Below, piece after piece: positions 1 through 64,000 of a stretch of 64,000 nt of DNA. Origin of the DNA: Cirrosporium novae-zelandiae (Eukaryota); NCBI GenBank assembly GCA_026023565.1, contig JAPETS010000055.1:1-64000 (forward strand), read 5' to 3'. A program made the position numbers and the translations under genes. The notes under the pieces are model-generated. The model saw only the letters and a list, made by a program, of their open reading frames with translations, was not told where the DNA came from and ran no database searches. Each line of letters begins with the position of its first letter. Within the stretch, counting starts at the first letter, position 1.

Positions 1-23
1 GGGGGGGGGGGGGGGGGGGGGGG
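1..23. repeat. poly-G homopolymer at the window edge
   Basis: 23 consecutive G; may be a contig-end artefact. Confidence 0.9.
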
Positions 24-966
24 TTGAAGAAGCTACAGCACTCTCTACGAAGTTATGGGGATTTTTCCCAATCTTTAAGGCTTTCAAGGGGCAAGTGTAA
101 GTTTTGAGTTTTAAGGGAGGGGGGAGGGACATGGGAGGTGGAGATGGATGGATGGATGGATGGATGGAATATTGTGCTGAAGAAGAAGAAAAGGATAATA
201 TATAGATCTCCAAGTTTGAACTTATATTGCATTTGCGTTTGCATTTGCATTTGTTAGGTTTATATAAACGACTGACTTGAATTGAACCAAACTCACTAAA
301 AACCAGACTAGACTAAACTGAAAAACACCTCCACCTAACCTTGAACAAACAAAAACAAAAAAACTCCTAATTCTCCTCATCTTAACCCTAATCTAGTACC
401 CTGGAAGGTTTTTCCACAGGCCGAAGAAGTATAATTTATAAGTGAATGAATGAATGAATAAAACGCCGAGTAGAGGAAAGAAAGAGCAAGAGAAGAAAAA
501 ACAAAAACAAAAAGCCAACTTGATTGCTTGAAAAAAAGAAATCATATCATCTTGATCCTTGAGGAAGAGGGAGGGAAAAGGAAGAAGGGAGAAAGGGAGA
601 GCTTTATAAGGGAGGGTCCTCAAAAATTCTTAAGATTCCCTACTAGACTCATTCCATCCCATCCCATCTATCCTCCCCACGTCGAGTAGTTATGAAAGAC
701 CATGTTGTAAAAAGATCTGTTGCCGCCGCCGCCGCCGTATGCATGCATGCGCAAGGTAAGGAAAAACTCAATTGACTATCGCCGCTCCGGGGTATCATCA
801 ACGCGCAAGCTAAAAAGGGCTGTTTTCGAACTAAAGCCGTTAGCCATATATCCCAAAAGACTCCTCTTCCTGTCCATTATGTACGCAAAAGCAAACACTA
901 TGCGGTTATCTTACAGATTTGAAAAAATATCAATTGTGGTTCCACCCTAGGATCCAGGGAGAGTTT

Positions 967-1194
967 TCAATCCACCTTGCAGAAAGCGCACAGCTCATGG
1001 CCGCAGGAGACGCATGGGCCAGATCCTACGCGGTTCGGCCCGTTGTTGCAGCAGCAGCAGGTCCACAGCTTGGGGCGCGGACGGCCCCCACGGGGTCGTG
1101 TCATCGGTGTTTCGTCCATTGTGGTACACATGTGTGGGGGACTATCGGGGAAGGAGAGGGAGAGTTCGGAGAAGGGGTCTTCGGATGGTGCCAT
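967..1194 (-). CDS. small Cys-rich Zn-ribbon-like protein (75 aa)
   Basis: First ATG at 1194 (MAPSEDPF...). C-terminus WTCCCCNNGPN...CVSCGHELCAFC matches the WxCCxCxxGP...CxxCxHxxCxxC pattern of small fungal Zn-binding proteins. Confidence 0.6.
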   Translation of the reverse strand: MAPSEDPFSELSLSFPDSPPHMCTTMDETPMTRPRGGRPRPKLWTCCCCNNGPNRVGSGPCVSCGHELCAFCKVD

Positions 1195-3044
1195 CTTTGA
1201 AGCGCTGAAAAGGTTGTTGGAGCTTCTATGTTGTTGCGAAGCCACGTCAAGCTCTTAGGGGTACAGAGAGTTAGGAAGATGTGGGTTTGAATCAGATATC
1301 TTCAGAAACGTCAAGTGAAGTTGATAGTTGTAAGGACTTGTGAGTTTTGAAGTTGTGGTGATGGGGAAACTCAAATTGAAAGGATTTGCTATTTGTTATA
1401 TATGAGATCGTTTTGGCGTACTGAGGCTATGCGTGCGAATTTTTTTGCACTCTGCAAGCGGTGATCCATCATAACTGTGAGAGCAACGGCCTGAGGAAAG
1501 GTCTTTAGCCAACAGTCATAGAATTGGGATAATGATGGGGGATACTGTTAAAGACGCATAGGCTAGGCACTTCCAATTAGGTTGGAATAATGGCCCGCTT
1601 CATTCTATACGCTCAAAGAGCTCCTCTGTATAATCGAGCAGGAAAGGCTGATTAGCTGAAGGTCAATTTTAACCATTTCCCTCCTTTGACATTAGCAAAG
1701 GCATCAGTGGGAGTCTCCGCCCCGTACAGCGTCGCCGCAATGGAGGCTATTGATGATGAACGGGAGGTCCTTGCGGTATTCAATTCGAATTTCGTGAGTA
1801 TTCCTAGAACCATGCTAGTAGGTAAATCCTGAGCGAATCCTGTCTGGAGATCAATCGATCAGGGATCGTTCGTAGGGCCGATAACGCTTGAATCAAGTCA
1901 AGAATATCTGCTACCAACAGGCAGTAAAGGCAGTGCAATTTGCATTGTGTGGATCTTCTACACAAAAGGGGGGATGAAGAATTGATACTGGCAAAGCAGA
2001 TTTAGAAAGCTGAAAGATTGTAAACCACCGAAAAACTCTCATACAGAATAGAATAGAGAGTAGGTTTGCCATGGAGGGGGTAACAGTCAAGTAACAAAAA
2101 AGAAGTTGTTGAAAGGGCGCTCTAGATAGCAATAGGCCATTGCAGCTACTTGAGATCCACTAGAAGCGTTTTACTGTTCTTGAAGCGTTCGCCTTATGGC
2201 CTTGGAGGTACCGCAGGTGAGCGGCACAGTTAAGAATAACTCAGGCAGAGTAGGCGCCTATCACATGAATAGAATACAATGCGGCGCGGCTAATATCTTC
2301 TAGGATCAAGACGACCTTGTACTCAGAAAAGTACCTGAGGCCATCCAGAGAAATACAGGAATCGATAATATTCCCTGAACAAAATATTAAATGGAATGAA
2401 ATATCGTGCCTCGTGAGAATATCATATTAATTGCGGCTTAGAAATATTCCAGTGGTCATATTTTTGAAGTGTAGTGATAGAAAGCTTAAAGTCACTAGCT
2501 TCCTGGCGGCAATAGAAGATTGAAAAAGAAATGCGAGAAGAAGCAGCCCCATAGTCATGCAGATAAGATCGCTGCATGCAAGATATGACTATATTAAGGA
2601 GATTAGGAGATGGACGGGACACTCGGGTTCAGGTTTTCATTTGCTGAACGAATTTCCAGACAGCTCAGTGGTTCGCTGATTGAAAACGCCTTGCTGAGCC
2701 ATGAATTGGTAGACTCGCTTTTACCAGTGTCTAGAGCGCTAAGTTGAAGTTAGATTGGTCTGAGGGCGAGTATTTGGCGTAGATATCCCCCTCTATGGCT
2801 TTGCCGCCGGATCTTGCAAGGGTAACAACATGACACACAGGTTGATAGAACCTGTGGAGTAGAGGGGTTGCATTCAACTAGCGATATGCAAGAACCATTC
2901 ATTGGTAGTAGATATATATATGAGCTGAATTCCGTCCTTCGATAGAGCTTGGGGTAGAAATGATTGTTGTTGACATTGTTCAGTTGAAATTTCTCAGTGG
3001 TACAGCAGCCAATCACCGAACACTAAACTTCAAGTGTTTTGTGT

Positions 3045-3140
3045 GAATTGTTTGCATTGTTTGCATTGTTTGCATTGTTTGCATTGTTTGTAATTTCCTA
3101 GCCACCAATCCATCTCCCATCACTAGCCCATGAACAAACT
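3045..3140. repeat. dispersed hairpin/9-mer repeat family, copy A
   Basis: (TTGTTTGCA)x4 followed by ACTAGCCCATGAACAAAC, 16/18 identical to the motif ACTGGTCCATGAACAAAC of copy C (29.9 kb, minus strand); also similar to copy B. Confidence 0.55.
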
Positions 3141-4481
3141 ATTTAAATCGACATTTTCGTTACTATTGGATGAATATGTTCATATATTGCCTCATTTAAA
3201 CAAATATTTGCAAAACGATTTTGCCAACTCCATTTTTCTCGGCCTCAACCTATACGTTATCAAGAATGACAATGACAAGTCACTTTCAACAAAACGAATA
3301 GTTACGCATATACCTATCAGATTATGATATCCCAAAGAATACAACTCTCCAGAATAGTCATCTTTCCTGGAAGGCCTCATAACTTCATTAATTCGGTCGC
3401 CAAGTCACCCATAAGGCTGTGCAAACCAAGAACCCCTTAGCTTTTCATCAATTCGTTAGTCGTTTCCACCATGACAACAGAGACGTCCAATATGTATTCT
3501 AGCCTTCTTGTCAATGCTACCCCCTGTGTACACATGAGTTCCCCAGTCATTACCAACATCCTCTTCCTATCGAGACCAAGGTCCAACAGTCCCTCCCTTC
3601 AAATGTAGCGAAATATTCCTGCAGGCTTGTTGGTCTTCCTCATATACCCATCAACTCAACGTTTGCTTGAGGACCCCTGGCTGCTTAGGTGTGACAAAAG
3701 AACATCCCTAAAGTATAAACCTCTTCATTAACATATGACTAGGCCGTGGTTGCAGGGCTAGAGAGGTCTGTCGTTCAGGATGTCTCCGGTAGCCATAGCA
3801 CGGTCAGTATTTCCGCTATAATTGTTGAGTAATAGATGAATAAAAACAGCCTAATACTGTATTTTTCGTATAATATCCGTGCGACTCGAGCTCGGAGAAC
3901 TTTGCAAAACTATTTAAAGTAAAGCTAGTGGTCTGCCTTAAATGTATACTGAGCAAAATCCAACCTTTCAACCACAGGAACCCAGGTCCTTCACCATAAT
4001 GGCTACTAGATAGAATCTTCAAAGTATCTAGTCAAATCCACAAATATCATTTTGGACCTTGGTTATAAGGGCTTTGGTGCTACCTCCAAGGACACAGCGC
4101 ACACTTCACACGGTCTATCTTCCCTATCAGATATTGCGATAGTGTTGCTAGCCCTCATCCTATCAGCAGAAAAAATGGTCTTCGACTAAGAATAGATGAA
4201 GGCTAGGAGGGAGCGTTGGCCAGATAAGAGATGTAGGTGACTCCGAAGATATAGAAAATAACTAGGGCAGGGGGCACGCAGGAGAAGAAATAACTTTCGC
4301 AGCAATAAAATAGAGCGAAAGGAGTATGAGAGTGTAATGAGGTTGCTGTAGCTAGAACATATTTATTTCCTTTCGTATCCAAGGATTTGACAACGCAATA
4401 ATTGGAGATTGTAATTGGAGATCGTAAATAAACGACCAGAATCAGAAATCGGACGGTCGCCAGTCTGCAAGCGTTAGCCAG

Positions 4482-7199
4482 TCAAAATTCCTGTGGGTTA
4501 AAGCCTTGTTCTCGCATAGTATTGAGTTGTAAGGGGAAATATTCAAATATTTTAGGAAAGCTTCCCGGTGAGAGGCCAGAAGTTGTAGCATCGAAGAGGT
4601 CATTCCGGGTTCCGTTCATAAGTGCACTAACATCGGGAGCTGCTAGGCTGCCATAAAAGTCCTCAGATAAATCATCAACGGTAAAACTTGAATGGCCGAA
4701 AAAATCTGACCTTGGATTTGCTGGTGTCATCAAAGTAGGTGTTGGTTGAAGGCTAATAGATTCAGCCGTGTTAAGGGGTTGGCTTTGAAGTATTGCTTGA
4801 CCTTTACCCACATTCCCAGGGCCAGATTTCAAGTGATAATCACTGATATCAGTTGATGAGAGGCTCTGATGAGGGGAGGGAGCTGTGGTGGCTGTCGTTT
4901 GAGACTCGGGGGAGATGAGTGCAGGTAGACTCGTAGGTGAGCTTATAGAGCAGGACCTGCCTAGCTTTGAAGTTATTTGACGATCAAAGGAGCCTGACGC
5001 TGATAGTAAAGCAGACGGCGGTGGAAGACTTGGTCGCTTATTGACATCTGACAATACGTCTACAGCTAGCCGAGCGGGGGCTGAAATACTCCCCCCTCTT
5101 CTTTTAATGGTGATAGTTTCAACTTTGTCGCCAGGATCCCGGCCACCCTGAAATTCTTGTACTGATTGATCTTCCTCCTTGATAGAAGGAGGGCTCTTGA
5201 TTCCGTTTGCAAATGCATCGTATCTGATACTCCCGAATTCAGTAAACAAATCTTCATATTTGGTCCATTCTTCCAGCCCTCCTCCTTCTCCTCTCCAGAC
5301 ATCAGGTGCATTTTTGAGAACATCGTTGTACACATTGTTTAACGTCCTTATCGTCCGTAGCCAACCCGTAGCCATGCACAGCCGGGACTGCATGTCGATG
5401 AGTAGAGTCATGGCTCGCTGTGTCTGTTTCCTACCTCGGTTGCTGAAAGCAATAGTGTTTGCAGAGCTCTCTTCTGATTCTGAGCACATGTATCGATTTG
5501 GGTCCATCCATGGAAACTTTATGGCATATATGCCCACAAACGCGACCGTGTATATGGCAAACCCCATCATGGGCGTTTCGGTGAGAACACGTTCTTGATG
5601 ACAGACTCGAACCAGATCTATAATGTCCCGTGCGGCTTTAAATAGAGAACTTCCACTCTCTTCCCAGAAATTATGCGGGATTTTGTATTGGTTGGGAGGA
5701 AATGTTGGCTGATCCAGGGGACCCATTGGACTTTTACAGCGGACAGCACTAAATGGAACATATTCACGATGTAAGATTATTAAACAAAGGAAATAGACGG
5801 TATGGATAAATGTATACGAAGCAGCCGAGGCCGAATTATGCGCTATTTGGGCACGAATATTTAAAAGGGTAAAGGCGAACTTCTGAGGAAGATCGGCTTG
5901 AAATTGTTTCAAGTCTTCCATAAATTGAGCGAATTGTGACTGCATGTCCCATGGAGGGAATCTCTCGGTTCTATAGCATGTTAAATCTGCATCCATTGTG
6001 ACGTATCATAAGCCATACCTCCTGCCACCATTGCATGACCATTGAGCAACTTTAGACCAAAGTGCAACAATCTTGATGACCAGACTAAGCACTCCTTCTT
6101 CGTGGCCAATCTCCAGCCTTGGTAAATTGCTACCTCTGATCGGTTGGAGCTCACAGTCTGAAGGTTCGCTTTTGTGAAGTGGAAGTCTGCATGTTTTCAC
6201 CGGCTGGCCAATGGCGAATGCAGAATCACTGCAAGGCAGTTGAACTTTGATATCTTCGATGCGAATCATCTGTTTTCTATTTTTCCCGTTGCTTGTGTAT
6301 CGATCCATGATGAAGCAACTCCAAAATGTTCGCCGTAGAATTTCTTTCTCGACAATATTGTTCACTTTGGGCACATGATAATCCTGGCACATGTGAGATG
6401 AGTTTTGGTAGGGAGCCGATTGACAACCTTCTGGATCCCGCGATTTTATAGAAGTAGTTGCATCCCCATCTATTTCTTCCAATTCCATATTCTGTGCCAT
6501 ACGAATGGCATATCCAACCAGACCCCACGCTTCTCTTCCTCTACACATGCCCCATTCATAAAGACTGAGCATGAGAAAGGCCTGAACGCGGTCCAATGAT
6601 GGTGTTGCAAGTTCCGACCCATTAACGCCATTTATCCGTGCCCGTAAAGCGTCAGCATAGTATTGAGAAGCTTTGAGGGGGGTGGAGAGCCCCGGAGGCG
6701 AAAAGTAAGCAACCAAGCTTGGGTGGAAGCGTGCACATAATGTAAGAATACCCAGAAGGATTAACGGCGATGTTTGCTTTGGTGAAGATCTTTTACGATC
6801 AGCATGCGCGTCTTCGCGACCTTCGACCGTGTCGCGGAGGTCGGCTCGAAACGTTGGCGGATGAAGAAAAGAGAGTTCTGTAGAAAAGTGAAGCTGGAAA
6901 TATTCCCATAGTTCCATCCACACTTTAAGTGTAAGTACATCATTGACCAAGAGTGACGACCTGATCCGAATAGGCGTTGCTGTATTTCTCCACGGGCGTT
7001 GCTTCTTTGCAACAGGTCCGTCTCCGTCGTAATCTCCATCCTTACTTTCATCTCTATTTCTTTTTGTGCTTGTGGTTGGCAATATATATTCGCACTCTCG
7101 ATTAGCAGCATGGCACGCCCTGCAAATTGTTTCGACGCCGCCGTTAACGCATTTCACTTTGCTCTTTCTACACCTGGCGCATGCAATGCTCGAACGCAT
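4482..7199 (-). CDS. Zn(II)2Cys6 transcription factor with fungal-specific TF domain
   Basis: MRSSIACARCRKSKVKC...CRACHAANREC binuclear cluster and RRTFWSCFIMDRY middle-homology motif. GT-AG intron 5971-6018 joins the two ORFs in frame (GGRR/TERFPPW). The start could lie slightly upstream. Confidence 0.92.
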
Positions 7200-8403
7200 T
7201 TTCCCTCGGATTCGACGGACATTCGTATGCAAGTATGATGGATTTTATGATACTTGCATCGCGACAGGAAGCGCAGTTGTTTGCGCGGCGACGTGAATTT
7301 CCAGAGTCAAGATGGAATGGAAAGGCTTTTGAGAGGCTATAGGTGATGCTGCTAGTATCCGATAACTCGGATGTGAATAGATAGGCCATAAGAATCAGAC
7401 GGGAGAAAATGGCGTCTAGCCTGTCGTGTGTTTGGTGTGCTTCGTTGTCGCAATCGATAGGGTAGCTAGACACGGCAGAGGACATGGTATCTGGCACAAG
7501 GGGGGGGACGGGGAATATCTTCCATATGAAGACCGAGAATGCAGCCAGGTTTTCTGATTTCTTATTTTGCAAGGTATCGAAGCAACTACGAAAACAATCA
7601 CTTCAATCCAGTTCAACAATTCGAGCACAAATTCCGACCCTTGGATGTTGCGCATTCATGTCATGTTCTGTGTACTTGGCACTTTGTAGAAAAGGGCCGT
7701 CTAAGAAAAAGAAAAAAAAAAGGATCACGCGAGTACTAAAGTATTGCAATAGACATTGGATTGACAACTCCAGCACCTCTCGTTTCCGGTAGACACTTTT
7801 GTTGGGGTCTGGATATCCGCATTTCCCCCTGTCAAATGGTGGAGCTCTGATTCCTCAGTCTTATATGATGGATACAAGATCGAGGCTATGTTGATTCAAA
7901 TTAGTATCTTGTCGAAACACTCGCGGTCTGTAGCCACTAATTCCGTGTAACCTCATGCAAATAAGCTGGAGAGACTTTCTAGGATGTGATATACAAGCTA
8001 TCGATATGAGATCCGAGTAATATACTTTCGCACAAAGTTTGTCGTATTGCTTATACTTTATTGATTGTAGAGTGGTGTGTACATGTCATGGCTATTCTAT
8101 AGCTGCATCAAATGGTTCAATTCTATAACTATCCCATGTTACACGTCATGATATTTCATTTGCTGGTTCCAAATATACTTCCAGCTTGCCAATTTTAGAT
8201 GTCCCGCCTATTTCTTTTGGATGATCTCATACCCGATAAACGACCGTGATGCCCAGAGATGGGTCTCATAAATTTTCCACGTCAATAAACATTATATGCA
8301 AGAAGATGCTCGATATTCAACAGGTGAGCTAATTAGTGGTGATGCAAAAAATCGTTGGCCTTTTTCCAAGGACCTATACGCATCCCTAATGTCGTGATCC
8401 GGA

Positions 8404-9269
8404 CTAGCTGCAGTTGACAAGCTGTAGAACCTCGATCGTGACAGGAGAGCATTGCGCAGCCCAGTTGCGATCGTACAAATTGTAGAAGTTCCCACTCAGG
8501 CATTGGTAGAAGACGTTAGATCCTCCAAGGGCCAAGCTACCGTTGGAGCAGACAGAGAAACCAGCAGTATAGATAGATCCAGCTTGTGGGGGATCGTCAA
8601 ATTGGAACTGATAGTTGGAAGCGATGTAACCAGTACGACCCTTAGCGTCTTTGAGGACAGTTCCGGAGAGTGTAAGCTCGAGCGTCGAATTGGTCTTGCA
8701 AGCAACCGTAACGGTCCCAGAACTGGATGAGACAGCACTACTCGTGGCTGGAGTGGTATCTTTCGCTTCGAGCTTAAATGTTGGACTGGAGACTGGAGTG
8801 GTAGCTGAGGCCTGTACTTGGCTATCACTAGCTTGTGTGGTAGCTGCCAATTCATTGTGCAATCCTGCCTGGACCTGGCCTGTTCAAAATTATTATTATC
8901 AAGTGTCTCTGGAGAGCTTCATGAATGCTTACCATCGATGATCTGGGATACACGAGCTATCGGAAGGGCTGTTGGCGTCGAGGAAACACTCTGTGTGATA
9001 AATTGCCCACTATTTACCTCCTCAGTAGCTGTATATATCACTAGAATCGAGCAAACTTACTCGGATAGATCTCTAGCTTGACGCTTCGCAGCGGCGGATG
9101 TAGCTATAGCCTGGACTGCGATTCCAAAAGTCCCTGAGTAAGAAGCAGAACACCCTGATGGAGCAGATGCAGTCGGGGCAATGTCTGAGGTAACACCCTG
9201 AGGTATAGGGGCTGGAATCGCCTGTACGGTGGCTGCTACTGCAGCGAAAACGGCGAGAGCGTACTGCAT
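8404..9269 (-). CDS. PIR/CIS3-like covalently linked cell-wall mannoprotein
   Basis: Signal peptide, KR (Kex2-like) site, DGQ repeats, and C-terminal GRTGYIASNYQFQFD...CLSGNFYNLY 4-Cys domain. Introns 9010-9060 and 8880-8932. Confidence 0.9.
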
Positions 9270-10683
9270 ATTGGGAAATATTTGATTGCAGATAGTTGTA
9301 GTGGTAAAATAGGAAGGCTTATGGCTATTTACAGCAAAGTAGCCGATTCAAACAAGAAATGTGTGATAGAGCGAAAGAGTACAATCACAAATATTTCAGT
9401 GATGGGCACGGTAGACGGTGTATAAAAAGAAGGGTGGATGTGCACACAAACAGATAGTACACAACTTAGGAGATATGAAGAAGAAATTGCAGGCTGAGGG
9501 AGCAGAAGTCAATAAGTACCCTGGTGGGGTTGTTTTCGTATTGGATGATAAACAAGATGATTTGAAGAAAAGCAGTAAATCATGACGGAAGGGGTTTCAC
9601 CTGGCCATGTTTGGATGTCCACCCAGCCATAGAATGGGATTGAAAGGGTTGTAGTTGTTTGTCTAGATTCTAGGGCGTCTCGTCTTTGGACGAGTTGAAT
9701 CCGTTACATTTGTTCGTTTTACGCGTCGAGTTACCGCTAGCCAACAAGGAGTGGAAGAATGGGAATTGGCATAGGAAGACACCGCCCCGCGTTTGAAGTT
9801 CCGCCACACCCGCTGAAGCTTATTATGCTTGTCCTTGTCCAGAAACCTGCCACCTGCCCACACTTCACCTGCCACACAAAAGTCCCTGCCACAGAAAAAA
9901 CAAACAGAAAAACATCTCCAGCTGACAAGAATAAAGGATATCCATACATCAGCATGTTGCCAATATAACAGGTTTAATTCCCAACCCCCACTGGAAATCC
10001 TTGTCCCACCCACATGAATAATTTATTCATCCTTACTTTCCCCTCTTTTCCTCTATTCTCCTCTTCAACGTCATTTGCAGACCACTTTGGTCAAGCAATT
10101 CAACTTCTCCTGAGCCCCAAACCCTGCCAATTAAATATTTCCTAGCCGACCATTGATCTGTCACCAGTCGTCCATTCCTCGCCACAATTGAAACGAAGAA
10201 TCCTCTTGGCACTGGTTCTCTCTCCAATCGAAAATCCCAGCCCTAAAAGGAATTTTTTTGTCATAGAAAATCTAATACGCCAGGGGCTGGATGATCCGCT
10301 ATGCCTGGCATGCTTTCAACATCTCCACATTTTAGTATTAAACTCAACTCCTAAGAGGCCAAAGACTCTCATCCCTTCATTTGACGAGTTCCACTCGCCG
10401 TCACCATTCACCAACATCATGACCATGTCCTTCCGGTCCAACTGGGCTTAACAAAGAAGTAGCAAAGTATGTTTTTTGTTCGAAACAGCTACTAATGTTT
10501 CCTCGATACTTCACTTGTTAAAATTACCATGCATCATCAACTTCTCGCTGGAGACGGTGAAAATCCCGTAACAAAGTACGGTGATCCGAAACTTTACTGG
10601 TCCACGTTGTAAGAATAACAAAGTGTAGGTTCACATACCCCTGCAGCTGTTGTTGCATTGTTCCAAAGTAAATCTAAATTGGT

Positions 10684-12147
10684 TTATATCTTCGACTTTA
10701 TATCCTTCATATCTTGAGGCATTCCTACCCTCCAACTGATATCTACATCCCCATCATCTTTGACATCTTTCCATTTCCACCGTTTCTTGGACTGCTCTCC
10801 GCCTTCGATGAGCTCTTTTACCCATTTACCCAAAACGGGCAACATTTTATAACCATGGCCTGAATCACCACTGATAACTGCCAGCCCCTCTTTACCAGGC
10901 ACAAAGTCAATGATATACTCAGAGTCCCGCGTATCTGCGCACCAGCAGAGCGTTTTGTTAATAAGTGGTCTATCCGCTAGCTTGGGGAGCGTCTCCCTGA
11001 GCAAGCGACGGATCAATTGCTCATCTTCTGTGGGAATAAAAGCGTACTGCTGGGTTGTTGTTGGCGGGACCGAAAGCCTTGACCCCGATTGATAGTTTGT
11101 AATACCGGCATTTGCAGAACACAGCTTGAGAAGATGTGTTTTGGGATCTGGCTCAAAAAAGAACCCAATATCACGTGCATAGGTGACAGGAATTCCCATA
11201 AGAGGAGCCGCTTCTTCAGGAGTGAGGGCAACATGAGCGACAGGCCAGGCTTTACCAGTGACCTGGACGTGAATGGATGGAATCAGGGAAGCAGCTGATG
11301 CCCCGAGACAGATTATCGTAAGTGGGGATTTATATTGTTTACCTGAAGCTGTCGATGCACCGATGCATTTGTTGCCAGAATAAAGTATTTCTGTCACTCC
11401 ATCGTCCAAGTGAAAAGTAACGCCAAGCGCAATGCAAGCCGAGTACACCGCACGCATTGCATCAGCAGCATGGGCATATCCCGCACGTTTGTTGAAGTAT
11501 CCTGTCCAGGCCATTGGGCCATCAAACACTGGTACCAGGGAAGAAATCGTATCCCGTTTGTTAATAGGAATAATTTGGTCTGCGAATGCAGGATGCGATG
11601 AAATGGAGGATAGAGAGCGCTGCAAGGTGGCTTTGCTTTTAGCAGGAGCCGTAGCGGATGTGGCCAGCAAATATCCATTCTGATGATAATAAGGAGCAAA
11701 AAGTGGCGACTGCCATTCCTTGATTGCGTCCTAGATACAGTCAGGAACGGTGTACGTGTACATGCTGAATGACAAAGGTCAACATTGCGGAGAACTGTTC
11801 AGATCAACATGACCACACTAAATGACTAGGAAGCTGCCTGATGAACCCAAACTAGATGTTGGAGCTTCCATATGCATCACTAACGCAGTTGACAATTTAA
11901 AGGATAGCTAACATGCTCGAGGGATACTGACTAAAGCGAGTTCAGCGTAGAACGGGTCCTCATATTCAGCCCTGATAATTTTATTTAAATCATTTCCAGC
12001 AGAAAATTCCGAAGGAACACTGGATCCTTTTTCGAGGACTGTAATATTTTTATAGCCAGACTTGGATAGATGGTATGCGGTAGAGAGGCCGAAGGTGCCG
12101 GCACCCAGGATAAGAACAGACGTATTGATATCAGACTTGAGAGTCAT
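10684..12147 (-). CDS. FAD-dependent amine oxidase, MSOX/fructosyl-amino-acid/pipecolate/saccharopine oxidase family
   Basis: ILGAGTFG Rossmann motif, SAGNDLNKIIR, CWCADT (covalent-FAD Cys motif), GDSGHGYK, C-terminal -SKI (PTS1-like). Intron 11731-11931. Confidence 0.92.
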
Positions 12148-12555
12148 GGTGGCTTGGGAGCGAAAGATCTTGCTTGGACCAATGCTGAAGAGAGAGCCTG
12201 AACACCCATATTTAAAAGGCGCAGTCAAACAGCCCAGTTTACGGATTTGCACGAATTCTGGGGATACCTCAATGGATTGTCGATGGTTTTGATTTCTCAA
12301 ATTTTGGAGGAAGGTGGAGGCGAGCTAATGGCTTCATATGAGCGGCAAATTACCCCGGGTTTCTTATCTGTTATCAGTCCCAAAGCTTCATCCCAAATAC
12401 TTGATCGATAGCTACCTACTTCCTTGGTGAAAAGTAAATGCTTTTCATGATGATCTCCTATCATCTCTTCATTATCATGCCATTTTCCTTTGATACCCAT
12501 CTTTCATAGGCAGGCAGGTGTTTGTTGGTTTTCATGGTTAGCTACTCCACTCAAT

Positions 12556-14711
12556 ATGTCAGCAAAATGCCAGTCGCGAGTTGGTGATCGTCGGTGTCGA
12601 AGTGGCTGTTGGAAATGTAAAGGTAAATCGGTGAACCTGTCGTGCTTCTCCGTCAACGCAAATCATCTAAGCTGTTTATCTCCAGAACGTCACGTCAAAT
12701 GCAGCGGTACTATGCTAAAAGCTCCGACCTGTCCCTCCGTTTACTGATTCGAACTTGCAAGAGGAACGACCGAATTGCAGACATTGCACTAGACTTGGGC
12801 TCGACTGCCGTTATGATATTAGACTTATATGGAAGGAAAACACAAACTCGGAGGGGACTATATTTGAACACTCAGGTAATTGAGGATATATTGGGGAGGG
12901 CACCTGCTTCTATATCATATGCTCATATTGCCTGCTTAGGAGTTCGGTCGAGGCAGCACGGTCGACAGTGGCAAAAATGTCAAAATCCGCGACGAATGGC
13001 TACGTCTCGTAGTGAGGTTTTCAATGGAGAAACTATTTTCGAAGCCTTTGTCGAGGATTGGATGTTCCTAAATACAACATGGCGAGATTTCACGAATCAA
13101 AACGGAGAATATATAGTAGAAGAGGACGAGGAGTTCCACAAAGCGCAAGATTGCGAAACCATACCTACGGTTTTGTCGCCAAGCCCTAGTTTGTCGTCAG
13201 TGACATCGTTGACTAGCTGGCCTCAAGATGAGCTGAGTGGTTTAAAATATGACGATTTAGACAGTGGTTCGGATACTTCAATACTCTCTGGCAGCTCGTC
13301 TAGACTCAGAATTCCTCGTCCTGTTTCGCCCTTTGGTTTATCTTCCACTGAACAATACCTTTTCGACTATTTCTTGTATGTTATTAGTCCACAGTGCTTT
13401 TTAGTCGGCTCGCGAAATCCATACTCCAGTGTCCTCACCCCGATTGCACTGTCATCCCCATCACAGCCTTTAATGCAAACCATCTTAGCTGTGGCTGCCA
13501 ACCAATTGCGGATAACAAATGATCATCGTTTTGACAATGACCTCTGGATTTATCGCGCGAAAGCTTTGAGTGGGTTGAGACAAGAGCTTGAGCACTGCAA
13601 GTATCAGCATAAATTGAAGTGTGGTTGGGAGCAGAGTCTTGCAACTGTAGTTATGTTGTGCTTTTTTGAGGTTAGTAATTTTGTTTTCTTTGATAAAGTT
13701 ATCATCGAATATTTCGAATACCATAAAACGAGTCATCCTATTTAGGGTTGGTATTGTTGTTTCTTGGAGAGTCTGAAGAGATTTCTGTCCGTCGAGCCAT
13801 CATGCTTCTGTTGGCCGTTTTTGCAATGTAAGCTGACGAATTTATTTGTAAAGGTATCTGCAGACTGTTCAGCGGCGTGGGTAACACATCTCTCTTGTGG
13901 ACGCCGGCTACTGTCTCTTCTCCGATCTTGCGAAACCTTTTCCGCTCAGCAAGAAGAGCTTTATAAATTCGCGATAAGGTATCTAGCATCCCACGATGCA
14001 TTGGCAGGGACAGCTTGGGAGTCGGAAGATTCATTCGAGGAAGAACAATGGTTTTTCCATGATCCCACCCACCAAGAAATAATCGACCCTCTCTTTGGCT
14101 CCTCCCGAGAACTACTCGAACTAATCGCAACAATCTCAAACCTAGCAGGAGATCAAGCGAGAGCAACCGAGATTCGCAGATGGGACCCTGCAACTGCGGC
14201 CAGACTTCTAGATCGCACCCAAACTCGACGTGACAGGGTTGAGAGACGCCTCCACCTCATTGAGCAACATGCTCAGTTACCAACCGATGCAGAAAAATCA
14301 AACTCGATCTCACTCGCCGAAGAACTGACCCGCATCGCCGAGGTAAAACGCCTAACAACACTCCTATATCTCTACACATCCCTAGACCAGTCCCTACCAC
14401 ACCATCCCCATATGATACGCCTCACATCAAAAATCCTAACCATGATACCACGAATCTCTCTGAGGACAAACACGCTTCTCTGGCCCTTGTTTGTTGTGGG
14501 AACAATGGGGGTCCAGCCAGACCGAGATGAAGACCGCAAGCTGATCCTCGAGAGGCTGAATGCCCTGCAAAAGACGCGGCAACTTGGGAACGTAAAGAAA
14601 GCTAGATGCGTAGTGGAGGGCGTTTGGAAGGAACGGGATCTGAGGAGGACGGAGGATACGCGATGGCGGGATATTATTGCTGGAAGGGGCGGGCTGCTGA
14701 GTCTTGCTTGA
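12556..14711 (+). CDS. Zn(II)2Cys6 transcription factor with fungal TF C-terminal domain
   Basis: Spliced zinc cluster CWKCK/ERHVKCS/EERPNCRHCTRLGLDC spread over three short exons (not visible in the ORF track), LLWPLFVVG motif near the C-terminus, 4 introns. Confidence 0.88.
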
Positions 14712-14919
14712 GTTTTTTTCAGGAGGATGGAGGGAGAGGGAGGGGTTTTACTATTTAGGGCTCATGAATGGATGAGGCGTAAGAATTGGGGGCATTTGTG
14801 TTACTATTTACAACGTATGGATTTATTTATAAATATATGTGGACGATTTATATTTCTATATATTTGACATTCGTTTCAAAACCAACAACCAATCCTTCTC
14901 ACATACTCGCCTCAATACT

Positions 14920-16473
14920 CTACGTAGTATACCTAAACCCCTTCTGCTCCCAGTCGGTCTCATCCTGAAACCCCTTTACCATGCCCTCCAAACTCTCATC
15001 ATTAACCTCCTCCGCCCGTCCCCATTTCTGGTCCTTGCGTTTATTCTGCACTGCCGTGACAGCCCAATACGCCATCACCAATAAGATACTACCACAATAG
15101 CACGTCAGCATCGCGATAACGCCCCCGGTATACGCAGGCGCCTGGTCGGAGCGGAATGTCTGTGGCCCGATAAGATTTCCGGCGGCGTAGCCTAGGAATA
15201 GCAGACTGAAAGAGGTGGTTTTCTTGGTGTAGCCGGCCGTGTTTGCCTGGGGCAATGATACGCATACGACGTAGGGGCCCCAGTAGCAGTACATGAGATA
15301 GAGGCCAACCATCTGGCCAGGAGTGTTTGAACGGGGTAGACCATAGACGAGCGCGGTGCCCAGGAGGGGCAGGAGGGCAGAAATGGCGATGCAGAGGCAG
15401 CGGCGATTTTTCCATCTTGATGCGAGATAGGCGAAGGTGCAGCCGGAGATGGTGGACATGACTCCCGTTGGCATGGAGAGCAGGGAGGAGGTGCGGGCGT
15501 CGAAGCCGAGGTTGTTGATGATGATGGAGCCGAAGGTGATGAGGCCGCCGTTGGGGATGTTGATGGCGATGTTGAAGAGGAAGACCAGCCAGGTTTTCGG
15601 GTCCAGGATGGATTCCAGCACCTGGCTCCACTTCCACGTTTTGTTTACGATCCCTGTGCGGTTGGAGGCCAGGCGCTGCACCGCGTGGTATTTTTCTTCG
15701 CGGGTTAGGAACCAGGCGTTCATGGGGGAGTCCGGGAGGGCGATGAAGACGAAGATGGAGTAGCAGACGTTGATGGAACCCGTGATGAGGAATAGGTATT
15801 GCCATTTTGCGAGTGGGGCTGAGTCGGGGATTTGGCCAACCACCCAGGACCAGAAGCCGTTGATGACGGAGCTAAAGCAGGAGAGGATTATGGCGTTGAT
15901 GGGGGGTTGCTCGTGAATTTTGTAGAAACCCGCAATGATGAGTTGGATCGCCGGGGAGATGACGGCTTCGAACATTCCCATCAGGAAGCGGAGGACCATG
16001 AAGCCGCCCCATGACTTGCAGGCCGCGTAGAAGAGGGTTAGGATGGACCAGCATATGGAGCAGAAGCAGAGGTATTTTGCTGTGGGTAGTCGGTGGACTA
16101 GGTAAGAAGAAATGAACATTCCTGGGAGCATGCCTAGCGGGAGGATGGATCCTAGCCAGCTGTATTGCTGGCCGTGCAGGTTGTTGTCGGTACGGAAGCC
16201 GTAGATTGCGGCGGTGCCGAGTTCGACCTTGTCCACTGCGCCTAGGGTTGCGACAAAGAGGAGCATGGGGATCATCCAGCGGTCGATTTTGCGCTTCAGT
16301 TTTTTCTCTTGCTCTGGCGTCAGAGGGGCATAGGTCTCGTCGGTATCTGCTAGGAATTGCGCAGCTTGGTCGACGACATGGTTGTCAAATTCCTTGCTGA
16401 TTATTCCTGATTCGATGTTGGTTACTTCTTGAGGCTGGACCTTGTCCTCGTGTTTAGTATCAGAGGAAGCCAT
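14920..16473 (-). CDS. MFS permease, allantoate/DAL5 (ACS) family
   Basis: Intronless 517 aa; KLKRKIDRWMIP, YSWLGS, LPDSP..AWFL, NTAGYTKK and GNLIGPQTF motifs; about 12 hydrophobic segments. Confidence 0.93.
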   Translation of the reverse strand: MASSDTKHEDKVQPQEVTNIESGIISKEFDNHVVDQAAQFLADTDETYAPLTPEQEKKLKRKIDRWMIPMLLFVATLGAVDKVELGTAAIYGFRTDNNLHGQQYSWLGSILPLGMLPGMFISSYLVHRLPTAKYLCFCSICWSILTLFYAACKSWGGFMVLRFLMGMFEAVISPAIQLIIAGFYKIHEQPPINAIILSCFSSVINGFWSWVVGQIPDSAPLAKWQYLFLITGSINVCYSIFVFIALPDSPMNAWFLTREEKYHAVQRLASNRTGIVNKTWKWSQVLESILDPKTWLVFLFNIAINIPNGGLITFGSIIINNLGFDARTSSLLSMPTGVMSTISGCTFAYLASRWKNRRCLCIAISALLPLLGTALVYGLPRSNTPGQMVGLYLMYCYWGPYVVCVSLPQANTAGYTKKTTSFSLLFLGYAAGNLIGPQTFRSDQAPAYTGGVIAMLTCYCGSILLVMAYWAVTAVQNKRKDQKWGRAEEVNDESLEGMVKGFQDETDWEQKGFRYTT

Positions 16474-17613
16474 GGCGATTGAGAGCAAGACGGAAAATCA
16501 ATCAATCAATGAATCAGTAGTCAAGTAGGAAACACAAACACAGACGAGATAGAGGTTGACAGGCCCTTGATCGGGACGATCAAGAAGCTTTTATAGAGGA
16601 AATTTGATCCAAGTAGACATTATCAGTGTTATCATCGAAGAGAGATACATGGTCAATAGAAGATGGTCTTTGCATGCTGCTAAATGAAGTCAATGGCTTA
16701 TCTTCCAGCATTTTGTGCACCACGATAAATGACAGCATTGAGTATTGGGGAAAATATCATGGATGCTTGTTTGAGTTGAGTTCGTCCAAGTTGCGGAGGT
16801 CAGGGAGGAGAGCCGGCTAAACCAAGGGAGTGGGCCGGGGAGTGGGCCGGGGAGTAGGCCGGGGAGTAGGCCGGTGAGAGACCCTCGGGTTTCTACCAAC
16901 TTTACTAATACATACGATACACCACATACTCCAAGGAAGGTAGAGACGACGAACAAAAGATAATCTAGTTATCTAGTTATCCAGTTATTCAGTTATCGAC
17001 CATGAATCCATGGCGGGAACCTTGTTTTATTACCCTATTTAGATAAAGTTGTTTATCGTGAGTTGGGGGCACTAATCTAAGTGGCCTACTCGACGACACC
17101 AAGTGTGGGTCAAGATACTGACAAACAGTGACTTCGGTTCTGACAACCCTTTTACCTGACATTATCATGGATCTGCAGCGTAAGAGGATAAATCCACCAT
17201 TTCATTGGACCCAGATACTGCCTCGATAATTATTTGCCAATGATCCCTTGAACGAGCATACTCAAGTACAGAGTACCCCGTCCCTAAACCAACCCGAATT
17301 CTTTAGCATCCACTATGGATATCTCCGTTCCAACATCTCCAATCTTTCGCGTGCGACTTCCACGAACCTGAAGCGTATCACGAGGAGATAACAATGCAAG
17401 CGGGGGAAAAACAATCTCTTGGTGGGGTTGAAGAGAACTGGAGGAGCTTACATTGGGTCACACTTCATCCCAATTGCGGGCTTGGTGCTGTTGGATTAGA
17501 AAGACTATTTATTACTCTTCCGAATAAATATTTGTTAAAGAATTCCTGAGATCCTCTGAGCCTTTAATCTATACTCTAGAATTTTCTGCTTTTTCTTCTT
17601 GAAGACGTTCAAA
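16474..17613. promoter_or_regulatory. divergent promoter of permease and oxoprolinase, rich in GATA (AreA/NIT2-type) sites
   Basis: About 13 HGATAR matches counted by eye on both strands, including the tandem AGTTATCT/AGTTATCC/AGTTATTC/AGTTATCG at 16967-16998. Confidence 0.6.
16826..16873. repeat. 12-bp tandem repeat (GGGAGTRGGCCG)x4
   Basis: Read directly; generates CCGG every 12 bp plus several GGG tracts. Confidence 0.9.
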
Positions 17614-20600
17614 ATGGGGATTAACGTACCTTTAGAACCGAAAAGTATCAAGTTTGCGATAGGTGAGTGTAGATTCAAATCTTTGTCAATATGATACTAG
17701 ACGCTGACGATACAATTGAAGATCGGGGTGGGACATTTACAGATGTATGCGATTAAAACCAAATCCTGTGAGGGAGAGTGATAAATACTTATGGCCTAAT
17801 AGGTATGGGCCAGTATTCCGGGGCAGCCAGATATTGTTACGAAGCTTTTGTCGGTCGATCCAGAGAACTATAGCGATGCGCCATCAGAGGGTATGTTTGA
17901 CAAACTCGCTTTTAGTGGATTGCAGTCTCTAAATTGTTTCGATATTAGGGATAAGACGAATTCTCGAGAGGGTGACTGGTTCTACAATTCCACGCAAAAG
18001 TCCATTACCGAAGGAATATATTCATTCAATACGCATGGGAACGACTGTGGCAACCAATGGTAAGGCAATCTTCAATAACGGTTGATGGGAAAAAACAAAT
18101 CCTAACATAGTCTACTATGCAGCTTTATTAGAACGGAAGGGGACCCGTCATGCCATGTTCGTTACAGAAGGCTGGAAAGACTTTCTGGAGATTGGTAACC
18201 AGTCACGGCCAAAGCTCTTCGAATTAGGCATCAAGAAACCGGAACTTTTATATGATGAAATAATCGAAATATCGGAACGTGTTACAATAGAAGAATTCGA
18301 TGAAGATCCTGAAAAGGACAAACGACCGCCCAAGAAGGAAATTCCGGGTGTTTTAGTCAAAGGTCTCACCGGAGAACTTGTCCGCATTTTAAAACCACTG
18401 AGTGATGAGGAAGTCAAAGAGAAACTTCTTAGACTCCGAGAAAATGGGTTTGATGCTTTGGCTGTCTGCTTTGCCCACTCATATTTATTTCCAGAACACG
18501 AGGAACGGGTTGCTCAGATTGCCTCTGATCTCGGGTTCTGTCACATTTCTCTTTCTTACAACGTGGGTTCCAATATGATTAAGATGGTGCCAAGAGGAAG
18601 CTCTGCTTCCGCAGATGCATATCTGACTCCAGAGATAAGGCGTTATGTCGATGGTTTTGCAAAGGGCTTTGAAGGGGAAAGTCTGGATGGTATTACCTGT
18701 GAATTTATGCAAAGTGATGGAGGATTGGTAAATTATAAGGGATTCAGTGGGCTGAAAGGGATTTTGAGTGGTCCAGCTGGTACGTTTCACATTCCAAGTC
18801 AGTCAAGATATCGTCTCGGAATGTAAAGAATTGGCTTGGACTGACGTTCCATGAACTTTGCTGTCTATCCTTCTAAACAGTAGCTAACAGACTTTATTTT
18901 TTATAGGCGGCGTCGTTGGCTACGCAAGAACATCTTACGATGGAGAGACGCCTGTTGTCGGTTTTGATATGGTAAGCTTTTTATTACAAGATTACCAGTA
19001 ACTTCTTAGCTAACAGTTGTTCTTTCAGGGGGGAACCTCGACAGATGTCAGTAGATTTGGCGGCGCTTTTGAACATGTCTTCGAAACTGTCACTGCAGGC
19101 GTCACTATCCAAAGCCCGCAACTAGATATTAATACTGTTGCCGCTGGGGGTGGTAGCATTTTGTTTTGGACAAATGGTCTTTTTAAGGTCGGGCCAGAGG
19201 TTAGTACTCTTGATTCTTTTACTTAGTTATTACATATACCAACAATCGTCAAGAGCGCCGGCGCACATCCCGGCCCAGCAGCATACAGGAAAGGAGGCCC
19301 TCTCACGGTTACAGATGCCAACCTGTTCTTGGGTCGTCTAATCCCAAGCTATTTTCCCGCTATCTTTGGTCCAAATGAAGACCAACCATTAGATTCAGCG
19401 ATTGTGGCAGAGAAATTTACATCATTGACCGCGCAAATCAATGCTGAGACTGGACGGAACATGACACCAGCTGAAGTTGCAAATGGCTTCATCGATGTTG
19501 CTAATGAATCAATGTGCCGACCTATTCGTGCACTGACAGAAGCCAGGGGTTATGAGACTGCAGCGCATAACCTTGGTGTTTTTGGTGGTGCTGGGTGAGT
19601 TTGTCCCATTCTATATTTTTTTCCGCTTTCTAATTGCTTGCAGTGGCCAACATGCCTGTGAAATTGCGGATAAATTGGGAATTTCGAGAGTAATTCTACA
19701 TAAATTCTCTAGCATCCTTTCTGCTTATGGAATGGCTCTTGCAGAGGTCGTCCAAGAAGCCCAAGAACCAAGCAGCGAAGAATTGTCTCCTGAAACATTC
19801 TCTCATCTACAACAAAGAATGGAATTTCTCAAGACCAAGGTAACCGAAAGCCTACTGGCTCAGGGCGTGGAAATGAAATCAATTGGCTACGAACCGTATT
19901 TGAATCTTAGGTATCAAGGAACGGATACTCAATTTATGATAATGGAGCCTGAAGATGGAAACTATAGAGCTGCTTTCGAGAAGGACCATCTGAGAGAACT
20001 ATCTTTCATATTCCCTCCTGAAAGAAAAGTTCTCGTTGATGATATTCGGATGAGAGCTGTTGGTAAAAGTGAGCAGGTGAACCATGACAACGAAAAGTTG
20101 ACCAAAGAAATGAAAACAACAAATTTCTTCACCGTCAGCGAGAAAGAAGCTGCACATTCGGTAAGATATTTATTTATTATTCACTCCTTTATACTAATTC
20201 TCTACAGCCAAAAGCGTACTTTTCTCCATTAGGCTTGCAGGCAACTCCCATCTTCCTTCTCGATAAGCTTGCCCCTGGAAGTACCATCCCTGGCCCTGCT
20301 ATCATCATCGACAATACTCAAACTATCGTAGTTACGCCAAATTCTCAAGCTCGGATCCTGACATCCCACGTTATAATTGACATATCCGACGAAAAGCCCA
20401 AGGCGGCCATGGAAGACCAGCTCAAGACCGTTGACCCAATCAAGCTTTCTATTTTCGGACATAGGTTTATGTCTATTGCTGAGCAGATGGGGCGAACTCT
20501 ACAAAAGACAAGTTTATCTCTTAACATTAAAGAGCGTCTCGACTTTTCCTGTGCAATATTCAGTCCTGACGGTGAGCTCGTCGCCAACGCCCCTCACGTT

Positions 20601-22181
20601 CCTGTTCATCTAGGTAGTATGAGTTACGCCGTGCGCTATCAGCGTGAACTCCACCAAGGCAAACTACGACCTGGTGATGTTCTTGTCTCTAATCATCCCG
20701 AAGCTGGTGGTACACATTTACCTGATATCACTGTCATCACCCCTGTTTTCGAAAAAGACGACAAGACTATTTGCTTCTTCACAGCGTCACGAGGCCATCA
20801 CATGGATATTGGAGGTTTGGACGGGACATCCATGCCTCCCAACTCCACTGAGCTATGGCAAGAAGGTGCGGCGATCAAGTCATTTTTCCTTGTGCGAGAC
20901 GGGAAGTTTTATGAAGAAGAAATCTGCAAAATCCTCACAGAACCTGGAGAGCGTCCAGGTTGCACACCATCCCGACGACTCGGCGATAACATTAGCGATC
21001 TGAAAGCACAAATTGCCGCCAACAGCAAAGGCTCAAGTCTCATCCATGCACTAATGGACGAATACAGTAAGCCGGTGGTTCACTTTTACATGGCCAAAAT
21101 CCAAGAAAACGCCGAAGTTGCTGTCCGAAATTATCTGAAATCCACCCTTGAAAAATTTGGCCCAGTTGCTCTGGAAGCAGAAGACTATCTCGACAACGGC
21201 TCGAAGCTCAAAGTTACGATTACCATCAAGGAAGACGGGAGCGCAACCTTTGACTTTGCTGGTACATCATGCGAAATGTTGTCAAACATGAACGCCCCCC
21301 CAGCAATAACGTACTCCGCCCTCATATATACCCTCCGACTTTTAATTGGTAGTGACATTCCCCTCAACCAAGGCTGCCTTGCTCCTGCAACAATCCTCCT
21401 CCCCAAAGGCACATTCCTTAACCCGTCTTCTGGCCCAGCCGTGTGCTGCGGCAACACCCTAACCTCCCAGCGCCTCGTTGACCTTATCCTCAAAGCATTC
21501 CGCGCAGCTGCCGGCTCTCAAGGTTGCATGAATTGCTTCGGTCTATTCGGACGAAGCGGGTTTGATGCAGATGGAAAGCCTCTCCCAGGATTTGGATACA
21601 ACTATGGCGAAACAATCTGCGGAGGGGAAGGCGCTGGCCCAACATGGAACGGGGCTAGCGGAGTACATGTCCACATGACCAATACCCGCACTACCGATGT
21701 CGAACTCCTCGAAAAGCGTCTCCCTATCATCCTTCGCGAATTTTCGATCCGTCGTGGGAGTGGCGGACGTGGGCTTTACAATGGAGGCGATGGTGTCATT
21801 CGCGACTGGGAATGCCGGGTCCCATTGACATTCTCGATGATCTCTGAGCGTAGGGTTCATAGGCCATATGGCATGTACGGGGGCGAGGACGGCGAGTGTG
21901 GAGCCAATTACTGGATCCAGAAGACAGAAGATGGATGGAGGTGGATGAGTATGGGGCCCAGAGGTCAGGTCGACATGGGAGCCGGTGATAGATGTGTTAT
22001 CCATACACCTGGAGGAGGAGGATGGGGCAGCGTGGCTAACGGAGTGAATGGGCATGCTAATGGAGTCAACGGGCATGTCAATGGAAACGGACATATCCAC
22101 GAGGTGAAGGAGAAGCCGTTTTACCCGAGAGCAAATGGGAGTTTAGATGCGTATGCCACTGCCCAGACAGAGTCCAGTTAG
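17614..22181 (+). CDS. OXP1: ATP-dependent 5-oxoprolinase / hydantoinase A+B fusion
   Basis: [65 protein letters not shown] and TPGGGG motifs; 9 introns splice in frame. May be a paralogue of the housekeeping OXP1. Confidence 0.93.
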
Positions 22182-22869
22182 AGGGTTGTTGATATCCAGT
22201 CCATTTCTAGCTTTTGATAAAGAATATAAAAAATACAACGTAAGACTTGTGTAACTCTGATGATGAAGCAATGACATTGTTCCCAAAGACACAAAGGAGC
22301 ATGGTATTAGTTGGCTGGCTCCATATTTAGTCTATAATGCCATAGTCATGTCTGGAAGAAACAATCACGTCTACTTTGCTACCCCCCAACCCTTTTGTCG
22401 TTTCCTGTTACTTCATTCCCAGTACACCTCTAGAGAGTAAAGACGAGTAGAGCTGAAACTTCCAAATTGAGCTGAACAAAACTAAAGAAGAAAAAAATCT
22501 GCAAAGCTGAATGTTGATCGTTGTATGCCCCAATGGTTTAGATAAGAGCTTACAACTTCAGCTGCGGATTAGAGTAGTTCAGGCTTGCGCCAAGCACGCT
22601 ACGCAAGAACTCCTATATTCGTAGCTCCTTTGCAAGACGAACTCTTCAGTAGAAATCTATTGCATATCTGATACCCTAGCTTGCATACCGGTTCTCTTCT
22701 CATACGTAGCCTACGCCCCCTGAAACCACAACCGCAGTCTTACAGCAGCAGAGCCTCTAGAGTATTATCGTATACCTACAACAAATAATTGACTACATAG
22801 TCCTGCCATGCAGTTGTACGACGAGTACTCTCTGACGCCACGAACAAATTATTCATTCATAATACCTAT

Positions 22870-23145
22870 AGTAATGCGATCAGCAGCTACTCGAGGGGAG
22901 GGGACTTATGAATTGTATTGAAGCTAGTTTTAGGGTGGATGCCTTGGGCTCTAAATTAGTAGAAACCTAGGAAAGCTATAATTACTGAGTAGATACCATT
23001 ATAAGGCTGCAAAGACTCAGACTAGCCCGAAAGGGATATATAAGGCTGGGTCTGAAGCCTTCGGGCACTGGAAAGTCGGGGCCTTAGGCCGTAAGGGCTG
23101 ATATATGGTCCTAGGCAGCGAAAAATTCGCCAACTCTCTTTTACA
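22870..23145 (-). mobile_element. solo-LTR-like element (276 bp)
   Basis: Minus strand starts TGTAAAAGAGAGTT...TTTTTCGCTGCCTAGG, homologous to the start of the 41988 element, and ends CATTACT (decayed TTACA). CTAT on both flanks (22866-69, 23146-49); TATATA and AATACA signals inside. Confidence 0.6.
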
Positions 23146-24542
23146 CTATAACTAATTACCTAGGTAACTAGACTACTTCTCCTCGATAAGTATTGTGATC
23201 TCCCTTCCCTTACGATTGGGAACATCTGAGTTGGCTCTAACTACAATAGAATAGGATTGTATTTGTATTTGTATTTGTGTTTGTATTTATATTTGTATTC
23301 GCATACAAGACGTACATGACAAGTAACGAGAAAGAAGTAGGTAGGTTATATTAGAAGTAACTGGACTGGACTGGACTGGACTAGACTCCTTTGCCAATGT
23401 TCATGATACAAACGTTGAACACTACAGTCCAGTTGCAGTCCTAGGTATGCAAATGTACGTCATATACAACAAAAGCCACCAGTGTATGTATATATGAGCT
23501 TATCCAATCCAATCCAATTACTTAACTATATATCTAACATCTACTCAATTGTTCGTTCAATTACAAAACAAATCAAATCAAATCAAATCAAGTTCTCCTC
23601 TACTCTCTAATGTTTAAAACATATCCGAAGAACGTCCCCCCGCTCCCATTCGCTAGCGCGAGTGATCCGGTGGAGGGTTGTTATGATATAAGGATCACTT
23701 GTCATAATATAACAGCGACGGCGGCGAGTTGAACTAATAAAAGTATCGTAACTTTAATTCTTAATTCTAATACTCCTAATTAATTATTATATTTTATTTT
23801 ATTGAGCCATTTTTATAAGTGATTCTTTTTTGATTTGATTTTTTTTTCTAATTCTTTTTAGCTGTTCATCATTCTTTTTTTTAGAGGGAGAGCGGCGGGG
23901 GGGGGGATGAGAGATGAAGTGGAATATATTGATTTGGTTTTCCTTTTTATTAAGAGTTGAATATTGAATGTTGTAAGCAATGCCCTGATTGATTGATTGA
24001 TTGATTGATTAGTCGATTATCAGGCAGTTAGTCAAAATATATATGATCCGGGCAGGCAGTCAATGTAAATCCGTAATGCTCCTCCTCTTATTATTATTAT
24101 TATTACTCAGTTTATACGAATTAAACCATATGAGGCCAAGGAGCGCCAAAGATGCTAGAATACAAAATGACTATAGAGTATATCAGACTAGAAGAAACGT
24201 GACAACACCCAAAGCTAATACAATATACTGCTGTTCTCACTAGTCAATCAATTGTTTGTTCTTTTATTCTGGACCTTGTAAACTCGATGGCTCTGCCTAT
24301 CGATTGGTTGAACCGTTCATGTTGTTCGCGAACACAAGATGATACCCCTCAGGAGAAGGCGTCCTTTGAAAAGGCTAGTACCAAAACCCCTCGCATTCAA
24401 CAGTATACCTAACAGCACCAGCCGCCAAACTTACTATTCACTTGTTTTTTATCCTGTAGTTTTCTCACTCTCGTATCACTGTTGCGTCCCTTTTACCCCC
24501 CAACCCACCAGCTTTAGTAATAGTCCCGGTAACACCCTTCTC

Positions 24543-25236
24543 CTATGGAAACGTGCCGGCAGCAGTAATTTTATTCACAGCCGAACTTTGATGAAAGGGA
24601 TGAGTTTGCCAGGCGAGAGCAGCAGAGCCGGTTACAAGAGTTATAACGCTAAGCTTGACAGGGTTGAGGATGGGATACAAGATGATGCAGAAGGCAACAG
24701 TAGCGAGAACTATAGCGACGACGGCGTTTAGGAGAGGCCAGGTGAGTGTAATTGTGGGAGGTGTAGTTGAATTTGCGGCTGGAGAAAAGGCGAGATGGGT
24801 AGAAGTGACGGTAGATGTGGTTGTGAGGGCGGAGTTGGGGTCAGGAATAGAAGATTCGGGGTATTCTTGCATTGGCCCAAAGTGACCCATAAGGATATTT
24901 TTGTTTATTTCACCGACTCTACCGATGAGTTCGACGAGCGTCTGTTTGCGTACTCTTTGTTCGAACCAACCTGTCTCAAAAAGAATCTGGTTCTTCATGG
25001 CTATAATGGTATCTAGGAGGTTAGTACACCACGGTTTCCTCTACATATAAGAAGCCTTGGTAACACTTACAGTCAAGCAATTTCATGGCCTCATTAATCT
25101 GTTCATGAAATTCAGGATCCTTGTGATGTGCATGCTGTCTCAAGAATGAAATGATTGCAAGGACTTCAGCTATGAGCGTTCCTCTGACTTCATTTGAGAT
25201 GTCTTTAAGCGAATGTAATGATATTTTCTCACCCAT
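24543..25236 (-). CDS. orphan membrane protein (about 211 aa, two C-terminal hydrophobic helices)
   Basis: Canonical intron 25013-25070 (GTAAGT...ACTAAC...TAG) joins two ORFs in frame (LLD/YTIIAMKNQ). Confidence 0.7.
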
Positions 25237-25459
25237 GTTGAATGTTTTGCTATGAGAAATGGAGAAAGAATTTTCGTGTTGCAAAATGAAGTGTGAAAAC
25301 AAATAATGAAAGGAAGGTGAGCAGACGAGAATATGAAAAAAGGATGAAGCTACTCTAGGTTCTTCGATGGGCTTCCTGAATAAATAGGTACCGACTTCAT
25401 GTCCGACTCGGTGTCCATGATATGGTGTTTATCATTCCCCGCCACTACAAATCAGATAG

Positions 25460-26008
25460 TTACCATAGTTCCAAGAACACAACGCAAGATATCTTCACCC
25501 AGTTCCTCCAAAACTCTTCTAATTGATAACCAAGCTCTATGATTGTTATTGAAAGCGTGCCTATCCCGTCCTCATCTTGCCTAAAGATAAAGCCCGTGCT
25601 TCCTGCTCGTAGCTCTTTTATGAAGAGCCCTTTGATTATCAGAGCATAACCTTGGTTCCCATTTCTATTCTTATGGTCCTGTCTAGAAGGTTTTTTGTGA
25701 GAACGTTGAAAGAAAATTCGAGAAGATATCTGAACGTAGAGGCATGTATAATGAATAAAAACACCTAGCTGCCCGGTGCACAGTCTAAGTAGAGGGTTGT
25801 GATGCATAGAGGATGATGGAGGCTGAGAGAACCTAAAAATTATTCTCGGAGTGAGATTTGATGCAGTCATATCGAATTTCAAGCTAGGGAGGGAAGCACT
25901 GTTTGAAGTCCTATAAAGGAGCATGATGGGAGCATTGCTCGGTGCTCTTTCTAGCTGGGAGATAAGAGATTGGGAGACAGGGCCTGACGATGAGATCTTA
26001 TACACCAT
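25460..26008 (-). CDS. hypothetical or degenerate ORF (182 aa)
   Basis: ATG-initiated ORF only; no recognisable motif. Confidence 0.25.
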   Translation of the reverse strand: MVYKISSSGPVSQSLISQLERAPSNAPIMLLYRTSNSASLPSLKFDMTASNLTPRIIFRFSQPPSSSMHHNPLLRLCTGQLGVFIHYTCLYVQISSRIFFQRSHKKPSRQDHKNRNGNQGYALIIKGLFIKELRAGSTGFIFRQDEDGIGTLSITIIELGYQLEEFWRNWVKISCVVFLELW

Positions 26009-26246
26009 GGAGGCACCTGGATTCTTGTATACGGAGAACGGAGGCCTTGATCGGCAAAGGACCTAGACTATTTAACCTCACTGTATAAGTACCTCTCGTC
26101 ATCTCAACGGGCAGCAGCACCTCCATAATACATCTGGTCGTTTCCCTATGATTGTTACAGTATACAAGACTTTGCGTAAAGGAATTAATCAGAACTGGAA
26201 TCGGAGTCAGATGATGTGGATGAAGCTGATTAATCCCTTTTTTTTG

Positions 26247-26715
26247 TTACCTTGATGATTTCTTCTGCAAAGACTTGTCTTTCAATTTACATTCTTTACT
26301 CGCTTTCCCCTTCTCTCTGTCGTCCTTTCTTTTCCTATGCCGCTCCTTGTGTTCATTATTCCTCTTCTTTACGGGCTCAGAATCGGGTTCACTGGTTGGG
26401 AGGCATGTTTCGGTGTCCAAATCCTCGGAAGTCACTTTGGGCCACGGGATCTTGGCTACTAGTCCTCCCTTAGCTTTGGAGGATCTCTCTTTCTGGCTAG
26501 AATAACCCGTCATCTCGTTCGTTGGGTCGCCTCGATGCAGTTCAGATGTCTTTGCTCGAGTGCAGTCAGAGAACCAGATTTCCGTGAGGTTCATTTCAAA
26601 GTAGGCGCTAGCCGTAGCAACCTTCTTGAAATACTTGTATTCTAGCCACGGACTTGACTTGTTTTTAGAGTCGGTGCTCTCCTTCAAGTTGTCCCAATTG
26701 GCTAACGCATGTTGT
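26247..26715 (-). pseudogene. probable gene fragment with a Lys/Arg-rich C-terminus
   Basis: Protein-like reading frame with no ATG at its 5' end, cut off upstream by an in-frame TAA near 26730. Confidence 0.3.
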
Positions 26716-27093
26716 CTAGAACGCGTTCTTTATCTAGCGGCCATTCCAGCAATTACAGGCCTTCTAGTGATGTCACGAAAACCGCATACTCTTCTCTCTA
26801 TCGAAGATAACTGGCAGCTTGCAATCAAGCCTTTGGCTCTACCTGTCAAGGCGATCAAGGCTTTTCTTCCAGATCTCTAATGCGTGGCCCTTGTTGAGTG
26901 GCGGATAATAAAGGGCACACTGGGCATGAGACTTGATTGCTTCATCAAATTCACCAACACAGTTGGTTGCCAGAATGAGTATATCAGAGTAATACTCCAG
27001 AACTAGTGGAAAAACTGGGGCATGTTAGATATCTTCAATTTTTGATGATTGGGATAAGTAGGCCTGACACGAGATTGTGACTGATCTAAATTA

Positions 27094-27268
27094 TTTGTCA
27101 TGTTTGTCTGTTCATAGACCAGTCAAAGCTGTCCAGGACGTCAAGGACTGGTCTTAAGCTGTCGTCATGGACTGGTCCATGAACAAGCACAGCAAACACA
27201 GCAAACACAGCAAACAGTCCTTAACTGCTTTGACTAGTCTTCGATAATTACAACTAACATAGCAAACA
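27094..27268. repeat. dispersed hairpin repeat family, copy B (MITE-like)
   Basis: Inverted repeats TGTTCATAGACCAGTC (27109-24)/GACTGGTCCATGAACA (27170-85) and AGACCAGTCAAAGC/GCTTTGACTAGTCT; internal (CAGCAAACA)x3. Confidence 0.7.
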
Positions 27269-27703
27269 TCAGCCTATCTTCTACGGACACCTTTCATATA
27301 TGATTACTTTATTCAAGTCAAATATCTAAGGAATCTGGGAACTTCTCCCTATTTTCTTTCAGAAGGATCAGCTAGCTTTTCTATGCTAGGAAAGTGGCTT
27401 ACTGTCTAATCTAAGGAACAAATAATTAGACTCAACGATCCTATTCACTAGCCACACAAGCCTTCTTCTAAATATCAAGAAATATATCCTCCAATTATTC
27501 ACCGACCATGTGATTTGGGAATAGTTTTTTTTTACTTTGCACATTCAATCCCTTCATCGCTACCTTCTAGATAAAAAAAGGAGTATACGCTTTAACTCAA
27601 CTCAACCCAACTCAATCCAACCCCCTACCACTTAATTACCCACTCATGTATCCTACATCAAGCCCCTCTTCCCTAGGACCAAATCCCATCCACCTCAACC
27701 AAT

Positions 27704-28119
27704 CTAAAGGGCCACCCTATCAAACACAGCCCAAGTCCTTGGGGTAACCCAAAGCGGCTTCGTCGCAGCCTCATAAGGCACATAATATGGTTTCGTAAGT
27801 TGATGCTAACTCCCATGATCAAAGAGTCAGCCCTCTGTCTTCCCTTTCTCGAAAAAAAAATACACAAAAATATATAAAAACCCACCTCCTTGAACCACTC
27901 CCACTCTTTACTCCAATTCTCCACCCACCGAAACTTCCCCGGCTCATCCTGGAATTGAAATACCTCGAAGGAAATGAGTTCAGGTTCGGCACGGCAGGCC
28001 TCTACACAGATTTTAAAATGGGCGAGGAACTTTTCAATGTTTTCCGGGGCGATTTTGACTTCGACGTGGAGGCAGAAGCCGGGGAGGGTGGTTAGTTTGA
28101 GGGGGGAAGGGGTGGACAT
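27704..28119 (-). CDS. ABM (antibiotic biosynthesis monooxygenase)-fold dimeric alpha/beta barrel protein, 111 aa
   Basis: LHVEVKIAPENIEKFL...AEPELISFEV...PGKFRWVENW; intron 27806-27885 gives the C-terminus HQLTKPYYVPYEAATKPLW. Confidence 0.85.
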
Positions 28120-28748
28120 TTTGACCGTTAATGTTTATTTGTTGGTTGTGTTGGGTCTGGGATGAATGAATGAATCAGGATGCTTTGGTAAAGACGTTGC
28201 TCAGGTCGATGAACCTACCATTTTCATACACACATATATATATATAAATGAGTCCATTGATGCCATACAATCATAGACACCAACCCCCCCCCACACACGT
28301 CCATACTAACAATACCCCACCTACATCCTTCGCATTAATAACATCACATCATATTACATCCACCTCCCGTTTCCCCTCCGCGGTGAATTTATAAGCAAAC
28401 AAAAAAAGAACTTAAGTCGAGCCAAGAAACCAAGAGGTACCTATCTAAGTAACTCCACCACCTACTTATTCATAAAACAAGACGATAGAACAAAATAAAA
28501 TAAACAGAATAAATCCCCCTCTAAGCTAATTTTTTCCCCCTAACTCGCCAGAAGGCATCTCTATTTATTCATGAAGACGGTCCAGCTTAAGACATTCACG
28601 CGGCATTCCATATTCCTATACTATAGAAAGAGACTTGGGACGACATAAAAGATCACTAGTCCAATACTAGTATGACCAATCCCTTAGTGCTCACAAGCTC
28701 TTAGAATATCAAACCTAACCTAGTAGCATCTATAACATCCGACAAACC

Positions 28749-28790
<42 letters not shown>
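28749..28790. repeat. (GACA)n microsatellite
   Basis: About 10 perfect units. Confidence 0.95.
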
Positions 28791-29870
28791 TATGTCCCAC
28801 CATCATCACCTACCACCTACCACCAGTTCCCCCTCCATTTATCTCTCCTATCCCATCCCATCCCAACTAAAACCCGCACCACAACCGTTAATATTTCCCC
28901 AATTCGGAGCGGTGGAGATGAAGGGTGGGGCTTGAGTTGAATTGTTGAATTGTTGGTTGGTGGGATTAACAATAATACATACATTAGTATATAGTAATCA
29001 TTCGTGATTACTAATCGCCGTTTGTCATTGTTTAGGATTAGGTATGGTATGTTTAGAATGATATGGGGTGGGATAATATGGTGATATAGTCTAGCGGTTA
29101 GGATGTAATGGAATTGGATGTACTAAGAGTAATATATTAAGTAGAAGCGCGGGAAAGCGCGCCTTGCGCGTCCAGTCCTCTCGGTATAATATATATAGAT
29201 ATAAACACTCACCCTCAACTTTCGGACGGTTTGTAAAATCGCTAGTTTTGCATGTATTAGTGTGTGGTATAAAAGAAGTCCTCTTCGGTTTTTTTTTACA
29301 ACGTGGGTTAGTTATTTGGTAGGTGTAAACTGCAGTAGGAATGTATATATGGGTCAATGGTTAGATTTCTATAAAGGAGTGAGGGGTAAATTGGCTCAAG
29401 CGGTAGGAATAATATCCGCCAAGCGCTGAGGGGCTGAGGCTGAGGCTGGGCGTGGGGGAGGGTAGGGGGGGTGGTAAAGGATAATAATCAGTACAACAAC
29501 ACATTCATACATACAAACTCGACCTCCCCCTCCCGCTTATCCACCGTTAGGTTGCACAAATATACCGTACCAATTATCATAAGGAATGCAAAGCCCCTCC
29601 TACCCCGCCAGCATTTTGCCTACAACATCTAGGATATGAAGGTCCCAGAAGGCTTTAGATCTAGGGGGTATATAATGAGTGTTGGATATTCGTATTTAAA
29701 TCTAGAATTCGAAGAGTGGTGATGGGCTTTTCGCGAAGAAGAAAAATAAGCACGAGGAGGTGCTTTAGAGGTTGGAGGTTAGGTTTTGGATTTATTTTTA
29801 TGTCGTTGTTAGGTGAGGGTAAGGACAATTTGGTGGATAGAGCTGAGAGGAGGGGATTGATGGCTAGCGT

Positions 29871-29961
29871 TGTGAACAAACAGAGCAAACATAGCAAACA
29901 GCTTAGACTGGGCCAAAGCGGGCCTAAACTGTTTGTCATGGTTGTTTGTTCATGGACCAGT
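29871..29961. repeat. dispersed hairpin repeat family, copy C
   Basis: Reverse complement ACTGGTCCATGAACAAAC...CAAACAGT...GCTTTGGCCCAGTCT aligns with 27171-27240; the copy is itself an imperfect palindrome. Confidence 0.7.
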
Positions 29962-30358
29962 GCAAGTTGTCAAGGTCATGAAACATACAAGACAAGAAAA
30001 AAATGGATGTCAAGTCGAGATGAACTATCCCTTACATTCGTTGTTAGTATAAAACATATGACGGTCATTGAAATGAAGGAAAAAGCTGAGCTGAAAAATA
30101 TCAAGTAGTATGAATCTGTTCCATCCATTTTCATTGGGTATAAGTTCGTCTGATATGATAGTCTGATTCATTAGGTATAGAAATACTACAGAAAAGACAC
30201 CGGCAGTAGAGAAACAAGCTTGCATGCTTAAGAACACTTCACTTTTCGAGAATATACCTTGCCCAGCCTCAACCCCAGAACTCCGGGACACCTCTTATAG
30301 ATATAAACATATAAAAAGCAAATCTCTCGGAATACCGTACCGGCAAGTTTCCAAGTTT

Positions 30359-31047
30359 CTATGACATATCCATACCATGATCATTTTCGATACTTGGCTT
30401 AATCTCTCCTTCGATTTCCATTGCATCAACGTCACCTAAATCTTCCTCATCGGTTGCATCGAGCCCATTAGTCCTATTTCCATTCACTTTGGTAGCCTGA
30501 TTACCCTCCGACACCATGACCCCATTCGTTTTTAACCTTGTTCCATCAAGTGTTGTCTGCCCTTTCTCCACTAGCTTACTACTGCCATTGACTGGTTCTT
30601 TAGCCTTCTGGGCTTTGTATTGTTTGTATGTCATTGTCTTCGGAATCACATCAGATAGGAACTCAAGGTTGTCAATTCGTGACACGGCGTTTGCGAGGTC
30701 CTTATACTGGATGTTGCGACGGGGTTTTCGTTCGGATTTCACGACATTATAGGCTTGTTCTGATAGGTACCGGATAAACATTTCCTAGGGACGTTAGGAA
30801 GATAACCCTTTCTATGATAGGACAAGGTGGGCAAGACTAACAGTAGCAATAGTAATAGCAAAAGCGGCATTATTAGAACACTGATTAATATCTTCGTCTA
30901 CTTGAAGAATGCGTTTGACTCGTGCAACTAGAAAACAATTAGTACAGACAGAGTAGCCAGAATTATAATATCAAAGGGCATACGGGGAAGGGATGCGGTC
31001 CCAGTTATCTCCTCTGAAGGTGGTATGGCGGTATTGTTGTAAGGCAT
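30359..31047 (-). CDS. H2A-like histone-fold protein (DNA Pol epsilon DPB3 / CHRAC Dls1-like)
   Basis: SLP/LARVKRILQVDEDI..CSNNAAFAITIAT/EMFIRYL..RRNIQYKDLANAVSRIDNLEFLSDVIP; two introns. Confidence 0.9.
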
Positions 31048-31370
31048 TATGAGCTGAAATAAAGGAGGTAAAATAGCGGTTCTGTGAGGGATATAGGATC
31101 CTTCAGAAATGTCCTGGTAGCTTTCTAATAATAATCTTAGAGTGTCATAAACAAGTGAACTTTGAGCTGGTTGCTAATTATCAAAAGTGGTAGGAGAGAG
31201 GGGCAGAGGAGGCTAGAGAAAATACTTCAAGGGGAGCTATTAGGTATTAAGTCGTAAGCAAATCCAGTGGCATGAGTTGCATCCTGTGATATGAAGGTGA
31301 ACAAAGTCTGATCTATTTAAATATTTACTATGAATATTTTGAAATTGTAAATGTTAAATTGTATTTCTAG

Positions 31371-31376
31371 ACGCGT
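31371..31376. promoter_or_regulatory. MCB (MluI) box in the divergent promoter of the histone-fold and CLC genes
   Basis: ACGCGT at the end of an AT-rich tract; fits S-phase regulation of a Pol epsilon subunit. Confidence 0.35.
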
Positions 31377-31537
31377 CAAGGCACGGGCCTTTAATTAAGG
31401 TCTGAAAGCGGCAGCCTGTCGTGTTGTGCGTCGGACTCCCGTCCCCAAGCTTATCCTCCGACTTCCACGAAACTGAACCACCCTATCAAAAAGCGCATTA
31501 TATCTCTCCTCCACGCCATGCGCACCCACTCGATGTT

Positions 31538-34350
31538 ATGACCTCCCGTTCATCATCCTATTCGGCGCAGCCTCAACCTCACATTCGTCCAAGTTTCCAA
31601 GATAGAGGCATCAGAAGGCGACTATCCACCCTTTCGGTCGTGGAACGAGGTCAGAGTTACGATGGAGAGGCTACCCGCACAGAAGAACATGTTATTACCG
31701 AGGAAATCGAGGAGATAAAGCGATACGAGGATTTTACAACTATAGATTGGGTGCAGGACGCCGCGAAGGACCAAGCGAGACGAAGAGCGAGGAGGAGGGA
31801 AAATACAGGTTCCTTTGATGAAAAAGAGTCATTAGGATGGAGGAGAAGGTTGAGTGATGCATATGATGCTGGACAGGCATGGCTTGTTGTTACACTCGTC
31901 GGTGCAGCAATTGGCCTCAATGCAGCATTCTTGAGTGTCGTGACAGAGTGGTTGTCGGATATGAAGCTGGGATACTGTACAACCGCATTCTACCTTAATG
32001 AGCAATTTTGCTGTTGGGGTTCGGAGAATGGTTAGTTGCTACTAAAAGTTCCTTCTGAAATCTAGGCTTATATTTCTAGGTTGTCCTGAATGGCATAAAT
32101 GGGGTGGTTCCTTCTGGCCCCTTAATTATTTCCTCTACACGTCGTTTGCCGTGGTCTTTGCATGGACCTCAGCTACTCTAGTTAGAAAATACGCCCCTTA
32201 TGCCGCCGGTTCAGGTATTTCGGAAATCAAATGCATCGTTGCCGGCTTTGTTATGAAGGGCTTTCTCGGCTGTTGGACACTCGTCATAAAGTCCATCGGG
32301 CTGCCTCTGTCTATAGCTTCGGGACTGTCGGTAGGGAAAGAAGGCCCTAGTGTACATTACGCGGTTTGCATTGGCAATGTTATATCTCGATTCTTTGAGA
32401 AGTACAGGAAAAGCGCGGCAAAAACTAGGGAAATCCTCAGCGCCTGTGCTGGTGCTGGGGTTGCTGTGGCCTTTGGCAGCCCAATTGGTGGTGTTTTATT
32501 TGCATTGGAGGTATATATGTCGACCTACAGCTGTATCTAAGTGCTAACTGTTGCAGGAAATATCCAGTTCCTTTCCGATGAAGACAATGTGGAGAAGTTT
32601 TTTTTGTGCTTTGGTTGCTACTGCTGTTCTTTCTGTAAGATCTAACTGATGAAAATCCAATTTAATGCTGATCCTCTCTAGGTTATGAATCCTTTCAGAA
32701 CTGGTCAGTTGGTCATGTTCTCAGTTAAATACGACCGGACATGGCATTTTTTTGAGGTGTTCTTCTTTATTATCTTAGGAGTTTTCGGGGGGCTATACGG
32801 TGCATTTGTTATTAAAGGGCATCTCAAGATGTCAGCATTTCGAAAAAAGTATCTCGCGAAATATGCAGTCGGTGAAGCTACATTCCTTGCTTTTGCTACA
32901 GCTCTTCTCTGCTATCCCAACATCTTCCTTAGGATTGATATGACTGAGAGTATGGAGATTCTATTCCAGGAGTGTGAAGGTGGTCATGACTACCACGGCC
33001 TCTGCGAGTGAGCATATTCCTGCCTTTTTCTGGACATATCTAATATATATACAGGCGTAAGAATCGTTGGTACATGATTTTTACTCTTGCTTGGGCTACA
33101 ATTCTTCGAGCATGCCTAGTGGTTCTCTCATATGGTGCCAAAGTTCCTGCTGGGTGTTTTGTTCCATCTATGGCCATAGGAGCAACGTTCGGACGAATGG
33201 TTGGAATCATCGTGCAAGGTTTACATGAATCATTTCCTCATTCTCGATTATTTGCGGCTTGCGAGCCCGATGTGCCATGTATTACTCCAGGCACATATGC
33301 CTTCCTTGGAGCAGGAGCCGCACTAAGTGGAATCATGCATATAACAGTCACTGTTGTAGTCATCATGTTCGAATTGACAGGAGCTCTGACGTATATTCTG
33401 CCCACAATGGTAAGCCTACCAGTCTCCGAATATTAATATTCATACTAACGTTGGTTAAGATCGTCGTCGGAATCACCAAAGCTGTTAGTGAACGCTTTGG
33501 CAAAGGGGGAATAGCAGATCGGATGATATGGTTCAGCGGTTTCCCCTTCCTAGACAACAAAGAGGAGCATACCTTTGGCGTCCCGGTATCACGGGCAATG
33601 ACAAGCCAAATTACCGCACTTCCAGTCACAGGACTCCAGGTTCGAGCAGCGGAGAAATTACTACAGGAACGGTCTTTCTCTGGATTCCCAATTATACAAG
33701 ATAAGACATCCCGGATTCTTATAGGGTATATCGGTCGTACAGAACTGCTCTATGCGGTCGATCGCGCCAAACGAGAAGGGATGATGTCCCCAACCGCAAC
33801 GTGTGTGTTTGACCCTCAAGGGTACCAATCCACACGAACACCAGCAACATTGGAACCTTCAACTACATTCGATGCCATAGCGAGCTCCTCTGGCTTACAA
33901 ACCGTGGACTTTAGTCGCTATATCGATTCTACACCCTTGGCAGTACACCCGCGCCTTGCCCTTGAAACGGTCATGGAGATCTTCAAAAAGATGGGTCCCC
34001 GGGTGATTCTAGTTGAGCATCGCGGCAAATTGGTCGGCTTAGTCACCGTAAAGGACTGTTTAAAGTACCAGTTCAAGGTGGAAGCGCAGGAGCATCCAAA
34101 GGAGAACACGAACGAAGAAGAGCAGGAACGAATATGGGACATCATGAATAACACGGGCGATTGGATTGCTGATAGAGTCTTGAGCATCTCCAGGGGCAGG
34201 CTGAGTATCGGGGGGAGATCTAGGACGAGAGGAAGCCCGTCGAGGAGGGAGCCGAGTGTTCATACGGCTGTTCCTTCGGGTCATGCTCATGGGATTCTGG
34301 ATGGGACTGAGGATGATGACGGTGGAGTGGAACTGGAAAGCCGACGATAA
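31538..34350 (+). CDS. CLC-family chloride channel/antiporter (GEF1-like) with CBS domains
   Basis: [36 protein letters not shown] and two CBS domains; 5 introns. Confidence 0.95.
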
Positions 34351-34661
34351 TGGTGATGATGATGGCTTGTGTTCCCAGGATGGATATTTGAAATCTTTTT
34401 TGTCTTAAGTACTATTAGCGCTTTAATTGATAGACATATGAACACACCGGAGGAGCTAGTGGATGCATATGTATATGTATTTATCATGAATATGAGAGTT
34501 TTCTTTAAGGATCTAGCTGACTTTGTTCACCCGTTACGGAGAACCAAAAGCCCTTTATATTTTATACCGGGTATATCCAACCCTATAGGCAATTCCCCAA
34601 ACTCCAATCCCGAATCCCATTTCCCAAAACAAGCAACTAAACCACTCATCTAACCCCCATC

Positions 34662-35600
34662 TCACCTACCTAACTCATCCTCCCCCTTATCCTCCTCATC
34701 CAACTCCACCAACTCATCCTCCGCAATCCCCCCCTCCTCATCCCCATTTCTCCTCCTCAACAACCCTTCACTCTCCTCTCCCCCAACCCCAACCCCAACC
34801 CCGGTGCCCCCACTCACATTCCCTTTCCCTTTCCCTTTCCCTCCCTCCTCCCTCGCCCCAATAACAACACACCCCGCCGCCATAACCACCGCGCCCAAAA
34901 CCCAAATCCCCGAAATCGCCTCCCCGAAAATCACCCAGCCCAAAAACCCCGTCAGCAAGAAATTCGCCGATGTGTTTACCACGGACACGCGGGTTGTGGA
35001 GGATGCGGCTGTGAGCGCCCACGTGAACAGCGTCCACATGAGGGCGTTGAAGGCGAGGTTTAGGAGGAAAAAGAGACTGCGAAGGAAGAGAGTTGTGGGG
35101 GGGAGGTAGCTGGGTGGGAGGTGGAGGTGGGTAATTAGGGTTGAAGCGAGGGTTGAAGTTAGGGAGGTTGTTGTTCTAGGAGGGGGGTTAGTGAGAGCGT
35201 GGAGGTGGAGGTGGTGATTTTGGGAAGAGGGGGGGGGATTGCTGGGTCGAAGAGTTGTAACACAACATAGGTTGTCAGGGCCTGAACGCTTTGCGCATTT
35301 CATCCATCTACCCATTCATCTGGACCCCAGAAACCAATACAATACAATACAACACAAGGAGGGAACAACGACGACAATCACTCACAATTTCGCAAAGACC
35401 CCATTCGCCGCAGCCGCACATCCGCTCGCTACCGCCAGGATCACCCACAGCGAAGCCTGCGACATGATTCGTGAATGCTCTTCGTCGGAGGGTTTCGGTA
35501 CGGATTTTAAGGGGTTTTTTGATAGTAATGGTGATGGTGGGGTGGGAGATGGGGTTGTGGAGGAAGACTCCCCCGGTTGGGTTGAACGGTGCCGCAGCAT
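34662..35600 (-). CDS. TMEM42-like / EamA-type small membrane protein
   Basis: LAVASGCAAAANGVFAKL/TT...NALMWTLFTWAL..SSTTRVSVVNTSANF..G.VIFGE; intron 35176-35385. Start may instead be at 35465. Confidence 0.85.
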
Positions 35601-36273
35601 AGTGGGTGGTGGAGGATTTGAGGCGTTGGTGGATAGGGAAGGGGGGACTGAGCTAAGGGCGGCACGGTTTGTTTGTTGGTTAGGGTTATCTTAAAGGTGG
35701 ATCTTGGGGTAGGGTGGTGCTATTGTTAGATTTAATCGATTGGGGGAGGGAGAGAGAGAGATCGGGCTTGGCTTTGGATATTTGTTCCGTGGACAGTTGC
35801 CTAGTTAATGTTATGACTACATCATCAGATGAATGTGAATTCTAGTAATTACTGGATGTGCTATGTTGGCTTTGGGGGGAGCAAACAGGGAGACTGTATT
35901 TTTGGGACTTTTGGGCTCTTTGCTTCTGGGTGTACTAAAGTACGAGATTTTCCAAGTCTAGATGTTGTAGGCCTTCCAAGGTCGCTATGATTCTGCGCAG
36001 CTCGTTATTGACTGTGTATAATATTTATTTGACTTTGAACATGAATGGCTTTGTCATCTGTTCCCCAAAGCATTCATCTATGCCTCCAAATTATACATCT
36101 TCCACCCGGGTATCATATTAATTTGGAGACCAGGCCTAGTCTCCGACCTAACTCCGCTGTAATTCAATTACCCATATGCAAAGAGACCCCATAATAGTCC
36201 ATAAGTATTCTCAATTTTGATTCTTCAGCGACGGCATAGGCCATTCTTTTCCCCTAGCTAACTCTTAAGCGGT

Positions 36274-36747
36274 CTAAGCTTCACCGGGCTTCTTGCTGCT
36301 ACAGCAGATGATCTTGATCTTATCAGCCGGAAGGTTTTGTTGGTTATCAAGCTTGAAGGTGATATCCTTGATCAAGAAGGTCCAGACATCATCACAAAAG
36401 CGATACGTATCAAGATGACCCTGTATCGTCAATGGCAGGTCCGATAATCAGCCAGTTGTCAACCAAAAACAAGCATAATGTTGTGTTATATGGCATCACT
36501 GCATTACCTTGAAAGTTAGCCGAGCCTTTACTTTGTCAGCCAAAACATCTGCGACGGCACGATCATAGTTGCCCATGATCTTGAGGGCCAACTGAGGTTC
36601 GATCCGACCTTCGTTGATGAGCGCATCGAGGGCATCGGTCAAGGTCAGGCCGATGCTGTCAAGGGGATTAGTATTCCATTCCTTAAGGTAACGGTGAAAG
36701 AATAGCTACCTGCTACCACGGTAAATTTCGTAATATTGATTGCTCAT
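36274..36747 (-). CDS. TOA2: transcription initiation factor IIA gamma subunit
   Basis: [52 protein letters not shown]; 3 exons, absent from the ORF track. Confidence 0.95.
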
Positions 36748-37062
36748 GTTGACCGTAGCGACAGATAGACCGTAGTGGCAGAGAGGCCAAAGTATTATGA
36801 ATATGTGGCTTGAGCCTTGAGCCAAGTGGGATATTTGTAACAAGGCAAGTTAATGAAGGGTTTAGGAAGTAAATGACATCGGAGGCAGAGCCGCTATTAG
36901 CGCGACCTAATCACTTGGCTGGAGCTTCGAGATTGATTTCCCGACGAAGTAGACGCGCTACAGAACATCATCAATTTGACTTCACTTTCTACCCAACCAG
37001 AAGTTTTATTCCTATTCACTCACTCACTAAACTTCTCCTAATATACTGAGCTGAAGGTCAAT

Positions 37063-37883
37063 ATGGGAGGTCTTACATATGCTACAGGCGGTGCGACCGC
37101 TGCCCTCGCCGTTGTTGGAGCTTGTAGGTTGATGCCTTGTTTTGCCAACAAGCTATTGCTAATGATGCTTGGAAATAGACATGTTATTCAATGATGAAGG
37201 GGAACAGTTTAATGTTAGTTGGGCATCTGGTTTGCGCTGGTTTATATGTTGACACGTTCTATCAGGTTGGACAATTTATTGAATCTATATCTCCTTTCGC
37301 TTGGGCAGACCTTGGAATAGGTCTCTGCATAGGATTGTCGGTTGTTGGAGCTGCCTGGTATATCCTACAACTCCATGTTCCCTAGTCATTTGTACTAAAC
37401 ATGTCTATAGGGGCATTTTCATTACCGGATCCTCGATCCTCGGAGGAGGTGTGAAAGCACCCCGGATACGAACGAAGAACTTGATTTCCATTATTTTCTG
37501 TGAAGTCGTGGCCATCTACGGAGTTATCATGTCCATCGTATTTTCTGCCAAAGTGAACTATGTTCAAGGGGACGCTATACATTCTGGGGCAAACTACTAC
37601 ACTGGGTTTGCGTTGTTCTGGGCCGGATTGACAGTGGGCATGTGCAATCTCGTGTGCGGTGTCTCGGTTGGCATCAACGGGAGTAGCGCAGCTCTAGCAG
37701 ATGCCGCTGATCCAACTTTGTGAGTTTTAGATTGATGTCGATCCATCAAGGCCATGATCGTTATTCTAACATTGGCATAGGTTCGTCAAGATTCTCGTCA
37801 TTGAGATTTTCAGCTCCGTCCTTGGCTTGTTTGGTCTTATCATCGGATTGTTGGTATCTTCAAAGGCTGCAGAATTCGAGTGA
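37063..37883 (+). CDS. VMA16: V-ATPase proteolipid subunit c''
   Basis: [52 protein letters not shown]; 4 introns; divergent from TOA2. Confidence 0.95.
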
Positions 37884-38349
37884 AAACTATCTCAGCCAAT
37901 TGAGGGCTCCAAGTTGGCAAAGGACACGAGCTTTCAACACTATTGTACCCTTTTATGAGCATAGATCCACAGGCGTCTGGGATTCATTGTCGAGTATGGT
38001 AATACGTTGTCCAGCTGTTGGTTCAACGAAAGCATGGTTTGAAATGGAGAGCGTCATGTATATTATGTTGTGTGAGGGATACCTGTGGCAATCCTCCTGC
38101 GGATGTGCTCCCACTTCTAGATAATCCGGTCATTTAAAGGGTTGATCGGAAACTTTGGATATATTAAATAAAGCATTTTGCAGCCTGCGAACAAATCTAT
38201 AATGTTATAGACTGAGTGCTTTGTCTATTCTTGGGTGTCTTCCATTTTAGTTTGGTGGTCTCCAACCCCAAACAGCTCCCCCACCTTTGAGCGGAATAAA
38301 CGGAGAAGCCTTTCGTACAACCAACCATTCATTCACCAATGTTGTTATA

Positions 38350-40810
38350 ATGGCGACTACAACTATAAAGCTCAAAGCAGGTATTTTGATAGTATCAGAT
38401 ACGGCATTTGAAGATCCTTCAACAGACAAGACTGAAAAAATCCTTCGAGATGTCTTGCAAATTGATGGCCGGGATCAATGGACAGTGGCAGCGGCAAAGA
38501 TCGTCCCTGATGACAAGAACGCAATCCAGCAAACAATCTCTGATTGGACATCTAATGCAGAATCATTGAATCTAATTGTGACCTCGGGAGGAACAGGGTT
38601 TGCTGTTAAGGATAATACGCCTGAGGTTGGTGTTTATCATTGTATTTGAGCTTACACCCTTTGCTGCCGAGTTTTATATATGCACTTGAAGGTGCTAGAT
38701 ATGTAAAGATGATAGAGAAGTCCTGCTAATTCCATCAAGGCAGTCTCGCCGATGATTGATCGTCATGCTCCAGGGCTTGTGTAAGTTGTGTATCTGAACA
38801 AACATTCAATGGATTCTCTCTAATATTTTTCATTACTCTTGACCAGCCATGCAATGCTTTCTGCATCCTTTGCAGTCACTCCATGTGAGCAATCAACTCT
38901 CTGTTCTACGGCACTTGAAATACTTTTATTTATTCTTTGCTCTTCATCCCTGATATTCCTCAGTCGCAATGATGTCCCGTCCCGTCGCCGGCGCCCGCAA
39001 AAGCACGATTATCCTCACCCTTCCAGGCTCGCCCAAGGGCGCAAAAGAGAATCTTCAAGCTGTCTTGAAACTGCTCCCTCACGCATGCATGCAAGTTGCG
39101 GGGGCCGACTCCCGGGTTCTTCATGCTGGTGGGGTTTCGAAGCTTGAGAAGGAAGCTGGCGTTGGCTCCGAGGCTACTGTCGGGAGTGCTGGTCACCACC
39201 ATCATCATGATCACAGCCACGGCCATGGGGGTCATGCAATCCCCAAACCACATACAGCACCTTCCGAGAGGCCAGCTCCCAACGACCCCTCTGCCGGGGC
39301 TGCAAACCGTCATCGCTCCTCTCCATACCCGATGATCTCGGTCGAGGAAGCTCTCGCCACAATATTCTCAGAAACCCCCACTCCGACGATCACAACTCAG
39401 CCAGTCAACCCCTCCCTCGTTGGCTCCATCCTGGCTGAAGATGTAAAATCCAACTGCGCAGTCCCCGCCTATCGTGCCAGCATTGTCGACGGCTATGCCA
39501 TTGTCGCCCCAATTGAGATAGGCACATATCCAGTGGTCTCCATCTCACACGCATCGCCTTCGTCCATCCCTCCATTACAAGCCGGACAAATCGCACGCAT
39601 CACGACAGGGGCACCACTCCCACCAAATGCCAACGCCGTAGTAATGGTCGAGGACACGGTACTCGAAACCCTTACCCCAGACCTAAAAGAAGAATCTACC
39701 GTCCGCATTCTAACAAATGCAGTAAAATCTGGCGAGAATGTCCGCGAGATAGGCAGCGACATTACCGTCGGATCCACTGTTCTTCAGAAAGGTGATGTTA
39801 TCAGTGCTGTTGGTGGGGAATTGGGACTCCTTGCATCAGTGGGCAAGGCTGAAGTTGCCGTGTATCGAAAACCGGTTGTTGGAGTTTTGAGCACCGGCGA
39901 TGAGATTGTAAATCATGACCGGCCAGGTGATCTGAGATATGGTGAGGTAAGAGACTGTAACCGACCAGCGCTTTTGGCTGTCGTTAGGGGATGGGGATTC
40001 GAAGCCGTAGACCTGGGTATCGCAAAAGACGAGTAAGTATCAAATCAAACCAGGTCATCATTCCACTACAGACATCTAACCCATCCATCCTAACCCATCC
40101 TAACCACTCACTCCCCTTCCAAAAGCAAACCCTTCCCAACCCTCCCAACTGACCCCCACCCCTTCTCTCCCAGTCCAACCACTCTCGAAACAACCCTCCG
40201 TCGAATCCTAACCCTCACCACCCCACCCCTAACTCACCTCCTAACAACCGGCGGCGTATCAATGGGCGAACTCGACCTCCTAAAACCAACCCTCTCCTCC
40301 GCTCTCGGCGGCACAATCCACTTTGGCCGCGTGAATCTGAAACCCGGGAAACCAACCACCTTCGCCACCGTCTACGTCAAAGATGGCATTTCCGTTTCCG
40401 AGCATAACAGGACTAAAAAACTCATCTTCTCCCTCCCCGGCAACCCCGCCAGCGCCCTCGTCTGTGCGCAACTCTTCGTATATCCGGCCCTCTCCGCCTT
40501 TTCAGGCATCCCGATTCCAGGAGAAGCGTCGTTACCACGGATAAAAGTTGTTCTTGGGGAAACGGTTCGATGTGATGAGGGGAGGCCGGAGTATGTGCGT
40601 GTGAGGGTCAAGGTTGGGGGGGCTGTGGGGGGGCAGGGGGGTAGAGAAGAAGAAAAGGGCATGCTAATAGCCCAAACGACAGGCGGACAAAGGAGTTCTA
40701 GAATTGGAAGTCTAAGTGGGGCGAATGCTTTGGTGTGTTTGCCACCTGGGGGTGGGATTTTGGAAGCGGGGAATGTGGTTGAGGCTATTTTGATGGGGAG
40801 GATTGGGTAG
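38350..40810 (+). CDS. cnxE: gephyrin-like molybdenum insertase (MogA/G-domain + MoeA/E-domain)
   Basis: SGGTGF..DNTPE, LPGSPKG, His-rich linker, RASIVDGYA, ITTGAPLP, STGDE, TTGGVSMG, KPGKP and LPGNPAS; 4 introns including two very short exons. Confidence 0.95.
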
Positions 40811-41987
40811 GGGTCGGGTTGGCTAGATGGTGATGGGGGGTATGTTGTGTGTTGGATATAAGTTGAAGTGTGTGTTGTGTTGAGTAAAAAAAAAGTACTT
40901 TAGAAAAACCTCAACCTCAACAACAACAACAACAACATGAAATCTATTCTGTTCTATTTCGTTACAGCACATAACCAGATTCCATATATATATACCTATC
41001 CTATATCCTAACCTAACAACTAACAACAACTAGGGGGGGTCCAGGTCTAGGTCTGGGTCTAGATATATCCCTCCCCATCCCCATCCCCCATCCTTTCTTT
41101 TGGCTTAGTTAGCTTTACTAAAATTACCCCCTTTTAACAAAATCATATATATATATATCTATTTGTTTTGTTTTGTTTTTCTATATATAAATACACCATT
41201 TTCTTTCTCTTTCTCTCATCTTATCCTTTCTTCTTTCTCCATTCTTCTTTTCTCGTAAAACACTTGTATCTATATCTATTTACACCTGAATATATACCCT
41301 CCCCCTCCTCACCCACGTCCCCCACCCTTATCCTTTCTATTTGAACTTGACTTGGCTTTAGCTACGGGGTTTAGGAAAAAAGAGAGAGTATTTATAAAGT
41401 CTTGTTTTCATTTTTTTTCTTTTCAAATAAAACCCCCTTTTTTTCCTTTCGGCAATAAACACACACAAACCTTTCACTTCTTACTTAAGTAAATCTCTCC
41501 ACTATCCCCTCGGTTTTTTAAAGTTGGTGTATAATAACCTTTCAATTTTGCAGTATTCCCTATCTCTTTTACTTTACTTACTTATATAGCAAGCAAAATA
41601 TACCCCCCCCCCTCCCTCAAATATTTTTTAGTTTTCAGTTTTTGTGGATTGGAATTTGATTGGATATATAACGAGATAACCTTCTCTCGAAAGAGAGAGA
41701 GAGAGAGAGATTATAGAAAACTGACAGACAGACAGACTGACTGACTTGGCTATGATTGTTCCACAATGTCCTAAATATTTACCCCCCCCCCCCCCCCCAA
41801 ACAAAAAGGGTATTCAGTTTATTCATCCACAACCAAGAGCGAGAGAGAGAGAGAAGCAAAAAAAGCAAGGAAGGAATAGAAAGGAAATTTGGTTCAAGAT
41901 CTAGATACAGATCAAGATCCAATACCTCCTCCCCCCCAAACCTCCGAGGAGTCCTAAGAGGTATTAAGCTTATACTTGCTGTTCTAT

Positions 41988-42384
41988 TGTGAAAGAGTTA
42001 CCTGTTTTTGGCTGCCTAGGGCACCGAATGGGGGGGACTAACCCCTATTCGGAAAACTCTAGGTAAGCGAGAACAAGGGACCACACTCCAGAACCCCGGA
42101 GTTAGTATCCTTTGTTAGTAAGCGCTAGTCCTAGATATGGGGTACAGCTACCTATATAGATAGGTAGCTGTACGCCCTGATAGATTTAGACGAATACAGA
42201 TATTTTTTATTTTGTTAGCTTCTTATACTCCTGTTCGTTTGATCCGTTTGTTTGTTCCAAGAGTTGCGTATTTGTTTATTTATCTAGGTCCTGTATAAAG
42301 ATACGGTTCCTATCGCTGCCTCAGGCTCCTTATATCCTATACCCACAGCCCTATCTAAATGCTCAAACCTACAACTCTTTCACA
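41988..42384 (+). mobile_element. solo-LTR-like element (397 bp) with 12-bp terminal inverted repeats and 4-bp target-site duplication
   Basis: TGTGAAAGAGTT...AACTCTTTCACA perfect TIR; CTAT on both flanks (41984-87, 42385-88); TATATA inside a 14-bp palindrome followed by AATACA. Confidence 0.85.
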
Positions 42385-45282
42385 CTATGCTTAATATCTA
42401 CATTTATACCTGCGCTTGTTACCCATAACTTCATCTCCCATTTCTACATCCATCCAACCCACCAACCCTAAGGGGAAAAAAACAACAACGGCATGAGTAA
42501 GTAGATGAATAAATAAGCAAGTATTCGGTATTTAGTATTTAGGGGTTGAGTTATTATATATATATAATTAGGGGAAGGGGGATCTAGATGTTTTTTGAGG
42601 TTTTGGGGTGTAAGCGTGAGGTTATGGGAGGGAGGGGAGAGGAGTGTGAGGATAAGGATGAGAATATAAGAGGTTCATGGGAAGAGATGGATACATGAAT
42701 AAATGAATGAATAGATAATTGGACGAGCGAGCGAGTGGGTAGGGTAAGGAGGGAGGGTTGTGGTTTGAGTAGTCAATCAATAGGTTAATAGTACTGTGTA
42801 GTCAATGAGGTTTTGCGGATATCAATCATTTTGGTTTGTTGATATATTGGTATATTTGTTGAAAAGCAAGGAGGGGGGTTGCAGTTTGAGTGCTGTTGCT
42901 ATTTGTTGTTGCCTGTGATAGTGATAGTAGCAACCGAGAACGCTGATTCGGCGATAAATTTATGAGATATATAACCGTGGCTATACACACGCACATGCCT
43001 ATTGGTTAATTGAATTAGCCAGTTAGTTGATCAGATTCAAGATTTCCCTGCTTTTCGGCATGTGCTTGCTTGCTTGTCTCATCACTTCCTCTTCCTCCTC
43101 CACACCATAGCCACACAAACCACCCACTCATATCCTGGTCCCTCTCTCCCACAACCCTAATCCCAACAATTTCGCCTTACCTCTCAATATATACTTTCCC
43201 CCATGGCACATGGCCTGGAAAGTTTAATCCAAGACCTTAATTGCCCCCAAACCATCCTTCCTACACGTTCCGTAGCGTGGAGTGTGAACACATGGAACGC
43301 TCGTTAGTTGCCTACCTAACCCTGCACCAGAGCCACACACATCCCTACCCCATCTTACTTTGTCTTACTTCTTTGCATGGTTCTTTGGAAAGGTTATCTT
43401 GAGAGCTTGATTTGAGTTTTAGGGGGTTTTCTTTTTAGCTCTGGGTTTTTGGTCGGGTCGGATCAGGTCGGGTTGGGGTTAGATATATGGTTATTGATTG
43501 TCTTGTAATTTTTTGTTGGATGGGAGTTTGGCAAGGGCCTTCCGTTGGTCCTATGTGTGCGTGTGTACTTGGATATGTGGGTGGTGTGTGCTGCGTGCAC
43601 GGTAGTGTGGACTGATAGTTAGAAAATGAATTGGCGTTGGGGCTTTATTTTAGAGAGTGATGGAATTAGGGAATTATCGATAAGATATATTTTTTGTCTT
43701 GATGTTTGTTCTGATGTTTGCTTGCATTTCTGTGCTTAGGGACATTTACCCTTGTAGGATTAGCTGGGGATGAGATATAAAGTATTGGAGTCACGTTTTT
43801 TTATCGATTTTGGATTGCCGTAATGTAGGGATTTCAACAACATGTGCTGCGCTTGTGAGATGTTGGGGGAGTTGATTCTCTGTAGAGAGTGGGGAGAGGC
43901 ATGTTTGCGAATTCGTGTCGCGTACTGTCGCAACGAAGGAATGGAAAAGTGGTAAAAACCCCATCATGTTAGTGTTTCGCTGACCGGCTTTGCCCAATGC
44001 TGAGTCGTACGTGTACTGTGCCATATGACTTCCGAGACATTCGTAAGGGGAAATAGTTAAACGCTGGTTGTAATAGGAAAAAGCTGATGAAGACTGTGGA
44101 AAAGAAATAATAGGGATGGTACATAGTCAAGAGGAAATTAGGGAAAAATCAGGACAAATAATGCTCGCTTTTTACTAAAGTAGTGTGTTTTGAAGCAGCT
44201 TTGGTGATGGAATGACTACTCGAGTATGTGCAACAACAATAACAACAATAACAACAACACATGTGAGCAAGATTGATGATGGTACTTTTAGGTGATGTAG
44301 ACCAGCGTTAGAAATGTTTCGGTATTACAGCTCATATCAAAGCTCTCAGCTGAGCTAAAACAATTATCAGTACATCTTTTTAATTGCAGGGTTAACGGAG
44401 TTGTTCGCTGTTGCTGCTATTGCTTGCGATAAGAAATAATGGGGTTATCAAGACAGCTCCCCCCCCCCCCCCAGTTTGGCATTAACGGGCCTTTATTATG
44501 AACATCTCTCAGCAGATCAATGATATCCACAAATGCGGAAAAACTCTCGGTTTCTACTCTCCTTAGCGTAGAAAGAAGATGTTGTAATTATTCCAAGCAT
44601 CCTTCAAGAAAAAAAGATAGGCTAGTTTATTATATCCAAGGAACCACTGGCATGTGTCAAAAGCATCAGCAGCAGAGACAGAGGCAGTCGATGTTTCGGG
44701 ACTTTGGGTCTTAAATAGTCCGTCAATAGGACCGGTCGAAAGGGACAGCGGAAAAGGATCGACAACAAGGATGAAGTTGAGATTTAGTTCGGGATTGTGT
44801 CGAGGAGAGATGGTGGGAAAGCGGTTCCAGATTCATGGTTGCGTGACTTGGGTGGATCTGAAGAGAAACGGTTGTGGTGGTGATGGTGGTGATGGTGGTG
44901 GTGGTGGTTGTGGGTTGTGGTTCTGGGTGGGTGTGGATGGTTACTTTGAACACCCCAAGTGGCAGCAAGATACTTTTTGAGAAGTTGGGTAAAGAAGAAG
45001 ACGAGTGGATCACGTTACTCCTAACTGCTACTTTGCTACTTTGCTACTTGATACTGCTACAGTTCTTATCGGTCAGATGAAGTGTTATCCAGTCAAAGTT
45101 GCACGTGTTGAAAGTATCTAGGTCGACACCTCTGATTAAGGTGAGCCTCAGGCTTTAAAGGTGACTCATAATTGATACCTCGGCCGTTAAATCATCGGTG
45201 AAGCTTTTGAAGCTTTAGACGGTCAGAGGGGCCTGATGACTCACAAGCTACAATGGTACTGCTATGTACTTTGCAATGAACA

Positions 45283-45332
45283 ATCATAATAATCATCATA
45301 ATCATCATAATCATAATAATCATAATAATAAT
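45283..45332. repeat. imperfect ATC/ATA microsatellite
   Basis: Read directly. Confidence 0.85.
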
Positions 45333-48300
45333 AAGTCGTCGGCAATTTGTTATGGCTTGTCACTATCCTCGAATACTCCCATCGGCTCGACCGGTAAAGC
45401 CTAGAGAAAAGAGCACATCCGAAATATTCCCTTGGATAGGTTGGGGAATCAAAAAAACACAAAATGAGCAAACAGGCAGAAATGATTTACAGTTTTTTCA
45501 TGGCACAAAGTTCAATTTCTATCAGAATACCCCTCATTTGAAGGTAAATATCCGGAACCAACATCGGGTTCGTTTGTTGATAACCAGCGTGGATTGTGCG
45601 GTAAAGGCGTCATGATGGATAATTAGGTAAAATAAGGTAAGAAGTCAAGGATAAAGTCAGAATTGGGTTAAAATATGGAGAAAGTCGACAACGGTTTTTT
45701 CCCATTCGGTTCGGCCATGGATAGATCTTAATAATTAATGGACCGGTCAGGGTGTTGGTCAGGGTGTTGGTCAATGTGTTCGGAGGACGGTCCGGAGTAA
45801 AGCAAAGCAGGGAGAAGAATGGGGTGAAAAAGAAGGAAAAGAACATGGCAATTGATGGAGAAGGCGGTGAAAGGTGTGTAAAAAATTAAGAAAATGAAGA
45901 ATCATCCTGGTATTCTTCCCTGCTCTTTTCCTGGTAATCCCTGGTAATCCCTGGTATTTTGGTATTTTGGTAATCAAATCATCCACTCTCTCCGCCACCG
46001 TAGCAGCAGCCACTGACAAACGGTGACCAAGTCCAAAAAGATACCCCCCCCCCCCCCCCCGGCAAAACATTGGTAGCAATCCAAGGTATCAACTTATCAA
46101 AGCAGAAATCCATTTACCAAAACAATCCTGTTGTTGTTGACCGTTACATTAATAAGGAAATGGTCGCCCCGGTTATTTCCAATCATGATTCATGACAGAT
46201 TTACAGCCCCACGTCCAGCCCCCAGGCAGTGTTGGTCAGTTGGTCATCATCAGCATCATCATCAATCATCAATCATCAATCATCATTGCCTAAGATCTGA
46301 TTGATTTGTACACAGAAAGATTCACTGAACTTGTGGTGAACTGGTGTTGGTGGACTTGGTGGACTTGGTGGGATTTTTGGTCTGCAAGTAATACAAGGCG
46401 GTCGACTGACCGCTTCACCCTTCACCTCAATATGGTTTGGCGACGGTCAGCCTACCCGCGCCTTCTCCATAATTTCTTCCATGTCTGATAGCTATCAGAG
46501 GGCCATATGGCAGATGGTTTAAGACATGACAGATATTGACATTAATTTGTCCCCATAAACCCTAAATATCCTTGGTGAATAGAATTTCTAGAACAAGTTT
46601 CATTTTTTCCTTTTTACCTTTTTTATCCTGTGCTGCATTCATGTGGGAGAGAAGTGTAATTACATACATGCCTTGGATCATTATGTCTAGCCTAGATTGT
46701 CTGAATAAGGAAACAGAGACGGCCAAGAGCAAGGTCCAAAGCGAAAACGAAGAGCGTGGCATGGCCTGTGTACAAAGTTTGTGTCAAGATATCTTAAGTT
46801 TGAACCCTCTTTAACCCGGTCCAGAAAAACGACGAACGAGGGGGGTTCTAAAATGTTTAACCAGCTTCCAACTTATCTGTAATCATCTACTGTGTATCAC
46901 TGTCCACTGCCCACTGCCCACTGCCCAACAGATCTACATAATCACGGATAAGCACTTGATAACTCGGCAACTACAAGAATAGCCGTCAGATATGGGTGGC
47001 GTGTGCCTCATTTTGATCATTTTACCACTTTCTCCAGATTTCCCCAGGCGTGCCAGGCCCTCCCTCCTCGTCATGGGTTACGGGATACGGGTTACGGGAT
47101 TACGGGATTTACGGGAGATGCCATCATCATCGATGCCATATCTGTGTAATAGGATAATTATGGGATGAAGAAGAATCTGACTGTAATGAGTCTAGCTCCC
47201 AAAAAGTCAAAGACCCTGACATTTCGAAGGTAGCCCTGGCATAAATCAATCCATAGGCTCTAAGCTTTTCTAAATTCTCAAGGCTGAAAGTGAAGGTCAA
47301 GGTAGATGGGCAGGCAAGCAGGCAGGGCAAAGCTGGGGGGCCCAAGCTATCGGAAAATCCGAACCGGTGTATGAAAAAAAGGAAGAAAAAAAAAAAGGCA
47401 AAATACAGAAAAAAGTGATGATGATTGAAATGCAGGGTTACCTTTTTTTTTTCTTTTTTTTTTCTGAGGTATCATCTCCATATTCAATGCACCGAATGAG
47501 TACCCCTTACGTGGTTGGCTTGGGGGGTCCAAAAAAAGAGCAAAAGGAGCAAAAAGAGCAAAAAGAGCAAAAAGTCCCAAAACACACGGGCGTATCCCCC
47601 GTGTCGGTCCGTCCGGCGACTTTAGGCCTAAGAAGTTCTTTTGGATCAAGATTCGCACCAGAAGGAATTCAGGGCCTCCTTCGGTGCCTATGGTTGCTCC
47701 ATCGCTGAATCTTCGGGGCTATCTAAAAAAGCCTTCTCAATCAATTCAAGCAACTCAAGCAACGCTACAAAGATACCTTGGTAAAAAACGTAATCCTCCA
47801 GCACCCCCCCCTCCCCCATCATCCCAAATAGCAAATAATCAACGTGGGATTGCGAAAGGAAAAAAAAACCTGTGCCCCATTATAGCCAGATTGCCCCGAG
47901 AGAATGTACCCCCCCTCCCCCCTCCCCCCTCCCTCCCTTCCTTTCTTTCCCCCTAGAAGCTTCATTCAAGGTTGGGCACACATCAAACCTTAGAAAGAGC
48001 GGTCTTGGAACTATCTGACCTCCCTTTCCGCTAGATTACAAGATTTTCGTCTTTCGGCCCCCCCATCATTGCTCCCTTCCCGAGCCGGTGATGCGGTGGT
48101 GCGTGTTTGATGTGGGATGAAAAATGGCTGATGGGTGGGGAGCGTGTTTGTGACTCGCGCGCTGTCACTTATTTGTCGCTCTTACAGAATAATATATAGT
48201 TACCCATCCCCTTTAACCAGTCCCAACCTTCTCCCCACAAGCTTTTCCACACCGAAATTATCATCTCCTATTATTCATTTATATAACTTGAGCATGCCTT

Positions 48301-48433
48301 CTTGCTCAATACTCCAACATACTCCACCTGAAATACTACGCGTCTGGAAGACATAACCAACTTGACCTGACCAGCTTTACTACCATACAATAAATCAACA
48401 ACAACCACCACCACCACCACACAACAATTCAAG

Positions 48434-48850
48434 ATGTTTTTTAGCATCTCACCACCATCTCCTCTCTCCACTCCCCCTCGCGCTCCTCCAAATACACCAA
48501 ATGACACCCTTCTTGATATTGAACCTCGCCACTCTTCTCTCTCCATGGCCAGTCTCTCATGTGCCTTCCCCTCCTGGCCCAACCGATCTTCGCTGTTCGA
48601 GTCTACCAACGACATCGCCAGTGCCTACATTTCAGATGAAGATCTATTTCTAGAAATTGTCCCCGAGGAGAAAGTCATCGATGACGTGCAACTCCAAGCA
48701 CCATACCACAGGGTCTACGAAGAGCAGGTTCAGGTGATCTCTATGGCACAATTCCCTCTCCGGGCTGAAAAGCCGACCAAGAGGAGAAGGAGAAGGAGCT
48801 CAAAGAAGTCCATCAAGTCGGAGAAACCAATGTCGCCAATCCCAGAGTGA
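48434..48850 (+). CDS. small fungal protein of unknown function (138 aa)
   Basis: Good start context (caagATG); SCAFPSWPNRSSL and SAYISDEDL motifs recalled from conserved Pezizomycotina hypotheticals; basic NLS-like tail. Confidence 0.75.
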   Translation: MFFSISPPSPLSTPPRAPPNTPNDTLLDIEPRHSSLSMASLSCAFPSWPNRSSLFESTNDIASAYISDEDLFLEIVPEEKVIDDVQLQAPYHRVYEEQVQVISMAQFPLRAEKPTKRRRRRSSKKSIKSEKPMSPIPE

Positions 48851-51791
48851 AATTTTGATGCAAACTACCAGATTGCAAACAAACATCTCATAGTACGTTT
48901 TAGATTAGCTCCTGCAAGCCATTCAACGTATGCTAACGTCGACTGCAGATTTCAGGCACATTAAATTGAGCCAAGGAAAATCATTCCGGGAAATATCCAC
49001 CGCCAGCTGGCCAAGTGACAACAACATGTTGCGCTGAGATGGCCTCGGCGGCTTAAGACACAGCACATATAATGTGTCTATCATGCCGACCAAGGAATAC
49101 CTGGTCGCAAATACACATTAGGCCTAGTTTACCGACTTTTGTAAACATGGCTTTCTCTCCATGAGTCGGAGCTACGTCATGGCATTATTATTGCCATGGG
49201 AAAGCATCTTACCCTCTTCCGTGCTGCCGGCTTGAACATCGACAGTTGCGGTCAACAAATATGCCAATCAAGGCAACTGCGGGGCTAATCTTATGCGACG
49301 GCCACCGAAAACCTCGATCACATCCTTTCGACCCATGATAGAGTATTGGCATGAAAGGAAGCCTAGACCGGTTTAGACGAGGGATTAGTGGGATAAAAAG
49401 AGCAAAGTGCTACTTTTGAGAACGGTTAGAGTTGGATGAGGCGATCATCATAGAGAATGAGGCGCAAAGAGACGGATGGGATGAAGAAAGAGAAAAGACG
49501 AAGAATTGAGGAATCTGCTGCATTAGCGCAGGCGCGTATGCCAGGTTCCCGCCACAAGGGGAATTTGGTTTGGATGAGGATCTCAAGGAAGAGATACAAT
49601 TCGTTGGAGGTGCAGATAACTTTTAGATTAGCCAATAGAATAAATTCACGGCTATTCATTTCTCCTATTTTCTGGTCATTGGCTGCTTTTGACTGATAAT
49701 GTTTTATCCAAGCATAGACTTTAGTAAGAGGTTTTGGTATTGCTACCGGTGGAGTTATCATCACCGGACCATGAAATATCTTCACAATTGACACCGCAAG
49801 GGGGACCGCAAGATCTGTATCAATGCCCAAGAGAAGCCTGATGACGATGATCTGTATGATCTGTATATGACAACTGTTTCACCGACATCGGATTATTTTG
49901 CTGGCTTCCTAACTGAGACCGCATTGCATGCGCTGTCCCAGATTATGTATGCACTTCAGATGCCGAATGCACGTCGCGGTCAATATTGCTCGACCTCGTT
50001 TCGGTCGGATAGATAAAATGTTGAGTACAAAAGCAAAGTTGGCAGACAGCCATTTTTTACTGTGGGAGGATTAATATAGTAATTACTCGAGGAATGTAGA
50101 CTAGATAATGAACCAATTAGTCCAAGTTGTGTTGCCTGCTGGAGAGGGGGGCCACCGCCAAGAACCAATGTCCTAATTTGGAAAAGTTGTGGCGGCTTTT
50201 CCCAGGAACATCAACTTTGAACCTGCGTCGGGAAAAAAAACTGGCGAATTGCAGAAAAATATATTAATTGTGCTGAGTTGTAGAAGCGTTTTGACTCAAC
50301 CCTGACTGCTGGGAATGTTGGAACTATACGAGGAATGTGGAGGAAACAAAATAAAAACGGGATGAATTTGATTTCTGGCCCGGGGTTCCTGGTTGATAGA
50401 TATCAATCACTGTCCCCAAATCTATAGCAATATTTTTGCTATAAATTAATCTCTTTCTCTCACATGACCGTCACCACTTGATGCTGTGTTTGTGTTATCA
50501 CACCCTCACCACCCTCACCTTCATGACTCTCATAACCTTTATGGTTGTGTGTTGGGGGATTTTATGGTATTTTTCTTAGTCCATGGTGTCAGCAAATAGT
50601 CGAGGATTAATAGGTTTTGATCTAAATGAATGCCTCGTTGATGAAGGTGGTGATTTCAGTTTTGATTGGTTCACTGTGAAATAAGAAGTGATGAGAGTAC
50701 TGAAGCGAGTGTTGCCCGTCACTCAAGAGGGAGCCAATGGCAGGGTCGTAAGCGCTTTGTTTTTTGTTGATTTTTTTATCGACTCCCCTGCCAACATCTG
50801 CCTGTCACATTGCTCATCCACCTCTCAACTTCTTGAATGGTTGCTACTCTCCACAAATCGCCAATCGTAAATCCCAAATCGCTGCCATCCACTTCCCACT
50901 CTCGTACTAAATGAATAGTGATACGAGACTACCGGCAGACAGCATCCGCAAATTGTTCCCAAAGGTAATGTTCACCGAATTCGGCACACCTGCTAATGCT
51001 GAAACCCAACCACTTGATGCTTCTTTCTGGATTATTAGATGGTCAAAAGAAAGACTTAATGGATCAATTGAAGACTGAATCCTTCATGCCTCTCCTGCTG
51101 ATGCGTTTATTGGTGATGAAAAGGTCAAGTACCTAATATCCAGTCTTGGGGAAGTTGGGAGATAGTTGGGATGATTCTTAATTACGCGCCCATGGGATCT
51201 TGTAGCCTATGAAACGAACCTGGCTCTAGCTTTGGGGAAACCTTCTGGTGATCAAAGACCCAGCAATACTCCATCGATAGGTTCTTTGCATTCCTTTCCA
51301 TGGCGCCAAATATCCAGGACCGCCTGGATGCTTTTTTCCCATGTTCTTCCCATGGACCTATTATGCGCATTGCGATATCTCCATCTTTTGTCAACCACTT
51401 TCTCTTGCTCCGGATCTCTCTTTTCTTTTGTAGCTCTGTGCCGCCGCCTGCTTTGAATTTTTATCCTCCCCTCCATCTCAATTCTGCCCTTGCTTGCCCA
51501 GCATCTGCATTAGAATCGTGTTTGCCTGCAGGTGGGAACATCGTGCTATCAGTGAGACTATATTCCCTGCAACCACCACGAGGAGACCATAATAGAACGT
51601 ACCCGACCTCCAGTTTCAATGTTGTTGCTTTTTACTTGACCCGGCTTCCAGCAGCATCTGTCAGGGTAAGACTACTTACTCAAAGTCTGGGACTGCTTGT
51701 CGATGCAATCTTTACATCTACACTGATCCGCAAACATGCACTCTCCTGTTAACTGTTGATAGTCGTCAGCGCCGACATCTCCAACCACACC

Positions 51792-54700
51792 ATGTCCACG
51801 TCGCAGTTGGGGAATCGTCGCTCAATGTCACCAGGTACAAAAACCCCAGAAATGGCTCCATTTCCAGCTCCCAAGCGAGTTTCTCTTCCTGATGGCGGCT
51901 TCGAGCCATGTGCCGCCACAGCTTCTCTCTTTTTATGTGCACAAGGACCCTCAGTTTTGTGCCTCCACCATGACACCCTTGCCATAGAAAGACGGTTCCA
52001 GCGCCATAAGGAAAATATAGTGCTCATCTCGGTGGATAATGTTAGCGAAAGAGGCGCGGGGAGGTTGGTCGTCAGCTACGATGCTGGACAGACTGCAATT
52101 GTGTGGGACCTCTTTACGGGAGAAGAGATTGCTCGCTTCGCTTCTTTTGATCACCTTCGAGTGGCAGCTTGGATGAGAAATGGAAATGTAGCATTTGGTA
52201 TGGTCTATCAAAATTTTGTCGCAATCTCCACTGATTGAGGAATAAAGGAAATTCCCAGGGTAGCGTGATCCTCTTCGAGCCATCAACATCTGAGCATATC
52301 GCAGCACGAACTATTTTTGATCCAATCACCGCTCTTGCTCCCGCATCAGATTGCCGCAATTATGCTATCGGGTAATTCACCTTGTTGAATTTGTAGGGAA
52401 AATGCTCATCTCTTTATGCAGCTACAATAACGGGTCAATCCTAATCGCAGCTCTTCAGCCAGCATTCACCATACTTCATACACTTTCGACCAACAAAGCG
52501 CCTTCGCCAATAGCCACATTAGCATGGCATGCTTCGTCATCAAAGCAAAAGTCGGACATGTTGGCGACTCAAACCCAAGATGGGGATTTGCGTGTGTGGA
52601 GTATTGCGAAACCACCGACGGCGGATCAACCAAGGGTCATTCGAGTACTCAGAAGATCAGATACTTCCCAACCAGGACCAAATTGGATGGCCTGGTCAAA
52701 AAATGGAAGAATTGTGCAATATTCAGAAAGGTTCGTTGTACTTGAAATTAGCTGTGCTGTGCCACTTCCCTGCACCTGATATATGCTAGCGTGCGTCAGA
52801 TTGCATCTTAGCCCCCACTCTCTAAATACTAAAACAACTTCGTAAACATCCGATCTAATATTACTTTCCAGAGAAACATGGGCATGGGATGTACGGACCA
52901 AGCGTGTTACCTACGAACGGATACCAACCATCAAGGGCGTCCGAAGCCTGGCCAGCTATGGACCAAGTGCAACCCTTTTTACATTGGGCCCCGACCATAC
53001 AGTCCAACAATACGACCTCAACAACCCAATGATTGTAGCCAAAGCTCAACATCTTCCACTTAACAGTCCTCCAACCCCTCCCGTCACAGTAGAAGACCAG
53101 AAACAACAAAATGCATTTCAACGAGCACTCGGAGCTCAAGGTCTCCCTCTCCAGGTCAGCACCTCCGAGAGCGAAGAAGAGGCACTATTATCACCACTGC
53201 AGGTGGCAGTTAATGAGGTCAACGCGTGGGACGCCGCCAGAAGAGATCGTATCCAAAACAGTAGTCCTATTTCGAGATCAATCTCAAGGTCCTCCAAGAG
53301 CATGAACGAATCAATGAGCTCTCGATCGTCTGGCTATCGTGCATACAATAGACCGAGGGATAACACCCCGAACTCTCAAGGGAATCACAGTGCTACAACC
53401 TTTACAAATTTTTCGCCCATGCAGAACCTTCTTCAACCTGGAGTTAGCTATGCAGGCATCGGTGGTCCCGGGTCTCAAACATCCTCAACGCGCTCTAGTC
53501 GTACCAAAACTTCACGTTTGCGTCAAGAAATTCTACCAAGCCCAGAAGATCAACAGCCTGACCTATTCCCATTCACACGTGCAAACCTCTCCGAGGTGCC
53601 TTATAAGCATCCTTTAGAACCAGCCAGCTCATCCTCCGTCACATCTGATGATCTGCGACAACAAATGTTAAGTATCGTCTTTGGCTACGACAATGACATA
53701 GAGGCACTTGTGAGGGACGAATTGAATCAACATATCCCAGGCTCCCAAAGTGCCATACTTCTATCCAAATGGCTCGGAGAAACCGACGAAGATGCACTAG
53801 CTGCAATGATGAGCTCTACTTCGTTCAACTCTTCAGACTGGATGTTACTGGCACTGAGCCAAATGGGAAGCGAGAGCCACACTAAGAAAATTGGTCATGC
53901 TTTTGTACAAAAGCTTCTTGCCAAAGGTGATGTCCATGCTGCTGTGACTGTACTAATTGGTCTGGGAGATCATAATGATGCAGTTGAGGTCTACGTTTCC
54001 AGAAACTACTATATGGAAGCGGTGCTTCTTACATGCTTGCTCTTTAGAACCGACTGGCAGCGTCAGGCTCATCTGGTAAGACGATGGGGAGAATTTGTAG
54101 TTAAGGATGCAGAACAGCAACTTGCTATCCGGTGTTTTGCATGCACAGAAGTTGAACCTTCCGAGCCTTGGACATCCCCTACTGCTCAGAAAGCGGCGAC
54201 ATTCATGGGCCGTGTAGCAAGTCCTCCACGCGGCATGGAGCCATCAAGATCACCCGAAAACCCTAGAAATGGCGGGCCAACACGAATGACCACGAAAAAC
54301 TCGGCTTTGAAACTGATTACATCATTCGGACCATCCCCTGCCAACCAATTCAGATTTCCGGGTCTGAAGTCGGATGATAGAACGCCGACGAATGGACCCG
54401 GCATTACACCGATTGCAGAATCGGCTATATCCCCTGGAGCAGGAGATCGGGCGTTTATGAGAAACGGATCAAGGAACATTCCCTCCTCTGCGAGAACAAT
54501 GACCCCAGGTGGATATATGAAACGAAGACTGCCTTCAATCGGAGAAACGCCTATAGATGTTAACCCTCCAGCGTTCCCCGCCACAAACTCATATCCAACT
54601 CCGCAGAATTCAGGCTCAGACAAAGAGAAGGATAACGTCACTGAAGATTCTAATACCGACCAGAGGGAAGCTCGTTCAACCAGTCAAGATAACGACCTAG

Positions 54701-57237
54701 TTCTTTTATCTTCCGCGCGCTATGAGCCAAGCTCCAAAGAAATGCCGAAAAGAAGTCCTATGACCGCCATACAAGCGGCCGGTATTAGAATGGATGCTAA
54801 GCTCCCTGATCCATCTCAAGGTGCTTTCGCAGCGATCATAGAAGGGAATGGTAGCCGTAACGGCTCGCGTGATCGCAAGCCAGATGGTTTGCATATACAG
54901 TGGCCACCATCCGATTTATCCACAGATCCTAGCGACTATACATCATCCACCGACCAGGGTGTTACTCATGATATCCGTGATCAAATGCCCGATGATCAAC
55001 CATCGTTCGACTCTACCAGTAGTTTATCCAATGTTTATGACAGCCGAAGTGAAACACGAAGTCCTCCTGTAAGCAGTGGGCAGAGCTATAAGTCAGGCAA
55101 GGGCGGACGAAGCATCGACCAATATATCAGTAGCCTTGAAGAAGCGAACTATCGTTATCGAAAGCATAAACATCGACAACGAAGCCGTGATAGTGACCGT
55201 CGGCATAGAGACCGAGTGTCCAGCCGCACCCGAAGCAAACCGCGAACAATCGAGACATTCGATGACCGTGGGAGGGGCAATGGTCGGATACCACCTGCTA
55301 AGCGTTCACCGTCTTCTCCTGTGCCGATGTCTCCAGAAGAATACCAGATGTACAATGCAAGTACAGAGAGCTTTGAAGAATTCTACAAGACGAACGTACC
55401 TATTACCGGCCAAAAGTCTTCCAGGGAACCGAGCAGACAAAGAAAAGGTCACTCCAGATCACGGACAGGTCATAGTAAGCGCCGATACGATTCTCCTTCA
55501 AAAGTATCAAGCAAACCTGGAAGCCGAACAGCAAGCCGACGACAGAGCCCATCTGTAGCAGACGCATCCGGTCGTGGTAGAAGCAAATCCAAAACAGTAG
55601 GGTCTGTCCTCAGATCTCCATCTTCACCTCTTCCAATGGCACCTCACATGGAAGAGGGACTCCGCTTGGTTGACGCTGATAGGCAGCGGTTAAGGCCTCC
55701 ACGAGACGGGAGTAGAAGCACGAGCAGAAGGCCACGGGAACGAGGAACAAATATTCGACGAGAGTTTTCGCCTGATAGATGGCGGTCCCGTGAACGATCA
55801 AACAGCCGCCAGACTCGGATGAGAGACAACAGTGCCCAGGATGATCGACGAGAAATATCAGAAGCATCTGAAATATCAGCCGATACAAGAGACCGCACAG
55901 GATCTTTGGATACGCAATCAATGGATTCCGAAAAAGACCCTCAGGCTACAGATAACGAAAAACTAAAGAAAGAGTTGGCAGCAAAAGAACTGGAAGCCCG
56001 TCGTATTTCTTTAGCCCGACGCGCAGATGAATTCATACCGTTTCCAGGAGAGATATTAGCTACGAGACCACAGATGGGTAATCGATCTGTAACCGATATT
56101 AACGACGCCGTAGCTTTTCTAAGCGCATCTTCTTTCAATTCAAGGGTCAACAAAGCCTCTCCGGTCCCTTCTGTTGGCTCCGGGCATTCCTCCGGTAATG
56201 ACTCTTCTGGTGTCCGCATTGGACTTCCCGCGACACCTCGAGCGATGCGCCATCCGAAATATATGACTACAGGAGGTGATGCTGGAAATGCTCCAAATGT
56301 TCCAGATATACCAGAAAACCTACCTACTCTTAATGACAGGATTCACCAGGCACCTACTCTCGCTAGTGACAAAGTGTTCCAAGATCCACTCGTGCGGTCC
56401 AACTCGGCTCCTGTCCTCGAACCGCGCTTCACAAACCCCCTGCCCTCACCAGCTCCGATACCAGCTGATCTGCCAACGCATCCTGCGTTTCACCCTCAAT
56501 TGCCCCCTAGCTCGAGATCACGAACTTTTTCACCACCGTTGTCGGGATTCTCCAAGGAACGCAAGATTTCTTCATCCGAAGAAAGCAGACCTGGCACACT
56601 TGGATACGTGAATACGCCTACTCCTACAAATGGTGAAGCGCAAGAAGGCTATTTCCCTCCACCCACCCAGAAATCCAATTCCGATCCACCTCGTCTTCCT
56701 CAACTTCAACACCTCAATGTGAATTCGCCAATCCCTCCTCCGCCACCGGCTCCTATAATCGGAAACGAATCCTCTCCGGCCTCTAGCGCAGTCGGCACTA
56801 TCAACATTGCTATTGATAGTCATGCCGATCCTCCATCTCGCGCAGCCACTACAACTCCCATAATCGAAGTTCCCACACCCTCTCCTCCCATGCCCTCAAC
56901 AGCAATCACAACCCCCCCCCCAATCTCCCCTTTCCCTTCATCCTATCCTAAACCTATGAGTCCTCTATCTACTTCTACATCCCCTCCTCCAAGTTTCATC
57001 ATGCTTCCTCAATCACCTCCTACTCTCCACGCTCGGTCCAACTCGCTTCATCGAAGAGGTAGAAGTCTCAACGAGAGCCTGAGCTTTTCACAAAAGGTTA
57101 GGGGTTTTACAGGGAGGATGCGAAGTACAAGTCGAGGGAGACAAGCCAAGAGCCCACCGGTTCCACAGGGAGAGATGATGGTGAGTCCCTATGAGAGTAT
57201 ACCTCCTCTGCAGAATTGGGGAAAGGTGGGAGAATAG
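51792..57237 (+). CDS. large WD40-repeat protein with a central helical (Gemin5-TPR-like) domain and a long disordered S/R/P-rich tail
   Basis: TAIVWDLF and DLRVWS WD motifs; KLLAKGDVHAAVTVL...YYMEAVLL helical segment; 3 introns and a 4.3 kb last exon. Confidence 0.88.
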
Positions 57238-58654
57238 CTGGCTTAATGGATAGCGGGCCTGGATCTTTCAGAGGAGACTTAAAGAAGACGGAATGGAATG
57301 GATGGACAAAGGAACAGCGACTGTGTTCCGAGTTTTTATTTTCAATTCACGCGTTCCTTTTAGATACCCATTCTTTTTTTTGTTGGTTTTTGCTATCTTT
57401 GCCCATCCGCTATTTTTAATCTAGTTTTGCCCATTTATTTTTTTTTCAACCCCCCTTTCCCTCCGCCTTTGAAAAGGGGTTTTGCAAAACCAAGCGAGCG
57501 AGCAAGCAAAGCAGGCATTATCAATCATCATATCTCTGGAAATTTTCATTAAGGGGAATGTTTATTCTATGTTGGAGGAGTTTTCCATTTTTTTCCATTT
57601 GTTTTGTGGTGATCGTAGTCTACTATTACTATTATTCAATTTTTTTCCCCCTAGGCCCTAATATGTACATCTTCATCTTTCCCGGGAACAAAACAAACAA
57701 AACCATCTCTCTCTCTCTCTCCTTGATGAAAAAAAAAACGAACTGAAACGAAACATATTCCTAACCCCCCCCCCCCCTCTTTTTTTTTTTGGCTGGACGT
57801 AGACTATTTTTTTTTTGTACAGTAATATGTCTCAATAAGTTTTGGGCTAATTAGTTGGTTGGAGGAAATGAGGATATGTCAGTAAAGCCCTATCTATAAT
57901 TAAGTAGTTTAGTTTTTAGCGAAAATGCAAATGCCAAATGGGAGCGGAAATGGAAATCGGTAGGGGAGAATTAATTAATGAAATGCAAACTTTTTGTGTG
58001 TGGTGGTGGTGGTTGGTGGTTGATGGTGGTAATAGAATTTGTTATTTCTTATCAGCTCCCTTTGTGTCCATCTGCAGCAGCAGGGGTGGGTTGTTTTATT
58101 TCCTTTCATTCCCCCCCCCCCCCAAAACCCTTTTTAATTTTCGCTTTGTTCTACCTTATCCATACAATCAATCTTAACCTTACAATATATCTATCTATTC
58201 TATCTATGGACCTTGCCTTGAAATATGAAATAATTAAAGAATCTTTACATTTCCTTTTTGGTTTTCGAAATATTCTTTTTATTTCCCCCACCCCCCCCTA
58301 TATGTGCGCTAATTAGGTAATTTGTGATAATATATGCTATGTTGTTACCTTTATACTGGGGGGATTATTTAATGGAGAAAATTCGGGTTCCAAGGTGCTA
58401 AGCTACCTAAACTATTTTACAATTTCATTGGATAATTTATCTGTTTGGTGTTTTGAATATCATGCTTGGTGCTGACATTAACTATTTGCTAAGGCCATCT
58501 ATCCACTTTGCATGTCCCCCATGTCCCTTATGCCATATCGCTTGGAGCCTTTTTTGCCCTTGTTTGTAACTTAGGTCAGTAATATCCTGAGGATTTGATC
58601 GTTTTTTATCAAACACACAGTCGCCGTCTATGTCGTGACACTAGGATTGCTCGC

Positions 58655-59351
58655 TTATCCATAGACTCTCTTGAAGAACAAATCTCTGTTTTCTGCCATG
58701 CCTTCAAGTTCTTGACGGGCCTCCTTCCTCAGTGTCATTCTTTCCCAGCGGAAGATGTATTCCTCGTGAAGTCGGTTGGCACACATGGAGAGGAAGGCCT
58801 TGTTAGCCTTTGCCTTTGTCGTGAATGCTTGTCCTAGCATACTCTTCCTGACCTCCTCCACAACTTCTGCGGCCCAACCGTAGAGATGGATACTATCAAG
58901 TGTGCGGCTGTCACAGTTGTTGTAGGGGTCAGGAGAAATGTTGAGACGAGTAGCCTCATGAGGTTTCATTCTCTCCCCGAGGCATGTCTTTGACGTGAAT
59001 AGGTACATTTTTTCTCTAGATATCTTGTGCCATCCGATGAACCATCTGCGTTTGCGGTGCCAAAGATTATTAGGAAGCTCCCCGTGCTGGGTGTATGGGA
59101 CAAAGGGCCGTTGAGTTGTACCATCAAAGATATAGGAAAACTTAGGTTTCTTGCACGCCTTAGTTGACACCAAGATTGACTCAGGATTTTCTTCAGCTTC
59201 GAGTTTGATGTGGGGCTCAATATTCATCAGGGAGATGCCACCATCATCATCGAGATCACTCTCATGTTTGATGACGATGGTTCTATAACTAACTAGGTGA
59301 GTGAATGTTATGTTCTCTTAGGGACTCGTAGCTATACTTCTCTGATGACAT
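58655..59351 (-). pseudogene. orphan gene, probably frameshifted near the 5' end (or a 190-aa CDS starting at 59227)
   Basis: The 190-aa ORF is open upstream of its ATG; removing one copy of TAGT-TAGT (59288-95) fuses it to MSSEKYSY at 59351. Confidence 0.45.
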
Positions 59352-60420
59352 GATGACTAAGGTGCGTGATGAATATCTTATATCTCTGCGTGAACTATAT
59401 TGTTGAATTGATTCATTGTGAGATATTCGTTGAAAGTGAAGATGGAGGTTGAGGTTAGAAATAGATGGGTATTTACGTCCCAGCAAGGAACTCAACACAG
59501 GAGTTGGACGACCAATCAGGGCTAGCTTGTCACTTTGAGTGAATGCGTTCCCTTGAGTGAATACAATTAGAATGGATGGGAGATTGATGCTTCCGTTTGA
59601 ATGTGAATAGTTATGGCTCCTTCCTTTTCTTGCCGAATGTCGAAGAACCAGGCAACCAAGCTAAGCTCTCCATCACTTTTACCTCTGCCTATATCATCTT
59701 TTCATTCCACCTAAATATGCCTAGGTAGCGAAAGCTCACTTCATCTATACACAACTAACATCTAGGAAGATCAATTGGATCCCATTTCTGTTCCTGGGTT
59801 TCTATTCATGAGACTCCACCTTAGACAATAGACAACAAGCAAACCACGTCTACTATAACCTCAAGCTCTCATTCAGACCAGAGCTCCACACTTGACTATT
59901 CAAAGGTAAACAGAGACATTCCCTTCTCAAGCCCGCCCAAAGATATTACCAAGAAATAGATTGCTCTACCATCCTTTGAGATCTCCAAGGCTGCGTAGTA
60001 AAATTTAGCTAATACCATATACATCTCAAATGATAGTTAGTAAATGGGAAGAAAACGAGAAGTTAGTGATAGGTGTCTTAAGTAATATAATAGATGGGGT
60101 GATAGTTGGATTAAGAGAAGAGCACTTGCACGTAGTTACAGTACATAGGTAGCCTACCTACCACCCACTACTTAATTATCTCTACTAATTTTGTATTTAC
60201 CTCTTTTTCTTTGGTCTGAATACTAGGGTTAGATGATCATATTTCATTTTATTGTCTGTATGTCGCTTTAGGCTACGATGGATAGGGGTTGGGGGTTTAA
60301 AAGCTCATCACACCCCGAGCACGCCTTTATGTGGTCCTAGACCTATACATAACTAGGCAACCCCCAACCCCCCTATCCCATCCCCACATCCAACCCTCAC
60401 ACCCTCACACCCTCACACCC

Positions 60421-61752
60421 TCACGTCCTCACCCCAAACACCTTATCAAACCCCACAAGCGTAAATCGATAATGCACCTTATTCCCTTTAACCCTCTCTA
60501 CCGCCTCCTTGCACCCCTCCTCCCCGACCTGCACCGTCTCCACCCAACTCTTCAAACCCTTCCGACTCGCCAGCTCCAACATCCCCACCATCTCCGGCCG
60601 ACTCCCAATGTGACTCCCCCCTATCATACACCCATTAGGCGTGAATTGCTGAGCCCGCAGCGTTGGTAGCGGCTCATCGGGCAAGCCGACATTGTGGAAG
60701 CATCCGTTTACGGCGAGGGTCGACATGTAAGCGGGTAAGTCGAAGGTGTGGGTCATGTCGGCCGTGTTGAGGATTAGGTCGAAGGTGAAGGCCCAGGGGA
60801 CGTGCCAGTTGGGCGTGGAGGTCGTGATGAATTCTTTGGCGCCTAGGGCGAGGGCGTCGGATTTTTTGTGGGGGGAGTGGGAGAGAGCGTAGGTTTCGGC
60901 GCCAAGGGCGGAGGCGAACATTAGTGCGAAGTGGCCGAGGCCGCCGCTGGTGGAGTGTTAGTTTGGGGTTGGAGTGTGGGGGTGGGGAGGGGAGGGGGGG
61001 ACTTACATTCCGAGGACGGCGACTTTTTTCCCTGGGCCCATTTTGGCGCGTATTAGGGGGCTGTAGACTGTTATCCCCGCGCATAGCATTGGCGCTGCGA
61101 TTTCTGTGGGTATGTTGTCCGGGATCTTGAAGGTGAAGTATTCGTGTGCGCGCATGTGGCTGGCGTATCCGCCTTGTGTTTTTGTTCCATCTTTGTAATA
61201 TGCTCCGTAGGTATCTATATACATTAGATTGAGTCAGATAAATCCATAATCTTCTCTAGGACGAAGAAAGGGAGAAAAGGGAGAAAGGGGAGAAGAGGGG
61301 GGGTAGGGGGTAATCACATACCAACCAAGTCAGGACAATAATTCTCATTATCCTCCTTGCAATTCTTGCACTTCAGGCAGCTCCAGATCTGTGCTCCAAC
61401 TCCCACTCGGTCCCCGACCTTGATAGTCTTGACATCCTCTCCGACTTTGACGGCACGGCCTACCACTTCGTGGCCGACACAGAGAGGCAGGTCCTTGCCG
61501 CCCCAGCCGCCGGTGAGAGTGTGTACGTCGCTGCCACAGACCCCGCAGGCGTCAATTGCAATGTCAATGTCGTGAGATTCGAAGGGTTTGGGTTTGAACT
61601 ATTTTGTTAGGAAGAGAATGGGGGTTAGCTTTATTGTGGAGGAGGGGGCTAGAGAAAGGGAAGATGAGGGAATGCACTTCTTCTTTGGTGAAGGTGCTCC
61701 ATTGGTCGTGCGATTTGACCATGTAGCCTTCGAAGGTATCTGGGTAGCCCAT
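60421..61752 (-). CDS. NADP-dependent Zn alcohol dehydrogenase (ADH6/cinnamyl alcohol dehydrogenase type)
   Basis: CGVCGSD, GHEVVG, APMLCAGITVYSPL, G.GGLGH and YRFTL motifs; 3 introns. Confidence 0.93.
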
Positions 61753-62689
61753 GTTGGATGAAAATGAGATGAAGAGTAAACCGCTTCTAAAGAAATATCG
61801 AAGCTTGGTAGGTGGAAGTTTAGAGCTGAGTGGAGATTATAGTTATATAGAAGTGTCAATTGAAAGATTTCGAGATGATGAAAAGAGCAGAGGGGAGAGT
61901 TGTGGTATATTTGAAAAGTCAAGAGCAGGAGGAGATTTCAGGTTTTTTGTATGCAATTCTTATTAGCAAAAGGCAAAGACGGTCCAGCCGTCCGTCCCAC
62001 TTACGGCCCCAGAAGGCCGGGGATGCGGGGGACATTTCCTAATGAATTGATAAGTCCCAGAGAGAGATGCTTGCAAATTCGATTCAATCGTTGACGGATA
62101 AATGATTAGGATGAAGGTGAAGGTTTGGTGGGGCAATGAATACTAGCTGCATATTTTGGCGTCATGTCACCACTTTTACTCTTACCTCATCGCTTCTAAT
62201 GTACGAATGCCTGTATCTCCACCTTCTTCCAAAGCTACAGTTAAGAGATAACGGAAATAGAGAGAGGCTGGGAGGGAAGATCCAGGTTAGGAAGCTCTTG
62301 ATCCAGCTGGAAAGTCTAGAGATCTGAGATCAGACGCATATTCATCATCAGGTTAAAAGAAGCTTAAGAAATACTTAATCTGGCTTCCTACTTTGGTTAC
62401 GACGTCACTATTCAAGGCTTTGAGTTGTTGGTGGAATGGTGGCAGTGTGTTAAGCCGAAATAGGACCGTGAACTGGAGATGCCGGATCATACAGTAATAA
62501 AAGCGTTTAGTGATTAAGGAATCGGCATTGCTGCCTGTTGCAGATTGGATCAACTATATATTCTCAATTACCGACGCCTGCTTTGACAGTACTATCCAGA
62601 AACTCGAAGAGAAAGTCAAGCAAAATCGCTGTTGGGTAGTACCATCATAATAATGTCAAAAAACTGCTTTGGGATATCTTCGTCTGACC

Positions 62690-63967
62690 CTAGCGCTGTG
62701 CATCTACAAGAATCTTAACGTGGTTGGCCTTGTCATTAATTAGTGTTTTGAACCCCTTTTCTTCCACTTCGTCCATACTGATTCTCGCTGTGATCATGGG
62801 TTCTGGGTTTAATTTCCCTAACACTAAAGTCAGTATGCGTTCCTATTAGAAAACGATATCAAAAACGCCTTACCTTCGGAAATAGCTTGCACCACCTCCC
62901 TGAAATCTTGATGGAGGTACGTTGCGATACCCATATAATGAAGTTCACGATAGACGAACTGGTTCATATCCACATAGGCTGGTCTGGGCCAGATGGCCAC
63001 ATTGACAACTGTCCCTCTTGTCTTCACAGCTGCGAATGCTTGATTGAGACCTGGTTGAACTCCAGCGGCATCAAACGCAATTTCGGCTCCATCTCCTCCA
63101 GTCGCTTCCTTGACCTTTGCAACAACATCATCCTTTGATGGATCTAACACTAGCATGGCACCAAATTCTTTGGCGAATTTCTGTCGACGAGCAGCCATTT
63201 CCGATACAATAATCTTGGTTGCTCCTTTGGCCTTTAGTGATTGTATAAGGGCAAGTCCGATGGGTCCAGCACCGAGGACCAGAACCGTATCCGTAGGTTG
63301 GAAAGGACTTAGATCTATACTGTGCCATGCTACCGCCAGTGGCTCAACAACAGCTTTAAAAATTGAGTTAGCTGATTGTTGAATGGAAAAATCATGAGAA
63401 AATACCTCCAAAGTCAAGTGGAACATCGCCTAATGGTATGAGATGTCGTGGAGGACAGACTAGATGTTGAGCCATCCCACCTCCCCAACCTAGTGTAGCA
63501 TATTAGCAGGTTATAGTAGTAAAAACTTTCTTCCCACATACCGGTCAACCCGTAGAAACCATTATCTTCGCAATCGTTAAATAGTCCTCTCTTGCATGCT
63601 GGGCACTTTCCACACCACTGGATGGGAAACACCGCGACGTTTTGTCCAACTTTAAATCCCTCAACACCTGCACCAATTTCTTCAATGGTTCCACTGAACT
63701 CATGGCCTAATACAACGGGAACCTTCTCGCCAGTAATGCCGTGTGGTTTCGTCGGACATATATTTGCGCCATCATGGTATTCGTGAAGATCTGTCCCGCA
63801 AATTCCGGCAAAGCCTGGCTTAAGCTAAAATTGGGATGAAGAGTCAGCGATGTTTTCGCATTTGATATTTGAGCAATCGATACCTTGACAAGTCCTGGGC
63901 CACACTTTGGCTCCTCAATCTCTTCAACCCGGATGTCTTCCTTTCCGTAATACCTGACAGCCTTCAT
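62690..63967 (-). CDS. Zn-dependent MDR dehydrogenase, 2,3-butanediol/polyol dehydrogenase type
   Basis: MKAVRYYGKEDIRVEE, GICGTDLHEY, GHEFSG, structural Cys cluster, VEPLAVAWH, GAGPIG and HVKILV; 4 introns. Confidence 0.92.
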
Positions 63968-64000
63968 TTTTAATAATCTCTATTCGAATACAAAATATTG

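Follow-up and report, generated by a model that had tools for sequence, protein, structure and literature searches.

A conserved four-gene cluster in Cirrosporium novae-zelandiae, possibly for the catabolism of N-substituted 5-oxoproline-type lactams

The DNA analysed here is a stretch of 64,000 nucleotides from Cirrosporium novae-zelandiae (contig JAPETS010000055.1, positions 1 to 64,000), which we refer to as the window. Gene models and Pfam domains place exactly four genes in the region 10684..22181: an FAD oxidase, a Zn2Cys6 regulator, an MFS permease and a 5-oxoprolinase-family enzyme. The ends of the region match the genes: on the minus strand, the oxidase stop codon has its last base at 10684, and the stop codon of the oxoprolinase ends at 22181. 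The genes form two divergent pairs; oxidase and regulator are spaced 408 bp apart, and permease and oxoprolinase 1140 bp. Regulator and permease converge across a gap of 208 bp. No extra gene was found among the four within 10684..22181, and the models and domains bear out the initial annotation of a self-contained set of four real genes. Splice sites were read by hand, and the introns are based on splice consensus and on orthologues. The features are as follows.

10684..12147, minus strand: FAOD-like covalent-flavin amine oxidase, 420 aa; exons 11932-12147 and 10684-11730, intron 11731-11931
12148..12555: oxidase-regulator divergent promoter region, 408 bp, from the gene models
12556..14711, plus strand: predicted Zn2Cys6 transcription factor, 596 aa; exons 12556-12622, 12686-12706, 12762-12875, 12940-13670 and 13854-14711
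14920..16473, minus strand: predicted ACS/DAL5-family MFS permease, 517 aa, one exon; MFS_1 and TIGR00893 matches
16474..17613: permease-oxoprolinase bidirectional promoter, 1140 bp
16824..16873, plus strand: tandem array of a 12-bp unit with CGG-N8-CCG (CGGGGAGTRGGCCG), from a DNA motif search
17614..22181, plus strand: fused HyuA-HyuB 5-oxoprolinase-family gene, predicted ATP-dependent lactamase, 1331 aa; ten exons, 17614-17662, 17722-17744, 17803-17890, 17949-18059, 18123-18779, 18907-18971, 19029-19199, 19254-19594, 19644-20160 and 20208-22181

The oxoprolinase-like enzyme combines the Pfam domains Hydant_A_N, Hydantoinase_A, Hydant_A_C and Hydantoinase_B (8e-200) in a single chain, and the identical set occurs in all of its homologues listed. 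The spliced model is stop-free, and the motifs DRGGTFTD and GFDMGGTSTD can be read in it. The NCBI model (P0001, 1325 aa) matches our last exon at 100% identity; it begins within intron 1 of the present 1331-aa model, and the N-termini of orthologues fit the first exon given here. Compared with the closest 50%-cluster representatives, the last exon has 55-62% identity, which is normal among eukaryotic 5-oxoprolinases, and one representative (P0364) belongs to '5-oxoprolinase' clusters in the ESM Atlas. The solved N-methylhydantoinase 7hk5 is much more distant, with a full-length match (about 1270 residues) at E 1.2e-102. Caprolactamase is among the best PDB matches and among the best NCBIfam matches, which lie below cut-off. 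No PTS1-like end was found in the enzyme or among the C-terminal tripeptides tallied for the best 120 homologues listed. In a FastTree phylogeny with midpoint root, 120 named fungal proteins form a clade without the 20 chosen representatives (support 100), and there are two deep subclades with full clusters in each.

Both exons of the oxidase match Pfam DAO, and the model is 100% identical to database protein P0121. By sequence, the closest solved structure is that of Amadoriase II (3djd, E 1.1e-50). An AlphaFold2 model (pLDDT 93) has 3dje_A as its top Foldseek match (TM 0.88, 34% identity); amadoriases and FPOX reach TM 0.85-0.90 at only 30-35% identity, and sarcosine oxidases about 0.75. The modelled fold is the amadoriase fold, that of a two-domain FAD oxidase of the sarcosine-oxidase superfamily with GxGxxG near the N-terminus. 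The protein ends in SKI, which is PTS1-like, and the tail is conserved, with [SAP][KR]L at the end of 59 of the 99 full-length homologues, in line with the PTS1-like ending noted at the outset.

Key residues of the FAOD family have been named (PMC5459902): the covalent-FAD Cys335 of Amadoriase II, and Lys57 and Lys274 on the si face of PnFPOX. The oxidase keeps the cysteine and both lysines, and they are nearly invariant in its family (Cys334 in 131/132 aligned rows, Lys274 in 132/132, Lys56 in 130/132). Opposite the fructosyl-binding glutamate (Glu278 in PnFPOX, Glu280 in Amadoriase II; position Lys+4), HMMER alignments to 3djd and 6a6t place an alanine, and glutamate was found at this position in none of the 132 aligned oxidase-family rows. 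The other fructosyl contacts (Trp235, Gly372, Arg411/415/418) are present as W234, G363 and R406, the last in a flexible loop where equivalence comes from sequence alignment only. Among linked oxidase relatives, another residue stands in place of the tryptophan in 12 of 32 rows, and in place of the glycine also in 12 of 32. Homologues carry the source names 'sarcosine oxidase/L-pipecolate oxidase' or 'L-saccharopine oxidase'. We propose that the enzyme is a non-fructosyl member of the amadoriase/saccharopine-oxidase lineage.

The permease matches Pfam MFS_1 (E 6e-25). Its top profile is NCBIfam TIGR00893 ('2A0114', ACS family), matched below the profile's bacterial cut-off at E 2.9e-57 over positions 6-391 of 399, with the runner-up family at 3.4e-09; some homologues carry the source name 'allantoate permease'. 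By best profile, the protein is assigned to the ACS/DAL5 family (TC 2.A.1.14). A crude Kyte-Doolittle scan gives 8 segments above 1.5, and the family has twelve spans. ACS permeases transport anions. According to a paper of 2026 (PMC13398684), the 5-oxoproline transporter of yeast is unknown, and the present permease is a concrete candidate for a fungal transporter of 5-oxoproline-type compounds.

The regulator contains the six-cysteine motif GCWKCKERHVKCSEERPNCRHCTRLGLDC, with the spacing C-X2-C-X6-C-X6-C-X2-C-X6-C, which fits the family pattern C-X2-C-X6-C-X5-12-C-X2-C-X6-8-C. The motif is split over three exons and was read from the spliced model, not from the Zn_clus profile. Pfam Fungal_trans_2 is matched on both large exons (E 8e-18 and 3.5e-47); for the last exon, an acceptor at 13746 is a possible alternative to 13854. 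The motif and the fungal-specific middle domain identify the predicted protein as a Zn2Cys6 fungal transcription factor.

A metagenome survey with the oxidase as query yielded 79 loci. All four families are found together on three independent 21-kb contigs (L036, L060 and L064), with two different gene orders, neither of which is the order at this locus. On a contig of 4.7 kb (L017), permease, regulator and oxidase follow the order seen here, and the permease adjoins the oxidase in L062, L063, L068 and L077. Relatives of the regulator were detected by tblastn inside the same cluster in L017 and in the three 21-kb contigs. No fifth gene is common to those three contigs and the present locus; just the four families are shared.

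Named genomes give a similar picture. Among the 120 best oxoprolinase homologues listed, 39 share a contig, as judged by its length, with a permease match, 22 with an oxidase match and 12 with both; 27 of the 39 have no oxidase on the contig among the best 120 matches listed per search. Where locus tags run in a single series, the oxoprolinase and permease tags differ by no more than 2 in 10 of the 11 species pairs, and the oxoprolinase and oxidase tags by no more than 3 in all four cases (for example Thyridium E0L32_005920/005923). Linked taxa extend from Saitoella (Taphrinomycotina) to diverse Pezizomycotina, including the Xylobotryomycetes, the host's own class. Co-location of the four orthologues across fungi had been set beforehand as a check on the initial annotation, and it is borne out by the three contigs, the locus tags and the shared contigs. 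Recurrence of these four families as a group at other loci shows that the arrangement is not just a matter of chance. Conserved co-location of a transporter, enzymes and a regulator is the mark of a fungal catabolic gene cluster, and it is present here. The permease-oxoprolinase pair is the widest-spread core, much commoner than the full four-gene set; this core status goes beyond the earlier description.

Oxidase loci without partners (n=27, with an upstream flank of at least 5 kb) are confined to two clades. On the oxidase tree, likewise built with FastTree only and midpoint-rooted, the label for partner absence changes 4 times, compared with a mean of 24.9 after shuffling, and none of 500 shuffles is as low. 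Cluster linkage thus tracks phylogeny. Parts of the published record contain pieces of the arrangement. Gene lists of Cryptococcus neoformans place oxoprolinase near DAL5-family genes (CNAG_06872/06873 with CNAG_06875; PMC7067042), and a table for Pichia sorbitophila numbers four OXP1 loci beside or near NTA1/DAL5 loci (PMC3284337). No description of the cluster as such was found in a literature search whose scope lay outside subscription journals and bioRxiv supplements, and AN8779 and its neighbours gave no match in the literature search.

The permease-oxoprolinase promoter contains 13 HGATAR sites, the maximum for any 1140-bp segment of the sequence and reached by 0.64% of them. In the equivalent intergenic region of the three 21-kb contigs, HGATAR is enriched 2.6-4x. 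The oxidase-regulator promoter has 5 such sites, a number reached by 3.2% of 408-bp segments, and one CGG-N9-CCG element. In a shared-motif search, the only words common to both divergent promoters were of the GATA type. The array at 16824..16873 consists of three exact copies and one degenerate copy of CGGGGAGTRGGCCG. All 4 matches to this CGG-N8-CCG unit fall within the array, where 0.30 would be expected, and none of 100 shuffles reaches 4. No such array was found outside the permease-oxoprolinase promoter; it is absent from the oxidase-regulator promoter. The repeats are candidate Zn2Cys6 binding sites and serve as a lead only, since slippage can create tandem repeats.

The retention of the four genes together across distant fungi probably means that they serve one nitrogen-scavenging pathway. 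With somewhat less than even confidence, we favour a conserved ascomycete nitrogen-catabolic cluster in which a non-fructosyl, N-substituted lactam of the 5-oxoproline type would be imported, opened with ATP and oxidatively cleaved in peroxisomes. We infer the substrate, the order of steps and the regulation as follows. The ACS/DAL5-type permease would take up an anionic lactam-carboxylate of the 5-oxoproline type, and the cytosolic 5-oxoprolinase-family enzyme would open its ring at the expense of ATP to give an N-substituted glutamate. The peroxisomal covalent-FAD oxidase would then cleave the remaining C-N bond, releasing glutamate, a carbonyl compound and H2O2. The Zn2Cys6 factor would activate the genes, in addition to nitrogen control by GATA factors, for which the HGATAR enrichment of the permease-oxoprolinase promoters speaks. 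The substituent is most likely alkyl or carboxyalkyl, as in saccharopine lactam or opine lactams, and not fructosyl. Saccharopine oxidase, in the portion of PMC9854754 that describes it, is a 45-kDa peroxisomal flavoenzyme that frees glutamate from an N-alkyl-glutamate. The interpretation in the initial annotation survives in its four-gene cluster, the co-location, the PTS1 and the analogy with bacteria, which also appears in part of a published study: hydantoinase/oxoprolinase A/B genes of Ti plasmids lie beside opine catabolism genes and were proposed to open lactam-opines (PMC6733357). Its lead example, fructosyl-5-oxoproline, is not supported.

Several points stand against a serial pathway. 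With a cytosolic lactamase and a peroxisomal oxidase, the intermediate would need to cross into the peroxisome. The identity of the large enzyme to its nearest representatives is ordinary for eukaryotic 5-oxoprolinases, and canonical 5-oxoprolinase reportedly requires an unsubstituted ring nitrogen. We are aware of no N-substituted pyroglutamate that is naturally abundant where fungi live. Since the permease-oxoprolinase pair is far more widespread than its link to the oxidase, the pair may be self-sufficient, with plain 5-oxoproline as its substrate. A rival arrangement has two parallel branches under one regulator, in which permease and oxoprolinase would assimilate plain 5-oxoproline as glutamate and the peroxisomal oxidase would separately oxidise sarcosine, L-pipecolate or saccharopine. 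The core status of the pair (39 of the best 120 matches; tags close in all but one of 11 species pairs), the location of oxoprolinase genes near DAL5-family genes in the Cryptococcus and Pichia lists, the closeness of the enzyme to its nearest 5-oxoprolinase-family representatives, the missing yeast transporter and the source names of the oxidase homologues are all consistent with it. However, it gives no reason for an unrelated oxidase to stay linked through rearrangements in both deep subclades, and nothing besides the four genes is conserved in the clusters. We consider parallel branches rather unlikely. A cyclic salvage of the lysine family is improbable: here the oxidase would convert L-pipecolate or saccharopine to aminoadipate semialdehyde, the oxoprolinase homologue would open 6-oxopipecolate, the lactam of alpha-aminoadipate, and both products would enter the fungal aminoadipate pathway. 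The idea presupposes that 6-oxopipecolate occurs in fungi. Lactam rings with six and seven members are opened by ATP-dependent relatives, and caprolactamase is among the best NCBIfam and PDB matches. Part of PMC9854754 describes pipecolate oxidase activity in fungi as well as a peroxisomal saccharopine oxidase activity. On the other hand, 'oxopiperidine' has 0 occurrences in the available text of that paper, and the sequence gives no pointer to ring size.

The residues of the oxidase weigh against an Amadori route, in which fructosyl-5-oxoproline or another Amadori lactam would be imported and opened, after which the oxidase would remove the sugar as an amadoriase does. The solved structures closest to the oxidase are those of amadoriases and fructosyl peptide oxidases, and the fructose-contacting Trp, Gly and Arg are present, but identity to amadoriases is low and the fructosyl-binding glutamate, replaced here by alanine, occurs in no aligned relative. 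The fructosyl example is therefore disfavoured, and the route is very improbable. We give equally little credence to a creatinine/N-methylhydantoin route, with the large enzyme as N-methylhydantoinase and the oxidase as sarcosine oxidase. The solved structure nearest to the large enzyme, 7hk5, is annotated N-methylhydantoinase, and the oxidase family includes sarcosine oxidases; yet the enzyme matches 7hk5 far less well than its nearest 5-oxoprolinase-family representatives, none of the clusters compared has a conserved carbamoylsarcosine amidase, and ACS permeases carry anions. It is scarcely credible that a housekeeping OXP1 lies beside unrelated genes by chance; conservation contradicts this view, since the genes are again linked, in altered order, on independent contigs and in many named species.

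Annotation routinely treats 5-oxoprolinase genes of fungi as housekeeping genes of the glutathione cycle, and FAOD-like oxidases as "sarcosine/pipecolate oxidase". In much of Ascomycota, one lineage of each family is co-inherited with a dedicated regulator and an anion permease, which points to an undescribed nitrogen-scavenging pathway. A broader proposal is quite doubtful at present: that an ACS/DAL5-type permease and a 5-oxoprolinase paralogue might form an ancient fungal lactam-utilisation system, radiated as substrate-specific modules in ascomycetes and probably basidiomycetes. The so far missing transporter of 5-oxoproline-type compounds in fungi would then be the permease, and the four-gene form would be a counterpart of bacterial opine-lactam catabolism that degrades N-substituted pyroglutamates via an uncharacterised peroxisomal oxidase.

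Known systems resemble the cluster in part. Yeast OXP1 and mammalian OPLAH likewise carry these domains in this order on a single chain of about 1300 aa, but they are housekeeping enzymes not known to be clustered, whereas the present enzyme adjoins a permease and falls in the fungal clade of 120. Amadoriase I/II and FPOX share the fold, the covalent-FAD cysteine and the two si-face lysines with the oxidase, which differs in its loss of the fructosyl-binding glutamate. Saccharopine oxidase, compared by its description in part of PMC9854754 and not by sequence, is similar in size (about 45 kDa) and peroxisomal location. Caprolactamase CapAB, recognised above through profile and PDB matches, is distant in sequence, has two subunits and acts on neutral substrates; it shows, in portions of PMC6061476 and PMC8453981, that the family opens lactams beyond 5-oxoproline.

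Among fungal systems, lamA/lamB of Aspergillus nidulans belong to the PxpABC-type 5-oxoprolinase family and not to HyuA/HyuB; we considered lamA as an OXP1-type enzyme and dropped it, as it is of PxpBC type. Like the present pairs, lamA/lamB are a divergent lactam-catabolism pair under a Zn-cluster regulator (part of PMC8016842). In Clonostachys rosea (PMC11153888), the neighbouring genes crsA-crsC code for the same trio as here: 5-oxoprolinase (1330 aa), MFS protein (520 aa) and sarcosine/pipecolate oxidase (415 aa). That paper counts them within the clonorosein PKS biosynthetic cluster, at its edge, with no role given and no recognition as a separately conserved unit. The trio is probably a conserved catabolic unit unrelated to the secondary-metabolite cluster.

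Agrobacterium has the aga genes for agropinic acid. Its Ti-plasmid lactam-opine catabolism, as outlined in part of PMC6733357, likewise combines a transporter, an ATP-dependent lactam opener of the HyuA/HyuB type, a role that the paper itself puts forward as a proposal, and oxidative cleavage of an N-substituted amino acid. In the Ti-plasmid system the A and B subunits are separate, the transporters are of the ABC type, the regulator is of the LysR type and the opine oxidases are unrelated, whereas the fungal cluster encodes one fused chain of eukaryotic type, its permease belongs to the MFS, its regulator is a Zn2Cys6 factor and its oxidase is FAOD-like and peroxisomal.

The four-gene cluster is real and conserved. 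Stop-to-stop open reading frames and Pfam matches resolve window 10684-22181 into four genes, for which intron-exon models were built from splice sites read by eye.

Gene models of the cluster
11932-12147 + 10684-11730, minus strand: oxidase, two exons, 420 aa, C-terminal SKI
12556-14711, plus strand: regulator, five exons, Zn2Cys6 motif; Fungal_trans_2 (Pfam)
14920-16473, minus strand: permease, one exon, 517 aa, MFS protein
17614-22181, plus strand: large oxoprolinase-like gene, ten exons, 1331 aa; Hydant_A_N, Hydantoinase_A, Hydant_A_C and Hydantoinase_B complete and in order (Pfam)

These models bear out the two divergent pairs, oxidase/regulator and permease/oxoprolinase, described in the initial annotation. 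In the spliced regulator, the full six-cysteine Zn2Cys6 motif is spread across three exons. The top NCBIfam match of the permease is, by far, the ACS family model TIGR00893 (2.9e-57; runner-up family 3.4e-09). The oxidase is identical to M1834_007835, annotated from a MAG of Cirrosporium novae-zelandiae, which is placed in Xylobotryomycetes. By locus tag the large gene is M1834_007838, leaving space for exactly two genes in between. For the large gene, the public model P0001 begins at an ATG that falls, in the stretch 17614-17744, inside what the orthologues indicate is intron 1, and it lacks the conserved ...PKSIKFAID start; the orthologue starts resemble our hand-built model instead.

To look for co-location of the four orthologues, as the initial annotation had proposed, we used 29 aligned oxidase relatives to scan metagenome contigs and searched the resulting 79 loci locally with the four spliced window proteins. 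All four families were found together on three long loci.

Cluster genes on the three long metagenome loci
L036: oxoprolinase 3051-7009 (-), permease 7924-9548 (+), oxidase 10001-11374 (+), regulator 13552-14994 (+)
L060: regulator 725-2497 (-), oxoprolinase 2811-7108 (-), permease 8042-9483 (+), oxidase 10001-11648 (+)
L064: gene order as in L060

The proposal thus passes this check. A further locus of 4.7 kb (L017) carries permease, regulator and oxidase ordered as in the window, and the permease adjoins the oxidase on four short contigs (L062, L063, L068, L077). Only the four cluster genes are common to the three long loci, indicating that the cluster is self-contained, its order reshuffled and its content kept. 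By tblastx, the window outside 10684-22181 has nothing in common with the cluster loci.

The remainder of the window holds several other genes. The regulator at 4482-7244 is unrelated to that of the cluster, and tblastx found no counterpart of it in the other cluster loci. The two alcohol dehydrogenase frames may be tandem paralogues.

Other genes in the window
4482-7244, minus strand: second Zn2Cys6 regulator, Zn_clus and Fungal_trans, about 3.4 kb beyond the oxidase
38954-40810, plus strand: MoeA/gephyrin-type molybdopterin molybdenumtransferase, intron-split; MoeA_N, MoCF_biosynth, MoeA_C
52846-57237, plus strand: 1463-aa open frame; sole match weak (GEMI5 TPR, 7e-13)
60421-63429, minus strand: zinc-type alcohol dehydrogenase domains (ADH_zinc_N) in two separate ORFs

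Linkage was also evident in named genomes. The best 120 matches were listed for each of three protein searches (oxoprolinase, oxidase, permease), and a shared contig was inferred by proxy, from equal size of the longest contig; the counts are lower bounds, and cluster representatives may derive from other assemblies. Among the best 120 oxoprolinase matches, at least 22 share a contig with an oxidase match, at least 39 with a permease match and at least 12 with both; by the same proxy, the oxidase and permease listings have at least 17 contigs in common. Locus tags resolve the linkage more finely. Within these listings, oxoprolinase and permease tags are at most two apart in 10 of 11 species pairs. 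They differ by one in Meristemomyces, Saitoella, Apiospora rasikravindrae, Paraconiothyrium, Exophiala spinifera, Venustampulla, Penicillium angulare, Colletotrichum noveboracense and Diaporthe australafricana, and by two in Fusarium lateritium; in Talaromyces atroroseus they are not close together. Between oxoprolinase and oxidase the tag distance is small in all four cases (three in C. novae-zelandiae, Thyridium curvatum and Daldinia eschscholtzii; two in Meristemomyces), and Biscogniauxia marginata carries oxoprolinase, permease and oxidase on a single 14.6-kb contig. Fusarium decemcellulare is a counter-case: its oxidase FDECE_7912 and permease FDECE_9344 are not adjoining.

Eight of the 79 metagenome oxidase loci are linked to at least one cluster partner, 27 have no partner although their upstream flank is 5 kb or longer, and the other 44 do not extend far enough to judge. 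The 132 rows of a FastTree comprised 100 database proteins (390 aa or longer) together with five of the linked loci and all 27 unlinked ones; the 44 undecided loci, three linked loci that yielded fewer than 300 aa, and 20 proteins below the length limit were left out. On this tree the unlinked loci fall into two clades, 23 in one and 4 in the other; the label requires 4 changes, whereas shuffled labels average 24.9 and none of 500 shuffles is as low. This identifies the unlinked genes as paralogues and not exceptions to linkage. Two clades of FAOD-like relatives (L001-L005, L008-L013 and other loci), never adjoining permease or oxoprolinase, also lack the fructosyl-binding Glu, with L/M or S at that site; in one of them Phe replaces the second Cys of the CWC motif.

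All 120 listed named oxoprolinase matches form one clade (support 100*), with 20 full-length representatives, chosen from the best 150 50%-cluster representatives, outside it. The clade splits into two deep subclades, one with the window, Xylariales, Colletotrichum, Diaporthales and Meristemomyces, the other with Saitoella, Aspergillus, Penicillium, Exophiala, Pleosporales and L036, L060 and L064. By FastTree, the oxidases from Saitoella, L036 and L060-L064 likewise group in a clade of their own, so the two enzymes appear to have been inherited jointly in both lineages. Some Xylariales have a second, unflagged oxoprolinase paralogue (8 rows, long stem). The large enzyme is 55-62% identical to its nearest 50%-cluster representatives and much farther from the solved N-methylhydantoinase and caprolactamase, which places it, judged from sequence, in the broadly defined eukaryotic 5-oxoprolinase family.

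Among solved proteins, the oxidase comes closest by sequence and by fold to Amadoriase II, Amadoriase I and fructosyl peptide oxidases (30-35% identity, TM 0.85-0.90), followed by monomeric sarcosine oxidases (TM ~0.75). In one structural account, the fructosyl group is contacted by Trp235, Glu278 and Gly372 of PnFPOX and by Arg411/418 of amadoriases, FAD is bound covalently at Cys335 of Amadoriase II, and Lys57 and Lys274 lie on the si-face (PMC5459902). The window oxidase has the covalent-FAD Cys and both si-face Lys and, of the fructosyl contacts, the Trp, the Gly and an Arg. At the conserved Lys+4 site, where both PDB alignments have Glu, it has Ala; linked relatives have A, S or H, and Glu occurs there in none of the 132 aligned rows. 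One hallmark of fructosyl amine oxidases is therefore missing from the window oxidase, and we did not assign it to that group. The ending [SAP][KR]L is present in 59 of 99 full-length oxidase homologues, so predicted peroxisomal targeting is a conserved trait of the family; none of the tallied C-termini of the best 120 oxoprolinase homologues is PTS1-like.

The cluster probably encodes a nitrogen-catabolic pathway that acts on a lactam-carboxylate. Its enzymes may well act serially on a non-fructosyl N-substituted 5-oxoproline, a reading we adopt tentatively. The main rival, plain pyroglutamate assimilation with the oxidase acting on a separate secondary-amine amino acid, seems rather unlikely. 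HGATAR density in both divergent promoters is about three times that of the window at large, and no 1140-bp stretch of the sequence exceeds the count in the permease-oxoprolinase promoter; the corresponding intergenic region of L036, L060 and L064 shows 2.6-4x enrichment. These consensus counts fit predicted GATA-factor nitrogen control. The permease-oxoprolinase promoter also contains, at 16824-16873, a tandem array of a 12-bp unit with CGG-N8-CCG (three exact copies and one degenerate), the sole such site in the window and a candidate target of the regulator encoded in the cluster. The minus strand of the array reads as a spurious Pro/Gly/Leu-rich ORF.

In published work on Clonostachys rosea, the oxoprolinase, permease and oxidase genes appear as crsA-crsC, bordering a PKS cluster and with no role assigned (PMC11153888). 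Excerpts of a Cryptococcus neoformans gene list (PMC7067042) and a Pichia sorbitophila table (PMC3284337) include oxoprolinase genes adjoining or near DAL5-family genes, the adjacency being read from gene numbering. The yeast 5-oxoproline transporter is stated to be unknown in a 2026 paper (PMC13398684). For Ti plasmids, HyuA/B-type proteins have been proposed to open lactam opines (PMC6733357).
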